Virus record (IMG/VR): IMGVR_UViG_2526164619_000014
DNA: 14,356 bases
DNA from: a virus
Lineage: Duplodnaviria; Heunggongvirae; Uroviricota; Caudoviricetes
Direction: 5' to 3' (one strand)
Shown here: piece after piece, positions 1 through 14,356 of the stretch
How the letters are laid out: every line of letters begins with the position of its first letter
How positions within the stretch are numbered: the stretch's first letter is position 1
Translations under genes and position numbers: made by a program
The notes under the pieces: generated by a model
Databases searched by the model: none
What the model was told of the DNA's origin: nothing
What the model saw: the letters and a program-made list of their open reading frames with translations, nothing else

Positions 1-756
1 TTATTCAGAATCAATATCTTTTAAATCATCCTGAATCGCTTGTGCGTTCGGATTTTCCTGCGGTTTGAGTTCGCCGCCATTAGCGATGAAATCATGACGC
101 TGGAAGTACGCTTCGCGCACCATAATATAAGGATCGGACGACTGACGCAGCAGACCATCGGAATCCAGCAGCTGAGCGCGGGTTTCGATCCCTTCAAGCG
201 TCCATTTACCCACAGACATCGGCCAGGTCAGCCAGGAAAGAACCGGGTAAAGACCATCCGCCATATCACCACCGTCATCACGCAGCGTGAAGCTACCGTA
301 AAACGGTAACTGAACGTAAGGCCCATAACCCACGCCATAATGACCAAGCGTACTACCGAAGCGGTGAGGTTCAGTCCGTTGCAGTTTCGGGTTCGCCATC
401 CCTGCAACATCAATAAAGCCGCCCATCCCCAAAATGGTGTTCAGGAAAAAGCGGGTAAAGTGGACCATCCCCTGATAAGGGTCGCCCTGCAAGAAGTAGT
501 TAACCATCACCGCAGGTTCTTCAAGGTTGCCGGTAAAGTTGCTCAAACCGTTACGCGCCGGTTGCGGAACATAATCACGCCAGGCGACAGCGACCGGTCG
601 AACAATATACGGGTCTAATACATTGAAGTTGAAGTTGTACATGGTGCGGTTGAACCCTTCTAACGGGTCAGAACGCCCTTGCTGATCTGTACCGGAACTC
701 GCACACCCCACCAGAAGCGTAGTTCCCAGAGCAAGCGCCGACAGGCGAAGCTTCAT
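1..756 (-). CDS. mlaA: MlaA/VacJ outer-membrane lipoprotein (phospholipid transport)
   Basis: 251-aa ORF whose stop codon complement sits at window positions 1-3. N-terminal signal peptide with lipobox LVGC. Translation recognised from memory as enterobacterial MlaA/VacJ. Host-like composition. Confidence 0.9.
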   Translation of the reverse strand: MKLRLSALALGTTLLVGCASSGTDQQGRSDPLEGFNRTMYNFNFNVLDPYIVRPVAVAWRDYVPQPARNGLSNFTGNLEEPAVMVNYFLQGDPYQGMVHFTRFFLNTILGMGGFIDVAGMANPKLQRTEPHRFGSTLGHYGVGYGPYVQLPFYGSFTLRDDGGDMADGLYPVLSWLTWPMSVGKWTLEGIETRAQLLDSDGLLRQSSDPYIMVREAYFQRHDFIANGGELKPQENPNAQAIQDDLKDIDSE

Positions 757-1049
757 AAATGTCTCCCTGTTTTTTTATGGCTTATGCAGTTTGCCATCCA
801 TGACGGAACGATACCGTATCCGCCTGTTTAGGTGTGGGCGATTGTAACAGCACGTCAACTGATGTCCAGACGCCCTGATTTGCTGATTTGATCATAGCCT
901 GGTAATCGCCGCCCTGTAGGCTACTTGATTCTATAGAAACAGAAAAAGGCAAACGCGGCCTTTTCTACATTTTCAGAGTAACTCCCGCCAGTTGCGAGCA
1001 AAAAAGCCGCTACGCTTTAGCTATACGTGCTAATTCAAGAGAAGAGACC

Positions 1050-1982
1050 ATGGACAACGACAAAATTGATCAACACAGCGACGAAATTGAAGTTGAGAGC
1101 GAAGAAAAAGAGCGCGGCAAAAAAATAGAAATAGATGAAGATCGACTCCCCTCCCGGGCGATGGCAATTCATGAACATATCCGCCAGGATGGTGAAAAAG
1201 AGCTGGAACGCGACGCAATGGCACTACTGTGGTCAGCCATTGCGGCGGGTCTGTCGATGGGCGCTTCGTTACTGGCAAAAGGGATATTTCATGTCGAACT
1301 GGAAGGCGTGCCGGGCAGCTTCTTGTTGGAGAATCTCGGTTATACCTTTGGTTTTATTATCGTCATTATGGCCCACCAGCAATTATTTACCGAAAACACC
1401 GTGACTGCGGTACTACCCGTCATGCAAAAACCGACAATGAGCAACGTCGGCTTACTTATGCGATTATGGGGCGTCGTGCTGCTGGGTAATATTCTCGGGA
1501 CAGGTATTGCTGCATGGGCATTTGAATATATGCCTATCTTCAATGAAGAAACTCGCGATGCATTTGTCAAAATCGGCATGGATGTGATGAAGAACACCCC
1601 CAGCGAGATGTTTGCCAACGCGATCATTTCCGGCTGGCTGATCGCCACTATGGTTTGGATGTTTCCTGCAGCGGGTGCGGCAAAGATTGTGGTGATTATA
1701 TTGATGACCTGGCTTATTGCACTGGGTGACACCACCCACATCGTTGTCGGTTCTGTAGAAATCCTCTATCTGGTGTTTAACGGCACGCTGCACTGGAGCG
1801 ATTTCATTTGGCCCTTCGCACTACCTACTTTAGCGGGGAATATCTGCGGCGGCACCTTTATCTTCGCGTTAATGAGTCATGCACAGATCCGTAACGACAT
1901 GAGCAACAAGCGCAAAGCAGAAGCACGCCAAAAAGCAGAACGTGCGGAAAACATTAAGAAAAATGATAAAAACCCAGCATAA
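1050..1982 (+). CDS. yfdC: formate/nitrite-transporter-family inner-membrane protein YfdC
   Basis: 310-aa ORF with acidic N-terminal tail followed by several hydrophobic helices. Position between mlaA and the argW-type tRNA matches the recalled E. coli K-12 order mlaA-yfdC-argW. Confidence 0.8.
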   Translation: MDNDKIDQHSDEIEVESEEKERGKKIEIDEDRLPSRAMAIHEHIRQDGEKELERDAMALLWSAIAAGLSMGASLLAKGIFHVELEGVPGSFLLENLGYTFGFIIVIMAHQQLFTENTVTAVLPVMQKPTMSNVGLLMRLWGVVLLGNILGTGIAAWAFEYMPIFNEETRDAFVKIGMDVMKNTPSEMFANAIISGWLIATMVWMFPAAGAAKIVVIILMTWLIALGDTTHIVVGSVEILYLVFNGTLHWSDFIWPFALPTLAGNICGGTFIFALMSHAQIRNDMSNKRKAEARQKAERAENIKKNDKNPA

Positions 1983-2057
1983 ATGGCGAGGGTTTAAGCA
2001 ATCGAGCGGCAGTGTACTTACTCCGCAGTCCATTAGCGGGTATACTCATGCCGCATT

Positions 2058-2132
2058 GTCCTCTTAGTTAAATGGATATAACGAGCCCCTCCTAAGGGCT
2101 AATTGCAGGTTCGATTCCTGCAGGGGACACTT
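2058..2132 (+). tRNA. argW: tRNA-Arg (anticodon CCU), argW type; the genomic 3' end reads A-CTT rather than A-CCA
   Basis: Cloverleaf folded by hand: acceptor GTCCTCT (2058-2064) pairs with AGGGGAC (2122-2128); D arm GTTA/TAAC; anticodon stem AGCCC/GGGCT with loop CTCCTAA, anticodon CCT at 2091-2093; T arm GCAGG/CCTGC with loop TTCGATT; discriminator A at 2129. Bases 2130-2132 are CTT. Confidence 0.85.
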
Positions 2133-2304
2133 TAAAGACCTTTCTCTACATTTCACTTCATTACATAACCACTTAAAAAAACAGTAAGTTATCACCGAAT
2201 CGGCCTGATTTTCATTTCAGTTAATTTCATGACATTACAACCTCGTGATGGTATAAGTGATGGTATTCCCCAGTTCGATATGCAGATACCATCAATTTAC
2301 CAAA

Positions 2305-3590
2305 ATGAGTACAGATATGGCCATTAATGTGCTTTCCCCCAAACAGATAGAAAACGCCAAGCCGAAGACCAATGATTACAAACTTACCGATGGAGGGAGT
2401 TTGTATCTACTGGTACGAAAGACTGGTGGAAAATACTGGCGTATGAATTATCGTTTTGATGGAAAACAAGTGACATTGGCATTAGGGGTCTACCCAGATG
2501 TCTCACTTGCAACAGCGCGGAAACGGCGTGATGAAGCCAGGCAACTACTAGCCGATGGTCGTGATCCTCGCGAAGCAAAGAAACCCAAAAAGGAAGACCC
2601 AATTTCCCCCACGTTCGAGAGTGTTGCCAGAGAGTGGCATAGTGGAACGATGGGGCATCCTGAGTGGAAAGAGATCACCCGTAAAAAATTCTCCGAGAAA
2701 TGGAAAACCACCTCTTTCCTGCCATCGGTTCAAAGCCTATCGATACGCTCAAAACCCGTGACTTGATGCCGATGCTGGTTGAGATGACTGAGAAAGGAAT
2801 TGGTGCCACAACGAGCCGTGTAAAAACCACTATGACGAGCATCTTCCGTTATGCCGTGCAACGTGGAATTGTCGATTACAACCCTGCCCACGATCTAAAA
2901 GGTGCAATTACGGCCCCCAAAGTACGACATCGCCCCGCACTACCTCTCGAACGTTTACCTGAACTGTTAGCGAAAACGAGAAGTTACACGGGAAGACCAT
3001 TGACTCGCCTAGCAGTTCTCTTTTCCCTGCACACTTTTGTGCGATCCAGCGAACTACGACATGCCAGATGGGAGGAGATCGACATTGAAAATGGGCTATG
3101 GACGATACCAGGACAACGTGAAGAGATCGCAGGGGTTAAATTCTCAGATCGGGGTGCAAAGATGGGGGCTGCTCATTATGTCCCGCTATCTAGTCAGGCT
3201 ATCGGGGTACTGGAGGATATAAGGAAAATCAGTGGTGAATATCTGCTGGTTTTTCCCGGTGACAGCAACCCATATAAACCGATGAGCGAAAACACAGTTA
3301 ATAAAGCACTGCGAACGATGGGTTACGACACTCAAACTGATGTTTGCTTGCATGGGTTCAGGGCGATGGCCTGCTCTGCACTGACCGAATCAGGACTCTG
3401 GTCACGCGATGCAGTTGAACGGCAGATGAGTCACCAAGAAAGAAACGAAGTGCGGGCAGCATATGTGCATCTTGCGCAGCACATGCAGGAACGCCGCAGA
3501 ATGATGCAATGGTGGTCTAATTATCTGGAACTAAATAAGGACGAATTCCATGCTCCTTATGACTTATCAGGTATTAACATTATCAATTAA
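2305..3590 (+). pseudogene. int: P4-type tyrosine integrase, reading frame broken in an A6 run (2683-2688); N-terminal part 2305..2766, catalytic part 2700..3590
   Basis: N-terminal ORF carries the P4-integrase-type N-terminal domain (..YKLTDGGSLYLLVRKTGGKYWRMNYRFDGKQ..). Second ORF carries the tyrosine-recombinase catalytic domain (..HGFRAMACS.. and C-terminal ..AAYVH..). Adding one A to the run at 2683-2688 gives a continuous ..RKKILREMENHLFPAIG.. reading. Start is ATG 2305 or 2317; the 2257 extension of the ORF track is unlikely. Lies directly 3' of the tRNA, as expected for the integrase of a tRNA-inserted element. Confidence 0.85.
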
Positions 3591-3620
3591 ATACTCTTAT
3601 AATTTAAAACAGAGGTCATA

Positions 3621-4502
3621 ATGCAGCATTCAACAGAGAATGAAACTATATTCTTAGGAAATCTATGGATTGACAAAAAAATACCACCATTAGAATATTG
3701 TTCATTTGAACGCGCTTCAAGACTATTAGAATGCGAGATTGATGATTTATTACATCTATACGAAATAGGCGCTTTTAATATCGCATTCAAGGCGGATGGA
3801 CTTGCAGTTAGATTTAATGTTAATTTCCTCAATAAAAATCAGAAAATGGAAATTGACTTAATTCATCCCGTATTAACTAATCAATCACTAGAGATGGAAT
3901 TTTCAACAATATGGTATGACCTTAAAGATGATTCCTTTGAACATTTTGAAAATGGGCTTCAAATTATAGGATTTGCCTGTGGTATTTGGTACGCCGATGA
4001 TATGATAAGTGACATAAAAAATGGATTAGCTATAGATCCAGATTATGAATTCAGGCTTAAACCGGTAAAAATACGAGATAATGTTTTGATGGCAACGGCC
4101 TCATATGAAGGAAATAAGGTCATTGAGATTCCATTTGAAGATCTTCTTATCATGCGAAGAGATTTAGAGTTAATATGGAAATCAGTAAAAACTGGAATTC
4201 CTATGCCAAGTTTACTTACGAAAAGAATTTCATCTGAACCTAAAATCCCCAAGCGATTAAATAACACTGCTGAGCATCATGCAAAAAATAGGGAGGGGTT
4301 ATTAAATGCAGCCATATATATATTAGCAAAATACCCAAGCGAATGTCGTGGTGAAAGAAAAGAGATAAGTCCTGAAAAGTGGACTAACGCCATAATTAAA
4401 CATTTAGGAGAGCTACCTCCAATATTTATCACTAATGAACAAGAAATCTTAAGAAAATTACGATTAGCGGTTAATCATGCGGGATTAAAACAAAAGGGGT
4501 AG
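3621..4502 (+). CDS. hypothetical protein (293 aa), AT-rich, no recognisable domain; sits between int and alpA
   Basis: Uninterrupted ORF with a good Shine-Dalgarno (AGAGG shortly upstream of ATG 3621). Clearly lower G+C than the flanking int and alpA genes (judged by eye). No motif I can assign. Confidence 0.6.
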   Translation: MQHSTENETIFLGNLWIDKKIPPLEYCSFERASRLLECEIDDLLHLYEIGAFNIAFKADGLAVRFNVNFLNKNQKMEIDLIHPVLTNQSLEMEFSTIWYDLKDDSFEHFENGLQIIGFACGIWYADDMISDIKNGLAIDPDYEFRLKPVKIRDNVLMATASYEGNKVIEIPFEDLLIMRRDLELIWKSVKTGIPMPSLLTKRISSEPKIPKRLNNTAEHHAKNREGLLNAAIYILAKYPSECRGERKEISPEKWTNAIIKHLGELPPIFITNEQEILRKLRLAVNHAGLKQKG

Positions 4503-4604
4503 ACTGAAACAATCTACAGGTAGAGTTGATTACACTACCTTCACAGCATTTTGATATCCCCATAGTATCTGCCGTGTTCATTACATAATACGGCAGGTAA
4601 TTTC

Positions 4605-4820
4605 ATGACATTAAAAACTTATCCTATCACTGGACATGCCCGCCCACGAGCTACTGCTGACTTTTTGCAAATAAGTACGGTTACTCTCTGGCGCTGGGAA
4701 AAGAACAATCCTGAATTTCCCAAATCTATACGCATTTCAAAACGGGTATCTGTTTACGATGCACAAGAAATTAGGCAGTGGGTTAAAGCTCAATCAGCAG
4801 GATTGGAGGAAGTAGTGTAA
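4605..4820 (+). CDS. alpA: AlpA-family phage transcriptional regulator / excisionase-like HTH protein
   Basis: 71-aa ORF; the segment ..FLQISTVTLWRWEKNNPEFPKSIRISKRVSVYDAQEIRQWV.. matches the AlpA/Vis-type winged-HTH pattern as recalled. Shine-Dalgarno AGGT 6 nt upstream of the ATG. Confidence 0.8.
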   Translation: MTLKTYPITGHARPRATADFLQISTVTLWRWEKNNPEFPKSIRISKRVSVYDAQEIRQWVKAQSAGLEEVV

Positions 4821-4838
4821 TGACAATATTAACAAAGC

Positions 4839-4860
4839 TGGGGAGAAAAAAGCCTCCCCA
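4839..4860. terminator. bidirectional hairpin between the convergent alpA and RHH genes
   Basis: Stem TGGGGAG (4839-4845), loop AAAAAAGC, stem CTCCCCA (4854-4860). Lies between the alpA stop (4820) and the stop of the minus-strand ORF (4870). T-tracts on either side are only moderate. Confidence 0.4.
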
Positions 4861-4869
4861 ACGTATTAA

Positions 4870-5064
4870 TCAATTCTTTGGTTCTAAACCTCGGCTTTGT
4901 AACTCTTTGCGTAGAATGCGCTTGATCCAAGCCGCTAGCGATTCATCGCCATCCTGCTGTTGTGCTTGTTCCATCAGTTCACGCAGTTCAGGGTCAAGTC
5001 GGAACTGGAATGGCGGATTCCCACGTCTTTCATTTTTGTGTGTTGACACGTCAATTACACCCAT
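4870..5064 (-). CDS. ribbon-helix-helix (Arc/CopG-like) DNA-binding protein, putative repressor
   Basis: 64-aa ORF; ..PPFQFRLDPELRELMEQAQQQ..ESLAAWIKRILRKEL.. has the beta-strand / helix / helix layout of RHH regulators. Perfect palindromes lie immediately upstream of its start. No convincing Shine-Dalgarno, so confidence is moderate. Confidence 0.5.
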   Translation of the reverse strand: MGVIDVSTHKNERRGNPPFQFRLDPELRELMEQAQQQDGDESLAAWIKRILRKELQSRGLEPKN

Positions 5065-5098
5065 TGTAATGTATTTATGTGTAATGACACATTACACA
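5042..5098 (+). promoter_or_regulatory. rightward sigma70-like promoter (TTGACA-N16-TGTAAT) overlapped by operator-like inverted repeats
   Basis: TTGACA at 5043-5048 and TGTAAT at 5065-5070. Perfect 9-3-9 palindrome TGTGTAATG-ACA-CATTACACA at 5078-5098, with related half-sites ATTACAC (5054-5060) and TGTAATG (5065-5071). Lies between the divergent RHH and Icd-like genes. Confidence 0.4.
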
Positions 5099-5180
5099 CA
5101 GAAAAACAAAATAGCAACGCCCCGGAGTGTTTGCAGCAGCACCGAGGCGTCTGACCAGCACGTTATATGAGGTAACGAAG

Positions 5181-5357
5181 ATGGCTAAACAGAAGTGTAC
5201 CTGGTTATTTGCGGCGATCAACCGCAGTCAACGCAATGCCCGTCCTGTGATGTTAAGGATCACCGCAGATAACGAACGATCAGCGCGGCGCAGACTTGCC
5301 CCGGACTATGTACTGAGCTTTGCCGGGCGCATTCCCTGCGGAGGTGAACATGCGTAA
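5181..5357 (+). CDS. Icd-like (P4 host cell division inhibitor-like) small protein
   Basis: Start ATG 5181 with GAGG 8 nt upstream. The segment ..WLFAAINRSQRNARPVMLRITADNERSARRRLAPDYVLSFAGRIP.. matches the Icd-like pattern recalled from P4-like prophages. The 5127 start in the ORF track is a less likely upstream extension. Confidence 0.6.
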   Translation: MAKQKCTWLFAAINRSQRNARPVMLRITADNERSARRRLAPDYVLSFAGRIPCGGEHA

Positions 5358-5709
5358 TTATCCGCACCCCGGCGAACGCTGGCAGCATGAACGTGGCTGG
5401 ACGGTCACGATTATCCGATTAATAGAAGCCTCGCCCTCTGTGGCGCTGGTTAATCCTGAATTCAGCTGTGAAGTGCTGATACGTCATGACAGCGACAACA
5501 AGCTTTCTTCCTGCCCTCTGGCATGGTTTGAACAGCGGTATACGCGCCTGTTTGATGTACCGCTCTTGAAGCCTGCACCAGCTCCTGCTGGCGGTAGTGG
5601 TTCCGGCCCGCTGACACTGCATCCGTCTGTGCTATTTATCCGCTGGCGGGAGCGTAGCATACGGCGTTCTGCTGAGCCTGACGACGGTCACTATTCAAAG
5701 TTTCTCTGA
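5350..5709 (+). CDS. hypothetical protein (about 120 aa)
   Basis: Start ATG 5350 preceded by GGAGGTG; 8-bp overlap with the Icd-like gene suggests coupling. No recognisable motif. Confidence 0.5.
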   Translation: MRNYPHPGERWQHERGWTVTIIRLIEASPSVALVNPEFSCEVLIRHDSDNKLSSCPLAWFEQRYTRLFDVPLLKPAPAPAGGSGSGPLTLHPSVLFIRWRERSIRRSAEPDDGHYSKFL

Positions 5710-5850
5710 CAAAATACCGCTGAAAACGGAGTAATCCACGATGAATATTTCAAACGGGCACAACGGTGCTCAGGGCCACACTTTGCCTGAAAAACACAAT
5801 ACCGGTGCTGAGGTGTACTGGCAATAGCGGACACTACCATTTGTTCTTTT

Positions 5851-6713
5851 TTAAGCAGCCATCTGATGATATTTTTCCCTGAAGGCTGCCGGGGAGATAT
5901 TTCCCAGACGAGAGTGACGACGCTGACGATTGTAGAAAATCTCAATGTATTCCCGTATTACTGAGATGGCTTCATCCCGGTTATTAAAACGATAGTGGCT
6001 CAGGCTCTCATTTTTCAGCGTTCCCCAGAAGCTTTCCATCGGAGCGTTGTCGTAACAGTTACCTTTACGCGACATTGATGTTTTCAGACCAGACTGCTCC
6101 TGTATGACCCGGTAATCGTATGCGCAGTACTGTGAACCTCGATCAGAGTGGTGGATTAGCCCGGCAGGTGGGCGCTGGCTCCTGAGCGCCATAAACAGGG
6201 CTTTACCTGTCAGCTCTTTTGTCATGCGCTCTCCCATGGCGTAGCCGACAATTTCGCACGTATAAACATCTTTAATGCCAGCGAGGTACAACCATCCCTC
6301 CTGTGTGGCAACATACGTCAGGTCCGCCACCCAGACCTGATTTGGTGCTGTAGGAGCGAACGTCTGGTTCAGCAGATTTGGCGCAACTGGCAGATTGTGG
6401 TTCGGGTTCGTAGTCGCTCTGAACTTGCGTTTCTGCTTACAGCGTAGCCTTAGCTCCTTACGAAGACGTGCCAGTCGGTCACGACCAACGATGATGCCAT
6501 TCTCTGCCAGCTCCGTCTGGAGCCGCCGGGTTCCATATGTTTCGAGTGCGGATATGTGCCACCTTAATCTCCAGTTTTAGCCGCCCATCACTTTGTTTTC
6601 TGTCTGAGGGTTCATGCTGTACCCAGTTGTAATAACCGCTCCTGGATACACCAAATACCTGACACATCGCTTCAATGGGAAATTGTTGTCGCCATTGTTC
6701 GATTAACGCGTAT
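5851..6713 (-). pseudogene. IS3-family transposase OrfB (DDE catalytic domain); reached from orfA by the usual -1 frameshift but carrying an additional frame break near 6540-6545
   Basis: N-terminal part in the -1 frame (..AEKYALIEQWRQQFPIEAMCQVFGVSRSGYYNWV..IRTR). Catalytic part 5851..6330 (..HHSDRGSQY.., ..GNCYDNAPMESFWGTLKNE..) is in a different frame. Minus-strand read CGCACTCGAAACATATGG is consistent with one extra base or two missing bases. Confidence 0.7.
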
Positions 6714-7005
6714 TTTTCAGCGACTCCTGTGCAAAATACGCTGTTGCTTTTTTTAATATATCTCGCTCAAGGCGAGCTTCATTTAACGCCTTACGCAGTT
6801 GCAGAATTTCAGATTCCAGTTCAGCCACCGTGCGGGAACCAGGAGTACCGAGCCCTTTTCTGGCGGCGGTAACCCATTGTCCTAAAGTGCCTTCAGGAAG
6901 GGATAATCGGGAAGCGCCTTCACTGATCGAAAGTTGATTTTCAAGAACCGTTCTGACAGCTTCGGCTTTGAACTCTTTAGAGTAACGTTGGTTTTTTCTG
7001 CTCAT
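6703..7005 (-). CDS. IS3-family transposase OrfA (HTH / leucine-zipper part)
   Basis: 100-aa ORF MSRKNQRYSKEFKAEAVRTV.. ending ..KKATAYFAQESLKNTR, the typical IS3-family OrfA C-terminus. Overlaps the orfB frame in -1 at the A-rich motif GAAAAAT (about 6707-6713). Confidence 0.9.
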   Translation of the reverse strand: MSRKNQRYSKEFKAEAVRTVLENQLSISEGASRLSLPEGTLGQWVTAARKGLGTPGSRTVAELESEILQLRKALNEARLERDILKKATAYFAQESLKNTR

Positions 7006-7285
7006 TATTAGCTCCTTCTGATGCCATTCTATTTCAGGAAGGAGTGTCCGTTAAACTCAGGCTACCTCATGCTTTTGCCTATGGGTTGTCAGAGGACAGT
7101 TTCGGAAAGCTGACCCGCGCAAGAAATGCCTGCGACATGCTCCAGCTTCTCTTTTCTGAATACCCGTCTCAGGCCGGAGCACTGGACGCAGGCTGTGCGC
7201 CTGGTGTCGCCGCGCTGATGGAGTACCTGCTGGCAGATTTGACGGATATTGCACACAGCTGCGCACTGATTGAAGGAGGTGCCAG

Positions 7286-7669
7286 ATGAACCAGCCGCAG
7301 GTTTCCATTTTCCCGGTAGAAATGACCACCGCGCTTTACCGGCGGGCTATTGCTTCAGCATGGCGGCAGAAAATGCTGAACGAAACTGGCAGTGATCAGT
7401 ATGGTCCGCACAGCCTGACGGTGGAGCGTATTGAAATGGCCATTGCGCTGCATATCGAGTGCGTACTGATTAACGAGTACGGCGAAGTGCAGGGCGCCGC
7501 TGCCGCGCTGGCACTGCTGACTGACATGCTGGAGCCGTCACTGCTGACCGCGCCGCCGGTACTGACCGCGCGCGGCTGTGAAGTGATGGCGGAGATGTAC
7601 CGCACGCTTCCGGCGGCATTTGATGACTTCTGCAGTACCGGTGTGACGTTGTATGAGGGGGAAGTATGA
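7286..7669 (+). CDS. hypothetical protein (127 aa), second gene of the primase operon
   Basis: ATGA overlaps at both ends (7286-7289 and 7666-7669) couple it to the flanking genes. No recognisable motif. Confidence 0.6.
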   Translation: MNQPQVSIFPVEMTTALYRRAIASAWRQKMLNETGSDQYGPHSLTVERIEMAIALHIECVLINEYGEVQGAAAALALLTDMLEPSLLTAPPVLTARGCEVMAEMYRTLPAAFDDFCSTGVTLYEGEV

Positions 7670-10338
7670 CAATACAGACGGTTACGCAGGTTTCAGCCGC
7701 CGCACGGGGGAAATGGCCCGTTATTCTGCAGATGCTGCGTATTGATGTACCTGAAAACGGCAGGCACGGTCCCTGCCCGAAATGTGGGGGCAAGGATCGT
7801 TTTCGCCTTGATGACCTTGACGGGCGCGGGACGTGGATCTGCAGCCAGTGTGGCAATGGTGACGGTCTGGATCTGGTTAAGCTCGTAACCGGTTACAGCG
7901 TCAGAAAGGCTGCGCAGGAGGTGGCGCAGGTGCTTAATGTGCCGGATATGCAGGAACTGCCTGTTAAGCCTGCCAGACAAAAAGCCCCTAAACGCGACAT
8001 GGGTCTTACCGTGGCGGCGCTGATGAAAGAGAGCCACACGGGAGAAAGCGCCTATCTGACAGGAAAAGGGTTCGCCGGATACCCGGCCTCTCTGACCGGA
8101 AGCGTACAGCATATCAGCGGTAAGGATTTTCCTGCCGGTTCCCTGCTGTTACCACTCACGACCAACACCGGAGCCGTGACCGGTGCACAGCTTATCGCCC
8201 CGACGGGTGAAAAAAGCATACTGCCCGGCAGCACGATGAAAGGCGCGTTTGTGTCGCTCAGCCCGTTACCGTCTGAACCACCGATACAGGTGGTGATTAC
8301 CGAAGGTTACGCTACGGCGCTGACGGTAAGCCAGCTCACTGCCGGATGCGTAGTGGCTGCCATATCTGCGGGCAACCTGCCCAATGTGGCGCAGTCGCTG
8401 CGGGCACGCTGGCCTGAGGTAAAAATTATCATCGCCGGTGATAACGATTTTCAGGACGGGGGTGAGAATCCCGGCAGAGCCTTTGCTGAACGGGCGGCAA
8501 AAGCTGTTGGCGGCTGGATGACGCTGCCACCAGGAGAGATTAAGGCTGACTGGAATGACTTTCATCGGGAGCACGGTATTACCCGTGCCCGTGAAGCCTT
8601 TCGCAACGGTCTGGTACTCTGCGGGGAAAGCCGCACGCAACTGCCGCACGGGTTCCGTCTTACCCAGGAATATCTCTGGTATGAAAAGCAGGTACAGCGC
8701 AACGGTGAGACGGAGATCCAGAACGTCAAAATATGCAGCCCGCTGCGCGTGACGGCAATCACCTGCGATGCCGATGGCGGTAACTTCGGACGACTGCTGG
8801 AATGGGAAGATACGTGGGGTGAGTGTCGCCGCTGGGCGATGCCGATGGAAATGCTGAGCGGCAGTGGTGAGGAACTGCGCCGGGTACTGCTGGTTAACGG
8901 GCTGTCTTATATCAGCACCACCGGTGAGGCACGCGCACGCCTGATGGAATATATCTCACTGTGTAAACCGGAACGCCGCGTGACCTGCATCAGTCGTACT
9001 GGCTGGCATGGTCAGGTTTACGTCCTGCAGGATGAGGTCAGCGGTGAAGGTGCAGAGGGTGTCATTCTCCAGACCACTTCCGTGCAGGGGCGTGATTTCC
9101 GCGTGTCGGGCACAACAGAGGAATGGCGGGAGCATGTATCCCGCTACTGTACCGGCAACTCCCGCGTGGCATTTGCTGTCAGCCTGGCCTTTGCTGCACC
9201 ACTGTTACGGCTGGTTGGTATGGACGGCGGCGGCTACCACCTCAAAGGGGAATCGACAGACGGTAAGACCACCACCATGAAAGCAGCAACCTCCGTCTGC
9301 GGCGGGCCTGACTACTGGCAGACATGGCGGGCCACCGGCAACGCGCTGGAGGGATGCGCCAGCCGCCGCAACGATGCCGCCATGATGCTTGATGAGATCC
9401 GGGAAGTTGACGGACGCGAGGCAGGCAATATCGCCTACATGCTGGCAAACGGTCAGGGCAAGGGCCGTGCCGGTACGGACGGTGAGCTGCGTACCCGTAA
9501 GCAGTGGCGCCTGTTGTTCTTTTCAACTGGCGAATTGTCTCTGACCGAACATGCGGCAAAGGCCGGTGAGCGTACTTTTGCCGGGATGGAAGTCAGGATG
9601 ATCCAGATCCCCAGCGATTCCGGGAAGTTTGGCGTTTTTGAGGAGCTGCACGGCTTCGACAGCGGCAAGGCTCTGGCAGAGCATCTTGAATGGGCCACGT
9701 CCTGCTACTACGGTTCGCCGTTCCGGGAGTGGCTGAAAGCACTGACCGCTGATCTTAACGGACTAACGGCACAGGCAAAATCGCTGATGAAGGAATATGC
9801 TGCCGCCCTGACTCCGAAAGATGCAGGCAATCAGGTGGGCCGGGCTGTGAACCGCTTTGCACTGGTGGCGATGGCAGGTGAACTGGCAACCCGTCTGGGT
9901 ATCACCGGCTGGCCTGAGGGTGAAGCACTGCGGGCAACCCGCGTCTGCCTGAACGCATGGCTGAAAGATCGCGGGCACACCGCCAATCAGGAAGATATCG
10001 CCGCACTGGAGCAGGTTCGCAGTTTCTTTACCGCGAATCAGTACAGCCGCTTTGCAGACTGGTATGACGAGCGCAACCGCCCCGGCAATATGGTGGGCTG
10101 GCGAAGGGTGGAGAAAGGCAGTACCGCGCAGGGCACGGAAGCTGTCACTACGTTCTATGTCATGCCGTCCGGCTGGAAAGAAATCTGCAGGGGATTTGAC
10201 CCGCGCAAGGTGGCGCGTCTGTGCGCAGATCGTGGATACCTGCTGCCCTCCACTGATGGCAAACTCCAGACAACCATTCGCCCGCCAGAGATGAATCCCC
10301 GCAGGCTCTATGTCTTCAACAGCGAGGTGCCGGGTTAA
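7666..10338 (+). CDS. P4 alpha-like primase/helicase (zinc-binding N-terminus, TOPRIM primase, D5-type P-loop NTPase)
   Basis: 890-aa ORF. N-terminal CPKCGGKDRFRLDD..WICSQCG zinc-ribbon typical of P4-family primases. Walker A GESTDGKT at about residue 525. GAGGGGG Shine-Dalgarno before ATG 7666. Confidence 0.9.
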   Translation: MTIQTVTQVSAAARGKWPVILQMLRIDVPENGRHGPCPKCGGKDRFRLDDLDGRGTWICSQCGNGDGLDLVKLVTGYSVRKAAQEVAQVLNVPDMQELPVKPARQKAPKRDMGLTVAALMKESHTGESAYLTGKGFAGYPASLTGSVQHISGKDFPAGSLLLPLTTNTGAVTGAQLIAPTGEKSILPGSTMKGAFVSLSPLPSEPPIQVVITEGYATALTVSQLTAGCVVAAISAGNLPNVAQSLRARWPEVKIIIAGDNDFQDGGENPGRAFAERAAKAVGGWMTLPPGEIKADWNDFHREHGITRAREAFRNGLVLCGESRTQLPHGFRLTQEYLWYEKQVQRNGETEIQNVKICSPLRVTAITCDADGGNFGRLLEWEDTWGECRRWAMPMEMLSGSGEELRRVLLVNGLSYISTTGEARARLMEYISLCKPERRVTCISRTGWHGQVYVLQDEVSGEGAEGVILQTTSVQGRDFRVSGTTEEWREHVSRYCTGNSRVAFAVSLAFAAPLLRLVGMDGGGYHLKGESTDGKTTTMKAATSVCGGPDYWQTWRATGNALEGCASRRNDAAMMLDEIREVDGREAGNIAYMLANGQGKGRAGTDGELRTRKQWRLLFFSTGELSLTEHAAKAGERTFAGMEVRMIQIPSDSGKFGVFEELHGFDSGKALAEHLEWATSCYYGSPFREWLKALTADLNGLTAQAKSLMKEYAAALTPKDAGNQVGRAVNRFALVAMAGELATRLGITGWPEGEALRATRVCLNAWLKDRGHTANQEDIAALEQVRSFFTANQYSRFADWYDERNRPGNMVGWRRVEKGSTAQGTEAVTTFYVMPSGWKEICRGFDPRKVARLCADRGYLLPSTDGKLQTTIRPPEMNPRRLYVFNSEVPG

Positions 10339-10370
10339 GGCTTTGCGTGAGTCTTATTTATTAAGGGTAA

Positions 10371-10560
10371 CAGGTGAAACAGGTGGAACAACCGTATTTT
10401 ACAGGGCTGAACCTGTTCCACCTTCTGAAATAGTGAGGTGGAACAGATGTAACGCCAGCCAATCCGCTGTTCCACCTTGTTACCCGCGATGTTCCACCGG
10501 TGCAGTGTATATAAATGCCTTATAAAACAAAGCTGTAACACATGTTTCACCTGTTCCACC
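10371..10560. repeat. iteron array (putative replication origin / crr-like region): six copies of TGTTCCACC in both orientations plus two GTTTCACC variants and an AT-rich box
   Basis: TGTTCCACC at 10414-10422, 10468-10476, 10490-10498, 10552-10560; GGTGGAACA at 10382-10390 and 10437-10445; variants at 10373-10380 (complement orientation) and 10544-10551. AT-rich stretch 10505-10540. Lies directly 3' of the primase gene. Confidence 0.6.
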
Positions 10561-10648
10561 GCATCAGGGACATAAAGCAGACTGAAACAGAGGGCATTTT
10601 TATCTGGCTGGCTTTCATAGCCACGTCTGAATAACCGCAAGCGCCCGT

Positions 10649-10704
10649 TGTGCCAGCCACCACACACTGAGCACCGATAGTGTGCTTGTGTCAGCCACGA
10701 CACA
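10649..10704 (+). promoter_or_regulatory. candidate late promoter region for the sid-like operon with two TGT-N12-ACA dyads (Ogr/Delta-type activator sites)
   Basis: TGT 10649-10651 / ACA 10664-10666 and TGT 10687-10689 / ACA 10702-10704, 35-90 bp upstream of ATG 10739. The dyad is short enough to occur by chance, so this is tentative. Confidence 0.35.
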
Positions 10705-10738
10705 ATTGACGTAACGAACCAACCCGACAGGAGAAGTC

Positions 10739-11482
10739 ATGAACAATACCGCAGTAAATAACAACCTTTCCACTTTTCCGGCTGTAACGCAGCGGGCACT
10801 GGAAACCATGAACACAGCCAGAAACGCATGGCTTGAAGCACGTCGTCAGCAGAAAGCGGCAGCGGATAATATTGCGACAATCCGCCAGCGTCGCGCTGAA
10901 ATGGAAGCCACGACGAACACACTGAATGAGGAGTGGCGCACGCTGTTTCGTGAAAGTCAGGGCGTGGTCTCAAAGGAAATGAAAAAACTGCGCACGGAAA
11001 TTGCGCTGGGACGAGAAACGCTTGAGGATTTTGATGAGCTGCTGGCGGCTCAGGAAAGCGAAAATGCACTTTTGCCGCAGAAAGCTGCAGAATTAGCCGG
11101 AAAGTATATCCACGCGCATAACATTCTTGTGGATATTCGCGCAAAACAAATCTGGGAGGATTTTATGCAGTCGCATGGAAAAGCGCTTATTCAGACGCTG
11201 AGCCTGCTTAAATCCACAATGGGCCGGGAAGCCAGTGCCGTTGTGGGTGTGGTGAATTCAGTTAATGACCCGGACACAGTGCTGAAAGACTTTATTCATA
11301 AACATATCACCAGACCGGCTCTGGCTAACGATGCGATGCCTGAGCAGGACCCGGTGTTTAAACTGGCGGGAGTTGCCCCGGATTATGCGGCGCGTCTGGA
11401 TTTCAGTAATCAACTCTCTCCGGCAGCTATGCATAAAATTAAGGTTCGTCAGGAACTCGCTGAGAAGGAGAAAGCAGTATGA
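10739..11482 (+). CDS. sid: Sid-like protein (P4 capsid size-determination / external scaffold homologue)
   Basis: 247-aa alpha-helical, charged protein; size and position (first gene of the late operon, followed by Psu-like and Ogr/Delta genes) fit P4 Sid. N-terminus resembles the Psu-like protein downstream. Assignment by context and recalled similarity only. Confidence 0.5.
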   Translation: MNNTAVNNNLSTFPAVTQRALETMNTARNAWLEARRQQKAAADNIATIRQRRAEMEATTNTLNEEWRTLFRESQGVVSKEMKKLRTEIALGRETLEDFDELLAAQESENALLPQKAAELAGKYIHAHNILVDIRAKQIWEDFMQSHGKALIQTLSLLKSTMGREASAVVGVVNSVNDPDTVLKDFIHKHITRPALANDAMPEQDPVFKLAGVAPDYAARLDFSNQLSPAAMHKIKVRQELAEKEKAV

Positions 11483-12030
11483 CGGCCCGAGGCACGCCTG
11501 ACCAGGCACTTACCAGTTTTCGGAATGCCCGTATTCTGTGGGCCGGACATAGTGAGAGCCGAAAAGCCGTTGAACAACAGATAACATCTCTCCTCGCTGC
11601 CACAGAAAAACCAGCAGATTATGCCCGACAGCTCGAATTACTGCGGGAACGTCTGGATGTGCTGAAATGGCAAATTAACTGTGCTGCGCGCGAATGCATT
11701 TACGCGCAGCATTTACTGATGGAGGCCTGCACAGAAGCCGCTCTCAGCAATTTTATGCAGGCGAATGGGGCAGCCCTGACATCTGCACTGGCTCCGTTCC
11801 TGAAGGGGCGCGGAGGGGTTGACGTTGCGTCCCGTATATTACGCAGTGCTCTGGTTCGCCAGCTGGCAATAACACCGCCTGAAATTGCCGGGGATTATCG
11901 TGAGATCCTGGATGAATCCGGTTTGATACCTGACCCCGGGATGATTCGTGATTGCCAGGACTCTTACACCCCGGCACAACATCTGCATTTTCAGCAACGC
12001 CTGAATGACATTAACGATATACAGGAGTGA
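11479..12030 (+). CDS. psu: Psu-like protein (P4 polarity suppression protein homologue)
   Basis: 183-aa ORF, ATGA-coupled to the preceding gene. Contains ..KWQINCAA.., ..FMQANGAALTSALAP.., ..YTPAQHL.. which match motifs I recall from P4 Psu (not verified by search). Confidence 0.6.
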   Translation: MTARGTPDQALTSFRNARILWAGHSESRKAVEQQITSLLAATEKPADYARQLELLRERLDVLKWQINCAARECIYAQHLLMEACTEAALSNFMQANGAALTSALAPFLKGRGGVDVASRILRSALVRQLAITPPEIAGDYREILDESGLIPDPGMIRDCQDSYTPAQHLHFQQRLNDINDIQE

Positions 12031-12308
12031 TTTTAAGGGCACTTAAATGTCCGGAATGCGGTACAGTTGCACACGCCAGAACAGCAGCCTATGAAGCTCC
12101 GTCAGTTAAACGCTCGTGGTATCAGTGCCAGAATCTGGAATGTTCCTGCACATTTACGGCACTGGAGAGTGTGGATAAGATAATCATGAAACCCCGGCGC
12201 AATGAACAGGAACCAGACAAATCACACCCCCCGGTAAAACAACAGCAAACGCTCAATCGCTATGGCTCCGCGTCAAAACTGTCAAGCCGTCAGCAGATTC
12301 CTGTCTGA
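12027..12308 (+). CDS. Ogr/Delta-family zinc-finger late-gene transcriptional activator
   Basis: ..CPECGTVAHART..YQCQNLECSCTFTALESV..IMKP.. is the Ogr/Delta signature (C-x2-C ... C-x4-C). Apparent GTG start overlapping the psu-like stop (GTGA). Confidence 0.85.
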   Translation: MILRALKCPECGTVAHARTAAYEAPSVKRSWYQCQNLECSCTFTALESVDKIIMKPRRNEQEPDKSHPPVKQQQTLNRYGSASKLSSRQQIPV

Positions 12309-12328
12309 TTAGAAAAAACGCCCACGTA

Positions 12329-12353
12329 ATCCCGGTCGAGTACCGGGATTTTT
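12329..12353 (+). terminator. intrinsic terminator of the late operon
   Basis: Perfect 8-bp stem ATCCCGGT / ACCGGGAT with 5-nt loop, followed by TTTT; 20 bp after the Ogr/Delta stop codon. Confidence 0.7.
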
Positions 12354-12380
12354 AACACCTTTTCCCTGGCTGGCCTGAGA

Positions 12381-12495
12381 GCGCATGAGTGCATGTCTAT
12401 AGCGCATGAAAACGCATGAACCTTATGCACCATTTTTGACGAGAAAGCCCTTGTGTGGTGGCTTCTGAGACGATTTATGAGGTGCATGAAAACCA
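12381..12495. repeat. cluster of GCATGA(A) direct repeats in the intergenic region after the late operon
   Basis: GCGCATGA 12381-12388, GTGCATG 12389-12395, GCGCATGAAAAC 12402-12413, GCATGAA 12414-12420, GTGCATGAAAACC 12483-12495. Function unknown. Confidence 0.4.
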
Positions 12496-12791
12496 GTCTG
12501 TTAAGCGAAGCGGGCAGGCGTGCGGGGCTGTTCGCATCAACATAAAAATAACGGGCTGATATAGTTATAAAATCAAATGAACTCTTTTAGTACGACATGG
12601 GTATGTGCGCCAGTAGCAACGTCAGCCCCCAAGCTTTCTATTGTTCTTTTCTGTTGTACCATCAATACGTACCGATTAGCTCCTAAGCATCAATATCAGT
12701 TTGAACGTATTGCTTTGAACTAATTTTTAGATGATTTTTTTCATTAAAAATTATAATGTTGTAGATAAAAAGAGAATCTTATAGAGGCGTT

Positions 12792-13480
12792 ATGTCAAAT
12801 AAAGTTGATGTTTTTTGAGCCGAGTTAGCCATGTATCACAGTTTGTATTGGTGGCATTTGCTATTTTTGGATATTTTTATACAGTAAGACCAATTTACCA
12901 AAAGGAACTTTTATCAGAAGAAATTGCAAAAAAAGAAGTTGAATTAAATAAATTAAAAACTGCAATGGAAAACTCCCAAAAATTTATAGAGAATAATAAA
13001 ATCTTACGAAAAGAATTGGAGGGAAGCATTGCCAAACTTGATTTACAATACAAAGAATCAGAAGAAAAATTAAATTCAATAAATTCTGAACTAAGAAAAA
13101 CTTTAAATGAACTAAATAAACAAAAGACCATTGCCAAAAGAGCGGTCAATGCAAACAACAAGAATCTTGAATCTGTTTTCTGGGAGAATTTTTCGGGGCT
13201 AGTTGGAGTAGTTTATATTTCTAAGAGCACAGATTTTGTGAACAATACACTGGGTGACGCCAAAACAGCCTATAATACTCCTAGTAATTTATATATATCT
13301 CCTTATGATGCAATTAATGAAGCATTAAAAAATGGCAATCATAACTTTATCTCAAGTTCAGAAAATGTCCCTGAAAATATCCGCAACAAAATTCTAGCAA
13401 AGATCCGTCGCGCTATTGAAAAAAATAAGATTTCATTAACAAAAAACCTATCGGTTTTGATGAAAAAATTAATAGCCTGA
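12792..13480 (+). CDS. cargo protein A: membrane-anchored coiled-coil protein of unknown function (about 229 aa if read from ATG 12792 through a one-base frame break in the T6 run 12811-12816; the ORF track gives TTG 12815..13480)
   Basis: AGAGG Shine-Dalgarno then ATG 12792 encodes MSNKVDVF and stops at TGA 12816-12818; the long ORF continues in the -1 frame from 12815. The joined N-terminus MSNKVDVFLSRVSH.. aligns with the in-frame N-terminus of the downstream paralogue. One hydrophobic helix (FVLVAFAIFGYFYTV), then a K/E-rich coiled-coil-like region. Strongly AT-rich. Confidence 0.6.
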
Positions 13481-13921
13481 TAAAAACTATAGAGTCAACT
13501 AAGTTACGCAAAAATGAAAACGAAATAATGAAAAATAACACTGCAGAAAGAGAACTATCATCTTATATTTTCCTGATAAATGGTCAATCAAGAATCCGCG
13601 CCATGGATTTCTTAAAAGACATTCAACATTTAGACTAATATTGGATATCTTATAATGAATACTAATACTAAATTTGATTTATGGTTGATTAGAGTAAGTT
13701 ACATTGCCCAAGTTGGATTGTTTTTTTGACAACCTTTACAATATTTTACACAGTAATTCCGATATACCAAAATGCAAATCTGCAGGAATCAATAGCAAAA
13801 AAGAAATCGAATATAAACAATTACAAGACAAAGAAAAACTCTATATTTAAAGTTAAGAAAGGAATATTCAAGAAAATATGTTGTTGATGCAATCTCCCAA
13901 TGTTCTCCAACAGAAATACTT

Positions 13922-14356
13922 ATGCGTCAACCATCTGAAGATGACAGTAAAAAATCACATGATGTAAGAATGAAGGAATTAAAAACATTTTTAAACAAAG
14001 ATATAACCAGTTGCTTTGAAAAAACTTTTTATAGCAACCCTTACATTAAGGAATTAAGAGACACTGATCAACAAAATATTCTTCTTAAAATTAAAAATTT
14101 ATCCCCCACTATAACTAAACTACATGAAAAATATAAAGCAGAATTTGATGACGATAGCAAGTTATTGAATACTGGAAAAGAAAAATCGACAAGATTAAAA
14201 GAGGTGGAAGATTATTTAATAGGAATAGGAGGTTACACAGAAAACAGCAAAAAGGATTTTGAAAACTCATACATAGAATCTGGAGCATATGACTTGGTTG
14301 TAAGGTATGGTTTTGAAGTCAACGATCTATTTTCCAAAACCATCAGAGACAATTAA
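13922..14356 (+). CDS. cargo protein B, C-terminal 144 aa as an intact ORF; the full paralogous gene probably starts at ATG 13655 and is interrupted by three one-base frame breaks (T run 13721-13727, A run 13797-13802, A run 13834-13838)
   Basis: Reading 13655..14356 with one base added at each of the three runs gives MNTNTKFDLWLIRVSYIAQVGLFFLTTFTIFYTVIPIYQNANLQESIAKKEIEYKQLQDKEKTLYLKLRKEY.. which aligns with cargo protein A over about 70 residues. The C-terminal half is unrelated to protein A. Stop codon is the last three bases of the window. Confidence 0.5.
   Translation: MRQPSEDDSKKSHDVRMKELKTFLNKDITSCFEKTFYSNPYIKELRDTDQQNILLKIKNLSPTITKLHEKYKAEFDDDSKLLNTGKEKSTRLKEVEDYLIGIGGYTENSKKDFENSYIESGAYDLVVRYGFEVNDLFSKTIRDN

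What the first reader, a model, noticed from the sequence alone, without database searches (positions are those of the whole stretch)
2131..14356. P4-like satellite occupying the argW tRNA site, possibly grounded by an IS insertion while keeping its cargo
Seen: gene order int, alpA, Icd-like, alpha primase, iterons, Sid-like, Psu-like, Ogr/Delta. Established: this is the P4 satellite gene repertoire; in E. coli K-12 the argW site instead hosts the CPS-53 (KpLE1) prophage, as I recall. Seen: the primase operon is cut off from its upstream sequence by an IS3-family insertion and the integrase frame is broken. Inference: the element may no longer replicate or excise efficiently, which would fix the cargo genes in the chromosome.
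Basis: partly seen in the sequence, partly recalled or inferred. Interest (0 to 1): 0.5.

Follow-up and report, generated by a model that had tools for sequence, protein, structure and literature searches.

The report
IS600-hit P4-like satellite at argW
This is a common P4-type phage satellite sitting in the argW tRNA gene of Shigella flexneri K-315. It carries a real IS600 insertion and a lost start codon in its activator gene, but the "broken" integrase and cargo genes are almost certainly sequencing errors, so the finding is largely ordinary.

Summary
The gene order is confirmed: argW, int, alpA, Icd-like, Toprim/DUF927 primase, eight iterons, Sid-like, Psu, Ogr/Delta, then AT-rich cargo.

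The window is 100% identical to Shigella flexneri K-315 draft contig AKMY01000056.1.

**Real lesions**
- The IS is IS600 (5809-7069, minus strand, 3-bp duplication TGC). It lies inside a 94-codon gene of the early operon, upstream of DUF5375 and the primase. Independent sister assemblies share it.
- The delta start codon is ATG->AGG (12036-12038). I saw this only in IS600-bearing contigs.

**Probable artefacts**
- The integrase break is a one-base A7->A6 contraction.
- Sister contigs that span the same IS600 junctions match the window everywhere they overlap, except for eight one-base A/T homopolymer contractions. These are the integrase site, six cargo sites and one in IS600. There the integrase (424 aa) and cargo genes (282 and 234 aa) are intact.

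**Other points**
- attR lies about 610 bp past the window end. The element is about 11.6 kb, or about 12.9 kb with IS600.
- intS (CPS-53 type) follows attR, so the two elements sit in tandem rather than one replacing the other.
- By published criteria this is a divergent Type C P4-like element: no epsilon, no Pox_D5 helicase domain.
- The cargo matches nothing known.

Impaired replication and late activation are plausible but untested. Excision functions look intact.

The parts
2058..2130 (+). tRNA-Arg(CCT) argW. The last 21 bases (2110-2130, TTCGATTCCTGCAGGGGACAC) are the attL core.
   Evidence: ARAGORN and Rfam tRNA at 63.4 bits. Comparing an empty site (L025) with an occupied site (L001) gives a 21-bp overlap, which is the duplicated core.
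2245..2295 (+). Candidate arm-type integrase-binding repeats GTGATGGTAT: two direct copies (2245-2254, 2257-2266) and one inverted copy (about 2285-2294). Two further copies lie next to attR, outside the window.
   Evidence: k-mer analysis of the reconstructed attP. The layout resembles the annotated P4 attP arm repeats. Binding was not tested.
2317..3590 (+). Tyrosine integrase, 52% identical to P4 Int. In the window it is split into two ORFs by a one-base A7->A6 contraction at 2683, which is probably a sequencing error.
   Evidence: Pfam Arm-DNA-bind_3, Phage_int_M and Phage_integrase. BLASTP to P4 Int. A7 and an intact 424-aa gene in sister contigs L030 and L033. The repaired protein is on at least 1000 contigs.
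3621..4502 (+). Orphan 293-aa accessory gene in a low-G+C stretch (about 32-34% against about 50% in the neighbouring stretches) between int and alpA. Function unknown.
   Evidence: No Pfam, PADLOC or PHROGs match. Only 14 homologue clusters. The AF2 model has pLDDT 67 and no significant PDB match. Composition.
4605..4820 (+). AlpA-family helix-turn-helix protein, a putative excisionase/regulator.
   Evidence: PF05930, E 1.6e-7.
4870..5064 (-). 64-aa Arc-like repressor candidate, divergent from the early operon.
   Evidence: phrog_228, E 9e-6. Annotated in L001.
5181..5808 (+). Promoter-proximal part of the early operon: Icd-like 58 aa (5181-5357), a 119-aa ORF (5350-5709), and the first 22 codons of the 94-aa ORF (5741-5808).
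   Evidence: RefSeq annotation of the IS-free relative L001. Icd58 is 54% identical to the P4 'cI' ORF. PHROGs hits. A promoter-like site lies at 5084-5112.
5809..7069 (-). IS600 (IS3 family), flanked by a 3-bp target duplication TGC (5806-5808 and 7070-7072). This copy is 1261 bp against 1264 bp, through a T7->T6 contraction and a 2-bp CG deletion in orfB.
   Evidence: 99.5% identity to annotated IS600. HTH_Tnp_1 and rve domains. Junctions fixed against L001. The same junctions occur in independent contigs L003, L030 and L033.
7070..7289 (+). Remainder of the 94-aa ORF (phrog_14861, unknown function) that IS600 cut.
   Evidence: Alignment with L001 17742-18026.
7286..7669 (+). DUF5375 protein, homologue of P4 orf106.
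   Evidence: PF17345. 40% identity to P4 orf106.
7666..10338 (+). Replication protein of 890 aa: Zn-ribbon primase, Toprim and DUF927.
   Evidence: Pfam. Residues 5-322 are 38% identical to P4 alpha; the C-terminal half is not.
10373..10560 (.). Candidate origin: eight TGTTYCACC iterons in both orientations.
   Evidence: 8 found against 0.28 expected, with 0 of 200 shuffles reaching 8. Repeat layout. Iteron-type ('ori type 1') 8-bp repeats are annotated in P4 ori and crr; their sequence was not read out or compared here.
10739..11482 (+). Sid-like protein of 247 aa (capsid-size determination).
   Evidence: 24% identity to P4 Sid, E 1e-11. phrog_6165, E 9e-93. Weak Psu-family match.
11479..12030 (+). 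Psu homologue of 183 aa.
   Evidence: PF07455, E 3e-44. 29% identity to P4 Psu.
12036..12308 (+). Ogr/Delta zinc-finger activator (single unit, 90 aa). Its ATG start is changed to AGG in this lineage.
   Evidence: PF04606. Sequence comparison. AGG occurs only in the IS600-bearing contigs L003, L004, L005 and L018; ATG occurs in 10 IS-free relatives.
12507..12535 (+). Candidate cos region (AAGCGGGCAGGCGTGCGGGGCTG...), at the border between the conserved core and the variable cargo.
   Evidence: Weak match to the P4 cos junction, 12 of 13 bases, not significant alone. Similarity to relatives with other cargo stops at 12530/12535. P4 hotspots adjoin cos (PMC9122126).
12792..13638 (+). Cargo gene 1. 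It is 282 aa in sister assemblies. In the window the frame is broken by one-base contractions at 12811 and 13441.
   Evidence: No Pfam, PADLOC or PHROGs hit. The AF2 model is a TM helix, a long single helix and a helical bundle, pLDDT 86, with no PDB match.
13655..14356 (+). Cargo gene 2. It is 234 aa in sister assemblies and shares the N-terminal FYTVxPIYQ membrane motif with gene 1. In the window it is broken at 13721, 13797 and 13834.
   Evidence: BLASTP between the two gives 49% identity over 53 residues, E 1e-12. No family hits.

Best explanation
**What it is.** An ~11.6-kb phage satellite of the P4 type. Its own tyrosine integrase placed it in the 3' end of argW. It belongs to a divergent but common sub-lineage: a Toprim/DUF927 replicase instead of the P4 alpha helicase half, a single-unit Ogr/Delta, the order sid-psu-delta, and no epsilon.

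**Expected behaviour of intact relatives (inferred from P4 biology).**
- Int plus AlpA excise the element.
- The replicase fires at the iteron origin just downstream of its gene.
- Delta and the helper's Ogr switch on sid-psu-delta and the helper late genes.
- Sid shrinks the helper capsid.
- The helper terminase packages the circle from the cos region. Next to cos lies a swappable cargo slot.

**What happened in S. flexneri K-315 and its close relatives.**
- IS600 inserted, antisense, into a 94-codon gene of the early operon. DUF5375 and the replicase now lie 1.26 kb away from their promoter.
- The delta start codon became AGG.
- Replication and late-gene activation are therefore probably crippled. 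The element is probably a decaying satellite that is inherited vertically.

**What is not damaged.** The integrase frameshift and the six cargo frameshifts are homopolymer under-calls of the draft assembly. Int, AlpA, both att cores and the arm repeats are intact, so excision itself is probably still possible. The cargo genes are intact.
For: **Identity and ends**
-.
- The element measures 11.6 kb between 21-bp cores. The P4 record is 11,624 bp.

**IS600 is real and shared**
-.
- The genes from icd58 to the primase overlap or are closely spaced. The only promoter-like site on the + strand lies upstream of icd58. None was found between the IS and the primase.

**Delta start loss**
- It is confined to IS600-bearing contigs.

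**Artefact argument**
- L030 covers window 1-5883 and L003 covers 6627-14356. Over these stretches the only differences are eight -1 contractions of A/T runs that are 6 to 8 bases long in the sister contigs. There are no substitutions.
- The window is the K-315 draft contig.
- The repaired Int is a widespread exact allele.

**Recent mobility of the family**
- The core is in 323 of 5426 complete E. coli genomes.
- Primases at 90% identity or more occur in Salmonella, Citrobacter and Klebsiella.
- The same core carries different cargo after position 12530.
Against: - No expression, excision or transduction data exist for this element or its sub-lineage.
- The promoter scan is a crude consensus match. 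An internal or IS-borne promoter could still drive the replicase.
- GTG at 12027 or ATT at 12030 could give low-level delta translation. One gene caller did pick the ATT.
- The frameshifts could be genuine private mutations of the K-315 isolate rather than errors. I could not inspect its reads or its sequencing platform.
- The cos assignment rests on a weak match.
- The helper is unknown.
Confidence: 0.7

Rival explanations
1. One reading: both lesions are real, so the element can neither excise (integrase dead) nor replicate (operon cut), and it is permanently fixed in the chromosome.
For: The window sequence does contain the frameshift. Shigella genomes are rich in true pseudogenes. IS600 and the delta start loss show that decay is under way.
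Against: Sister contigs with the identical IS600 junction have A7 and a 424-aa integrase. All eight differences from sister assemblies are -1 homopolymer contractions, with no substitutions. L017 and L019, the other two contigs on which this exact 296-aa product was called, do not confirm the frameshift: L017 has A7 and is split in some other way, possibly by the G->A change at 2666 (not checked), and L019 is a contig end.
Confidence: 0.08
2. The element is still a working satellite. IS600 is tolerated because the replicase is expressed from an internal or IS-derived promoter, delta is translated from an alternative start or replaced by the helper's Ogr, and the ~12.9-kb genome still fits the small capsid.
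For: Int, AlpA, the att cores, arm repeats, ori, sid, psu and the candidate cos are all intact. In-frame GTG and ATT codons lie just upstream of the lost ATG.
Against: No promoter-like site was found on the + strand between 5810 and 7700. Two independent lesions in satellite functions co-occur in one lineage, as expected under relaxed selection. Delta is the most conserved core component of P4-like elements (PMC8628076).
Confidence: 0.2
3. It is not a P4-type satellite in the functional sense. It would be another kind of integrative island (PICI-like, or a cryptic remnant) that merely carries sid/psu/delta homologues.
For: It fails two of the seven published P4 core markers: epsilon PF10554 and alpha PF03288. 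The gene order relative to int differs from P4. The authors of the catalogue say such Type C sets may be different elements that diverged long ago.
Against: Five of seven markers are present. DUF5375-primase synteny is as in P4. Iterons are present. The size is P4-like at 11.6 kb. A variable cargo slot begins at a cos-like sequence. The core is widespread and near-identical across genera.
Confidence: 0.07

Closest known systems
Satellite phage P4 (NC_001609)
   Same: Tyrosine integrase (52% identity) targeting a tRNA 3' end. DUF5375 (orf106) lies directly upstream of the primase gene. The N-terminal primase domain is 38% identical. Iterons are present. Sid, Psu and Delta homologues are present. 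Total size is about 11.6 kb. The accessory slot lies beside the cos region.
   Different: The helicase half is DUF927, not Pox_D5. There is no epsilon/Ash, cnr or recognisable CI RNA (Rfam negative). Delta is a single Ogr unit of 90 aa against a 166-aa tandem. The order is sid-psu-delta. The iterons lie after the primase gene. The att site lies between int and the cargo slot, so int and cargo are at opposite ends of the prophage. There is no DNA-level similarity.
P4-like 'Type C' sets lacking epsilon and alpha (Moura de Sousa & Rocha 2021, PMC8628076)
   Same: The marker combination int, alpA, sid, psu and delta without PF10554 and PF03288 matches their most abundant Type C variant. Their early-branching Psu/Sid clade is from E. 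coli and Salmonella. The psu/delta swap is reported in 20% of elements.
   Different: I did not run their custom Sid profile or their clustering, so assignment to their cluster VII is an inference.
P4-hotspot defence cargo (Rousset et al. 2022, PMC9122126; Moura de Sousa et al. 2026, PMC13586616)
   Same: A variable, low-G+C gene cassette starts right after the cos-like sequence, downstream of the psu/delta operon. Relatives with an identical core carry other cargo there.
   Different: The cargo here matches no known defence family. The slot is separated from int by att, so a 'psu ... int' search would see it only in tandem arrays.
CPS-53 / KpLE1 prophage at argW of E. coli K-12
   Same: Same attachment tRNA. 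An intS-type integrase follows directly after the satellite's attR in the S. flexneri lineage.
   Different: It is a different element. It lies outside the window, and it is present in tandem, not as an alternative.
IS600 (IS3 family)
   Same: 99.5% identity, TG...CA ends, 3-bp duplication, orfA/orfB layout.
   Different: This copy reads 3 bases short: T7->T6 and a CG deletion that breaks orfB. The first is an error according to sister contig L030. The second could not be checked.

Membership tests
P4-like satellite (seven core components of PMC8628076) | Integrase (PF00589) | tested here: met
   PF00589, E 1e-18, plus arm-binding and central domains. 52% identity to P4 Int.
P4-like satellite (seven core components of PMC8628076) | Psu (PF07455) | tested here: met
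   E 3e-44, profile positions 2-180 of 182.
P4-like satellite (seven core components of PMC8628076) | Delta (PF04606) | tested here: met
   E 7e-16, full profile. The start codon is AGG in this lineage.
P4-like satellite (seven core components of PMC8628076) | Sid (authors' custom profile) | tested here: inconclusive
   The custom profile was not available. BLASTP to P4 Sid gives 24% identity over 226 aa, E 1e-11. phrog_6165 gives E 9e-93.
P4-like satellite (seven core components of PMC8628076) | AlpA (PF05930) | tested here: met
   E 1.6e-7, profile positions 6-51 of 51.
P4-like satellite (seven core components of PMC8628076) | Epsilon/Ash (PF10554) | tested here: not met
   No hit in any ORF scanned, at E up to 0.01 or 0.1 depending on the call. 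No BLASTP hit to P4 epsilon.
P4-like satellite (seven core components of PMC8628076) | Alpha (PF03288, Pox_D5 C-terminal helicase region) | tested here: not met
   The primase hits Zn_Ribbon_Prim, Toprim_3 and DUF927 only. Similarity to P4 alpha is limited to residues 5-322.
P4-like satellite | cos site shared with a P2-family helper | tested here: inconclusive
   No match to the 19-nt P2/P4 cohesive end at up to 3 mismatches. A weak cos-junction-like match lies at 12507-12535, at the core/cargo border.
P4-like satellite | Helper-dependent excision, replication and packaging into small capsids | not testable with these tools
   Needs experiments.
IS600 / IS3 family | High identity to IS600, TG...CA termini, 3-bp target duplication, orfA (HTH_Tnp_1) and orfB (rve) | tested here: met
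tRNA-site integrative element | Direct repeat of the tRNA 3' end at the far boundary, and an empty site in other strains | tested here: met
   attR is in L001, L003, L004 and most other relatives. The empty site is in L025-L029, with a 21-bp core overlap. attR itself lies outside the window.
PICI (Gram-negative phage-inducible chromosomal island) | An int-alpA-primase island without sid/psu/delta, using its own packaging-redirection genes | not tested
   Considered only. The presence of Sid, Psu and Delta homologues points to the P4 type. No PICI-specific profiles were run.

The most novel reading that the evidence does not exclude
The two paralogous, membrane-anchored coiled-coil proteins in the cos-adjacent slot (282 and 234 aa) could form a new anti-phage system carried by this satellite lineage. 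They share an invariant N-terminal FYTVxPIYQ transmembrane motif and have no match in Pfam, PADLOC, PHROGs or the PDB. The orphan 293-aa gene next to int might be part of it. Their survival intact in a satellite whose own functions are decaying would fit host-level selection for the cargo.
Probability: 0.35. Interest if true: 0.45.

Novelty: new member of a known kind. Interest (0 to 1): 0.2.

Why it matters
**For the scan.** The most eye-catching part of the finding, a broken integrase, is an assembly artefact. The same window holds seven more homopolymer miscalls. Pseudogene calls from this draft should not be trusted without reads.

**For biology.** The case is a routine example of IS-driven decay of a mobile element in Shigella. 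Two real hits fall on satellite functions (replication operon, late activator). The excision genes and the cargo stay whole.

**What is left to follow.** The open lead is the unannotated cargo pair in a slot where six of eight randomly chosen unknown loci proved to be phage defences (PMC13586616).

Tried and rejected
- **Rfam.** A scan of the whole window at E up to 0.1 found only the tRNA. There was no P4 CI-like or other RNA family.
- **DNA similarity to phages.** A distant-mode search of the core against the phage collection found no match. P4 is related only at the protein level.
- **cos search.** An exact or 3-mismatch search for the P2/P4 19-nt cohesive end found nothing. Only a weak junction-like match was found.
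- **Cargo families.** PADLOC, Pfam and PHROGs gave nothing for the three cargo proteins.
- **Cargo structures.** A PDB sequence profile search for the 293-aa family gave nothing. AF2 models with Foldseek against the PDB gave no match at E up to 0.001 for either protein. The hits of the 293-aa model to MerR-type and excisionase folds at E 0.2-0.9 are not evidence.
- **Junction search.** The IS600/target junction was searched in the species-representative genome collection: 0 hits.
- **Literature.** A search for the RefSeq protein accessions returned 0 papers. A search for a P4 capsid size limit returned nothing usable. Whether 12.9 kb still fits is therefore left open.
- **Apparent confirmations of the frameshift.** I first took L017 and L019, which encode the identical 296-aa C-terminal integrase ORF, as possible independent confirmation. 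I rejected this. L017 has A7 and is split in some other way, and L019 is a contig end.
- **Sequencing platform.** I could not find the platform used for K-315.

Full report
**Anatomy**

The window starts in chromosomal genes: mlaA (1-756, minus strand) and yfdC (1050-1982). tRNA-Arg(CCT), which is argW, follows at 2058-2130. G+C then fluctuates between about 28% and 62%, unlike the flanks.

Downstream of the tRNA lie, in order:
- an integrase split over two ORFs (2257-2766 and 2700-3590);
- an orphan 293-aa gene in a low-G+C stretch (3621-4502);
- AlpA (4605-4820);
- a divergent 64-aa Arc-like ORF;
- an Icd-like 58-aa ORF and a 119-aa ORF;
- an IS3-family element on the minus strand;
- DUF5375 (7286-7669);
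- an 890-aa Zn-ribbon/Toprim/DUF927 primase (7666-10338);
- eight TGTTYCACC iterons at 10373-10560 (0.28 expected, with 0 of 200 shuffles reaching 8);
- a Sid-like gene (10739-11482);
- Psu (11479-12030);
- Ogr/Delta (to 12308);
- an AT-rich stretch to the end of the window.

**Source and relatives**

The window is 100% identical to contig AKMY01000056.1 of the draft genome of Shigella flexneri K-315, GCA_000268165.1. This is a Bangladeshi isolate (PMC6397287).

An IS-free copy of the same element, 99.5-99.8% identical, sits at argW in E. coli Z1323HEC0108 (L001). There RefSeq annotates:
- a 424-aa integrase;
- an uninterrupted run of small genes ending in DUF5375 and the primase;
- two cargo genes of 282 and 234 aa.

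The core (7070-12530) occurs in 323 of 5426 complete E. coli genomes. Primases at 90% identity or more are recorded from Salmonella, Citrobacter and Klebsiella. Many relatives lose similarity at exactly 12530/12535 and carry other genes beyond that point. One example is a SEC-C-domain protein in L017.

**The IS**

Alignment with L001 places the insertion at 5809-7069, with a TGC duplication on both sides. The insert is IS600, 99.5% identical to annotated copies.

It lies in antisense orientation inside a 94-codon gene (phrog_14861, function unknown). That gene belongs to a tightly packed gene run from the Icd-like ORF to the primase.

The insertion is real:
- contigs from other S. flexneri samples that carry the same primase allele start at or inside IS600 at the same junction (L003-L006);
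- contigs carrying the same yfdC allele run from yfdC to the left junction (L030, L033).

A consensus scan finds a promoter-like site upstream of the Icd-like ORF. It finds none on the + strand between the IS and the primase. This is weak evidence, but it fits a polar cut.

**The broken integrase is an artefact**

Relative to L001, the window has seven indels in the element. All are one-base deletions in A or T runs: A7->A6 at 2683 in the integrase, and six in the cargo.

The decisive comparison is with sister assemblies of the same IS600-bearing lineage:
- L030 covers window 1-5883. It differs only by A7 at 2683 and T7 at 5847.
- L003 covers 6627-14356. It differs only at the six cargo sites.
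- No substitution occurs anywhere in these 13.6 kb.

In those assemblies the integrase is 424 aa and the cargo genes are 282 and 234 aa. The integrase obtained by restoring the A is exactly a protein seen on at least 1000 contigs.

Two other contigs encode the same 296-aa C-terminal ORF but do not confirm the frameshift. L017 has A7 and is split in some other way, perhaps by the G->A change at 2666 (its effect was not checked). L019 is a contig end.

Eight contractions with no substitutions and no expansions is the signature of homopolymer under-calling, not of mutation. I rate the chance that the frameshift is real in the isolate at under 10%. I could not see the reads.

At 12036-12038 the delta start codon is AGG instead of ATG. 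A Shine-Dalgarno-like AGGAG lies upstream of it.

The change is a substitution, so it is not a homopolymer issue. It is present in all four IS600-bearing contigs and in none of ten IS-free relatives.

Only a GTG that overlaps that AGGAG, or an ATT, remain in frame. Delta is reported as the most conserved component of P4-like elements (PMC8628076).

**Ends of the element**

The window stops at the last codon of the second cargo gene.
- In L001, L003 and L004 a copy of the tRNA 3' end (TTCGATTCCTGCAGGG...) lies about 610 bp further on.
- Strains with an empty site go straight from argW to the csc sucrose genes (L025-L029).
- Empty and occupied sites overlap by 21 bp, which is the core.
- The element is thus 11.6 kb, against 11,624 bp for P4. 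It is about 12.9 kb with IS600.

GTGATGGTAT repeats flank the reconstructed attP on both arms, three of them in the window.

In the S. flexneri lineage attR is followed by intS, the CPS-53/KpLE1 integrase that follows argW directly in K-12 (PMC3032704). The satellite and the CPS-53-type element are therefore in tandem. The argW-dsdCXA region is a known variable island.

**Relation to P4**

Protein comparisons give:

| Element gene | P4 counterpart | Identity |
|---|---|---|
| Int | Int | 52% |
| DUF5375 | orf106 | 40% |
| Primase, residues 5-322 | alpha | 38% |
| Sid-like | Sid | 24% |
| Psu | Psu | 29% |
| Delta | Delta | 45% |
| Icd-like | 'cI' ORF | 54% |

There is no match to epsilon, cnr or the alpha helicase half.

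The published definition uses seven markers (PMC8628076). Five are present. Epsilon (PF10554) and alpha (PF03288) are not. This is the authors' Type C, whose commonest variant lacks exactly these two. They suggest such sets may be an old, diverged branch.

Several features support a P4-type way of life:
- DUF5375-primase synteny;
- iterons;
- the P4-like size;
- a variable slot starting at a cos-like sequence (12507-12535), as described for P4 hotspots (PMC9122126).

The cos match itself is weak. The canonical 19-mer is absent.

**Cargo**

The 293-aa protein and the 282/234-aa pair have no hit in Pfam, PADLOC or PHROGs.

The pair:
- The two proteins share a conserved N-terminal membrane segment (49% identity over 53 residues).
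- The invariant residues of the 282-aa family cluster in that segment.
- The AF2 model (pLDDT 86) is a transmembrane helix that runs into a helix of about 150 residues, then a helical bundle. It has no PDB match.
- The family is small and mostly enterobacterial.
- A 52% homologue in Pantoea sits beside an Ogr/Delta gene in an ssrA island. A 30% homologue lies among nif genes.

The 293-aa family has 14 clusters. Its model has pLDDT 67 and no PDB match.

In a 2026 study, six of eight randomly chosen unknown loci in P4 hotspots protected against phages (PMC13586616). A defence role is therefore a fair guess by location, and nothing more.

**Verdict**

This is a common, divergent P4-type satellite at argW. 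In one S. flexneri lineage it has two real lesions: IS600 in the replication operon and loss of the delta start codon. These probably cripple replication and late activation. The excision genes, the att sites and the cargo are intact once sequencing errors are discounted.

'Grounded' is plausible for propagation, unsupported for excision, and untested either way.

Another S. flexneri lineage shows contigs that all stop at integrase codon 397. This hints at a separate IS hit there and fits the general picture of IS erosion in Shigella.

Interest is low. The only lead worth following is the cargo pair.

Noticed in passing
window 12036-12038: The start codon of the Ogr/Delta activator is AGG instead of ATG. 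The change occurs only in the IS600-bearing S. flexneri contigs (L003, L004, L005, L018). All ten IS-free relatives have ATG.
   Followed up: yes
window 2683, 5847, 12746, 12811, 13441, 13721, 13797, 13834: Eight one-base contractions of A/T homopolymers relative to otherwise identical sister assemblies. This is the pattern of sequencing error in the K-315 draft. ORF calls in AT-rich parts of this assembly are unreliable.
   Followed up: yes
window about 6543 (IS600 orfB): A 2-bp CG deletion in a CGCG repeat relative to canonical IS600 breaks the transposase orfB. No sister contig covers this stretch, so I cannot say whether it is an error or a real lesion.
   Followed up: partly
L003 8346-8640 and L004 7933 onward (about 610 bp beyond the window end): attR of the satellite is followed directly by an intS-type integrase gene (CPS-53/KpLE1 type). 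argW therefore carries a tandem array in this lineage.
   Followed up: partly
L021-L024 (other S. flexneri assemblies), window-equivalent position 3508: All 24 short-read contigs that were read end at the same base inside the integrase gene (codon 397). This suggests an independent repeat or IS insertion in int in another S. flexneri lineage. Their A7 run is intact.
   Followed up: partly
L011 and L017, upstream of the satellite integrase: In some genomes a P22/lambda-like prophage (Erf or Rad52, Kil, CIII, Abc2 genes) lies directly upstream of the satellite's int, in place of the yfdC-argW flank seen in the window. In L017 the integrase is split into 116-aa and 296-aa ORFs although the A7 run is intact; the cause was not established.
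   Followed up: no
L018 3934-6319 (K-315 contig, upstream of the window): IS110-family and IS1 transposase genes sit between fadL and mlaA, where other strains have yfdF. This is further IS erosion around the locus.
   Followed up: no
window 12792-14356; L035 and L036: The two cargo proteins share an almost invariant N-terminal motif (FYTVxPIYQ) in a predicted membrane helix, while their C-terminal parts differ. A 52% homologue in Pantoea lies as a single gene next to Ogr/Delta in an ssrA island that also encodes an AAA_15/DUF3696 ATPase and an RNA ligase.
   Followed up: partly
L033 4270 (SRR066117 assembly), window 4283: This sister contig has its own A-run contraction in the 293-aa gene, giving a 227-aa call. 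Homopolymer errors therefore differ between assemblies of this lineage.
   Followed up: no

Follow-up and report, generated by a model that had tools for sequence, protein, structure and literature searches.

The window (the whole stretch of DNA analysed here, 14,356 nt) carries a P4-like satellite that is located at a tRNA-Arg gene and is interrupted by IS600. There is 100% identity between the window and contig AKMY01000056.1 of the Shigella flexneri K-315 draft genome (GCA_000268165.1), a contig assigned to this strain in PMC6397287. The features of the locus are:

2058–2130, + strand: tRNA-Arg (CCU), argW, identified with ARAGORN; its 3′ end is the satellite attachment site (attL side)
2317–3590, + strand: P4-type tyrosine integrase gene (Pfam), split into ORFs of 149 and 296 aa by one missing A
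5809–7069, − strand: insertion of IS600 (IS3 family), flanked by the duplicated 3-bp target TGC at 5806–5808 and 7070–7072
7666–12308, + strand: intact satellite core, delimited by the Pfam families of the called genes, the annotation of relatives and repeats
7666–10338, + strand: alpha-type primase gene (Pfam Zn_Ribbon_Prim, Toprim_3 and DUF927)
10372–10560, + strand: iteron region (repeats)
10739–11482 and 11479–12030, + strand: two Psu-family genes (Pfam Psu twice)
12027–12308, + strand: Ogr/Delta zinc-finger gene (Pfam Ogr_Delta)
12792–13638, + strand: cargo gene A, encoding 282 aa once repaired; a hydrophobic segment at the N terminus precedes a K/E-rich stretch, no known family
13655–14356, + strand: cargo gene B, 234 aa when repaired; paralogous to cargo A over ~53 aa at the N terminus (49% identity)

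The gene content is that of known P4-like satellites, namely a tyrosine integrase linked to a tRNA gene, an AlpA regulator (Phage_AlpA), an alpha-type primase with Zn-ribbon, Toprim and DUF927 domains, two Psu-family genes and an Ogr/Delta gene, and the RefSeq annotation of relatives concurs. The integrase matched the Pfam families Arm-DNA-bind_3, Phage_int_M and Phage_integrase, and in the annotated relatives the tRNA-Arg is likewise followed by the integrase. A repeat of the tRNA 3′ end (ttcgattcctgcagggacac) was found ~690 nt past cargo gene B in the same-lineage contig L016. The AT-rich cargo genes are positioned after psu/delta and before attR, and therefore between psu and int on the circular map, the location of a hotspot of variable (anti-phage) cargo in P4-like satellites (Rousset et al. 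2022, PMC9122126). The window differs from these systems in that its cargo matches no known PADLOC or Pfam family and IS600 interrupts the element. No significant match in Pfam, PADLOC or PHROGs was obtained for cargo A, cargo B or a 293-aa ORF, the PHROGs matches of cargo A being marginal only. Because the cargo matches no known PADLOC defence family or Pfam family, it is by its position that a defence role may be suggested.

The IS600 copy shares 98.8–99.0% identity with annotated IS600 copies and lies on the minus strand, with TG...CA ends, the target duplication, and orfA and orfB with an A7 slippery site at 6748–6754. The insertion interrupts a gene of 94 aa whose immediate downstream neighbours are the DUF5375–primase genes. 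It is absent at this site from seven E. coli relatives, and contigs of the same lineage as the window end or start at the IS600 junction.

To the left of IS600, the window was compared with the same-lineage contigs L025 (GCA_049894805.1; two samples, with six similar contigs) and L028 (Logan assembly of SRR066117), and to the right with L016 (GCA_026136285.1), L030 (GCA_026022055.1, with one similar contig) and L031 (Logan ERR6004966, with four similar contigs). These control assemblies are taken to be short-read based, because their contigs break at IS edges. Together with more distant relatives, the comparison revealed eight homopolymer runs, all on the + strand, that are one base shorter in the window than elsewhere:

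2683–2688: A6, A7 in every other assembly (seven complete genomes, L025, L028, L008 and L010); breaks the integrase
5847–5852: T6, against T7 in L025 of the same lineage and in the reference copies of IS600; located shortly after the orfB stop, no frame broken
12746–12750: A5, A6 elsewhere; intergenic, upstream of cargo A
12811–12816: T6, T7 elsewhere; first break of cargo A
13441–13446: A6, A7 elsewhere; second break of cargo A, giving the stop at 13478–13480
13721–13727: T7, T8 elsewhere; cargo B
13797–13802: A6, A7 elsewhere; cargo B
13834–13838: A5, A6 elsewhere; cargo B

A preliminary description of this DNA had listed five frame breaks outside the IS, at A6 2683–2688, T6 12811–12816, T7 13721–13727, A6 13797–13802 and A5 13834–13838. 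Direct reading of the sequence confirmed the position and length of each run, and all five breaks are present, but the list was incomplete: the run A6 at 13441–13446 had been overlooked, giving six frame breaks outside the IS. With the two losses that break no frame (A5 12746–12750 and T6 5847–5852), the window contains eight single-base losses in A/T runs, three more than first described. The accompanying generalization, a loss of one base in an A or T run at each break outside the IS, holds for all six.

It had also been proposed that one base added to each listed run restores the reading frame, which proved correct for the integrase and for cargo B. Restoring one A at 2683 yields an integrase of 424 aa that agrees with WP_000996991.1 at 424/424 residues, and the integrase span is 1422 rather than 1421 nt in 39/40 of the matches listed. 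When the three runs of cargo B are restored, the product is 234 aa and identical to the intact protein. Cargo A, however, needs a second correction. With the base at 12811 alone, the frame stops at 13478–13480 (229 aa), whereas restoration at both 12811 and 13441 gives a protein of 282 aa that is identical to that of L016.

The most direct evidence on the origin of the breaks comes from the same-lineage assemblies. Over 13,169 aligned bases, the comparison showed 0 substitutions and eight one-base losses, all eight in the window. The contigs of these assemblies are interrupted at the IS1 and IS600 junctions that the window also has. L025 begins within the same IS1, and its sole differences from the window are A7 at 2683 and T7 at 5847; L028 has A7 at 2683, and the two contigs extend into the IS600 copy present in the window. 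To the right, L016, L030 and L031 begin at or inside the same IS600 junction and, across ~7.3 kb, differ from the window only by one additional base at 12746, 12811, 13441, 13721, 13797 and 13834. Since assemblies of the same clone are base-identical to the window except for one extra A or T per break, we judge the breaks to be sequencing errors. Read from the sequence comparisons, the integrase and cargo frame breaks are very probably (at roughly 95%) an assembly artefact and not decay. The preliminary description had favoured homopolymer under-calling over slippage, and the clone-mates bear this out, with a longer run at all eight sites, whole genes and no substitution.

The frame breaks could in principle represent inherited pseudogenization of a satellite that is decaying in the Shigella lineage. 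The real IS600 insertion is common to the lineage, and in the unrelated strain L008 the same integrase is interrupted by a nonsense codon that looks genuine. However, nine or more same-lineage contigs on either side have the longer runs and intact ORFs, no shortened run is shared by descent, and proportionate substitutions are lacking, which makes inherited decay extremely improbable.

More distant genomes were consistent with under-calling in the window. The comparison with the same locus in related genomes, which had been put forward as a check, showed each of the five originally listed runs to be one base longer in seven complete E. coli genomes. The ratio of indels to substitutions was 7:10 between the window and its closest relative, compared with 1:39 between two relatives (Fisher p = 5e-4). 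In relatives up to 43 substitutions apart, all runs of ≥5 nt kept their length, and among ~20 other assemblies none had a shortened run at any of the eight sites, the lengths being identical throughout. The converse explanation, over-calling by the other assemblies, was ruled out because the longer lengths alone leave the frames open and are shared by ~20 assemblies of varied laboratory and pipeline origin.

The exact broken ORFs were also sought in independent assemblies, and only the source assembly has them without another lesion that explains them. The 296-aa integrase fragment was found in three places, none supporting A6: the source itself, L008, which combines A7 with the nonsense codon W117*, and L010, a contig that begins with A7. 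An exact-ORF look-up returned the 210-aa cargo A fragment from the source assembly alone. The 144-aa cargo B fragment was present on a metagenome scaffold (L012) that has A7, T8 and A7, the split being due to a 25-bp deletion.

The invariance of the runs also bears on whether slippage at them might serve a function, as in phase-variable tracts or where transcription or translation is programmed to shift frame, with K-315 caught in the other phase. In form, A/T runs of 7–8 nt within genes of an anti-phage hotspot look like contingency loci, in which mononucleotide runs lie in coding sequence and a change in length shifts the frame. Contingency tracts are recognized by length polymorphism among close isolates, whereas here the other assemblies, including relatives ≤43 substitutions apart, are identical at all eight runs. 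The tracts are short (6–8 nt), their in-frame length is universal and several have changed together within one gene; three simultaneous ‘off’ states in one gene would be useless as a switch, and non-coding runs are equally affected, two of them in all. A switching function consequently carries hardly any probability.

The criterion of comparing tract lengths across strains has been applied before: tract lengths that follow clades were considered real, and sporadic outliers were suspected to be errors (PMC4746626). The pattern of the losses resembles the homopolymer miscalls of flow-based and nanopore sequencing, which generate false frameshifts and ‘pseudogenes’ in draft genomes. As in such miscalls, the changes are confined to runs, depend on run length and go in a single direction, and the window losses are private to one record and contradicted by its clone-mates. 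All eight changes are deletions within A/T runs, and none of the 12 G/C runs is shortened (0/12). By true A/T run length, the loss rate was 0/46 at 5 nt, 2/13 at 6 nt, 4/11 at 7 nt and 1/1 at 8 nt. Two of the eight losses are at non-coding positions, and the process is therefore blind to genes.

Unlike miscalls spread over a whole contig, the errors of the window are patchy. Outside the IS, 18/25 A/T runs of ≥6 nt are correct and 7/25 are shortened; because many long runs in the same contig are correct, the error is not systematic. The final 1.65 kb of the contig, whose end corresponds to window coordinate 14393, has a GC content of 30.7% and contains six of the losses, although the statistical support for clustering in the cargo was marginal (Fisher p = 0.07). 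The Logan assembly of SRR066117 ends at 12682, precisely where the low-GC DNA starts. A uniform contig-wide error rate was rejected, because no losses were found in four A/T runs of ≥6 nt in the upstream neighbouring core genes of the source contig or in three such runs in the core part of the window. The errors are local to the satellite, chiefly to its low-GC end.

A different account of the same pattern is that the eight losses are real and private to K-315, reflecting a burst of −1 slippage that silenced the integrase and cargo after divergence from the clone-mates, for example during laboratory passage or while mismatch repair was temporarily defective. Gene decay is well known in Shigella genomes, and the locus does contain real IS1 and IS600 insertions. 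Slippage indel rates climb exponentially with run length (PMC8510543), which would also yield the length gradient observed here. Yet mismatch-repair-defective E. coli accumulated 30,061 substitutions versus 5,324 indels, or ~5.6 substitutions per indel (PMC8510543), while the comparison with the clone-mates gave eight indels and no substitutions; at the genome-wide ratio of the defective strains, the chance of 8/8 events being indels is ~3e-7. Slippage would also have to account for all eight changes going in one direction, two of them at non-coding positions, for one 700-nt gene being struck three times with nothing else altered there, and for six losses falling in low-GC DNA beside a contig end, the kind of place where a consensus tends to be least reliable. 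We consider private slippage very unlikely. If true, it would mean that an integrase and a two-gene module in a P4-like anti-phage hotspot were silenced simultaneously in K-315 without accompanying substitutions, pointing to a localized or transient defect of replication fidelity on low-GC mobile DNA.

Under the preferred reading of an assembly artefact, eight A/T runs with a true length of 6–8 nt would each have been recorded one base short during base calling or consensus building. Six of the eight shortened runs would interrupt the frames of the integrase and the two cargo genes, and the other two would have no effect on a frame; the true genome would encode three whole proteins, an integrase of 424 aa, a cargo A product of 282 aa and a cargo B product of 234 aa. 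The likely cause is a homopolymer-prone platform, probably of the 454 type. This is suggested by the date of the AKMY accession, from the 2012 era, and by the passage of the contig through three IS elements (IS110, IS1 and IS600), points where other assemblies break. Thin coverage in the ~31%-GC cargo adjoining the contig end may have aggravated the problem. The sequencing platform of the K-315 assembly was not found in the literature, as papers with the accession or strain only list or cite the genome.

These results leave biological understanding unchanged; their value is in curation. The K-315 GenBank record under-reports at least three intact genes, and drafts of this kind would inflate any tally of ‘pseudogenes’ or ‘degraded satellites’ based on them, which matters in Shigella, where gene decay is studied. 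On the corrected reading, the lineage has a P4-like satellite with a whole integrase and a whole, uncharacterized two-gene cargo in a known anti-phage hotspot. The earlier suggestion that the element may be functional stands as far as the integrase and both cargo proteins are concerned, but not for the 94-aa gene, which is split by a real, lineage-wide insertion.

This IS600 insertion is the sole genuine disruption of the satellite. A satellite gene split by a real IS600 insertion, with 3 bp of the target duplicated, fits IS-driven decay in Shigella (IS1/IS600 expansion), from which the window frameshifts differ in being no part of genuine decay. An IS1 and an IS110 are present just upstream in the contig, and all of these insertions are common to the clone-mates.

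The locus holds, at argW, a P4-like satellite whose integrase and two-gene cargo are both intact. Gene identities were taken from the RefSeq annotation of the near-identical loci of seven complete E. coli genomes (L001–L007) and from precomputed Pfam hits, and give the following map of the window:

1–756, minus strand: mlaA, left flank
1050–1982: yfdC, left flank, before tRNA-Arg
2058–2130: tRNA-Arg(CCU), with the P4-like satellite after it
2317–3590: satellite integrase
3621–4502: AT-rich 293-aa ORF, between integrase and AlpA gene
4605–4820: AlpA, followed by small genes
7286–7669: DUF5375 gene
7666–10338: alpha-type primase
10372–10560: iteron field
after the iteron field, before the Ogr/Delta gene: two Psu-family genes
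ending at 12308: Ogr/Delta gene
12792–13638: cargo A, AT-rich
13655–14356: cargo B, AT-rich

The 293-aa ORF is conserved in all relatives and had no match in Pfam, PADLOC or PHROGs. The iteron field, located 3' of the primase gene, consists of about nine copies of TGTTCCACC / GGTGGAACA in both orientations, putative iterons which we take to resemble those bound by the P4 alpha protein at ori/crr.

The preliminary description attributed the frame breaks outside the insertion sequence to five A/T runs (A6 at 2683–2688, T6 at 12811–12816, T7 at 13721–13727, A6 at 13797–13802 and A5 at 13834–13838), whose lengths and positions are exactly as claimed. The comparison with related genomes that it had proposed was carried out base by base, and all five runs proved one base shorter in the window than in the seven relatives. 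The list was incomplete, as it missed a one-base loss within cargo A (A6 at 13441–13446); a further loss outside the insertion sequence is intergenic (A5 at 12746–12750), and an eighth, T7 to T6 at 5847–5852, lies within IS600 just beyond the orfB stop. One added A at 2683 restores an integrase identical to the relatives' protein at 424/424 residues, and three run repairs restore the frame of cargo B as an intact 234-aa protein. For cargo A, the proposed single repair at 12811 leaves a stop at 13478–13480, and only with the additional repair at 13441 is a 282-aa protein obtained.

An exact-protein look-up traced the window, at 100% identity, to contig AKMY01000056.1 (assembly GCA_000268165.1), which PMC6397287 gives as Shigella flexneri K-315 from Bangladesh. 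Other, independent assemblies of the same clone were retrieved with lineage-marking proteins, namely the 50-aa remainder of the gene split by the IS and the yfdC and primase alleles of the window. On the left side, L025 (GCA_049894805.1; two samples, plus six similar contigs) begins within the same IS1 and, at its other end, covers 74 nt of the same IS600. Across 5883 bases it shows no substitutions, its only differences from the window being A7 at 2683 and T7 at 5847, and it encodes a 424-aa integrase. The A7 at 2683 is also present in L028, a left-side Logan assembly of SRR066117. On the right side, L016 (GCA_026136285.1), L030 (GCA_026022055.1) and L031 (Logan ERR6004966, with four similar contigs) start at or within the same IS600 junction, show no substitutions over ~7.3 kb, differ only by one extra base at six cargo-side runs, and all encode cargo A of 282 aa and cargo B of 234 aa. 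Over 13 169 bases, the clone-mates thus differ from the window by no substitutions and eight one-base A/T-run losses, all in the K-315 record. That same-clone assemblies without substitutions carry the longer runs supports the preferred reading of the preliminary description, and we consider it about 95% probable that the frame breaks are an assembly artefact rather than a biological feature.

The losses depend on true run length, affecting 0/46 comparable A/T runs of 5 nt, 2/13 of 6 nt, 4/11 of 7 nt and the single run of 8 nt, and none of 12 comparable G/C runs; all eight changes are deletions. Real slippage mutations could also shorten such runs, but this is unlikely, since among L001–L006, with up to 43 mutual substitutions, no run of at least 5 nt varies in length. 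The window differs from its nearest complete-genome relative by seven indels and ten substitutions, against one indel and 39 substitutions when two relatives are compared (Fisher p = 5e-4). Mismatch-repair-defective E. coli accumulated 30 061 substitutions versus 5324 indels (PMC8510543); at this genome-wide ratio the probability of eight of eight events being indels is near 3e-7, a figure that local run density would soften but not rescue. PMC4746626 accepts tract lengths as real where they follow clades and suspects error in sporadic outliers; in the present case one record alone is the outlier, within an SNP-free clone. Additionally, two of the eight losses affect no gene, which fits a technical process better than selection or switching. 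The sole indel among L001–L006 is non-coding, A1 versus A2 at window 10403; it divides the satellite into two sub-lineages, L002, L003, L004 and L006 versus the rest, and no other indel polymorphism in the relatives looks genuine.

As to the origin of the artefact, the K-315 contig reads through IS110, IS1 and IS600, where all other assemblies of the clone are interrupted; this passage and the accession's age suggest a longer-read, flow-based platform of the time. Flow-based platforms of that period are known for under-calling long homopolymers. Six losses fall in the final 1.65 kb (30.7% GC, versus 44–55% elsewhere), a low-GC stretch that stops 37 nt short of the source contig end, although the clustering is marginal (p = 0.07). 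Thin coverage of the low-GC cargo is a plausible reason, as the SRR066117 assembly stops at window 12682, the exact start of this cargo, and the source contig ends just beyond cargo B. In L028, which otherwise matches the window, a private A6 to A5 loss at 4270 (window 4283–4288) shortens the 293-aa ORF to 227 aa; the SRR066117 read set therefore also yields homopolymer loss, at a different run.

The IS600 insertion (5809–7069, target duplication TGC) is the genuine lesion of the satellite, absent from the seven relatives. The gene that it interrupts, of 94 aa (phrog_14861), lies immediately upstream of the DUF5375 and primase genes. Compared with IS600 copies annotated in E. coli, the minus-strand orfB is 2 bp short at window 6543 (CGCG to CG) and reads as broken; this loss, which is not in a homopolymer and which same-lineage contigs stop short of (L030 begins at 6627), may be either real or an artefact. 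In a different strain (L008, Logan SRR12174406), the integrase has a W117* nonsense codon at 9965–9967 (window 2665–2667) with the A7 run intact, apparently a genuine inactivation that arose independently; the satellite copy there carries different cargo, a 487-aa SEC-C-domain protein.

The cargo pair (12792–14356, 31% GC) was found in only 7 of 5426 complete E. coli genomes. The two proteins had no Pfam or PADLOC match and nothing significant in PHROGs; their N-termini are paralogous (~53 aa, 49% identity) and include a hydrophobic stretch. On the circular map the pair lies between psu and int, which is where Rousset et al. (PMC9122126) locate the hotspot for anti-phage genes in P4-like satellites; this position makes the uncharacterized pair a candidate module with a possible anti-phage role. 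In L007 (E. coli CH4811, NZ_CM166345.1, labelled complete), private losses in cargo A, A7 to A6 and G3 to G2 at 13031 and 13123 (window 12928 and 13021), lead RefSeq to annotate the gene as a 51-aa and a 133-aa fragment; this record, too, probably holds an artefact of that kind. In metagenome scaffold ERZ28639201 (L012), homopolymers are in the long form throughout, and cargo B is split by the loss of 25 bp between AAGAAA repeats (L012 1025, window 13831–13854).

Beyond the ends of the window and source contig, L016 carries, in the region 7980–8196, attR (the tRNA-Arg 3'-end repeat) ~690 nt past cargo B and, directly after it, a second integrase gene with an Arm-DNA-bind_3 domain. In this lineage argW therefore holds two islands, arranged in tandem.

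Follow-up and report, generated by a model that had tools for sequence, protein, structure and literature searches.

Organization of the int–alpA locus

The window analysed was the whole 14,356-nucleotide stretch of the IMG/VR virus record IMGVR_UViG_2526164619_000014. Gene X was located at positions 3621–4502 on the plus strand and formed an ATG-initiated open reading frame of 293 aa, the translation of which contained no internal stop. A Shine-Dalgarno-like AGAGG, read from the sequence, was found on the same strand at 3611–3615, 5 nt upstream of the start codon. The uninterrupted frame and the good ribosome-binding site described in an earlier sequence-only reading were therefore confirmed, as was its statement that the gene is more AT-rich than the adjacent integrase and alpA genes: the GC content was 0.34 for X, 0.48 for int, and 0.42 for alpA. 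Across positions 3601–4400 the GC content was 0.32–0.34, compared with 0.48–0.51 in the integrase and 0.39–0.44 in the surroundings of alpA. The same bias was seen at every locus compared, with values of 0.34–0.40 for X and 0.42–0.54 for its flanks.

At about 33% GC, stop codons account for ~7.5% of random codons, and by composition arithmetic a run of 293 stop-free codons has a probability of ~1e-10. In addition, the homologues were under purifying selection, with dN/dS values of ~0.09 in close pairs (0.09 for L001 and L013, and 0.085 for L014 and L015); the ratio is uninformative for distant alleles because dS was saturated. Taken together, these values exclude a chance open reading frame, and X is a real gene. 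Natural copies of X included IS1 insertions and one truncated allele.

The upstream partner of X was a P4-type tyrosine integrase (2317–3590, plus strand) composed of Arm-DNA-bind_3, Phage_int_M, and Phage_integrase domains. In the window this gene was split by a 1-nt deletion, with an A6 run at 2683–2688 in place of the A7 run of 63 other E. coli copies, and the frameshifted gene was read as two open reading frames (2257–2766 and 2700–3590). Because of the frameshift, the element of this window may be immobile; X is nevertheless intact. The tRNA-Arg(CCT) gene argW (2058–2130, plus strand), identified by ARAGORN and Rfam, represented the integration site and left boundary of the P4-like satellite in which X lies, and the RefSeq context was mlaA-yfdC-tRNA-Arg-int. 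Only this tRNA, and no P4 CI-type RNA, was detected by Rfam in the window.

Downstream of X, alpA (4605–4820, plus strand) encoded an AlpA-family regulator/excisionase, which was assigned by Pfam PF05930 (E = 1.6e-7) and by PHROG excisionase/regulator families. Both neighbours of X were thus the genes named in the sequence-only reading. The gene order of the element was int-X-alpA-...-alpha-sid-psu-delta. The canonical P4 defence hotspot was not at the position of X and corresponded to the second AT-rich block, after sid/psu/delta.

A sigma-70-like promoter, TTAACA-18 nt-TATAAT (3574–3603, plus strand), matched the consensus at 11 of 12 positions and straddled the 3′ end of int, partly inside the gene and partly just after it. 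This site would give X a separate transcript. It is a candidate only, and in the consensus scan the number of promoter-like sites in the AT-rich region was not above that in shuffled sequence.

Domain organization of X and homology searches

Alignments and AlphaFold2 models divided X into a conserved N-terminal β-helix-turn-helix-β motif (residues ~20–55), a β-rich, hypervariable centre (residues ~56–198), a disordered linker (residues ~199–214), and a conserved four-helix C-terminal domain (residues ~215–290). The models had a mean pLDDT of 68, with values of 80–91 for residues 21–50. The predicted N-terminal elements were a strand (residues 26–28), two helices (residues 29–36 and 40–48), and a second strand (residues 54–57), all at a pLDDT of 80–91. 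The C-terminal domain carried the pattern NRE..LL..AI.IL.KYP.ECRGERKEISPEKW...PP..ITNE..IL..LR.AVN, and its invariant residues, many of them charged, were Glu218, Asn223, Arg224, Glu225, Glu241, Cys242, Arg243, Gly244, Lys247, and Ser250–Trp254. A C-terminal domain of this type was also found behind other N-terminal regions in P0032, P0037, and P0047.

The sequence-only reading had recognised no motif in X, and this was borne out, since Pfam, PHROGs, NCBIfam, and PADLOC all lacked a match, including any PADLOC family at E ≤ 0.1. When 149 members of the X family were compared with Pfam at E ≤ 0.01 and E ≤ 5, scattered single matches were obtained, none of them consistent; HTH_17 (PF12728) was matched by one of the 149 members, with an E value of 0.023. 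The profile and structure-based homology searches that had been proposed as a check gave no significant match in any database searched. The family profile gave only chance-level matches to PDB sequences (E ≥ 0.26), and Foldseek comparison of the models with the PDB and BFVD gave nothing at E ≤ 0.001. No match to X was found by tblastn in 50,697 phage records, and a profile search of genome contigs yielded three loci. By these searches the X family, which comprised 566 clusters at 50% identity, is large and undescribed.

Hints of DNA binding came from comparison with AlpA/Vis/Xis-type (MerR-superfamily) winged helix-turn-helix proteins. Weak Foldseek matches included an RdfS excisionase and a MerR-family protein, and the motif PLEYCSL.RAA.LL.CE..DL.HW..IGAI of X was placed in register with the helix-turn-helix of AlpA by hhalign (E = 0.024, probability only 2%). 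The predicted likeness covered residues 26–57, with the positions Y.S..RAA.LL.C...DL.HW...G in register, and X is encoded in one module with AlpA. However, X is four times longer than AlpA and has two further domains. Membership of X in PF05930 or PF12728 was not found, in view of the missing Pfam match, the low hhalign probability, and Foldseek E values above 1.

Two proteins encoded at comparable positions were rejected as relatives of X. The sequence-only reading had named yfjH between intA and alpA of the prophage CP4-57 as a parallel. This position was correct in K-12, but the analogy to X did not hold: YfjH (318 aa) gave a BLASTP E value of 1.5 and nothing by hhalign or HMM comparison. 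The two proteins are alike in length, in lying between int and alpA, and in being uncharacterised, whereas yfjH is transcribed from the minus strand and the flanking intA and alpA from the plus strand, and X is co-directional with both its neighbours. The P4 cII gene (sce7726 family), like X, directly follows a P4-type integrase gene in the same orientation, but its product gave an hhalign probability of 0.2, and X has no NCBIfam match. In phage P4, moreover, cII belongs to the region of the int-psu hotspot, at a great distance from alpA/vis, whereas int, X, and alpA are adjacent here.

The int–alpA interval across satellites

The sequence-only reading had regarded the interval as an accessory position and had proposed comparing it across related satellites. 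As far as sequence is concerned, the intervals did differ strongly between related satellites; each, however, held one gene, mostly of the X family. The order P4-type int, X, and alpA on one strand was common to all 15 loci located by way of X homologues, with gaps of 7–96 nt between int and X and about 100–125 nt between X and alpA. At least three integration sites were represented (argW, next to yicC, and next to der), and the downstream genes differed among the loci (AntA, Bro-N, Ash, and DUF927- or D5-type primases). In L020, alpA was only a 47-aa remnant. Three plasmid matches were inspected: a 22.9-kb Klebsiella plasmid record (H67) had int, X, and alpA in this order, L078 lacked an adjacent co-directional int or alpA, and H66, an E. 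coli record of 4.9 Mb, was evidently chromosomal despite its plasmid label.

A further sample was fetched through AlpA alone and comprised 44 IMG/VR loci, 41 of which were evaluable. In all 41, int and alpA were 800–1300 nt apart and enclosed a single co-directional gene, and int directly abutting alpA was found in none of them. The enclosed gene belonged to the X family in 27 of the 41 loci, and the genes of the remaining 14 were distributed over at least four other families. Wherever domain annotation existed, the neighbouring integrases were all of the P4 type (Arm-DNA-bind_3, Phage_int_M, and Phage_integrase). With one co-directional gene at 15/15 and 41/41 loci, the slot is unlike an accessory hotspot, and the sequence-only interpretation was upheld only in part. 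Nor was its refuting case, one highly identical gene of core function in every related element, literally found, since identity was low. Most related elements nevertheless had a homologue of X, which makes variable cargo a less convincing reading. The int–alpA interval is usually occupied by the X family in Enterobacterales satellites, and it almost always holds one unstudied gene.

In hhalign comparisons with the four alternative slot families, the C-terminus of X was in register with theirs (E values of 0.01–0.14), and the N-terminus of one family, altB, gave an E value of 0.004. This resemblance is suggestive only, and no homology is claimed. The slot of the PICMI satellites is hypervariable, with 13 iolg/icg families among 35 subfamilies and no slot gene in three subfamilies (PMC10803314). 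In EcCIMP1, a functional PICI, the gap between int and alpA was only 427 nt and held a small open reading frame. Because EcCIMP1 has nothing more than this frame and three PICMI subfamilies have no slot gene, the function of the slot gene is not universal.

Divergence of X between conserved neighbours

Within groups that shared the same integration site, the integrases were 76–93% identical, the AlpA proteins 62–92% (leaving out the L020 copy), and the X proteins mostly 20–36%. In E. coli AH21, alpA had 93% nucleotide identity and the Icd-like protein was identical, with X at 25% identity. The mean pairwise identity by domain of X was 44–55% for the N-terminal motif, 18–23% for the middle, and 24–45% for the C-terminal domain. 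Judged from these identities, the divergence of X, chiefly in its centre, greatly outpaces that of the adjacent integrase and AlpA. Conserved ends with a hypervariable centre are the pattern expected of a specificity determinant. Since this fast divergence is combined with a fixed slot, X resembles an integral part of the element, with a role in specificity or switching, more than it resembles random cargo.

The X–alpA intergenic region

An imperfect palindrome, ACAGGTAGAGT-N7-ACTACCT (4516–4540, plus strand), began 14 nt past the stop codon of X and abutted the -35 element of a putative alpA promoter. The latter, TTCACA-17 nt-TAGTAT (4540–4568, plus strand), was a consensus match only, at 9 of 12 positions. 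The 15-mer of the palindrome occurred once in the window. In eight loci with an ECRG-type C-terminus of X, the palindrome was conserved as GGTA[CG]AGT ... ACTGT[AG]CCTTAT, although the coding DNA next to it varied at synonymous sites among these loci. Loci with other C-terminal types of X carried different palindromes. The palindrome type tracked the C-terminal type of X and not the AlpA type: the palindromes of L015/L030 and of L017/L031 differed, and the AlpA proteins of L015/L030 and of L017/L031 were very similar (about 80–85% identical, by inspection).

The palindrome could be an operator, or a terminator or stability hairpin of X. With a spacer of variable length (2–9 nt) and arms in which G·U pairs were tolerated, it suits a terminator hairpin in RNA no less well than an operator. 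Because of its physical linkage to the 3′ end of X, the palindrome could simply have hitch-hiked with the C-terminal type. A second half-site upstream of X, sought as a sign of autoregulation, was found in none of the 13 loci tested (p ≥ 0.28).

Proposed role of X

The literature leaves open how Gram-negative satellites (PICIs, PICMIs, and P4-like elements of this class) sense their helper phage and turn on alpA (PMC6092414, PMC10803314). In Gram-negative PICIs, control has been ascribed to the activator AlpA, and neither a repressor, in particular a global one, nor a helper sensor is known (PMC6092414). The reading put forward here, which is tentative and falls well short of being probable, is that X is a life-cycle protein of the satellite, part of the int, X, and alpA module, and acts as a constitutive DNA-binding switch or sensor that controls the induction of alpA and hence excision. 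We infer for X that it binds DNA, and likewise the site bound, the cue, and whether regulation is positive or negative. The protein would be made constitutively from the promoter at the end of int, and its conserved terminal domains would bind DNA, with the palindrome at 4516–4540 beside the alpA promoter as the candidate site. The hypervariable β-rich centre would recognise a lineage-specific cue, for example a helper-phage protein or a co-resident element, and this recognition would set alpA on or off and thereby excision and the satellite lytic programme.

This reading is favoured by the fixed slot, the hypervariable centre, the helix-turn-helix-like hints, the palindrome by the -35 element of alpA, the candidate promoter, and the need for the non-homologous slot gene of PICMI115 in helper-induced excision. 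It is countered by the missing significant similarity of X to any DNA-binding family, by the terminator-like features and linkage of the palindrome, by the slot function not being universal, by the missing half-site upstream of X, by the PICMI iolg precedent not being detectably homologous, and by the IS1 insertions and the truncated allele in natural copies.

In the Stl protein, a DNA-binding domain at the N-terminus precedes variable domains to which helper-phage proteins bind, and Stl differs greatly between islands whose other modules are similar. The Stl/Rpr master repressors of SaPIs and Gram-positive PICIs make the cycle of the island dependent on the helper (PMC6092414). Like Stl/Rpr, X is encoded beside int and diverges strongly between conserved neighbouring modules, and its domain-wise conservation fits the same logic. 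The predicted strand-helix-turn-helix-strand of X (pLDDT 80–91) may be compared with the N-terminal helix-turn-helix of Stl, although there was no significant profile or fold match, and neither sequence nor fold similarity was found between X and Stl/Rpr. Whereas Stl is divergent from the lytic operon, X shares its orientation with alpA and the genes beyond it. With respect to the sign of regulation, the analogy to SaPI Stl would fit a repressor, whereas the phenotype of the PICMI iolg deletion would fit an activator.

In a doubtful extension of the switch reading, X and the other slot families, possibly with PICMI iolg, would be the missing helper-sensing component of Gram-negative satellites. 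Constitutively expressed, DNA-bound X would recognise a specific helper-phage protein through its hypervariable centre, and alpA would then be turned on, either by X at the promoter or by opening of the leader hairpin over the ribosome-binding site. If so, X would be the functional counterpart of SaPI Stl, and the slot alleles would determine the helper range.

The AT-richness of X relative to its flanks at every locus and its extreme divergence between conserved neighbours, as an arms-race gene would show, may also be read as signs of a single-gene anti-phage or interference function, in which the centre would sense a phage component, the C-terminal domain would act as effector, and X would adjoin int only because that position travels with the element. 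This is broadly the phage-interference function for which the sequence-only reading had named X a candidate. The many invariant charged residues of the C-terminal domain, and the presence of this domain behind other N-terminal regions, would suit an effector, and the natural IS1 insertions show that X is dispensable for the cell. Satellites are known to carry defence genes (PMC9122126, PMC13586616), and UP2 of PICMI is a single-gene defence (PMC10803314). X, however, had no PADLOC match, and its slot held one gene, mostly of one family, whereas known hotspots hold variable numbers of unrelated systems and the published defence hotspots of P4-like elements and PICIs are elsewhere (int-psu, primase-att, and att-int). 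Its homologues were confined to the int–alpA slot, except for the context of L078, with none in the 50,697 phage records, and the conserved N-terminal helix-turn-helix-like motif would be left unexplained. An anti-phage role is considered somewhat unlikely; it would make X a novel defence system of one gene that occupies a constant location in satellites.

The position of X also invited comparison with the iolg/icg genes of PICMI. In PICMI115, deletion of iolg abolished excision, packaging, and transduction, helper-induced excision required iolg, a requirement reported for PICMI115 alone, and the deletion was complemented only together with int; the authors proposed that Int and IOLG are constitutive, that AlpA is phage-induced, and that all three form one complex (PMC10803314). 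Like iolg/icg, X is a single co-directional gene between int and alpA and contiguous with int (int stop at 3590, alpA start at 4605), its fold and function are uncharacterised, and there are many unrelated or very divergent slot families. The constitutive expression of iolg with int is compatible with the candidate promoter of X. Unlike an overlapping iolg, X is icg-like and lies 30 nt beyond int; it is larger than the PICMI115-type IOLG (195 aa) and has a conserved N-terminal helix-turn-helix-like motif. Homology to the IOLG of PICMI115 was rejected, as hhalign with the 149-sequence X profile gave probabilities of 0.1–0.2 and E values of 0.3–0.5; this comparison covered IOLGd, through L027 (62–646) and L023 (4325–4912). 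A search of viral contigs with the PICMI AlpA gave no match.

By this precedent X could be an accessory recombination factor that forms an excision/integration complex with Int and AlpA at the att sites, a role regarded as unlikely. It would accord with the iolg/icg position of X and the excision defect of the PICMI115 deletion, with the equally hypervariable PICMI slot, with the likeness of the N-terminal motif to an excisionase/AlpA-type helix-turn-helix, and with the uniform P4 type of the annotated integrases. A partner of Int and att should nevertheless co-evolve with them, whereas integrases ~90% identical at the same site adjoined X proteins only 20–36% identical, and the correlation between Int and X identities was weak (Spearman 0.37). 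Nor was homology to PICMI IOLG detectable. EcCICFT073 was induced by cloned alpA alone, with a need for int and pri (PMC6092414), and EcCIMP1 excises with only a small open reading frame in the slot.

A host-directed accessory (moron) gene with no satellite or phage role, such as a modulator of host physiology or of virulence gene expression, or a decaying remnant, would suit the low GC content typical of horizontally acquired, H-NS-silenced genes, the host-directed regulators such as PerC carried by PICIs, and an intact X in a possibly immobile element, but this is very improbable given the purifying selection (omega about 0.09), the strict slot conservation across genera and integration sites, the 566 clusters, and an open reading frame of a length unexpected by chance in AT-rich DNA.

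The alpA leader hairpin

The leader of alpA formed a predicted hairpin (4566–4599, plus strand) of 13 base pairs with an 8-nt loop, for which RNAfold gave a dG of -17.8 kcal/mol and a z score of -4.4. Its 3′ arm hid the AGG of the alpA ribosome-binding site (4595–4597), 7 nt upstream of the ATG. RNAalifold on MAFFT-aligned alpA leaders returned no pairs because the hairpins were in different registers, and conservation was judged by folding each leader separately. Of 13 related satellites, 12 carried equivalent hairpins with differing arm sequences, as did one Vibrio PICMI. The conserved hairpin represents a second possible control point of alpA.

Identification of X as a gene

X, the AT-rich gene between int and alpA, was located at 3621–4502 on the plus strand and encoded 293 residues from an ATG start codon, with AGAGG 5 nt ahead of it. 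The G+C content of X was 0.34, lower than that of int (0.48) and alpA (0.42), and no match was found in Pfam, PHROGs, NCBIfam, or PADLOC. The sequence-only reading, which had described an uninterrupted AT-rich ORF with a ribosome-binding site and no recognizable motif, was borne out on each point. Because stop codons are AT-rich, at ~33% GC an open frame of 293 codons would arise by chance with a probability of roughly 1e-10 by our own arithmetic, and dN/dS among close homologues was ~0.09; X is therefore a real protein-coding gene.

Of 5426 complete E. coli genomes, 66 carried the X allele (at least 95% nucleotide identity), which was chromosomal in every case and annotated as 'hypothetical protein' throughout. 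Two of these (matches H7, NZ_CP069707, and H16, NZ_CP119006) contained an IS1 within X. Along with these two insertions, a truncated 235-aa allele in the IMG/VR locus L035 (3515–4222) represented a natural knock-out. In strain DAX4, IS1 was located directly 3' of int and the remainder of the satellite was missing.

Occupancy of the int–alpA slot

The order P4-type int, X, and AlpA-family gene was found on a single strand in all 15 loci reached via an X homologue, with gaps of 7–96 nt between int and X and about 100–125 nt between X and alpA; in L020 the AlpA-family gene was only a 47-aa remnant. These loci were at argW in E. coli (the window, OW1E2, AH21, and NMBU-W12E19), adjoining yicC in E. 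coli, Yersinia, Serratia, and Rosenbergiella, and adjoining der in Salmonella and one metagenome. Pectobacterium and Intestinirhabdus loci had integrases grouping with the yicC set, and further loci came from one Pantoea genome and a 22.9-kb Klebsiella plasmid record. Outside the int–X–alpA module the elements differed, with AntA, Bro-N, Ash, or ORF6N in some and primases of the DUF927 or D5 type.

The bias of the X-based search was removed by fetching 44 IMG/VR loci by AlpA alignment alone, 41 of them evaluable, and scoring every ORF in them against Int, X, and AlpA HMMs. In all 41, int was located 800–1300 nt upstream of alpA, and in none did it abut alpA. The sequence-only reading had proposed an accessory position with an uncharacterized gene. 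X was indeed uncharacterized and the content of the slot did vary, with other genes of at least four families (179, about 216, 233, and 284–293 aa) in 14 of the 41 loci, but the slot contained a single co-directional gene at every locus and was filled by the X family in 27.

The alternative families were seen in L045, L046, L053, L057, L060, L061–L065, and L071–L073 of IMG/VR. Their extreme C-termini loosely resembled that of X, with a basic stretch leading into a hydrophobic helix and then ...S..TI..W/L..., and were in register with X in hhalign (E 0.01–0.14), and the N-terminus of the 284–293-aa family aligned with that of X (E=0.004). These families and X may be very remotely homologous.

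Exceptions to this occupancy occurred elsewhere. The slot of EcCIMP1 was a 427-nt gap with a small ORF, and in three PICMI subfamilies the slot is empty (PMC10803314). In CP4-57 of K-12 the slot was filled by yfjH, which had been put forward as an analogue and proved to be unrelated to X and on the opposite strand. A Klebsiella gene with N-terminal similarity only was located outside any int–X–alpA module. In addition, Klebsiella records of 21–23 kb filed as plasmids matched X (NZ_CP033626.1, CP031371.2, and LR134256.1). The first of these (L079) resembles a satellite in excised or episomal form, since int, X, and alpA were accompanied by AntA and Icd-like genes.

X family and domain architecture

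A word-indexed search with X gave 14 clusters, and their alignment was used as the query for an exhaustive HMM search, which yielded 566 clusters at 50% identity (E<=1e-3), 176 of them at E<=1e-10. Most members were 260–370 aa in length. All named members were from Enterobacterales, namely Escherichia, Salmonella, Klebsiella, Enterobacter, Serratia, Yersinia, Pantoea, Pectobacterium, Pluralibacter, Rosenbergiella, and Intestinirhabdus. No consistent Pfam domain was found among 149 aligned members, and the family profile had no match in the PDB.

Three alignments (A1–A3) and two AlphaFold2 models (mean pLDDT 68) gave a four-part architecture. The predicted N-terminal unit (pLDDT 80–91) was composed of a strand (residues 26–28), two helices (29–36 and 40–48), and a strand (54–57), with the conserved motif PLEYCSL.RAA.LL.CE..DL.HW..IGAI. 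It was followed by a β-rich centre (residues ~56–198), a disordered linker (~199–214), and a C-terminal domain of four helices. Many residues of the C-terminal domain were invariant in the nearer relatives, including NRE, YP.ECRG, K.ISPEKW, PP, and N272. Mean pairwise identity was 44–55% in the N-terminal unit, 18–23% in the centre, and 24–45% in the C-terminal domain. Distant members kept the N-terminus and centre and had other C-terminal types, and the ECRG-type domain was also found behind other N-terminal regions (protein clusters P0032, P0037, and P0047).

Divergence of X against its neighbours

Within groups sharing an integration site, Int was 76–93% and AlpA 62–92% identical (the truncated AlpA of L020 excluded), whereas X was mostly only 20–36% identical; closer pairs were L001 and L013 (67%), L002 and L006 (61%), and L014 and L015 (87%). 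The clearest case was E. coli AH21, which had the same site, 93% nucleotide identity in alpA, and an identical Icd-like protein, with X only 25% identical. In each of the 10 loci measured, X was richer in AT than its flanks. Between the window and EC0430, 12 substitutions were found in the 882 nt of X and about 17 in the 1274 nt of int, so the divergence of X at short range is not unusual. In the 63 full-length E. coli copies, int, X, and alpA were carried as one unit (at least 98.6% identity). The pattern is therefore not ongoing decay; one slot has diversified, either long ago or at an accelerated rate, with its alleles exchanged between otherwise conserved modules.

Signals flanking X

By consensus match, a near-consensus promoter-like site (TTAACA-18 nt-TATAAT, 3574–3603) was found just upstream of X and a weaker one (4540–4568) upstream of alpA. 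An imperfect palindrome, ACAGGTAGAGT-N7-ACTACCT (4516–4540), was located 14 nt 3' of the X stop codon and abutted the putative −35 element of alpA. Eight loci whose X had an ECRG-type C-terminus (the window, L002, L006, L013–L015, L017, and L052) shared it in the conserved form GGTA[CG]AGT-N2-9-ACTGT[AG]CCTTAT, although third-codon positions in the adjacent coding DNA varied. Loci with other C-terminal types had other palindromes (AAACTTTGAAAGTTT or GTGATTTTTGAAAAATC). The palindrome varied with the type of X, not with that of AlpA: in L015/L030 and L017/L031 the AlpA proteins were very similar (about 80–85%, estimated by inspection, not computed) and the palindromes different. No half-site was found upstream of X. 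The palindrome is compatible with a candidate operator for X. It would fit equally well as a terminator or stability hairpin that is passed on with the 3' end of X, since its arms tolerated G.U pairs and its spacer ranged between 2 and 9 nt.

A strong hairpin (4566–4599; 13 base pairs, dG −17.8 kcal/mol, z −4.4) was located directly upstream of the alpA start codon, its 3' arm covering the Shine–Dalgarno sequence or reaching the AUG. All but one of 13 X-carrying satellites had an equivalent, as did a Vibrio PICMI (dG −11.7 to −21.5, z −2.1 to −6.7; L002, L006, L011, L013–L015, L017, L020, L029–L031, and the PICMI locus L023), and K-12 CP4-57 alpA was without one. The arms varied by lineage (CUGCCGU/ACGGCAG, CCCGUAAC/GUUACGGG, CCCCAUAAC/GUUAUGGGG, and ACCCCUA/UAGGGGU). 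Retention of the hairpin with differing arm sequences suggests conserved translational control of alpA.

The int–X spacer of ~93 nt was strongly conserved (...GAACAGATTGAGCCTAGCCCGACGGGGCGAAAAGCGGAAAACCTTACCGCCTG...) in the yicC and der groups (L006, L014, L015, L017, L020, L029, and L030), where it preceded X genes only 20–35% identical, and may be a promoter or structured element. In the argW group, including the window, the spacer was 21–91 nt without a GAACAGATTGAGCCTAGCCCGACGGGGCGAAAAGCGGAAAACCTTACCGCCTG-type sequence.

Possible function of X

The sole experimental information on the slot is from Vibrio PICMI satellites, in which the int–alpA gene is termed iolg (integrase-overlapping) or icg (integrase-contiguous); 13 families of it, all of unknown function, are distributed over 35 PICMI subfamilies (PMC10803314). 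Deletion of iolg in PICMI115 abolished helper-induced excision, packaging, and transduction, with complementation by int and iolg together, and the authors proposed constitutive Int and IOLG together with a phage-induced AlpA (PMC10803314). PICMI115-type loci were recovered via AlpA, and no homology could be detected between their IOLG proteins (195–196 aa) and the X family. X is therefore not a member of the IOLG family but its positional analogue. The founding paper on Gram-negative PICIs noted no known global repressor (PMC6092414). Papers on P4-like satellites and hotspots placed defence hotspots at int–psu and primase–att site and did not mention X (PMC8628076, PMC13586616). The X family is undescribed, and the slot was flagged before only in Vibrio PICMIs.

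We read X as part of the satellite integration/induction module, and not as free cargo, because the slot held a single gene in fixed orientation, the same family recurred in most elements, and conserved ends flanked a hypervariable centre. The earlier observation was confirmed, and its interpretation was supported in part. Hypervariability would be expected of a specificity determinant facing phages or competing elements. On this ground we tentatively favour X as a DNA-binding switch or sensor, which would bind a target site, respond to a cue, and control alpA; DNA binding, site, and cue are all postulated. A positive role would accord with the PICMI iolg deletion phenotype, and a negative one with the analogy to SaPI Stl. 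A single-gene anti-phage function is rather unlikely. An excision or integration cofactor, like the role proposed for IOLG, is improbable; the hypervariability of X speaks against a simple Int/att cofactor, which would be expected to follow integrases that are about 90% identical. Least likely is that X is a remnant or a host-directed accessory gene. The description of X is solid, and the functions considered here are candidates.

Satellite and its setting

The window was E. coli chromosome, with mlaA (1–756, minus strand), yfdC (1050–1982), and tRNA-Arg(CCT) (2058–2130), after which the satellite began. The P4-type integrase gene was first, ahead of X, followed by alpA (4605–4820), a DUF5375 gene (7286–7669), a Toprim/DUF927 primase gene (7666–10338), and Sid/Psu-like and Delta-like genes (10739–12308; names from RefSeq annotation of near-identical copies). 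This order, int–X–alpA–...–alpha–sid–psu–delta, was unlike that of phage P4, in which cII–beta–gop, cos, and psu–delta–sid come, in this order, between int and the pair vis (the alpA homologue) and alpha. An A6 run at 2683–2688 split int by a frameshift into ORFs 2257–2766 and 2700–3590, and OW1E2, EC0430, and every one of the 63 full-length matches in E. coli had one extra base at this site. The frameshift is either a genuine pseudogene, with an immobilized satellite, or a homopolymer sequencing error.

A second AT-rich block (~12400 to the window end at 14356, GC 0.27–0.32) followed sid/psu/delta, the canonical P4 defence-hotspot position once the element is circularized. Its ORF 12815–13480 (221 aa) had weak coiled-coil matches to SMC and LmuB (PADLOC LmuB E=6e-5, well short of a confident match), and an ORF starting at 13922 ran past the window end. 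The content of this block differed among related E. coli copies.

Follow-up and report, generated by a model that had tools for sequence, protein, structure and literature searches.

The window, the whole 14,356-nt stretch of DNA that was analysed, contains a copy of IS600 within a conserved 94-aa gene of a P4-like satellite prophage. The explanation that best accounts for the region as a whole, and that is very probably correct, is an IS600 insertion into the 94-aa gene, with likely Rho-dependent polarity and a replication-impaired satellite as the result. The initial annotation had described an IS3-family insertion with a TGC duplication. This description is borne out by a 99.5% identity to IS600 and by the single TGC found in empty sites. 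The features of the insertion are as follows.

5741-5808, plus strand: 5' fragment of the 94-aa gene, codons 1-22 and 2 nt, identical to the WP_001027154.1 loci
5806-5808, no strand: left TGC copy of the 3-bp target-site duplication, a single TGC in empty-site alleles
5809-7069, minus strand: IS600 (IS3 family), 1261 bp, IRR at 5809 and IRL at 7069, with 99.5% full-length identity to annotated copies
5851-6760, minus strand: IS600 orfB, HTH_21 and rve DDE domain, broken by the CG deletion at 6544/6545
6703-7005, minus strand: IS600 orfA, 100 aa, intact, with a HTH_Tnp_1 match
6747-6754, minus strand: A7G slippery run in the orfA/orfB overlap, annotated as 'programmed frameshift' in the reference copy
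7070-7072, no strand: right TGC copy of the 3-bp target-site duplication, read from the sequence
7073-7289, plus strand: 3' fragment of the 94-aa gene, codons 23-94 and stop, containing the whole predicted folded part

The 1261-bp element at window 5809-7069 starts with TGAGGT and ends with ACCTCA. In a megablast search of 5,426 complete E. coli genomes, this element has full-length matches at 99.3-99.5% to features annotated as 'IS3-like element IS600 family transposase'. The annotated IS600 copies of E. coli/EIEC and of the Shigella pINV plasmids share the ends, orfA, the A7G site, the rve-containing orfB and the 3-bp duplication with the window copy. The reference copy on plasmid pCFSAN029787_01 has identical ends and is 1264 bp long. 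The window copy is unlike the annotated copies in its length of 1261 bp and, relative to the pCFSAN029787_01 copy, in three substitutions, a 2-bp CG deletion in orfB between 6544 and 6545, and one A fewer in the homopolymer past the orfB stop (5851). When the two ends of the element are compared, 24 of 50 positions match, mostly within the first 27 nt, and the ends form imperfect TG...CA inverted repeats. Some matches overran the element; an IS end longer by 15-19 nt was considered and rejected, the overrun being patchy flank similarity instead.

Owing to the CG deletion, the DDE domain is out of frame with the N-terminal part of orfB. The part of orfB downstream of the deletion matches HTH_21 and rve. 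Because orfB is split in this way, the window copy as sequenced yields no full OrfAB transposase. The deletion is absent from more than 5,000 IS600 places in E. coli genomes and from 1,441 IS600 places on plasmids, Shigella pINV included, and may be a sequencing error. Judged by its similarity and reading frames, the window copy is a member of the IS600 family by descent and is non-autonomous as sequenced.

The letters across the two junctions are ...ACCGG TGC / TGAGGTGTACTGGCAATAGCGGACAC ... GTCCGTTAAACTCAGGCTACCTCA / TGC TTTTGCC.... When 5741-5808 and 7073-7289 are rejoined, they give 285 nt with no internal stop, which is 94 codons and a stop. The uninterrupted gene is annotated in E. coli as WP_001027154.1, a 94-aa hypothetical protein. 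The original frame can thus be rebuilt across the insertion, as the initial annotation had proposed. Its '95-aa ORF' is continuous as described, but the length is 94 aa, since 95 counts the stop.

The locus was compared with IS-free genomes using a rejoined query of 1000 bp, with 500 bp from each side and the IS and one TGC removed. Five complete E. coli chromosomes, each with a single TGC, match the query at 100% identity. The comparison with IS-free satellites, which had been suggested as a check, therefore recovers the uninterrupted gene, at 94 aa, in these five genomes. The query is matched over 80% or more of its length by 330 genomes. Among the 332 complete E. coli genomes that bear the locus, these 330 match the 1-kb query in one place, which indicates that kb-sized insertions at the locus are rare. 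None of the 330 genomes has an IS-free allele that differs at 5806-5808/7073 or that carries two TGC copies. The chance of a 3-bp match alone is 1/64, so the match by itself has little weight; the duplication is proven because the empty site carries one TGC. Since the flanks are contiguous elsewhere with one TGC, recombination between IS copies is excluded and the 3-bp duplication is confirmed. A second IS600 copy that was examined is flanked by GTA/GTA, which is likewise a 3-bp duplication. On the evidence of the junctions and empty sites, the event is a simple IS600 transposition into a rebuildable ORF.

None of the 5,426 complete E. coli genomes contains the left junction. The right one recurs in several read sets. 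In GCA_026022055.1 (S. flexneri), an 8.6-kb short-read contig begins inside IS600, carries the right junction and encodes HCR5812051.1. This contig is equal to window 6627-14356, apart from six single-base deletions in the window. In contigs from ERR6004833 (common to four samples) and SRR066119, the first letters are the final 29-30 nt of IRL, followed by the same right junction. At least three independent read sets, one of them labelled Shigella flexneri, therefore contain the identical right junction. Database proteins identical to the window's yfdC and primase products also carry Shigella labels. Because the right junction recurs in several read sets and the left junction is missing from the 5,426 genomes, the insertion is real and lineage-specific. 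It is fixed in one lineage, probably one of S. flexneri. The initial annotation had called the insertion recent. This applies in a relative sense only, given a junction that is common to several read sets and absent from the complete E. coli genomes.

Compared with E. coli Z1323HEC0108, the island has 10 substitutions and seven single-base deletions. The seven deletions are all in A/T runs (2682, 12745, 12810, 13440, 13720, 13796 and 13833). With the IS deletion at 5851, the homopolymer deletions in the window number eight. Six of them are within reach of the short-read contig and are absent from it, which is the signature of homopolymer sequencing error. The integrase frameshift at 2682 is probably an artefact.

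The window begins with mlaA, yfdC and tRNA-Arg (2058-2129), followed by the island. The order of the island is integrase, 293-aa gene, AlpA, Icd-like gene, 119-aa gene, 94-aa gene, DUF5375 gene, primase, Sid-like gene, Psu, Delta and cargo. The genes nearest to the interrupted gene are as follows.

5181-5357, plus strand: Icd-like gene, upstream of and co-directional with the interrupted gene
5350-5709, plus strand: 119-aa gene, overlapping the Icd-like gene
7286-7669, plus strand: DUF5375 gene, P4 ORF106 homologue, with an ATG that overlaps the stop of the interrupted gene (ATGA 7286-7289)
7666-10338, plus strand: primase-helicase, 890 aa, intact, with Zn ribbon, Toprim and DUF927, and an ATGA overlap (7666-7669) with the DUF5375 gene

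Integrase domains, AlpA (PF05930) and Ogr_Delta (PF04606) are found in the island. Psu (PF07455) is matched twice, by the 247-aa Sid-like protein and by the 183-aa Psu. The primase matches Zn_Ribbon_Prim, Toprim_3 and DUF927. The P4-like components integrase, AlpA, Sid, Psu and Delta are thus co-localised. The cargo is AT-rich, with a GC content of about 30% at 13-14 kb. PADLOC and Pfam return no matches for the genes of this cargo or for the ORFs of 293 and 116 aa. An Rfam scan of the window recovers the tRNA alone, with no P4 CI-type RNA at the gathering threshold. By gene content and position, the host element is a P4-like satellite prophage at tRNA-Arg, adjoining yfdC.

The satellite shares gene order and strand with the left operon of P4 (X51522), which is icd, epsilon, ORF151, ORF106 and alpha, with the replication gene last in both. 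The Icd-like gene has 54% identity to the P4 icd region. The DUF5375 protein has 40% identity (E 1e-15) to the product of P4 ORF106, which we take to be cnr; both are phrog_5991, and the DUF5375 gene lies directly upstream of the primase. The primase has 38% identity to P4 alpha, in the N-terminal 320 aa only. The 119-aa protein is faintly similar to P4 ORF151 (E 0.006), and the 94-aa gene has no P4 counterpart. Among the window genes scanned, there is no epsilon by PF25738 (P4 epsilon's own Pfam match), by PF10554 or by BLASTP similarity. PF03288 is not among the Pfam matches of the satellite primase.

In a published survey, the profiles PF10554 (epsilon) and PF03288 (alpha) are used to define P4-likes (PMC8628076). 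Unlike the PF03288 alpha of that definition, the satellite primase has a DUF927 helicase part instead. Between epsilon and alpha, P4-likes often carry cnr and a small unknown protein that is absent from P4, and the gene family at this position includes P4's cnr (PMC8628076). The commonest P4-like variant, 'Type C', is without recognisable epsilon and alpha (PMC8628076). Because no epsilon is recognised and PF03288 is missing, the gene content of the satellite fits a resemblance to these 'Type C' variants.

The 94-aa family has members with 50-97% identity across Escherichia, Salmonella, Klebsiella, Enterobacter, Citrobacter, Raoultella, Serratia, Erwinia and Pantoea, and in these genera they are always unnamed. 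The protein is phrog_14861. It has no match in NCBIfam and none in 50,697 phage records searched by tblastn. P4 epsilon, which is similar in size and position, was considered as the identity of the interrupted gene and rejected: there is no BLASTP similarity, the two are assigned to phrog_14861 and phrog_10016, respectively, and there is no Pfam match. In the AlphaFold2 model of the native protein (mean pLDDT 71), residues 1-22 are disordered and the remainder contains a two-helix hairpin, with helices at 30-52 and 65-92. Foldseek searches of this model against PDB and BFVD return nothing below E = 0.4. Another E. coli has this gene interrupted near nt 150-155 by an IS21-family element with IstA/IstB genes. 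The database also contains several forms of the protein that are truncated or fused.

In the window, the frame of the 5' fragment continues into the IS as far as TAG 5825-5827, 19 nt inside the element, which gives a 28-aa product. The 3' fragment is part of a longer ORF that begins within the IS.

7044-7289, plus strand: chimeric 81-codon ORF starting (M/V)SVKLRLPH, with its GTG start and first 26 nt inside IRL

The GTG at 7044 sits in IRL, with AGGAAGGA directly upstream. The IS contributes codons 1-8, codon 9 straddles the junction, and codon 10 onward is the native frame from residue 23. The initial annotation had recognised the ORF starting MSVKLRLPH as a chimera that initiates in the IS, in agreement with the 26 nt of IS600 that precede the native frame. 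The chimeric 81-aa protein is deposited as HCR5812051.1, 'hypothetical protein [Shigella flexneri]'. If made, it would keep the whole folded part of the 94-aa protein, according to the model. The default reading of the sequence is that the chimera is an ORF-calling by-product.

Among the ORFs that run in one direction here, the interrupted gene is the third, and it is the first of three ATGA-coupled genes. The initial annotation had placed it as the first gene of the primase operon. This is correct for the coupled genes, but the interrupted gene also follows the Icd-like and 119-aa genes, and the gap between the 119-aa gene and the interrupted gene is 31 nt on the same strand. Plus-strand promoter-like sites occur only at 4540-4568 (before alpA) and 5084-5112 (before the Icd-like gene). 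Given the short gap and the position of these sites further upstream, the transcription unit probably starts upstream of the interrupted gene.

On the plus strand, each of the three frames of the IS contains 13-20 stops. The stretch at 6199-6340 is C-rich and G-poor, with C at 28-33% versus G at 18-19%. Intrinsic-terminator-like sites on this strand of the IS are weak. No plus-strand promoter is found in the IS at 9/12 or better with a 16-18 nt spacer. A relaxed plus-strand scan of the last 370 nt of the IS finds only two 9/12 matches, both with 19-nt spacers. The IS end towards the primase is IRL, where the inward transposase promoter TTAACG-17-TAGAAT runs from 7054 to 7026 on the minus strand. 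The initial annotation had allowed for an outward promoter supplied by the IS. This caveat is weakened because it is IRL, with its inward promoter, that faces the primase. An outward -35 TTGCCA (5824-5819), of a kind typical of IS3-family right ends, lies in the right end and points left, away from the primase. It meets TATTGT in the left flank at 17 nt. With IRL facing the primase and no convincing outward promoter, IS-driven primase expression is unlikely on the basis of these scans. The Cnr-like gene and the primase gene are each preceded by a Shine-Dalgarno sequence, such as GGAGG 7 nt before the ATG at 7286, which would still allow translation of any read-through RNA. The downstream satellite genes are all intact, which fits a young insertion and is also compatible with continued function.

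Untranslated C-rich RNA is the classical situation for Rho-dependent polarity, and the classical polar IS insertions are those of IS1/IS2 in gal and lac. The satellite is similar to those cases in having an IS in an upstream gene of a tight operon, oriented so that no outward promoter is directed at the downstream genes. For this satellite, polarity is a prediction. Psu is a known Rho antagonist, and it is a matter of speculation that the satellite's own Psu could relieve polarity late in the cycle.

In the favoured mechanism, IS600 transposed into codon 22/23 of the conserved 94-aa gene, with the 3-bp duplication that is usual for the IS3 family, and the product of the gene is cut to 28 aa. 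Some 1.2 kb of antisense IS RNA, almost all of it untranslated, now lies between the upstream promoter or promoters and the Cnr-like and primase genes. Rho-dependent polarity would most likely reduce or abolish expression of the replication genes, and the predicted outcome is a replication-impaired satellite with its other genes intact. The 81-codon ORF is an incidental in-frame fusion. As sequenced, the IS copy would be movable only with transposase from other IS600 copies.

The IS could instead be non-polar. In this case, read-through or a weak promoter in the left end of the IS would serve the Cnr-like and primase genes, the AGGAAGGA-GTG chimera would be translated, coupling would be restored and the satellite would be functional. 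Residues 23-94 remain in frame in the chimera, the 22 residues that it lacks are those disordered in the AlphaFold model, and a purine-rich run is located right before the GTG. The downstream genes are intact and have their own SD sequences, and the plus strand of the IS has no strong intrinsic terminator. However, the spacing from AGGA to GTG is only 0-4 nt, the plus strand of the IS has no promoter match at the standard threshold, and the IRL transposase promoter fires in the opposite direction. The roughly 1.2 kb of untranslated RNA, with C-rich stretches at 6199-6340, is also a typical Rho substrate. A non-polar insertion is therefore considered unlikely. Placement of the IS by assembly error or by recombination between two IS600 copies, rather than by transposition, is extremely improbable. 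The window does have signs of error-prone sequencing, but this origin is effectively refuted: 330 E. coli genomes have the two flanks joined without a break, the duplication is perfect, and at least three independent read sets share the right junction.

A further possibility is that inactivation was selected, such that the satellite was tamed and locked in place with its cargo kept, and that the same gene is hit by IS repeatedly. The independent IS21-family insertion at about nt 150-155 of the gene and the several truncated or fused protein versions in the database are in line with such a history. Against it, kb-sized insertions are rare (330 of the 332 genomes have a one-place match), and one hit is expected by chance, as Shigella IS hit genes widely (PMC7373316). 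Selected inactivation is accordingly regarded as quite improbable, and the sequences compared give no sign of a hotspot or of selection at the 94-aa gene. Equally doubtful is a broader proposal of either functional rewiring or selection to immobilise satellites. The rewiring would involve IS600 at the boundary between tail and helix, a ribosome-binding site and GTG supplied by the IS, retained coupling and read-through licensed by Psu.

IS600 belongs to the five IS that have expanded in every Shigella species, and it is a major gene inactivator (Hawkey et al. 2020, PMC7373316). Shigella genomes contain hundreds of IS copies, which have struck genes widely (PMC7373316). The present case is similar to the IS-made Shigella pseudogenes described there in that IS600 inactivates a gene and in that Shigella flexneri labels are found. 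The difference is in the target, here a gene of a satellite prophage and there a chromosomal metabolic gene (PMC7373316).

The insertion is an ordinary IS600 event of the known type that is behind much Shigella pseudogene formation. The 81-aa 'hypothetical protein' at 7044-7289 is an IS/gene chimera, for which the appropriate annotation is a disrupted gene. In satellite counts or mobilisation predictions, the satellite is best scored as probably replication-impaired. The uninterrupted 94-aa gene represents a conserved, uncharacterised family beside the Cnr-like gene in this P4-like class. The IS expansion of Shigella erodes satellite prophages too, besides chromosomal genes.

The satellite (window 7286-10338 and the whole island) carries a P4 ORF106 homologue together with a primase-helicase of the DUF927 type, and it contains no recognisable epsilon. 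It is therefore closer to the 'Type C' P4-like variants than to P4 proper. Upstream of the icd-like gene, a putative plus-strand ORF that has no database match overlaps a putative gene on the minus strand. The features discussed here and below are as follows.

2682, 5851, 12745, 12810, 13440, 13720, 13796 and 13833: single-base deletions (eight) relative to close relatives
4820-5170, plus strand: putative 116-aa ORF
4870-5064, minus strand: putative 64-aa gene, annotated by RefSeq in relatives
4862-4837, minus strand: terminator-like hairpin
5796-5824, minus strand: hybrid promoter-like site, by consensus match only (9/12)
12815-14356: AT-rich cargo (GC approximately 30%), 3' of delta

All of the single-base deletions identified by comparison with close relatives are located in A/T homopolymers. 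An independent short-read contig contains none of the six that fall within its span. The eight homopolymer deletions look like sequencing errors. The satellite integrase is apparently frameshifted by the deletion at window 2682, which leaves ORFs at 2257-2766 and 2700-3590. A different type of deletion is present in orfB of IS600 (minus strand, window 6544/6545), where the loss of CG changes CTCGCGAA to CTCGAA and frameshifts the transposase. This deletion is absent from all other IS600 copies searched (5,426 E. coli genomes and 72,556 plasmids) and is either a true mutation or a sequencing error.

The hybrid promoter-like site is made up of a -35 sequence (TTGCCA) in the right end of IS600 and a -10 sequence (TATTGT) in the flank, separated by a 17-nt gap. 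It is directed towards the interrupted gene's 5' fragment, the 119-aa gene and the icd-like gene, in antisense orientation to them. The 20 nt before the IS600 right end (window 5790-5808) are similar to the sequence flanking another, unrelated copy of IS600, in E. coli NIID080884 (L008 1500-1520; GAAAAA..CACAA..GGTG). This likeness could be due to chance or to target preference.

The 94-aa gene is also interrupted at approximately nt 150-155 by an IS21-family element that encodes a 511-aa IstA-like protein and a 251-aa IstB (L007 6001-8884, a Logan SRR6072401 contig). The host is a different E. coli with a related satellite, and this insertion arose independently of the IS600 insertion.

Approximately 900 nt past the window end, the start of a second Arm-DNA-binding integrase follows the satellite (L005 8528-8640). 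This arrangement suggests that islands are integrated in tandem at tRNA-Arg. Within the satellite, the cargo genes encode 282-aa and 234-aa proteins, neither of which has a match in Pfam or PADLOC. Intact versions are present in a relative (L004 11530-13099). The position of the cargo has been linked to anti-phage hotspots in P4-like satellites (PMC8628076, PMC9122126), and the cargo may therefore be an undescribed defence system.

Follow-up and report, generated by a model that had tools for sequence, protein, structure and literature searches.

Iteron origins located 3' of a satellite initiator gene are already well known. The Rep protein of SaPIs is a helicase that loads itself, and with its C-terminal winged helix it binds 6-12 iterons directly downstream of rep; on either side of an AT-rich region, these iterons border DNA whose melting needs no ATP, and in SaPI5 the pri and rep genes are fused (PMC9371898). 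The origin layout of Gram-negative PICIs is like that of SaPIs, and the pri-rep-ori region from EcCICFT073 drives plasmid replication, for which the gene and ori must both be intact (PMC6092414). In the annotation of P4, crr lies directly 3' of the alpha gene and ori directly 5' of sid. The canonical gene order of P4 prophages is int, psu, delta, sid, alpA, epsilon, alpha (PMC8628076). In the literature that we searched, we found no description of a DUF927 primase-Rep family in P4-like satellites, of its origin or of its iteron classes. Here we describe such a protein together with the iteron array that follows its gene, both found in a 14,356-bp stretch of DNA, referred to below as the window.

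The satellite element and its iteron array

The element in the window is a P4-like satellite, as indicated by its integrase, AlpA, Sid, Psu and Delta genes beside a tRNA gene. The insertion adjoins tRNA-Arg(CCT) at 2058-2130, downstream of mlaA and yfdC. Its gene order from 2257 to 12308 is int, alpA, DUF5375, primase, the proposed ori, sid, psu, delta, all on the + strand, which is unlike the order in P4 prophages cited above. There are two Psu-family genes, a sid-like gene (247 aa, 10739-11482) and psu (183 aa), as well as a gene for an Ogr_Delta zinc-finger protein; the DUF5375 gene is P4 orf106-like, and no epsilon/Ash homologue was identified in the element.

This copy of the element has several peculiarities. 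Its integrase (ORFs 2257-2766 and 2700-3590) is split by a 1-bp deletion at 2682 relative to the intact 424-aa gene of E. coli CH4811 (locus L002), and the frameshifted copy is probably unable to excise. A 1,260-bp insertion at 5810-7069, absent from the otherwise 99%-identical CH4811 locus, carries a fragment of an rve (IS3-type) transposase (ORF 5851-6330, - strand) and disrupts a small hypothetical gene upstream of DUF5375. Given the frameshifted integrase and the IS insertion, this copy may no longer be mobile. A 221-aa ORF located after delta (12815-13480) shows a weak partial PADLOC match to LmuB (E 6e-5) and may represent anti-phage cargo in the variable region of the satellite.

The features of the primase gene and of the primase-sid intergenic region (10339-10738) are listed below; exact copies were located by a pattern search of the 14,356-bp window and degenerate slots by alignment with relatives.

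7666-10338, + strand: gene for a fused primase/initiator-helicase of 890 aa
10177-10335, + strand: codons of the predicted winged-helix end (approximately residues 838-890; secondary structure from models)
10352-10357, + strand: TCTTAT motif between the primase stop codon and iteron 1, invariant in 12 aligned loci of seven iteron classes
10364-10498: left iteron block, slots 1-9, with orientations - - - + - - + + + in the alignment (exact at 10382, 10414, 10437, 10468 and 10490; near at 10373; degenerate at 10364, 10446 and 10478)
10364-10372, - strand: degenerate slot TGTTACCCT
10373-10381, - strand: one-mismatch copy TGTTTCACC, adjoining an exact copy with a 9-bp period
10382-10390, - strand: exact copy of TGTTCCACC
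10414-10422, + strand: exact copy of TGTTCCACC
10437-10445, - strand: exact copy of TGTTCCACC
10446-10454, - strand: degenerate slot CGTTACATC
10468-10476, + strand: exact copy of TGTTCCACC
10478-10486, + strand: degenerate slot TGTTACCCG
10490-10498, + strand: exact copy of TGTTCCACC
10499-10533: AT-rich box between slots 9 and 10, candidate DNA-unwinding element (GC content and 12-locus alignment)
10534-10560, + strand: right iteron block, slots 10-12, in tandem with a 9-bp period (degenerate, near, exact)
10534-10542, + strand: degenerate slot TGTAACACA
10543-10551, + strand: one-mismatch copy TGTTTCACC, adjoining an exact copy with a 9-bp period
10552-10560, + strand: exact copy of TGTTCCACC
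10649-10738, + strand: Psid-like late promoter (TGT-N12-ACA pattern search; aligns with P4 Psid)

The six exact copies of TGTTCCACC, four on the + strand and two on the - strand, all fall within 179 bp (10382-10560), and no further exact copy was found elsewhere in the window. By chance 0.12 copies would be expected, and none of 200 shuffled sequences reached six. Apart from the two one-mismatch copies that adjoin exact ones, there are five other one-mismatch matches in the window, dispersed as chance predicts, and a search allowing one mismatch identified no second iteron cluster in the window, beyond which the right end of the element lies. Across 545 kb of fetched DNA, TGTTCCACC occurs 68 times, 60 of them in nine loci of the window's own iteron class and eight elsewhere, which corresponds to a background rate outside own-class loci of approximately 1 per 68 kb. 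The preliminary description of this locus, made from the sequence alone, had noted six exact copies in both orientations and two near-copies and had expected the 9-mer to be enriched here; these observations are confirmed, but the array was under-counted. Alignment with relatives resolves 12 positionally conserved slots (10364-10560; six exact, two near and four degenerate), the first of which begins 25 bp past the primase stop codon.

The centre-to-centre distances of the exact copies (32, 23, 31, 22 and 62 bp, calculated from the coordinates) correspond to approximately 3, 2, 3, 2 and 6 helical turns, which would place these copies on about one face of the DNA. The outermost slot triplets are mutually inverted (- - - ... 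+ + +), and slots 7-9 and 10-12 on either side of the AT-rich box all face the same way. The box is off-centre, with nine slots on its left and three on its right, and keeps its position in the 12-locus alignment. GC content is 0.325 at 10500-10539, the intergenic minimum, and 0.325-0.35 across 10500-10559, as opposed to 0.475-0.575 in windows starting at 10380-10480; an AT-rich box, also part of the original description, is therefore present.

The region was further described as having no credible coding capacity, and this holds as well. Two mechanical ORFs overlap the array (10310-10525, + strand; 10335-10703, - strand); neither has a Pfam match, and the annotation places no gene at the array in any of the 15 listed E. 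coli matches, all near-identical, nor in the CH4811 locus, which is annotated throughout. An Rfam scan of the whole window returned the tRNA only, a promoter and terminator scan of 10250-10800 gave no match, and the single-strand folding signal of the array (z = -5) reflects only the inverted iterons. A literature search for TGTTCCACC returned only unrelated primer matches among the matches listed.

Downstream of the array, TGT-N12-ACA (Ogr/Delta-type) boxes are located at 10649-10666 and 10687-10704, 38 bp apart and upstream of the ATG at 10739. Their spacing and their distance to the start codon are identical to those of the P4 Psid boxes (9493-9510 and 9531-9548). Since this Psid-like promoter occupies 10649-10738, the array is an element separate from the late promoter. 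Between the two, at approximately 10597-10609, lies a TTCTGGCGGGC-like box that is kept across iteron classes whatever the next gene.

The primase-Rep protein and its relatives

Judging from profile matches and structural models, the 890-aa protein is a DnaG/P4-alpha-type primase fused to a putatively self-loading helicase of the SaPI-Rep/Cch type (DUF927, MCM-like) with a predicted winged-helix end. Its N-terminus contains Zn_Ribbon_Prim and Toprim_3 domains (Pfam), homologous to the Zn-ribbon and Toprim primase of P4 alpha (38% identity in BLASTP, confined to residues 5-322); no BLASTP similarity to P4 alpha was detected past residue ~322. Residues 330-612 match DUF927 (E 6.2e-90), with a Walker A motif, GESTDGKT, at approximately residues 528-535 in the DUF927 core. 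In phmmer searches the protein matched SaPIbov1 Rep (8tch, 5.8e-15) and SCCmec Cch (5dgk, 2.9e-13), and the GxxxxGKT motif lines up in these alignments. The D5_N, DUF5906 and Pox_D5 domains, all present in P4 alpha, are absent according to Pfam, and the corresponding halves of the two proteins are non-homologous.

The final ~280 residues have no Pfam match. An AlphaFold2 (AF2) model of residues 686-890 (pLDDT 84.4), built on a shallow alignment of 15 sequences, shows five helices, two strands, two helices and a beta-hairpin, a predicted helical bundle plus winged helix. Foldseek searches with this model gave significant matches to 8tch (E 6e-6, 202 columns) and 5dgk only; identity to SaPI-type Reps in the C-terminal domain is just 9-14%. 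In the full-length AF2 model the DUF927 core is of low confidence (pLDDT below 50) and unusable. Within the winged-helix end (residues ~838-890), which is a candidate determinant of iteron specificity, the model places a putative recognition helix at ~846-856 and a beta-hairpin wing at ~866-884. The preliminary description had assumed a C-terminal domain of the P4 alpha type; this assumption finds no support, the modelled domain matching SaPIbov1 Rep and SCCmec Cch instead.

Using an alignment-based scan of reference genomes, we fetched 55 relative loci from approximately 30 genera of Enterobacterales; their proteins share 57-99% identity with that of the window. Each of the 49 full-length loci whose flank was long enough has an array of like slot order and orientation, and in 46 of them it starts no more than ~100 bp from the primase stop codon. 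Counted from the stop codon, the slots are inverted at ~+26 to +50, forward at ~+76, inverted at ~+100 and forward at ~+126 to +160; these are followed by an AT-rich gap and then by one to three forward copies (two or three in most), found at ~+189 to +294 in related loci. An alignment of 12 loci representing seven classes gives approximately 12 homologous slots.

When k-mers were counted de novo over the 450 bp past each stop codon, every locus of testable length except four yielded a repeated 8-9-mer. The fourth of these has a truncated gene. The other three, L039, L047 and L056, at first appeared to be array-less, an interpretation that we rejected: in these loci a 335-aa tyrosine-recombinase-like ORF (6649-7656 in L039) is inserted between the primase stop codon and a TGTTCCCAC-class array, which sits 1.15 kb downstream of the primase, beyond the searched 450 bp, with its layout intact. 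In 22 representative loci the iteron core is confined to the array within +/-4 kb, with one stray copy. The array is present beside the primase even where tblastn detects no sid, psu or delta homologue downstream, and it therefore belongs to the primase and not to the late operon. The array region is carried by 328 of 5,426 complete E. coli genomes (~6%).

The layout is shared and the iteron motif is lineage-specific. The motifs found are TGTTCCACC, TGTTACACC, TGTTACCCC (or the same ending in A), TGTTACCAG, TGTTACCAC, TGTAACC(G/A), TGTATCCAC, TGTACTACA and TGTTCCCAC, and at least eight iteron classes can be distinguished among the relatives. Most family members use TGTTAC-type 9-mers, and the four degenerate slots of the window still read TGTTAC or TGTAAC, as in sister lineages; together this suggests that the C at position 5 of TGTTCCACC is a lineage-specific change. 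Within the window's class (eight loci from several genera), variable positions number 4 of 72 in slots versus 32 of 111 in spacers (p = 9e-5); iteron slots are under purifying selection.

In three cases, two members of the family in one genome carry differing iteron classes: L004 and L046 in Pantoea stewartii, L012 and L052 in P. leporis, and L013 and L042 in Enterobacter intestinihominis. These anecdotal cases fit selection for orthogonal replicons.

Co-divergence of the primase C-terminus and the iterons

Several primase pairs are 95-98% identical yet differ in their iterons (L025/L028, L023/L024, L019/L030 and L019/L020); for L023/L024 and L025/L028 the identity is 96.5-97.6%, and K866R and T867P are candidate specificity substitutions. 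Substitutions in these pairs concentrate at residues ~846-887, which correspond to the predicted recognition helix and wing, and are also found in a linker at residues 81-205. Among primase pairs that differ at no more than 55 positions (identity ~94% or higher), the final 50 residues account for 17.7% of substitutions (48/271) where iterons differ versus 3.8% (31/816) where they match (Fisher p = 2e-12), the pairs being phylogenetically non-independent, with approximately four independent switch events underlying this result. A Lys/Arg difference at residue 866 splits the ...CAC and ...CCC classes from the ...CCA-type classes.

The same pattern is seen at the DNA level. In switch pairs the trough of identity is restricted to the interval between about -200 and +250 relative to the stop codon; the DNA to its left and right is more alike (93-99% for the clearest of these pairs). 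A control pair with the same iterons is 98-100% identical across this region.

The linker was also considered as a specificity determinant and rejected. It varies in every switch pair, but its share of substitutions is 36.5% where iterons differ and 35% where they match, which is not a significant difference; being equally variable with or without an iteron switch, the linker is merely hypervariable. Residues 81-205 (~7906-8280), comprising the linker and N-terminal subdomain, hold ~35% of substitutions in 14% of the protein length in all close pairs, whatever the iteron class.

Function of the array and comparison with known systems

In our view the array at 10364-10560 very probably serves the primase-Rep of this P4-like satellite as its cognate replication origin. 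This assignment draws on the motif enrichment, the slot layout, the lineage-specific motifs, the co-divergence with the last 50 primase residues, the likeness of the modelled fold to SaPIbov1 Rep and the selection on slots. That the array is an origin cognate to the primase, read by its C-terminal domain, had been proposed in the preliminary description, and the comparative evidence strongly supports it. By analogy with SaPI Rep, the winged helices of a hexamer would bind the 9-bp iterons on either side of the AT-rich box, the bound hexamer would melt the box (10499-10533), and the DUF927 helicase would then load itself onto the opened DNA. As the origin fires, host DNA polymerase III would receive its first primers from the protein's own N-terminal Toprim primase. 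The gene's 3' end, coding for the predicted winged helix, and the iterons are ~30-230 bp apart and may evolve and be exchanged as one specificity cassette.

Three other readings of the array were weighed against this one. The array might be a true homologue of P4 ori/crr, served by a P4-alpha-type origin-binding domain and having an iteron one base longer. The homologous primase domain would agree with this, as would the P4-type sid, psu, delta, alpA and DUF5375/orf106 genes. So would the position of the array, which resembles crr in following the primase on its 3' side and ori in lying ~90 bp upstream of a Psid-like promoter. Moreover, TGTTCCACC equals the P4 octamer TGTTCACC plus one inserted base, and on its left side the array, with three inverted copies before a forward one, mirrors P4 ori. 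Searches for the D5-type helicase and the Pox_D5 origin-binding domain failed, however, and of five features that define the P4 alpha-ori/crr system the window lacks four (D5 helicase, Pox_D5 domain, octamer and bipartite layout). The resemblance between the two iterons looks superficial, given that relatives mostly have TGTTAC-type iterons and that the window keeps degenerate TGTTAC/TGTAAC slots. The homology to P4 ori/crr proposed originally is thus not supported, and we regard it as very improbable.

It is improbable, too, that the array is mainly regulatory, acting in initiator titration or "handcuffing", as a crr-like enhancer, or as operators that gate read-through into the sid operon. 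Plasmid iteron arrays commonly have control roles, and the annotation of P4 gives crr as a cis element that is required and separate from ori. The scan turned up no intrinsic terminator in the stretch from the primase stop codon to the sid-like gene, so that a bound protein could affect read-through. On the other hand, no second iteron cluster is found, either across the window or over +/-4 kb in 22 relatives, which leaves the initiator no other candidate origin; the array follows the primase even at loci without a detected sid, psu or delta homologue; and it has an iteron-flanked AT-rich box, as do characterised SaPI/PICI origins (PMC9371898, PMC6092414). That the repeats are sites for some protein unrelated to the primase (DnaA, IHF, AlpA, an integrase at arm-type sites or a helper-phage protein) is extremely improbable. 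Integrase arm sites and operator arrays, too, typically show short repeats that face both ways, and one lineage has an iteron, TGTATCCAC, that is similar to a DnaA box. However, the motif varies among elements of closely related hosts with conserved DnaA and IHF, the window's array contains no DnaA box with up to one mismatch and lies ~8 kb from the tRNA attachment site, and the motif co-diverges specifically with the last 50 primase residues, the DNA to either side remaining 93-99% identical in the clearest of the switch pairs.

Read as the cognate origin, the array provides a concrete origin and a candidate specificity determinant for a primase family that occurs in ~6% of complete E. coli genomes as well as in many further genera of Enterobacterales. 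On sequence and modelled structure, the origin module appears to be of the SaPI/PICI type, not the P4 type, in a satellite with P4 sid, psu and delta. Satellites that are "P4-like" by their capsid-hijack genes can thus run what looks like a SaPI/PICI-type replication module, and in an E. coli PICI the module is of the P4-alpha type. A swap of replication modules between P4-like and PICI satellites appears to have taken place, and modules that cross satellite families are poor family markers. Published P4-like sets that were scored without alpha may be worth another look for this primase type. Near-isogenic pairs (95-98% identical, with different iterons) offer material for mapping how the winged helix may read the 9-bp site and could supply orthogonal replicons for engineering.

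A broader proposal, to which we give about even chances, is that across Enterobacterales the cassette has given rise to at least eight classes that are mutually orthogonal, that in this lineage a single array replaces ori plus crr, and that the module is a P4-type primase fused to a SaPI-type Rep. If so, several related satellites could replicate side by side in a cell, kept free of cross-talk by the orthogonality of their classes, and the primase-Rep fusion would be direct evidence of replication-module exchange between Gram-negative and Gram-positive satellite families.

Among known systems, P4 shares with the window element the orf106-like gene upstream of the primase and the TGTT..ACC flavour of its iterons. 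The octamer TGTTCACC is missing from the window's array, with one chance copy at 5343-5350. P4 ori and crr are 4.5 kb apart, whereas the window has one array (a single cluster also in the 22 relatives, within +/-4 kb); since the primase and sid genes adjoin in the window, this array takes both P4 positions, that of crr and that of ori. In P4 a terminator is annotated before crr, whereas none lies between the window's primase gene and the array.

EcCICFT073 resembles the window in that its origin directly follows the initiator gene on the 3' side and has short iterons facing both ways around AT-rich DNA, and in its left-hand genes (int, AlpA-type regulator, Icd-like, YlcI-like). Its 3' origin iteron is TGTCTACC. 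We had considered it as an experimentally validated homologue and rejected this, its initiator (L059, 11242-13284, E. coli CFT073) being of the P4-alpha-like D5 type (D5_N/DUF5906/Pox_D5), without Zn-ribbon/Toprim and without DUF927; it shows no significant similarity to the window's protein, and EcCICFT073 is an analogue only. SCCmec Cch (5dgk) has a related helicase and C-terminal fold but lacks a fused Toprim primase, and we found no description of an iteron origin for it in the literature searched.

The closest match is to the SaPI/PICI Rep-ori system. The DUF927/MCM-like helicase with its Walker A motif and, according to the model, the C-terminal winged helix are common to both; iterons lie directly 3' of the initiator gene, 6-12 in that system and 12 slots in the window; and the fusion of primase and Rep has its counterpart in PriRep of SaPI5. 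Some features are at odds with a SaPI origin. SaPI iterons are 5-6 bp long, compared with 9 bp in the window, and the SaPI AT-rich box is roughly central, compared with the off-centre 9/3 arrangement here; a SaPI/PICI origin has two or more iterons to each side of the AT-rich region, in opposite directions, a geometry that the window shows only in part; in addition, the sole tested Gram-negative PICI replicon in this comparison, EcCICFT073, has the D5-type initiator. SaPIs reside in Gram-positive cocci, whereas the family described here, known from sequence, belongs to Enterobacterales and is accompanied by the P4-type sid/psu/delta hijack module.

Follow-up and report, generated by a model that had tools for sequence, protein, structure and literature searches.

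Paralogous membrane-anchored proteins as hotspot cargo of a P4-like satellite: a candidate envelope-level anti-phage module

Which genes occupy the AT-rich end of a P4-like satellite, and what could they do for the cell or the element that carries them? The window, the whole stretch of 14,356 nucleotides analysed here (IMG/VR record IMGVR_UViG_2526164619_000014), closes with a region whose G+C content is 0.299 (positions 12540–14356), against 0.506 at 12309–12539 and 0.554 in the satellite core at 7666–12308. An earlier note on this DNA, made from the letters alone, had judged the region by eye to be about one-third G+C or less, and the computed value bears this out. Two plus-strand genes, hereafter A and B, lie in it.

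The carrier is a P4-like satellite integrated at the tRNA-Arg gene argW, with the genes int, alpA, an icd-like gene, DUF5375, alpha, sid, psu, and delta. The identity is taken from the RefSeq annotation of the corresponding locus in an intact relative, L001 (NZ_CP148579.1), which is 99.8–99.9% identical to the window. Pfam matches on the open reading frames of the window comprise Arm-DNA-bind_3, Phage_integrase, and DUF5375, and a Salmonella relative possesses Psu, Ogr_Delta, and Toprim/DUF927. The argW gene, a tRNA-Arg(CCT) located by ARAGORN at 2058–2130 on the plus strand, constitutes attL, with int beside it; the homology of L001 to the window begins at 2118. The 3' end of argW (TTCGATTCCTGCAGGG(G)ACAC) is repeated in L001 approximately 600 bp beyond gene B, forming attR. 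The late genes follow the order sid-psu-delta, with two Delta/Ogr boxes (TGT-N12-ACA) ahead of sid; delta ends at 12308, and the cargo extends over 12537–14356. An IS3-family element is inserted within the satellite of the window.

Three parts lie between delta and gene A. A hairpin followed by a T-run, ATCCCGGT-CGAGT-ACCGGGAT-TTTT, was read from the sequence at 12329–12354 (plus strand), 3' of delta, and is the probable terminator of the sid-psu-delta operon; a simple terminator scan of the sequence did not list it. The composition had been thought to switch directly after this terminator, but a conserved stretch from 12355 to about 12536 comes first, and the AT-rich DNA begins only afterwards. 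This stretch (12355–12536) is the last conserved part of the satellite core, as delimited by alignments of 846 E. coli genomes to 11479–12540, which stop at query positions 1050–1058, equivalent to about 12528–12536 in the window. It may contain a putative cos; the P2/P4 cos 19-mer is absent from it with up to three mismatches allowed, a blastn search of the core-end stretch against 50,697 phage records returned no match, and comparison with the P4 cos junction gave short matches only. The third part is the leader of the cargo (12537–12791, plus strand), with a promoter-like site, TCAACA-17-TATAGT, at 12537–12565, and an exact TATAAT read from the sequence at 12752–12757. Gene A is preceded by a Shine-Dalgarno sequence, AGAGG, and the leader further includes a 48-codon unannotated open reading frame (12577–12723) and a non-coding homopolymer deletion at 12745. 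A Delta/Ogr-dependent promoter for gene A was considered and rejected, there being no TGT-N12-ACA box upstream of A, against the two ahead of sid.

The flanking core, up to about 12530–12537, is common to 846 of 5426 E. coli genomes, and only 7 genomes carry the A/B cargo; thus, nearly identical flanks enclose differing contents. At the equivalent spot, the four relatives examined (L013–L016) harbor a St85 retron, an ABC-three-component system, an AAA+S8 peptidase pair, and a DprA together with an unknown gene. On the circular map, A and B are situated between the psu/delta operon and the att/int junction. The proposal that they are the hotspot cargo of a P4-like satellite is therefore well founded, on the argW element, on the 846 flanks set against 7 cargos, and on the other systems in the four relatives. 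As in other P4-like hotspots, the cargo is bounded by the psu/delta late operon on one side and the attachment site on the other, is AT-rich, forms a short operon with its own leader, and is swapped among satellites with nearly identical cores. It differs in its layout, int being located at the far end of the integrated element and the gene order being sid-psu-delta, and in that neither protein matches a PADLOC model. Because int stands at the opposite end in this subtype, pipelines that extract the interval from psu to the integrase overlook its cargo. The earlier note had also allowed that the locus might continue past the window. In L001, however, about 600 bp of non-coding AT-rich DNA leads from gene B to attR with no gene between, so the cargo is complete with just A and B.

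P4 hotspots and the int-proximal hotspots of 186/P2-like prophages contain mostly anti-phage systems (PMC9122126; PMC13586616), many P4-hotspot systems have been validated (Rousset et al. 2022, PMC9122126), and six of eight randomly picked unknown loci from the P4 hotspot gave phage protection (Moura de Sousa et al. 2026, PMC13586616). Neither the accessions nor the motif strings of A and B occur in the full texts searched, or in the supplementary text of Rousset et al. 2022 or of the DefensePredictor paper.

Both genes had been noticed from the letters of the window, and both are present, but neither is an intact open reading frame there, owing to five −1 frameshifts. Gene A (12792–13638, plus strand; 282 residues when intact, WP_000066845.1) is shifted at 12810 and 13440, and gene B (13655–14356, plus strand; 234 residues when intact, WP_001095698.1) at 13720, 13796, and 13833; the two are separated by 16 bp, and the stop codon of B forms the final three bases of the window. 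Relative to L001, the cargo region contains six single-nucleotide deletions, namely these five and the one in the leader at 12745, all in A/T runs of 6–8 nucleotides, and a seventh of the same kind at 2682 breaks the integrase. No indel of any other type and only about 10 substitutions occur across the approximately 11 kb of the window aligned with L001. Single-base losses confined to A/T runs are typical of homopolymer under-calling in long-read assemblies. Intact copies at 99.5% identity are found in seven E. coli genomes, and the frameshifts are most likely homopolymer sequencing errors and not decay. The opposite reading, in which A, B, and the integrase are truly inactivated in this strain and the locus is a decaying remnant, takes the frameshifts as written (two in A, three in B, one in int) and could appeal to the IS3-family insertion; given that all seven indels are single-base losses in 6–8-nucleotide A/T runs amid so few other differences, it is improbable. 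Pseudogenes of hotspot systems are, in addition, reported as rare (PMC13586616). A and B are real genes, as indicated by the intact copies in the seven E. coli genomes, by homologues in Salmonella, Enterobacter, Citrobacter, Klebsiella, Cronobacter, and Pantoea, and by dN/dS ratios of 0.03–0.15.

The frame-corrected proteins retain the architecture first described for them, a short tail, a single hydrophobic helix, a lysine/glutamate-rich helix, and unrelated C-terminal halves. Protein A is made up of a membrane module at its N-terminus, a stalk of some 120 residues with the character of a coiled coil, and a helical-bundle head. A homologue with 83% identity was modeled by AF2 (pLDDT 86.7) with one helix at residues 3–154 and a helical domain at residues 155–282. 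The conserved N-module of A covers residues 4–56 (12801–12958, plus strand), with a predicted membrane helix at about 12833–12889 (residues 15–33) and the motif SRxSHxSQ-xxLVxxAIFGYFYTVRPIYQKELLSE-IAKKE. All 14 invariant columns of the A family fall in this module, where the mean pairwise identity is 75% versus 30% in the head, and the dN/dS of A against the Salmonella copy is 0.04–0.15. Protein B has its N-module at residues 6–58 (13670–13826), with a membrane helix at about 13703–13758, after which come a short helix and a head that is likewise helical; for a homologue with 78% identity, the AF2 model reaches a pLDDT of 87.1. Its dN/dS is 0.03 in the module and 0.15 in the remainder, and the B-type invariant residues are C84, C121, D139, and Y219. 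The cysteine pair (C84 at 13901–13903 and C121 at 14012–14014, plus strand) is invariant in 19 of 19 B-type sequences and is a candidate periplasmic disulfide. A hydrophobic heptad periodicity of 3.5 residues is significant in the stalk of A (p of about 0.008) but not in that of B (p = 0.84).

The earlier note missed that A and B are homologous to each other over 53 N-terminal residues (49% identity, E = 1e-12). In both families, the module is the most conserved portion, with 68–75% identity versus about 30% elsewhere, and its helix is moderately hydrophobic (KD19 of 1.5–1.8). Each is also found alone elsewhere; the two look like paralogues from a single family and not like an obligate sensor–effector pair.

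As first observed, the proteins display no recognizable domain or catalytic signature: no match in sequence or fold to a known family was obtained, and neither has an enzymatic domain. Searches of both intact proteins against Pfam, PADLOC, PHROGs, and NCBIfam yielded coiled-coil noise only; in PADLOC-DB 2.0, A reached JetC (0.021) and LeoB (0.18), again coiled-coil noise, and B had no match. Sequence-profile searches of the PDB with A, B, and the N-module were without a match, as was a tblastn comparison of the two proteins with 50,697 phage genomes, and Pfam revealed no informative fused domain among 125 diverse family members. The FtsB/FtsL/DivIC family was rejected, as neither A nor B matches Pfam DivIC or FtsL and 1 of 125 family members matches DivIC (2e-5). 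The layout of TolA/TonB resembles that of the A/B family, in which a conserved anchor helix at the N-terminus is joined through a long helical spacer to a globular domain at the C-terminus, and the A/B family is essentially restricted to diderm bacteria. It was rejected as well: there is no Pfam match, the motif differs from the SHLS anchor and lacks its TolA/TonB spacing, the histidine of the module is variable across the family, and no ExbBD/TolQR-like genes lie nearby.

The N-module reaches far beyond the satellite. A phmmer search with the module of A retrieved 425 clusters, so the family comprises at least 425 clusters at 50% identity; its members come mostly from alpha-, beta-, and gammaproteobacteria, with the module conserved across all three, and it is essentially confined to diderm bacteria. 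The family is large and undescribed, without a Pfam or NCBIfam model. Behind this constant module, 88 heads resolve into 17 clusters and at least six multi-member classes, the A-type and the B-type being two of the four largest clusters. Two family-wide signals bear on the orientation of the heads. The N-tail has a net charge of +4.1 and the C-flank one of −0.6, and the numbers of cysteines following the helix in 85 representatives are distributed as 0:15, 1:2, 2:42, 3:5, and 4:21, that is, 63 even counts against 7 odd ones. From this positive-inside charge bias and the bias toward even cysteine numbers, we infer that the variable heads would be periplasmic. A itself is without cysteine.

The membrane anchor had been said to fit either abortive infection or superinfection exclusion; the former assumed a cytoplasmic body, and heads placed in the periplasm favor a role at the level of the envelope. 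Based on association, the A/B pair is a credible candidate for a new anti-phage module. The explanation that we tentatively prefer, though at slightly less than even odds of its being right, is that the cargo is a two-gene operon of paralogous single-pass inner-membrane proteins acting in envelope-level anti-phage or superinfection exclusion. In the N-module, a cytoplasmic tail of basic character would be followed by a membrane helix rich in aromatic residues (FGYFYTV-P-YQ) and by a juxtamembrane helix that is acidic, and the module would anchor and oligomerize the proteins or dock them on a conserved inner-membrane partner. Each protein would then display a distinct all-helical head in the periplasm, that of A on a coiled-coil stalk of about 120 residues, whose estimated length would reach far across the periplasm, and that of B on a short stalk with a probable disulfide. 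The heads might bind or obstruct something that an incoming phage needs in the periplasm, such as a host factor for entry or proteins of the tail tip or of ejection, and A and B would probably represent two specificities within one family.

Inner-membrane superinfection-exclusion proteins of temperate and virulent phages are represented by HK97 gp15, T4 Imm and Sp, P22 SieA, and the lactococcal Sie2009. They are likewise small mobile-element proteins in which a membrane helix at the N-terminus carries an extracytoplasmic body, expressed from a resident element, devoid of an enzymatic domain, and active at genome entry. A and B differ from them in that the searches detected no similarity of sequence or fold, in their larger size and long helical stalks, and in a conserved membrane module of their own. 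Several observations count against exclusion. No homology in sequence or fold to a known superinfection-exclusion or defense protein emerged from the searches run; the periplasmic topology is derived from charge and cysteine statistics, and the helix is moderately hydrophobic; A and B are absent from the 50,697 phage genomes, which is unusual for classical superinfection-exclusion genes; some members occupy housekeeping-like contexts; a passive anchor does not account for the extreme conservation of the membrane helix; and the heads, with a dN/dS of 0.15, exhibit no gene-wide positive selection.

The conservation of the helix is an argument for abortive infection through the membrane, in which the head or stalk senses infection and the N-module helices form a pore or collapse the membrane potential, so that the cell dies before phage release. 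A module that is by far the most conserved part (68–75% versus about 30%; dN/dS 0.03–0.04), and is so across three proteobacterial classes, fits an effector better than a passive anchor, and a constant effector with variable heads is the usual layout of sensor–effector defense. Transmembrane proteins of hotspot systems are, moreover, generally taken as abortive-infection effectors (PMC9122126). However, the heads seem to be periplasmic, far from replication, transcription, and capsid assembly as the usual triggers; no known pore-former resembles a single helix of such moderate hydrophobicity; and the cargo, being A and B only, includes no partner sensor or signaling enzyme of the CBASS, retron, or Thoeris type. 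Death of the infected cell is thus a rather unlikely function. Even were the function other than defense, a membrane helix so conserved points to a conserved inner-membrane partner.

In P4-like satellites from five genera (L018 among them), members of the family follow Ogr/Delta, and in 186/P2-like proviruses they occupy the interval from int to the prophage end. They adjoin Hachiman, PD-T7-3-like, HEC-03A, PDC-S31-like, and RES-toxin genes, and their neighbors also include AbiLi-like and other matches to defense models. Ogr/Delta genes directly upstream in several elements could speak for a task in the satellite or helper life cycle, such as a spanin-like or lysis-timing role in helper-dependent lysis, or interference with the helper. 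In its layout, A is like an Rz-type i-spanin, with one membrane helix at the N-terminus followed by a presumably periplasmic coiled coil; members of the wider family have paired cysteines, and A gives a weak PHROG match to an Rz-like spanin (phrog_89, E = 0.0084). Spanins, however, have no extra globular head and A lacks significant homology to them; neither a lipobox/o-spanin open reading frame within or beside the genes (L001, 14000–16450) nor a lysis cassette, holin, or endolysin annotated nearby was seen, A is not preceded by the Delta/Ogr boxes found before sid, and many family members are located outside satellites. As the position is variable and most related satellites do without A and B, the two cannot serve a core life-cycle function, and this explanation is very unlikely.

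Other contexts bring a non-phage role to mind, that of an envelope accessory, for example an orphan immunity protein against periplasm-acting bacteriocins or T6SS/CDI toxins, or a hitch-hiking gene of envelope maintenance. One A–B pair (L011) lies amid colicin/cloacin-immunity, HNH, PAAR-pyocin-S, and CdiI genes, a singleton adjoins a RES toxin, and some members stand in contexts without a mobile look and apparently of a housekeeping kind; in Pseudodesulfovibrio the position follows an RND pump, and in a Desulfovibrio-like contig nif genes are close by. Periplasmic immunity proteins that combine a membrane anchor and a disulfide do exist, the colicin M immunity protein being an example. Against this, the A/B pair recurs across several genera in P4 hotspots, as well as in the int-proximal hotspot of 186/P2-like prophages; the satellite has no cognate toxin gene alongside it, and a stalk of 120 residues is not expected of an immunity protein; such a role is quite unlikely.

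To our knowledge, nearly all characterized hotspot defense acts in the cytoplasm, on nucleic acids, nucleotides, or translation, with few periplasmic cases. If the family is anti-phage, it would constitute a layer of immunity that faces the periplasm, is widespread, and is built modularly from a constant membrane module and swappable heads, and the module motif would serve as a handle to find hundreds more candidates; even if its function is not defense, the family is one without a Pfam or NCBIfam model. A bolder and decidedly doubtful extension would make A and B the first to be noticed in a large superfamily, itself unannotated, of distinct envelope immunity, whose near-invariant single-pass module (FGYFYTV-P-YQKELLSE) plugs into a conserved inner-membrane machine or self-assembles and whose heads are swappable specificities against phage entry or exit, shuffled in the hotspots of satellites and P2-like prophages. 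As an analogy of design only, type IV pilins and polymorphic toxins also join a conserved N-terminal hydrophobic module to unrelated heads (17 clusters among 88 here), and the heads of the A/B family often have a cysteine pair; the family is distinguished from them by short, all-helical members, without the prepilin-peptidase motif (G-F-x-x-x-E) or toxin domains. A third search round with the N-module profile added short fragments only, and in a comparison of A with plasmids, the N-module was the only part matched, on two Burkholderia plasmids.

Downstream of sid-psu-delta, the G+C content falls to 0.299 (12540–14356), against 0.506 at 12309–12539 and 0.554 in the alpha-to-delta core, which bears out the switch to AT-rich DNA described in an earlier note. 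The two same-strand genes that the note placed in this segment, gene A (12792–13638) and gene B (13655–14356), are both present on the + strand, but neither is an open frame in the window, and three-frame translation finds both proteins scattered over the frames. By megablast, seven of 5,426 complete E. coli genomes carry the segment (99.5% identity); in them, RefSeq annotates two intact genes, 16 bp apart, encoding 282 aa (A, WP_000066845.1) and 234 aa (B, WP_001095698.1). Base-by-base comparison shows that single nucleotides have been lost from the window at six positions (12745, 12810, 13440, 13720, 13796, and 13833), all within A or T runs of 6–8 nt. A seventh such deletion, in the A7 run at 2682, splits the satellite integrase (2257–3590) into ORFs 2257–2766 and 2700–3590; otherwise, the approximately 11 kb aligned to L001 (NZ_CP148579.1, an E. 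coli locus with an intact copy of the satellite) contain about ten substitutions and no further indels. The integrase break is of the same error type as those in the cargo genes and speaks for a sequencing artefact throughout the window; the frame breaks are probably homopolymer under-calling, not decay. Whatever the function of A and B, true inactivation of their copy in the window has a small probability.

Host DNA makes up the left end of the window and encodes MlaA, an FNT-family transporter, and tRNA-Arg(CCT) (2058–2130), and homology to the L001 satellite begins at 2118, within the tRNA. The element comprises int, an AT-rich 293-aa ORF, alpA, an icd-like gene, DUF5375, an 890-aa primase, sid, psu, and delta, the order sid-psu-delta differing from the sid-delta-psu of P4. 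Two TGT-N12-ACA boxes (10649–10666 and 10687–10704) lie 35–90 bp upstream of sid (10739), an arrangement that matches late promoters activated by Ogr/Delta; no such box is present upstream of gene A. In the intact relative, the tRNA 3′ end is repeated approximately 600 bp past gene B, with ATGGTA repeats resembling integrase arms just upstream of it, and the interval from B to this repeat contains no annotated gene, nor was a plausible small gene or an ORF with a lipobox found in it. A and B are therefore the entire cargo, and all that the window lacks is non-coding DNA and attR, contrary to the earlier suggestion that the locus might continue.

The psu-delta flank (11479–12540) is found in 846 of the 5,426 E. 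coli genomes and, among the matches listed, its alignments end at about 12528–12536. Beyond that end point, close relatives hold an AAA+S8 peptidase, DprA with an unknown gene, an St85 retron, or an ABC-three-component system. The P4 hotspot is described as behaving likewise, with variable cargo beyond a conserved flank (PMC9122126; PMC13586616). The segment is the complete hotspot cargo of a P4-like satellite; that it is hotspot cargo had been proposed in the earlier note. In this subtype, however, int lies at the opposite end of the integrated element, so that published 'psu-to-integrase' extractions would miss this cargo.

A and B are paralogous across their first 53–55 residues (49% identity, E = 1e-12) and unrelated beyond them, and neither has a family match above coiled-coil noise in Pfam, PADLOC, PHROGs, or NCBIfam; the expectations of no recognisable domain and of mutually unrelated C-terminal halves both hold. 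Homologues form 62 clusters for A and 17 for B, mainly in Salmonella, Enterobacter, Citrobacter, Klebsiella, Cronobacter, Pantoea, and Kosakonia. For A and B homologues alike, the invariant columns cluster in this N-terminal membrane module (L20...E43 in A), with four further invariant residues in B (C84, C121, D139, and Y219). The module averages 75% and 68% pairwise identity and the stalk and head approximately 30%, and dN/dS between the E. coli and Salmonella copies is 0.03–0.04 in the module and 0.11–0.15 elsewhere, so both genes are maintained by selection. A and B are selected, paralogous single-pass membrane proteins. In confident AF2 models of close homologues (pLDDT 86.7 for A and 87.1 for B), A is predicted as a single helix (residues 3–154) followed by a helical bundle (155–282), and B as a helix (residues 6–84) followed by a helical domain. 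The coiled-coil-like character claimed for both stalks stands for A, with a hydrophobic periodicity of 3.5 residues (p about 0.008), but not for B, in which this periodicity is not seen.

A phmmer search with 57 module residues (window 12815–12985) against 1.84 billion representatives gives 425 clusters at E ≤ 1e-3, 30 of them at E ≤ 1e-10, sharing the motif D-x2-L-x-R-x-S-x-x-SQ-x2-L-x3-A-x-FGYFYTV-x-P-x-YQK-x-LL-x-E-x-IAKK. The two cargo proteins are members of a large unannotated family in which the membrane module is constant and the heads are polymorphic. Most members are 200–330 aa long, and a Pfam search of 125 of them recognises no fused domain. Among 120 representatives, 13 heads are A-type and 22 B-type, and 88 heads fall into 17 single-linkage clusters (sizes 24, 21, 13, 11, 4, 4, and singletons). 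Members in GTDB species genomes extend to Advenella, Rhodoferax, Roseateles, Variovorax, Acidovorax, Dechloromonas, Lysobacter, Pseudomonas, Marinicella, Pantoea, Chimaeribacter, two alphaproteobacterial MAGs, and one Porphyromonadaceae MAG.

The A-B pairing is retained down to about 40% identity: in an Enterobacter P4-like satellite (L002), after alpha and an additional Ogr/Delta gene; in a reduced Cronobacter element (L003), int-...-Ogr/Delta-A-B; in Salmonella, in the same satellite type as the window, adjoining an omptin gene; and in an island (L011) with colicin-immunity, HNH, PAAR-pyocin, and CdiI genes. Each type is also found alone, A-type singletons being widespread; a B-like gene follows Ogr/Delta in a satellite encoding a capsid, and in Pectobacterium a B-type head is joined to an A-type module adjoining a RES toxin. 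In 186/P2-type IMG/VR proviruses, a member with G+C 0.32 directly follows int at the prophage end (CII-Apl-CI-orf-Int-member); the 186/P2-like prophages L042–L046 (IMG/VR), L023, L025, and L026 have a member between int and the prophage end, adjoining a PD-T7-3-like gene in several loci. Helper-type phages and satellites thus both carry the family, with differing head classes. Among 103 neighbouring ORFs in 15 loci, an association without background control, matches include integrases, HamA/HamB, HEC-03A, PDC-S31-like, PDC-S37, AbiLi, MzaA, Hhe, and RT_UG29, as well as PD-T7-3-like genes in three loci, adjacent and convergent to the family member. Family members recur in defence islands and in the hotspots of satellites and prophages, an association from which we infer an anti-phage role for A and B. 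Two members lie in ordinary-looking contexts, one near nif genes and one after an RND pump. The latter, in Pseudodesulfovibrio indicus (L008 8001–8633), begins 20 bp after the efflux pump gene (MFP and ACR_tran) in a non-mobile-looking setting, which advises caution against taking every member as anti-phage.

Across the family, net charge is about +4 in the N-terminal tail and about −0.6 in the 15 residues past the helix. Among 85 representatives, the region after the helix has no cysteine in 15, one in 2, two in 42, three in 5, and four in 21, an even-over-odd bias of 63:7. Together, the positive-inside and even-cysteine biases are the signature of exported, disulfide-bonded domains, and statistically they point to an N-in/C-out topology with the heads probably in the periplasm; the hydrophobicity of the helix itself is no more than moderate. 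If the heads are periplasmic, and since neither an enzymatic domain nor a partner gene is present, the simplest mechanism would be an envelope-level block, the heads interfering with phage entry (or exit) and the conserved module anchoring or oligomerising the proteins or docking them to a conserved inner-membrane partner. HK97 gp15, T4 Imm/Sp, and P22 SieA interfere with phage entry at the envelope. The main rival is abortive infection, in which the conserved helix would be a membrane-disrupting effector; the exceptional conservation of this helix keeps that reading alive. Two further readings have a lower probability: the proteins could confer immunity to secreted toxins or to bacteriocins that act in the periplasm, or they could have a spanin-like or lysis-timing role. 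Against this last role stand the variable cargo position and the lack of an o-spanin, lysis cassette, or Delta box.

No description of A and B was found in the defence catalogues or literature searched. Variable cargo in the P4 hotspot is a well-known kind of thing, and since two thirds or more of untested hotspot loci prove defensive (PMC13586616), a new candidate alone causes no more than moderate surprise. The unusual features are the family design and the predicted periplasmic location; that the family represents a new class of modular envelope immunity is, in our estimate, rather unlikely.

In L002 (Enterobacter hormaechei), one of the two Ogr/Delta genes lies in a sid-delta-psu operon followed by a SIR2/nSTAND gene, and the second (7277–7516) lies after alpha, immediately upstream of A-B. 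This position points to joint movement of an Ogr/Delta-(cos-like block)-A-B segment; a conserved block, approximately 100 nt in length and upstream of A, is common to L002, L003, and L011.

Directly after int, the AT-rich 293-aa ORF (3621–4502, G+C 0.336) has no match in Pfam or PADLOC; in the Salmonella relative, the gene adjoining int is of comparable size (292 aa, L048), and in Cronobacter a 259-aa gene adjoins int (L003). Satellites of this type may thus have a second position for cargo here. Upstream of gene A, the cargo leader contains an unannotated 48-codon ORF (12577–12723, MNSFSTTWVCAPVATS...) with no match in PADLOC. An IS3-family element (5810–7069; orfA, HTH_Tnp_1, 6703–7005, and orfB, rve, 5851–6330, both on the − strand) sits within a 94-aa satellite gene upstream of DUF5375, where a 4-bp overlap would fit a target-site duplication; orfB has a truncated look, for which homopolymer errors may again be responsible. 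This element is missing from the otherwise 99.8–99.9% identical satellite in NZ_CP148579.1, which is followed by a csc sucrose operon and lies in tandem with a KplE1/CPS-53-like prophage remnant (ERF, anti-RecBCD, and TorI; L001 1–4800) at argW, whereas the satellite in the window abuts argW directly, so one att site is occupied in different arrangements.

Follow-up and report, generated by a model that had tools for sequence, protein, structure and literature searches.

To which class of genes do A and B belong, the two genes that fill the last 1.6 kb of a P4-like satellite, and what could they do for the bacterium that carries it? The window, the whole stretch of 14,356 nucleotides analysed here, is a segment of an E. 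coli chromosome that carries the satellite. The satellite genes comprise an integrase gene, a gene for a hypothetical protein, alpA, a DUF5375 gene, a TOPRIM/DUF927 primase gene, a sid-like gene, psu and ogr/delta. An IS3-family element is also inserted into the same satellite. Genes A and B stand immediately 3′ of delta, and the final three bases of the window form the stop codon of B. The pair is a two-gene operon and occupies the variable slot behind sid-psu-delta, in a P4-like satellite that is integrated at tRNA-Arg. P4 hotspot cargo is recognised by this position, namely between psu/delta and the attachment site of an element with genes for an integrase, AlpA and a primase as well as sid, psu and delta. 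Rousset et al. 2022 (PMC9122126) have defined the psu-int locus of P4 as a reservoir for antiviral systems. The cargo is AT-rich, with 29% GC against 51% in the satellite backbone. The features are collected in Table 1, where L001 and L002 are P4-like satellite loci with intact copies of the pair.

Table 1. Features of the window and the basis of their assignment (aa, amino acids; TM, transmembrane; numbering from the first letter of the window).
Feature	Position	Strand	Basis and remarks
mlaA	1-756	-	ORFs/annotation
yfdC	1050-1982		host chromosome gene
tRNA-Arg(CCT)	2058-2130		attachment site; ARAGORN
tRNA-Arg(CCT) attachment site and satellite integrase	2058..3590	+	ARAGORN, annotation; integrase frameshifted at 2682
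sid-like, psu, delta (ogr/Delta)	10739..12308	+	annotated in RefSeq for L001 and L002; these genes bound the variable cargo slot on its upstream side
Six 1-nt deletions	12745, 12810, 13440, 13720, 13796, 13833		each in an A/T homopolymer with a true length of 6-8; comparison with intact copies
Gene A	12792..13638	+	intact protein of 282 aa, WP_000066845.1; frame disrupted by 1-nt deletions at 12810 and 13440; aligned to L001 14094-14942
A N-module (aa 4-56)	12801..12958	+	basic tail, TM helix, juxtamembrane helix '...FGYFYTVRPIYQKELLSEEIAKKE...'; hmmsearch with module profile E = 4e-30; BLASTP against B E = 1e-12
A single TM helix (aa 15-32)	12833..12886	+	sole hydrophobic segment; inside the long helix of the AlphaFold model
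A stalk, continuous helix (aa 33-155)	12887..13255	+	predicted; AlphaFold2 model m837b6312384e, helix 2-142 of P0001 (= A aa 15-155), pLDDT 87; ~123 residues, would measure roughly 18 nm if straight (0.15 nm per residue)
A head, all-alpha (aa 156-282)	13256..13635	+	no Cys; conserved motifs WEN, PY.AI, NVP, EKNK, DF
Gene B	13655..14356	+	intact protein of 234 aa, WP_001095698.1; frame disrupted by 1-nt deletions at 13720, 13796 and 13833; aligned to L001 14959-15663
B N-module (aa 5-58)	13667..13827	+	split over two frames; hmmsearch 13667-13726 E = 1e-6, 13717-13827 E = 4e-18
B single TM helix (aa 17-34)	13703..13755	+	top hydropathy window; helix 6-84 in model ma4e8ed11a585
B stalk, ~50 residues	13756-13903	+	predicted; would measure about 7.5 nm if a straight helix (0.15 nm per residue)
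B Cys C84	13901-13903	+	last stalk codon, just 5′ of the head interval
B head, all-alpha (aa 85-234)	13904..14353	+	model pLDDT 87; no structural relative
B Cys C121	14012-14014	+	within the B head

A list of the open reading frames shows A and B as fragments, because five of the six single-nucleotide deletions fall inside their coding sequences; the one at 12745 is intergenic. Intact A and B, with 99.4–99.5% DNA identity, are annotated in seven of the 5,426 complete E. coli genomes, and RefSeq labels them hypothetical proteins of 282 and 234 aa. A base-by-base comparison of the cargo stretch with the intact copies revealed these six deletions and three substitutions. A seventh deletion of the same type splits the integrase gene. 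When the whole satellite was compared with L001 (~11 kb aligned), 7 indels and 10 substitutions were counted, and all seven indels were losses of one base in A/T runs of six or more, with no insertion. Such runs were affected in 1 of 10 cases in the backbone and in 6 of 13 in the cargo, where all 13 lie within 1.66 kb. Another assembly, CM166345, is likewise two bases short at the cargo. A pattern of deletions only, confined to A/T runs, is the signature of systematic homopolymer under-calling. Since seven E. coli genomes hold intact copies, the frameshifts in A and B are most likely under-calls of sequencing or assembly and not gene decay.

Alternatively, A and B could be true pseudogenes in this strain, which arose by homopolymer slippage (e.g. 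in a mismatch-repair-deficient lineage) and left the locus as a decaying remnant. Five frameshifts across two genes, a cargo unusually rich in A/T runs and the IS3-family insertion in the same satellite would suit such a history. However, one frameshift is enough to kill a gene, and five of them amid only three substitutions are unlike decay. The identical loss of one base is also found in the integrase gene and in an intergenic run, deletions outnumber insertions by seven to zero, and a similar shortfall is present in CM166345. Moreover, defence pseudogenes are rare in P4 (NAR 2026 survey, PMC13586616). Decay is therefore considered improbable, and the genes are treated below as intact ones that were under-called. 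Apparent pseudogenes that result from homopolymer errors in AT-rich cargo are a trap for the automated annotation of defence islands. The N-termini that a sequence-only reading of the window had reconstructed across the frameshifts were correct, as they equal residues 1–55 of intact A and 1–57 of intact B. The same reading had ended gene A at 13480, which is too early, as the frameshift at 13440 masks the last 52 codons; the spacer of ~175 nt between A and B that followed from this end is in fact 16 nt.

The intact proteins share an N-terminal module, as had been proposed. Residues 4–56 of A and 6–58 of B align without a gap, with 26 of 53 positions identical (49%) and 64% positives (BLASTP E = 1e-12). 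The Smith-Waterman score of A against B was 120–125, compared with 22–43 ± 4–7 for shuffled sequences, and none of 2000 shuffles reached it; the z-score was 11 for the whole proteins and 18–22 for the N-terminal 55–75 aa. The comparison with shuffled controls that had been suggested for the N-terminal residues thus came out far above them (z about 22). The remainders of the two proteins do not align, with a score of 41 against 36.5 ± 6.1 (z = 0.74) that 435 of 2000 shuffles reached. Profiles of the A and B families (31 and 18 sequences) were matched by hhalign with 99.8% probability over columns 5–73 and nothing beyond. The proposed complete divergence after about 70 residues therefore holds, as the remainders give chance scores and the homology seen by hhalign ends at about column 70. 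At the DNA level, A and B are alignable inside the module only (101 of 159 nt, 63.5%), with a local alignment of ~90 nt at z = 8.8 against codon shuffles. The statement that the nucleotide sequences are alignable is thus right for some 90–160 nt of the module and wrong elsewhere. Of the motifs listed as shared, LRKE is six residues out of register and matches by chance. The motif that is strongly conserved in both proteins is juxtamembrane and reads Y-T-V-x-P-x-Y-Q-x-x-x-L-x-E-x-I-A-K-K-E. Within the A and B families, the mean identity is 73–80% in the module compared with 31–37% in stalk and head, and the invariant residues of the module are Q, P, Q, L and E.

Both proteins begin with a short basic N-tail and contain one TM helix, and the heads have no known fold or enzyme motif. 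The AlphaFold2 model of A (pLDDT 87) predicts an uninterrupted helix that is made up of the TM segment and ~123 further residues and is followed by an all-helical head. In the model of B (pLDDT 87), the helix is predicted to comprise the TM segment and ~50 residues, again with an all-helical head behind it. A membrane anchor with a juxtamembrane module, joined to two unrelated C-terminal parts, is what had been supposed, and this is upheld. The further suggestion of polymorphic effectors is not, as neither C-terminal part contains a toxin, an enzyme or a known domain and the N-module is a signal-anchor. A cleavable signal peptide, with A-F-A in A, was considered from a reading of the sequence and rejected: B lacks an A-x-A motif, and the h-region is not long enough.

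The orientation in the membrane was deduced from the family as a whole. In 116 of 134 non-redundant representatives the N-tail is more basic than the flank that follows the TM helix, while the reverse is true for five; tails longer than 20 residues have a mean net charge of +5. Downstream of the TM helix, 24 representatives have no cysteine, 76 have two, 22 have four and 12 have an odd number, i.e., non-zero even counts outnumber odd ones by 98 to 12. Because of the positive-inside flanking charge and the even cysteine counts, A, B and their family are predicted to sit N-in/C-out in the inner membrane, which would place stalks and heads in the periplasm, at two different heights. The cytoplasmic tails in this topology comprise only about 12–30 residues. 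C84 and C121 are invariant in 19 of 19 sequences of the B family, and the B head is probably disulfide-bonded. Relatives of B were found down to 24% identity; the A family has about 50 homologues, with identity likewise down to 24%.

A profile of 55 columns that covers the module was searched against 1.84 billion representative proteins. It matched 727 clusters (50% identity) at E ≤ 1e-3 and 464 at E ≤ 1e-10. In the best 150 matches listed, the module is confined to the first ~140 residues (its best-scoring stretch begins at residue 1–92), and the proteins are mostly 200–350 aa long. Members of the family are defined by a basic N-tail, a single TM helix and a juxtamembrane motif YTVxPxYQxxxLxE within the first ~140 residues, usually in a protein of 200–350 aa; A and B both have these features (E-values in Table 1, the match of B being split across the frameshift). 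Full-length relatives of A and B were found in Salmonella, Enterobacter, Citrobacter, Klebsiella, Pantoea, Cronobacter, Kosakonia and metagenomes. The module itself has named sources in Pseudodesulfovibrio, Marinicella, Variovorax, Thiobacillus, Pseudomonas, Lysobacter and Burkholderia, and further ones in MAGs assigned to Alphaproteobacteria, Porphyromonadaceae and Acidobacteriota. The credible sources are diderm (Gram-negative) lineages without exception, and the source name of the members is “hypothetical protein” throughout. One further search of a large database with the module profile returned short gene fragments only.

When A and B were compared with the models of Pfam, NCBIfam, PHROGs and PADLOC, only sub-threshold coiled-coil noise came up, and no Pfam domain was found in ten long or diverse members of the family. 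In PADLOC-DB 2.0.0 there was no significant match: the best ones for A were JetC (E = 0.021) and LeoB (E = 0.18), both to the coiled coil only, and B had none. Sequence-profile searches of the PDB with both families gave nothing below E = 0.01, and no structural relatives of the two models were found. Neither the accessions of A and B nor the motifs of the module occur in 8 million full texts or in the supplements of Rousset 2022. On sequence evidence, the module defines a large, previously undescribed and un-annotated family. A family-based model made from these alignments would annotate hundreds of “hypothetical proteins” that are missing from Pfam, NCBIfam, PHROGs and PADLOC.

Is the pair then the product of a local duplication, as the sequence-only reading had it? 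The regions after the module were clustered at E ≤ 1e-5 for 134 non-redundant representatives drawn from the best 150 module matches. Three large head classes and about 25 small ones (~28 in total) were obtained, so the module does recur on many C-terminal regions, as had been expected. The largest class has 40 members, the B-type 38 (with two cysteines) and the A-type 19 (mostly without cysteines). When 37 fetched loci were scanned with the module profile, tandem pairs were found only in enterobacterial loci, and a single gene in every other lineage. Further paralogues had been thought possible beyond the window; no third copy of the module lies in the flanking 14 kb to either side in L001 or in the flanking 6 kb to either side in L002, and where the locus is intact, a hairpin and then chromosomal genes come after the pair. 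A canonical module is found on a B-type head in P0051-53, whereas P0110 and a Klebsiella indica gene are mosaics within the module, the former with a B-type head. Module and head have been reshuffled during the history of the family. That the B-type flavour of the module might be specific to paired genes was also considered and dismissed, as the B-head class is a continuum with 33 members of that flavour, 17 canonical ones and mosaics. The heads of A and B thus fall into two old, widespread classes (19 and 38 clusters at 50% identity among the best 150 matches), the gene is single in the lineages outside Enterobacteriaceae, and the DNA likeness extends over only ~90–160 nt. The diverged tandem duplication is therefore not supported; the pair is an assembly of members of two subfamilies and not a recent local duplicate. 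We hold this architectural and evolutionary description of the pair with high confidence.

The genomic contexts give some indication of how the family spreads. The pair is kept as a unit in three unrelated settings. One is the P4 hotspot, where it follows sid-psu-delta in P4-like satellites (L001, L002 and the viral contigs L028-L030). In Klebsiella pneumoniae, it occupies an islet between proA and a MalT-like gene, adjoining a NACHT/STAND NTPase, with an IS in some strains. The third is a toxin/immunity islet on a metagenomic contig, among Colicin_immun and Cloacin_immun genes, an HNH gene and a PAAR-Pyocin_S/CdiI (CdiI_5) pair. A B-type gene is found after Ogr_Delta in another satellite. Single members lie immediately 3′ of the integrase gene, which they overlap, at the end of P2-like prophages with a CII (CP76) regulator (L032-L036), and between terminase and integrase in L037. 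Others adjoin Ogr/Delta, HEC-03A/B and an RNA ligase in Pantoea, PD-T7-3-like and PDC-S06 genes, an integrase with a type II CBASS operon, a TOPRIM primase in K. indica, or a RES-domain gene in Pectobacterium. Altogether, 11 of the 14 independent contexts belong to mobile elements or defence loci; no mobile or defence neighbours were seen in the other three (two Desulfovibrionales chromosomes and one alphaproteobacterial contig). For the high-GC loci L020 and L022, ORFs were called only crudely and had no Pfam match, and these ORF calls were left aside. A tblastn search of A and B against 50,697 phage genomes gave no match, and A had only two weak, module-only matches among plasmids, in Burkholderia. 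The family travels with integrated elements and islands and not with the virions of cultured phages.

What would such a cargo do? Based on the P4 hotspot position, on the prior for unknown P4 cargo and on the contexts of the family, A and B may be an envelope-level module that protects the satellite's host against other phages or excludes superinfection. The prior comes from a survey in which randomly chosen P4 cargo loci of unknown genes were protective against phages in 6 of 8 cases and not protective in 2 (PMC13586616). We put forward this anti-phage reading tentatively, at slightly less than an even chance. In this model, the variable periplasmic heads would bind, while the phage delivers its genome, either a component of the incoming phage or the envelope protein it makes use of. 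The conserved module of TM helix and juxtamembrane segment might oligomerise or dock onto a conserved inner-membrane partner, and its action would block phage entry or trigger membrane failure. Several observations count against this. There is no match in PADLOC 2.0 and no homologue in the 50,697 phage genomes; only 7 of the 5,426 complete E. coli genomes carry the pair; the effector step is purely conjectural, given that A and B contain neither an enzymatic nor a pore-forming domain; and three contexts have no mobile or defence neighbours.

The toxin/immunity islet brings up a different possibility, in which A and B are immunity factors against bacteriocins or T6SS effectors that act in the periplasm, i.e., anchored periplasmic binders carried as “orphan immunity” cargo. 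The colicin M immunity protein can be likened to such an inner-membrane-anchored periplasmic binder. One of the pairs lies in the islet with Colicin_immun, Cloacin_immun, CdiI_5 and PAAR-Pyocin_S genes, and the heads are small, helical, devoid of an enzymatic domain, predicted to be periplasmic and probably disulfide-bonded. The high diversity of the heads would also suit an arms race with diverse toxins. We consider it quite unlikely that this is the role of the pair.

The conservation of the module could be read in yet another way, as the sign of an abortive infection system. In this case, the single-TM module itself would kill by oligomerising into a pore or lesion after the periplasmic heads had sensed infection, and the outcome would be depolarisation and not a block of entry. 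It is true that the TM and juxtamembrane residues are far more conserved than a passive anchor would need to be (73–80% against 31–37%, with Q, P, Q, L and E invariant), and the TM proteins of P4 and P2 hotspot systems are generally interpreted as suicide effectors (PMC9122126). However, the pair has no cytoplasmic sensor or enzyme partner, the cytoplasmic tails of about 12–30 residues are short, and the variable part faces the periplasm, where cues of late infection are scarce. Abortive infection therefore seems unlikely, if still a reading of some weight, and protection against phages at the envelope, as set out above, is retained as the preferred one.

This anti-phage reading can be extended to the family at large, which is of interest for its size (at least 727 clusters), its repeated occurrence at defence-hotspot sites, and a module that is conserved across the sampled Proteobacteria and other Gram-negatives while the heads vary fast. 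The module might mark a widespread superfamily of Gram-negative envelope immune proteins, in which a near-invariant TM/juxtamembrane “engine” carries swappable periplasmic heads on stalks of set length. The enterobacterial long-stalk A (~18 nm) and short-stalk B (~7.5 nm) would then intercept phage genome delivery in two tiers, at two depths of the periplasm. This is a speculative proposal, and we regard it as rather doubtful. Few anti-phage mechanisms are known to operate in the periplasm, ahead of DNA entry or while it is under way, and the families concerned are small and unrelated to one another. If the family protects against phages, it would offer a general handle on envelope-level immunity and on the phage parts that are exposed in the periplasm.

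By position the pair is P4 hotspot cargo, and by sequence it lies outside the described defence, spanin, divisome and polymorphic-toxin families. Its closest counterpart in location is the unknown cargo of the P4 psu-int locus (PMC9122126, PMC13586616), with which it shares the same slot after sid-psu-delta at a tRNA gene. The AT-rich composition, the patchy distribution and the rapid exchange of A and B are also features of P4 hotspot cargo, and some of the validated P4 systems contain TM proteins as well. However, the TM protein of these validated systems has an enzyme as its partner (RT-nitrilase, HAD hydrolase or TIR), whereas A and B are both enzyme-less, bitopic and predicted to be periplasmic. 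The systems described in 2026, Crouga, Bandua, Aernus, Toga, Reve and Hailong, have nuclease, kinase, ATPase or channel domains (PMC13586616), and none of them resembles the pair.

With polymorphic toxins, A and B have in common a conserved N-module, variable C-terminal regions and the reshuffling of module and head. In contrast, the N-module of A and B is a membrane anchor and not a secretion or trafficking domain, there is no toxin fold or adjacent immunity gene, and about three head classes dominate. FtsB, FtsL and DivIC form small bitopic pairs as well, with an N-terminal TM segment and a periplasmic coiled coil, and heterodimerise via both. Such pairing is a plausible model for an association of A and B through their related modules, by analogy. 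Neither A nor B matched PF04977 (FtsB/FtsL/DivIC), and the distant member P0132 scored 18.7 bits against a cut-off of 28.9.

The likeness to Rz-type i-spanins bears on a last alternative, a role in the life cycle of the satellite or a prophage instead of defence, such as spanin-like disruption at lysis or the exploitation of the helper phage. The i-spanins are type II (N-in/C-out) proteins with a periplasmic coiled coil and conserved cysteines, a topology that is predicted for A and B too, and the N-terminal TM helix followed by a periplasmic coiled coil, together with a weak match to PHROG 89 “Rz-like spanin” (E = 0.0084), speaks for such a role. This match is non-significant and covers the coiled coil only; no Pfam spanin profile matched A or B, and both proteins are about twice the size of Rz and have a globular head. 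The pair further differs from i-spanins in lacking an o-spanin partner or a lysis cassette. No ORF with a signal peptide and lipobox was found in L001 13601-16100, where two regex matches proved to be internal starts within B; no lipoprotein (o-spanin) ORF lies in or beside the pair, and no holin or endolysin is nearby. In addition, the family is absent from the 50,697 phage genomes, members are also found at non-phage chromosomal sites, and A and B lie in the variable slot and not in the conserved backbone. A life-cycle role is thus very improbable.

The anti-phage reading leads to a comparison with P22 SieA, HK97 gp15 and T4 Imm/Sp, which are small enzyme-less membrane proteins of mobile elements and block the entry of foreign phage DNA at the envelope (see also PMC10883804). 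The difference lies in the proteins themselves. No sequence or fold similarity to A and B is detectable, and none of SieA, gp15 and Imm/Sp is known to have a YTVxPxYQ module or stalks of 50–120 residues. The likeness lies in the site of action, which would be the one proposed for A and B. Without homology to them, the pair would in function be most like these membrane proteins by which prophages exclude superinfection.

The two adjoining cargo genes, A and B, differ in composition from the satellite that carries them. The GC content of the cargo (window 12700-14356) is 29%, versus 51% for the satellite backbone, and A/T runs of six or more number 13 in 1.66 kb of cargo versus 10 in 9.3 kb of backbone. 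With this composition, the cargo is easily under-called in sequencing and may also undergo real slippage. Genome NZ_CM166345 has a cargo copy that likewise lacks 2 bases and is annotated as three ORFs. An error of the type found in the cargo genes also affects the satellite integrase (window 2257-3590), where the loss of 1 nt from an A7 run at 2682 leaves the gene as two ORFs.

The satellite backbone also carries an IS3-family element that is not present in the intact E. coli locus L001, with which the window was compared. Both flanks of the element match the same 4 bases of L001, indicating a target-site duplication. The insertion disrupts a 94-aa hypothetical gene of the satellite, and the split orfB of the element may contain further homopolymer errors.

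Features in the window, in L001 and in the loci of two family relatives
Feature	Coordinates	Strand	Context
IS3-family element	window 5810-7069		within satellite backbone; orfA on minus strand
orfA of the element	window 6703-7005	minus	
orfB of the element, in fragments	window 5851-6330 and 6479-6667		
Perfect 12-bp hairpin, CCTCCTCTATTT / TAATAGAGGAGG, 4-nt loop	L001 15676-15703		3' of B stop codon
Region of an A-type single gene, Pantoea piersonii	L015 2396-5003		gene beside Ogr/Delta and a three-gene cluster
Mosaic N-module gene, Klebsiella indica	L017 6980-7687		

The last bases of the window are the stop codon of B, and the hairpin, which begins 13 nt beyond that end, is likely to be the terminator of the operon. 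A profile of the N-terminal module gave a weak match antisense to yfdC (window 1367-1546, minus strand, E=0.006), which was judged to be hydrophobic-composition noise.

In the Klebsiella indica gene and in another family member, P0110, a canonical TM segment (AIFGYFYTVRP) is fused to a B-type juxtamembrane motif (YQNASLQES). These mosaics imply recombination inside the 55-aa module. In the cluster beside the Pantoea gene, an RNA ligase, for which the PADLOC HEC-03 models hold no counterpart, accompanies HEC-03A and HEC-03B (AAA_15/21 ATPase, E=4e-129).
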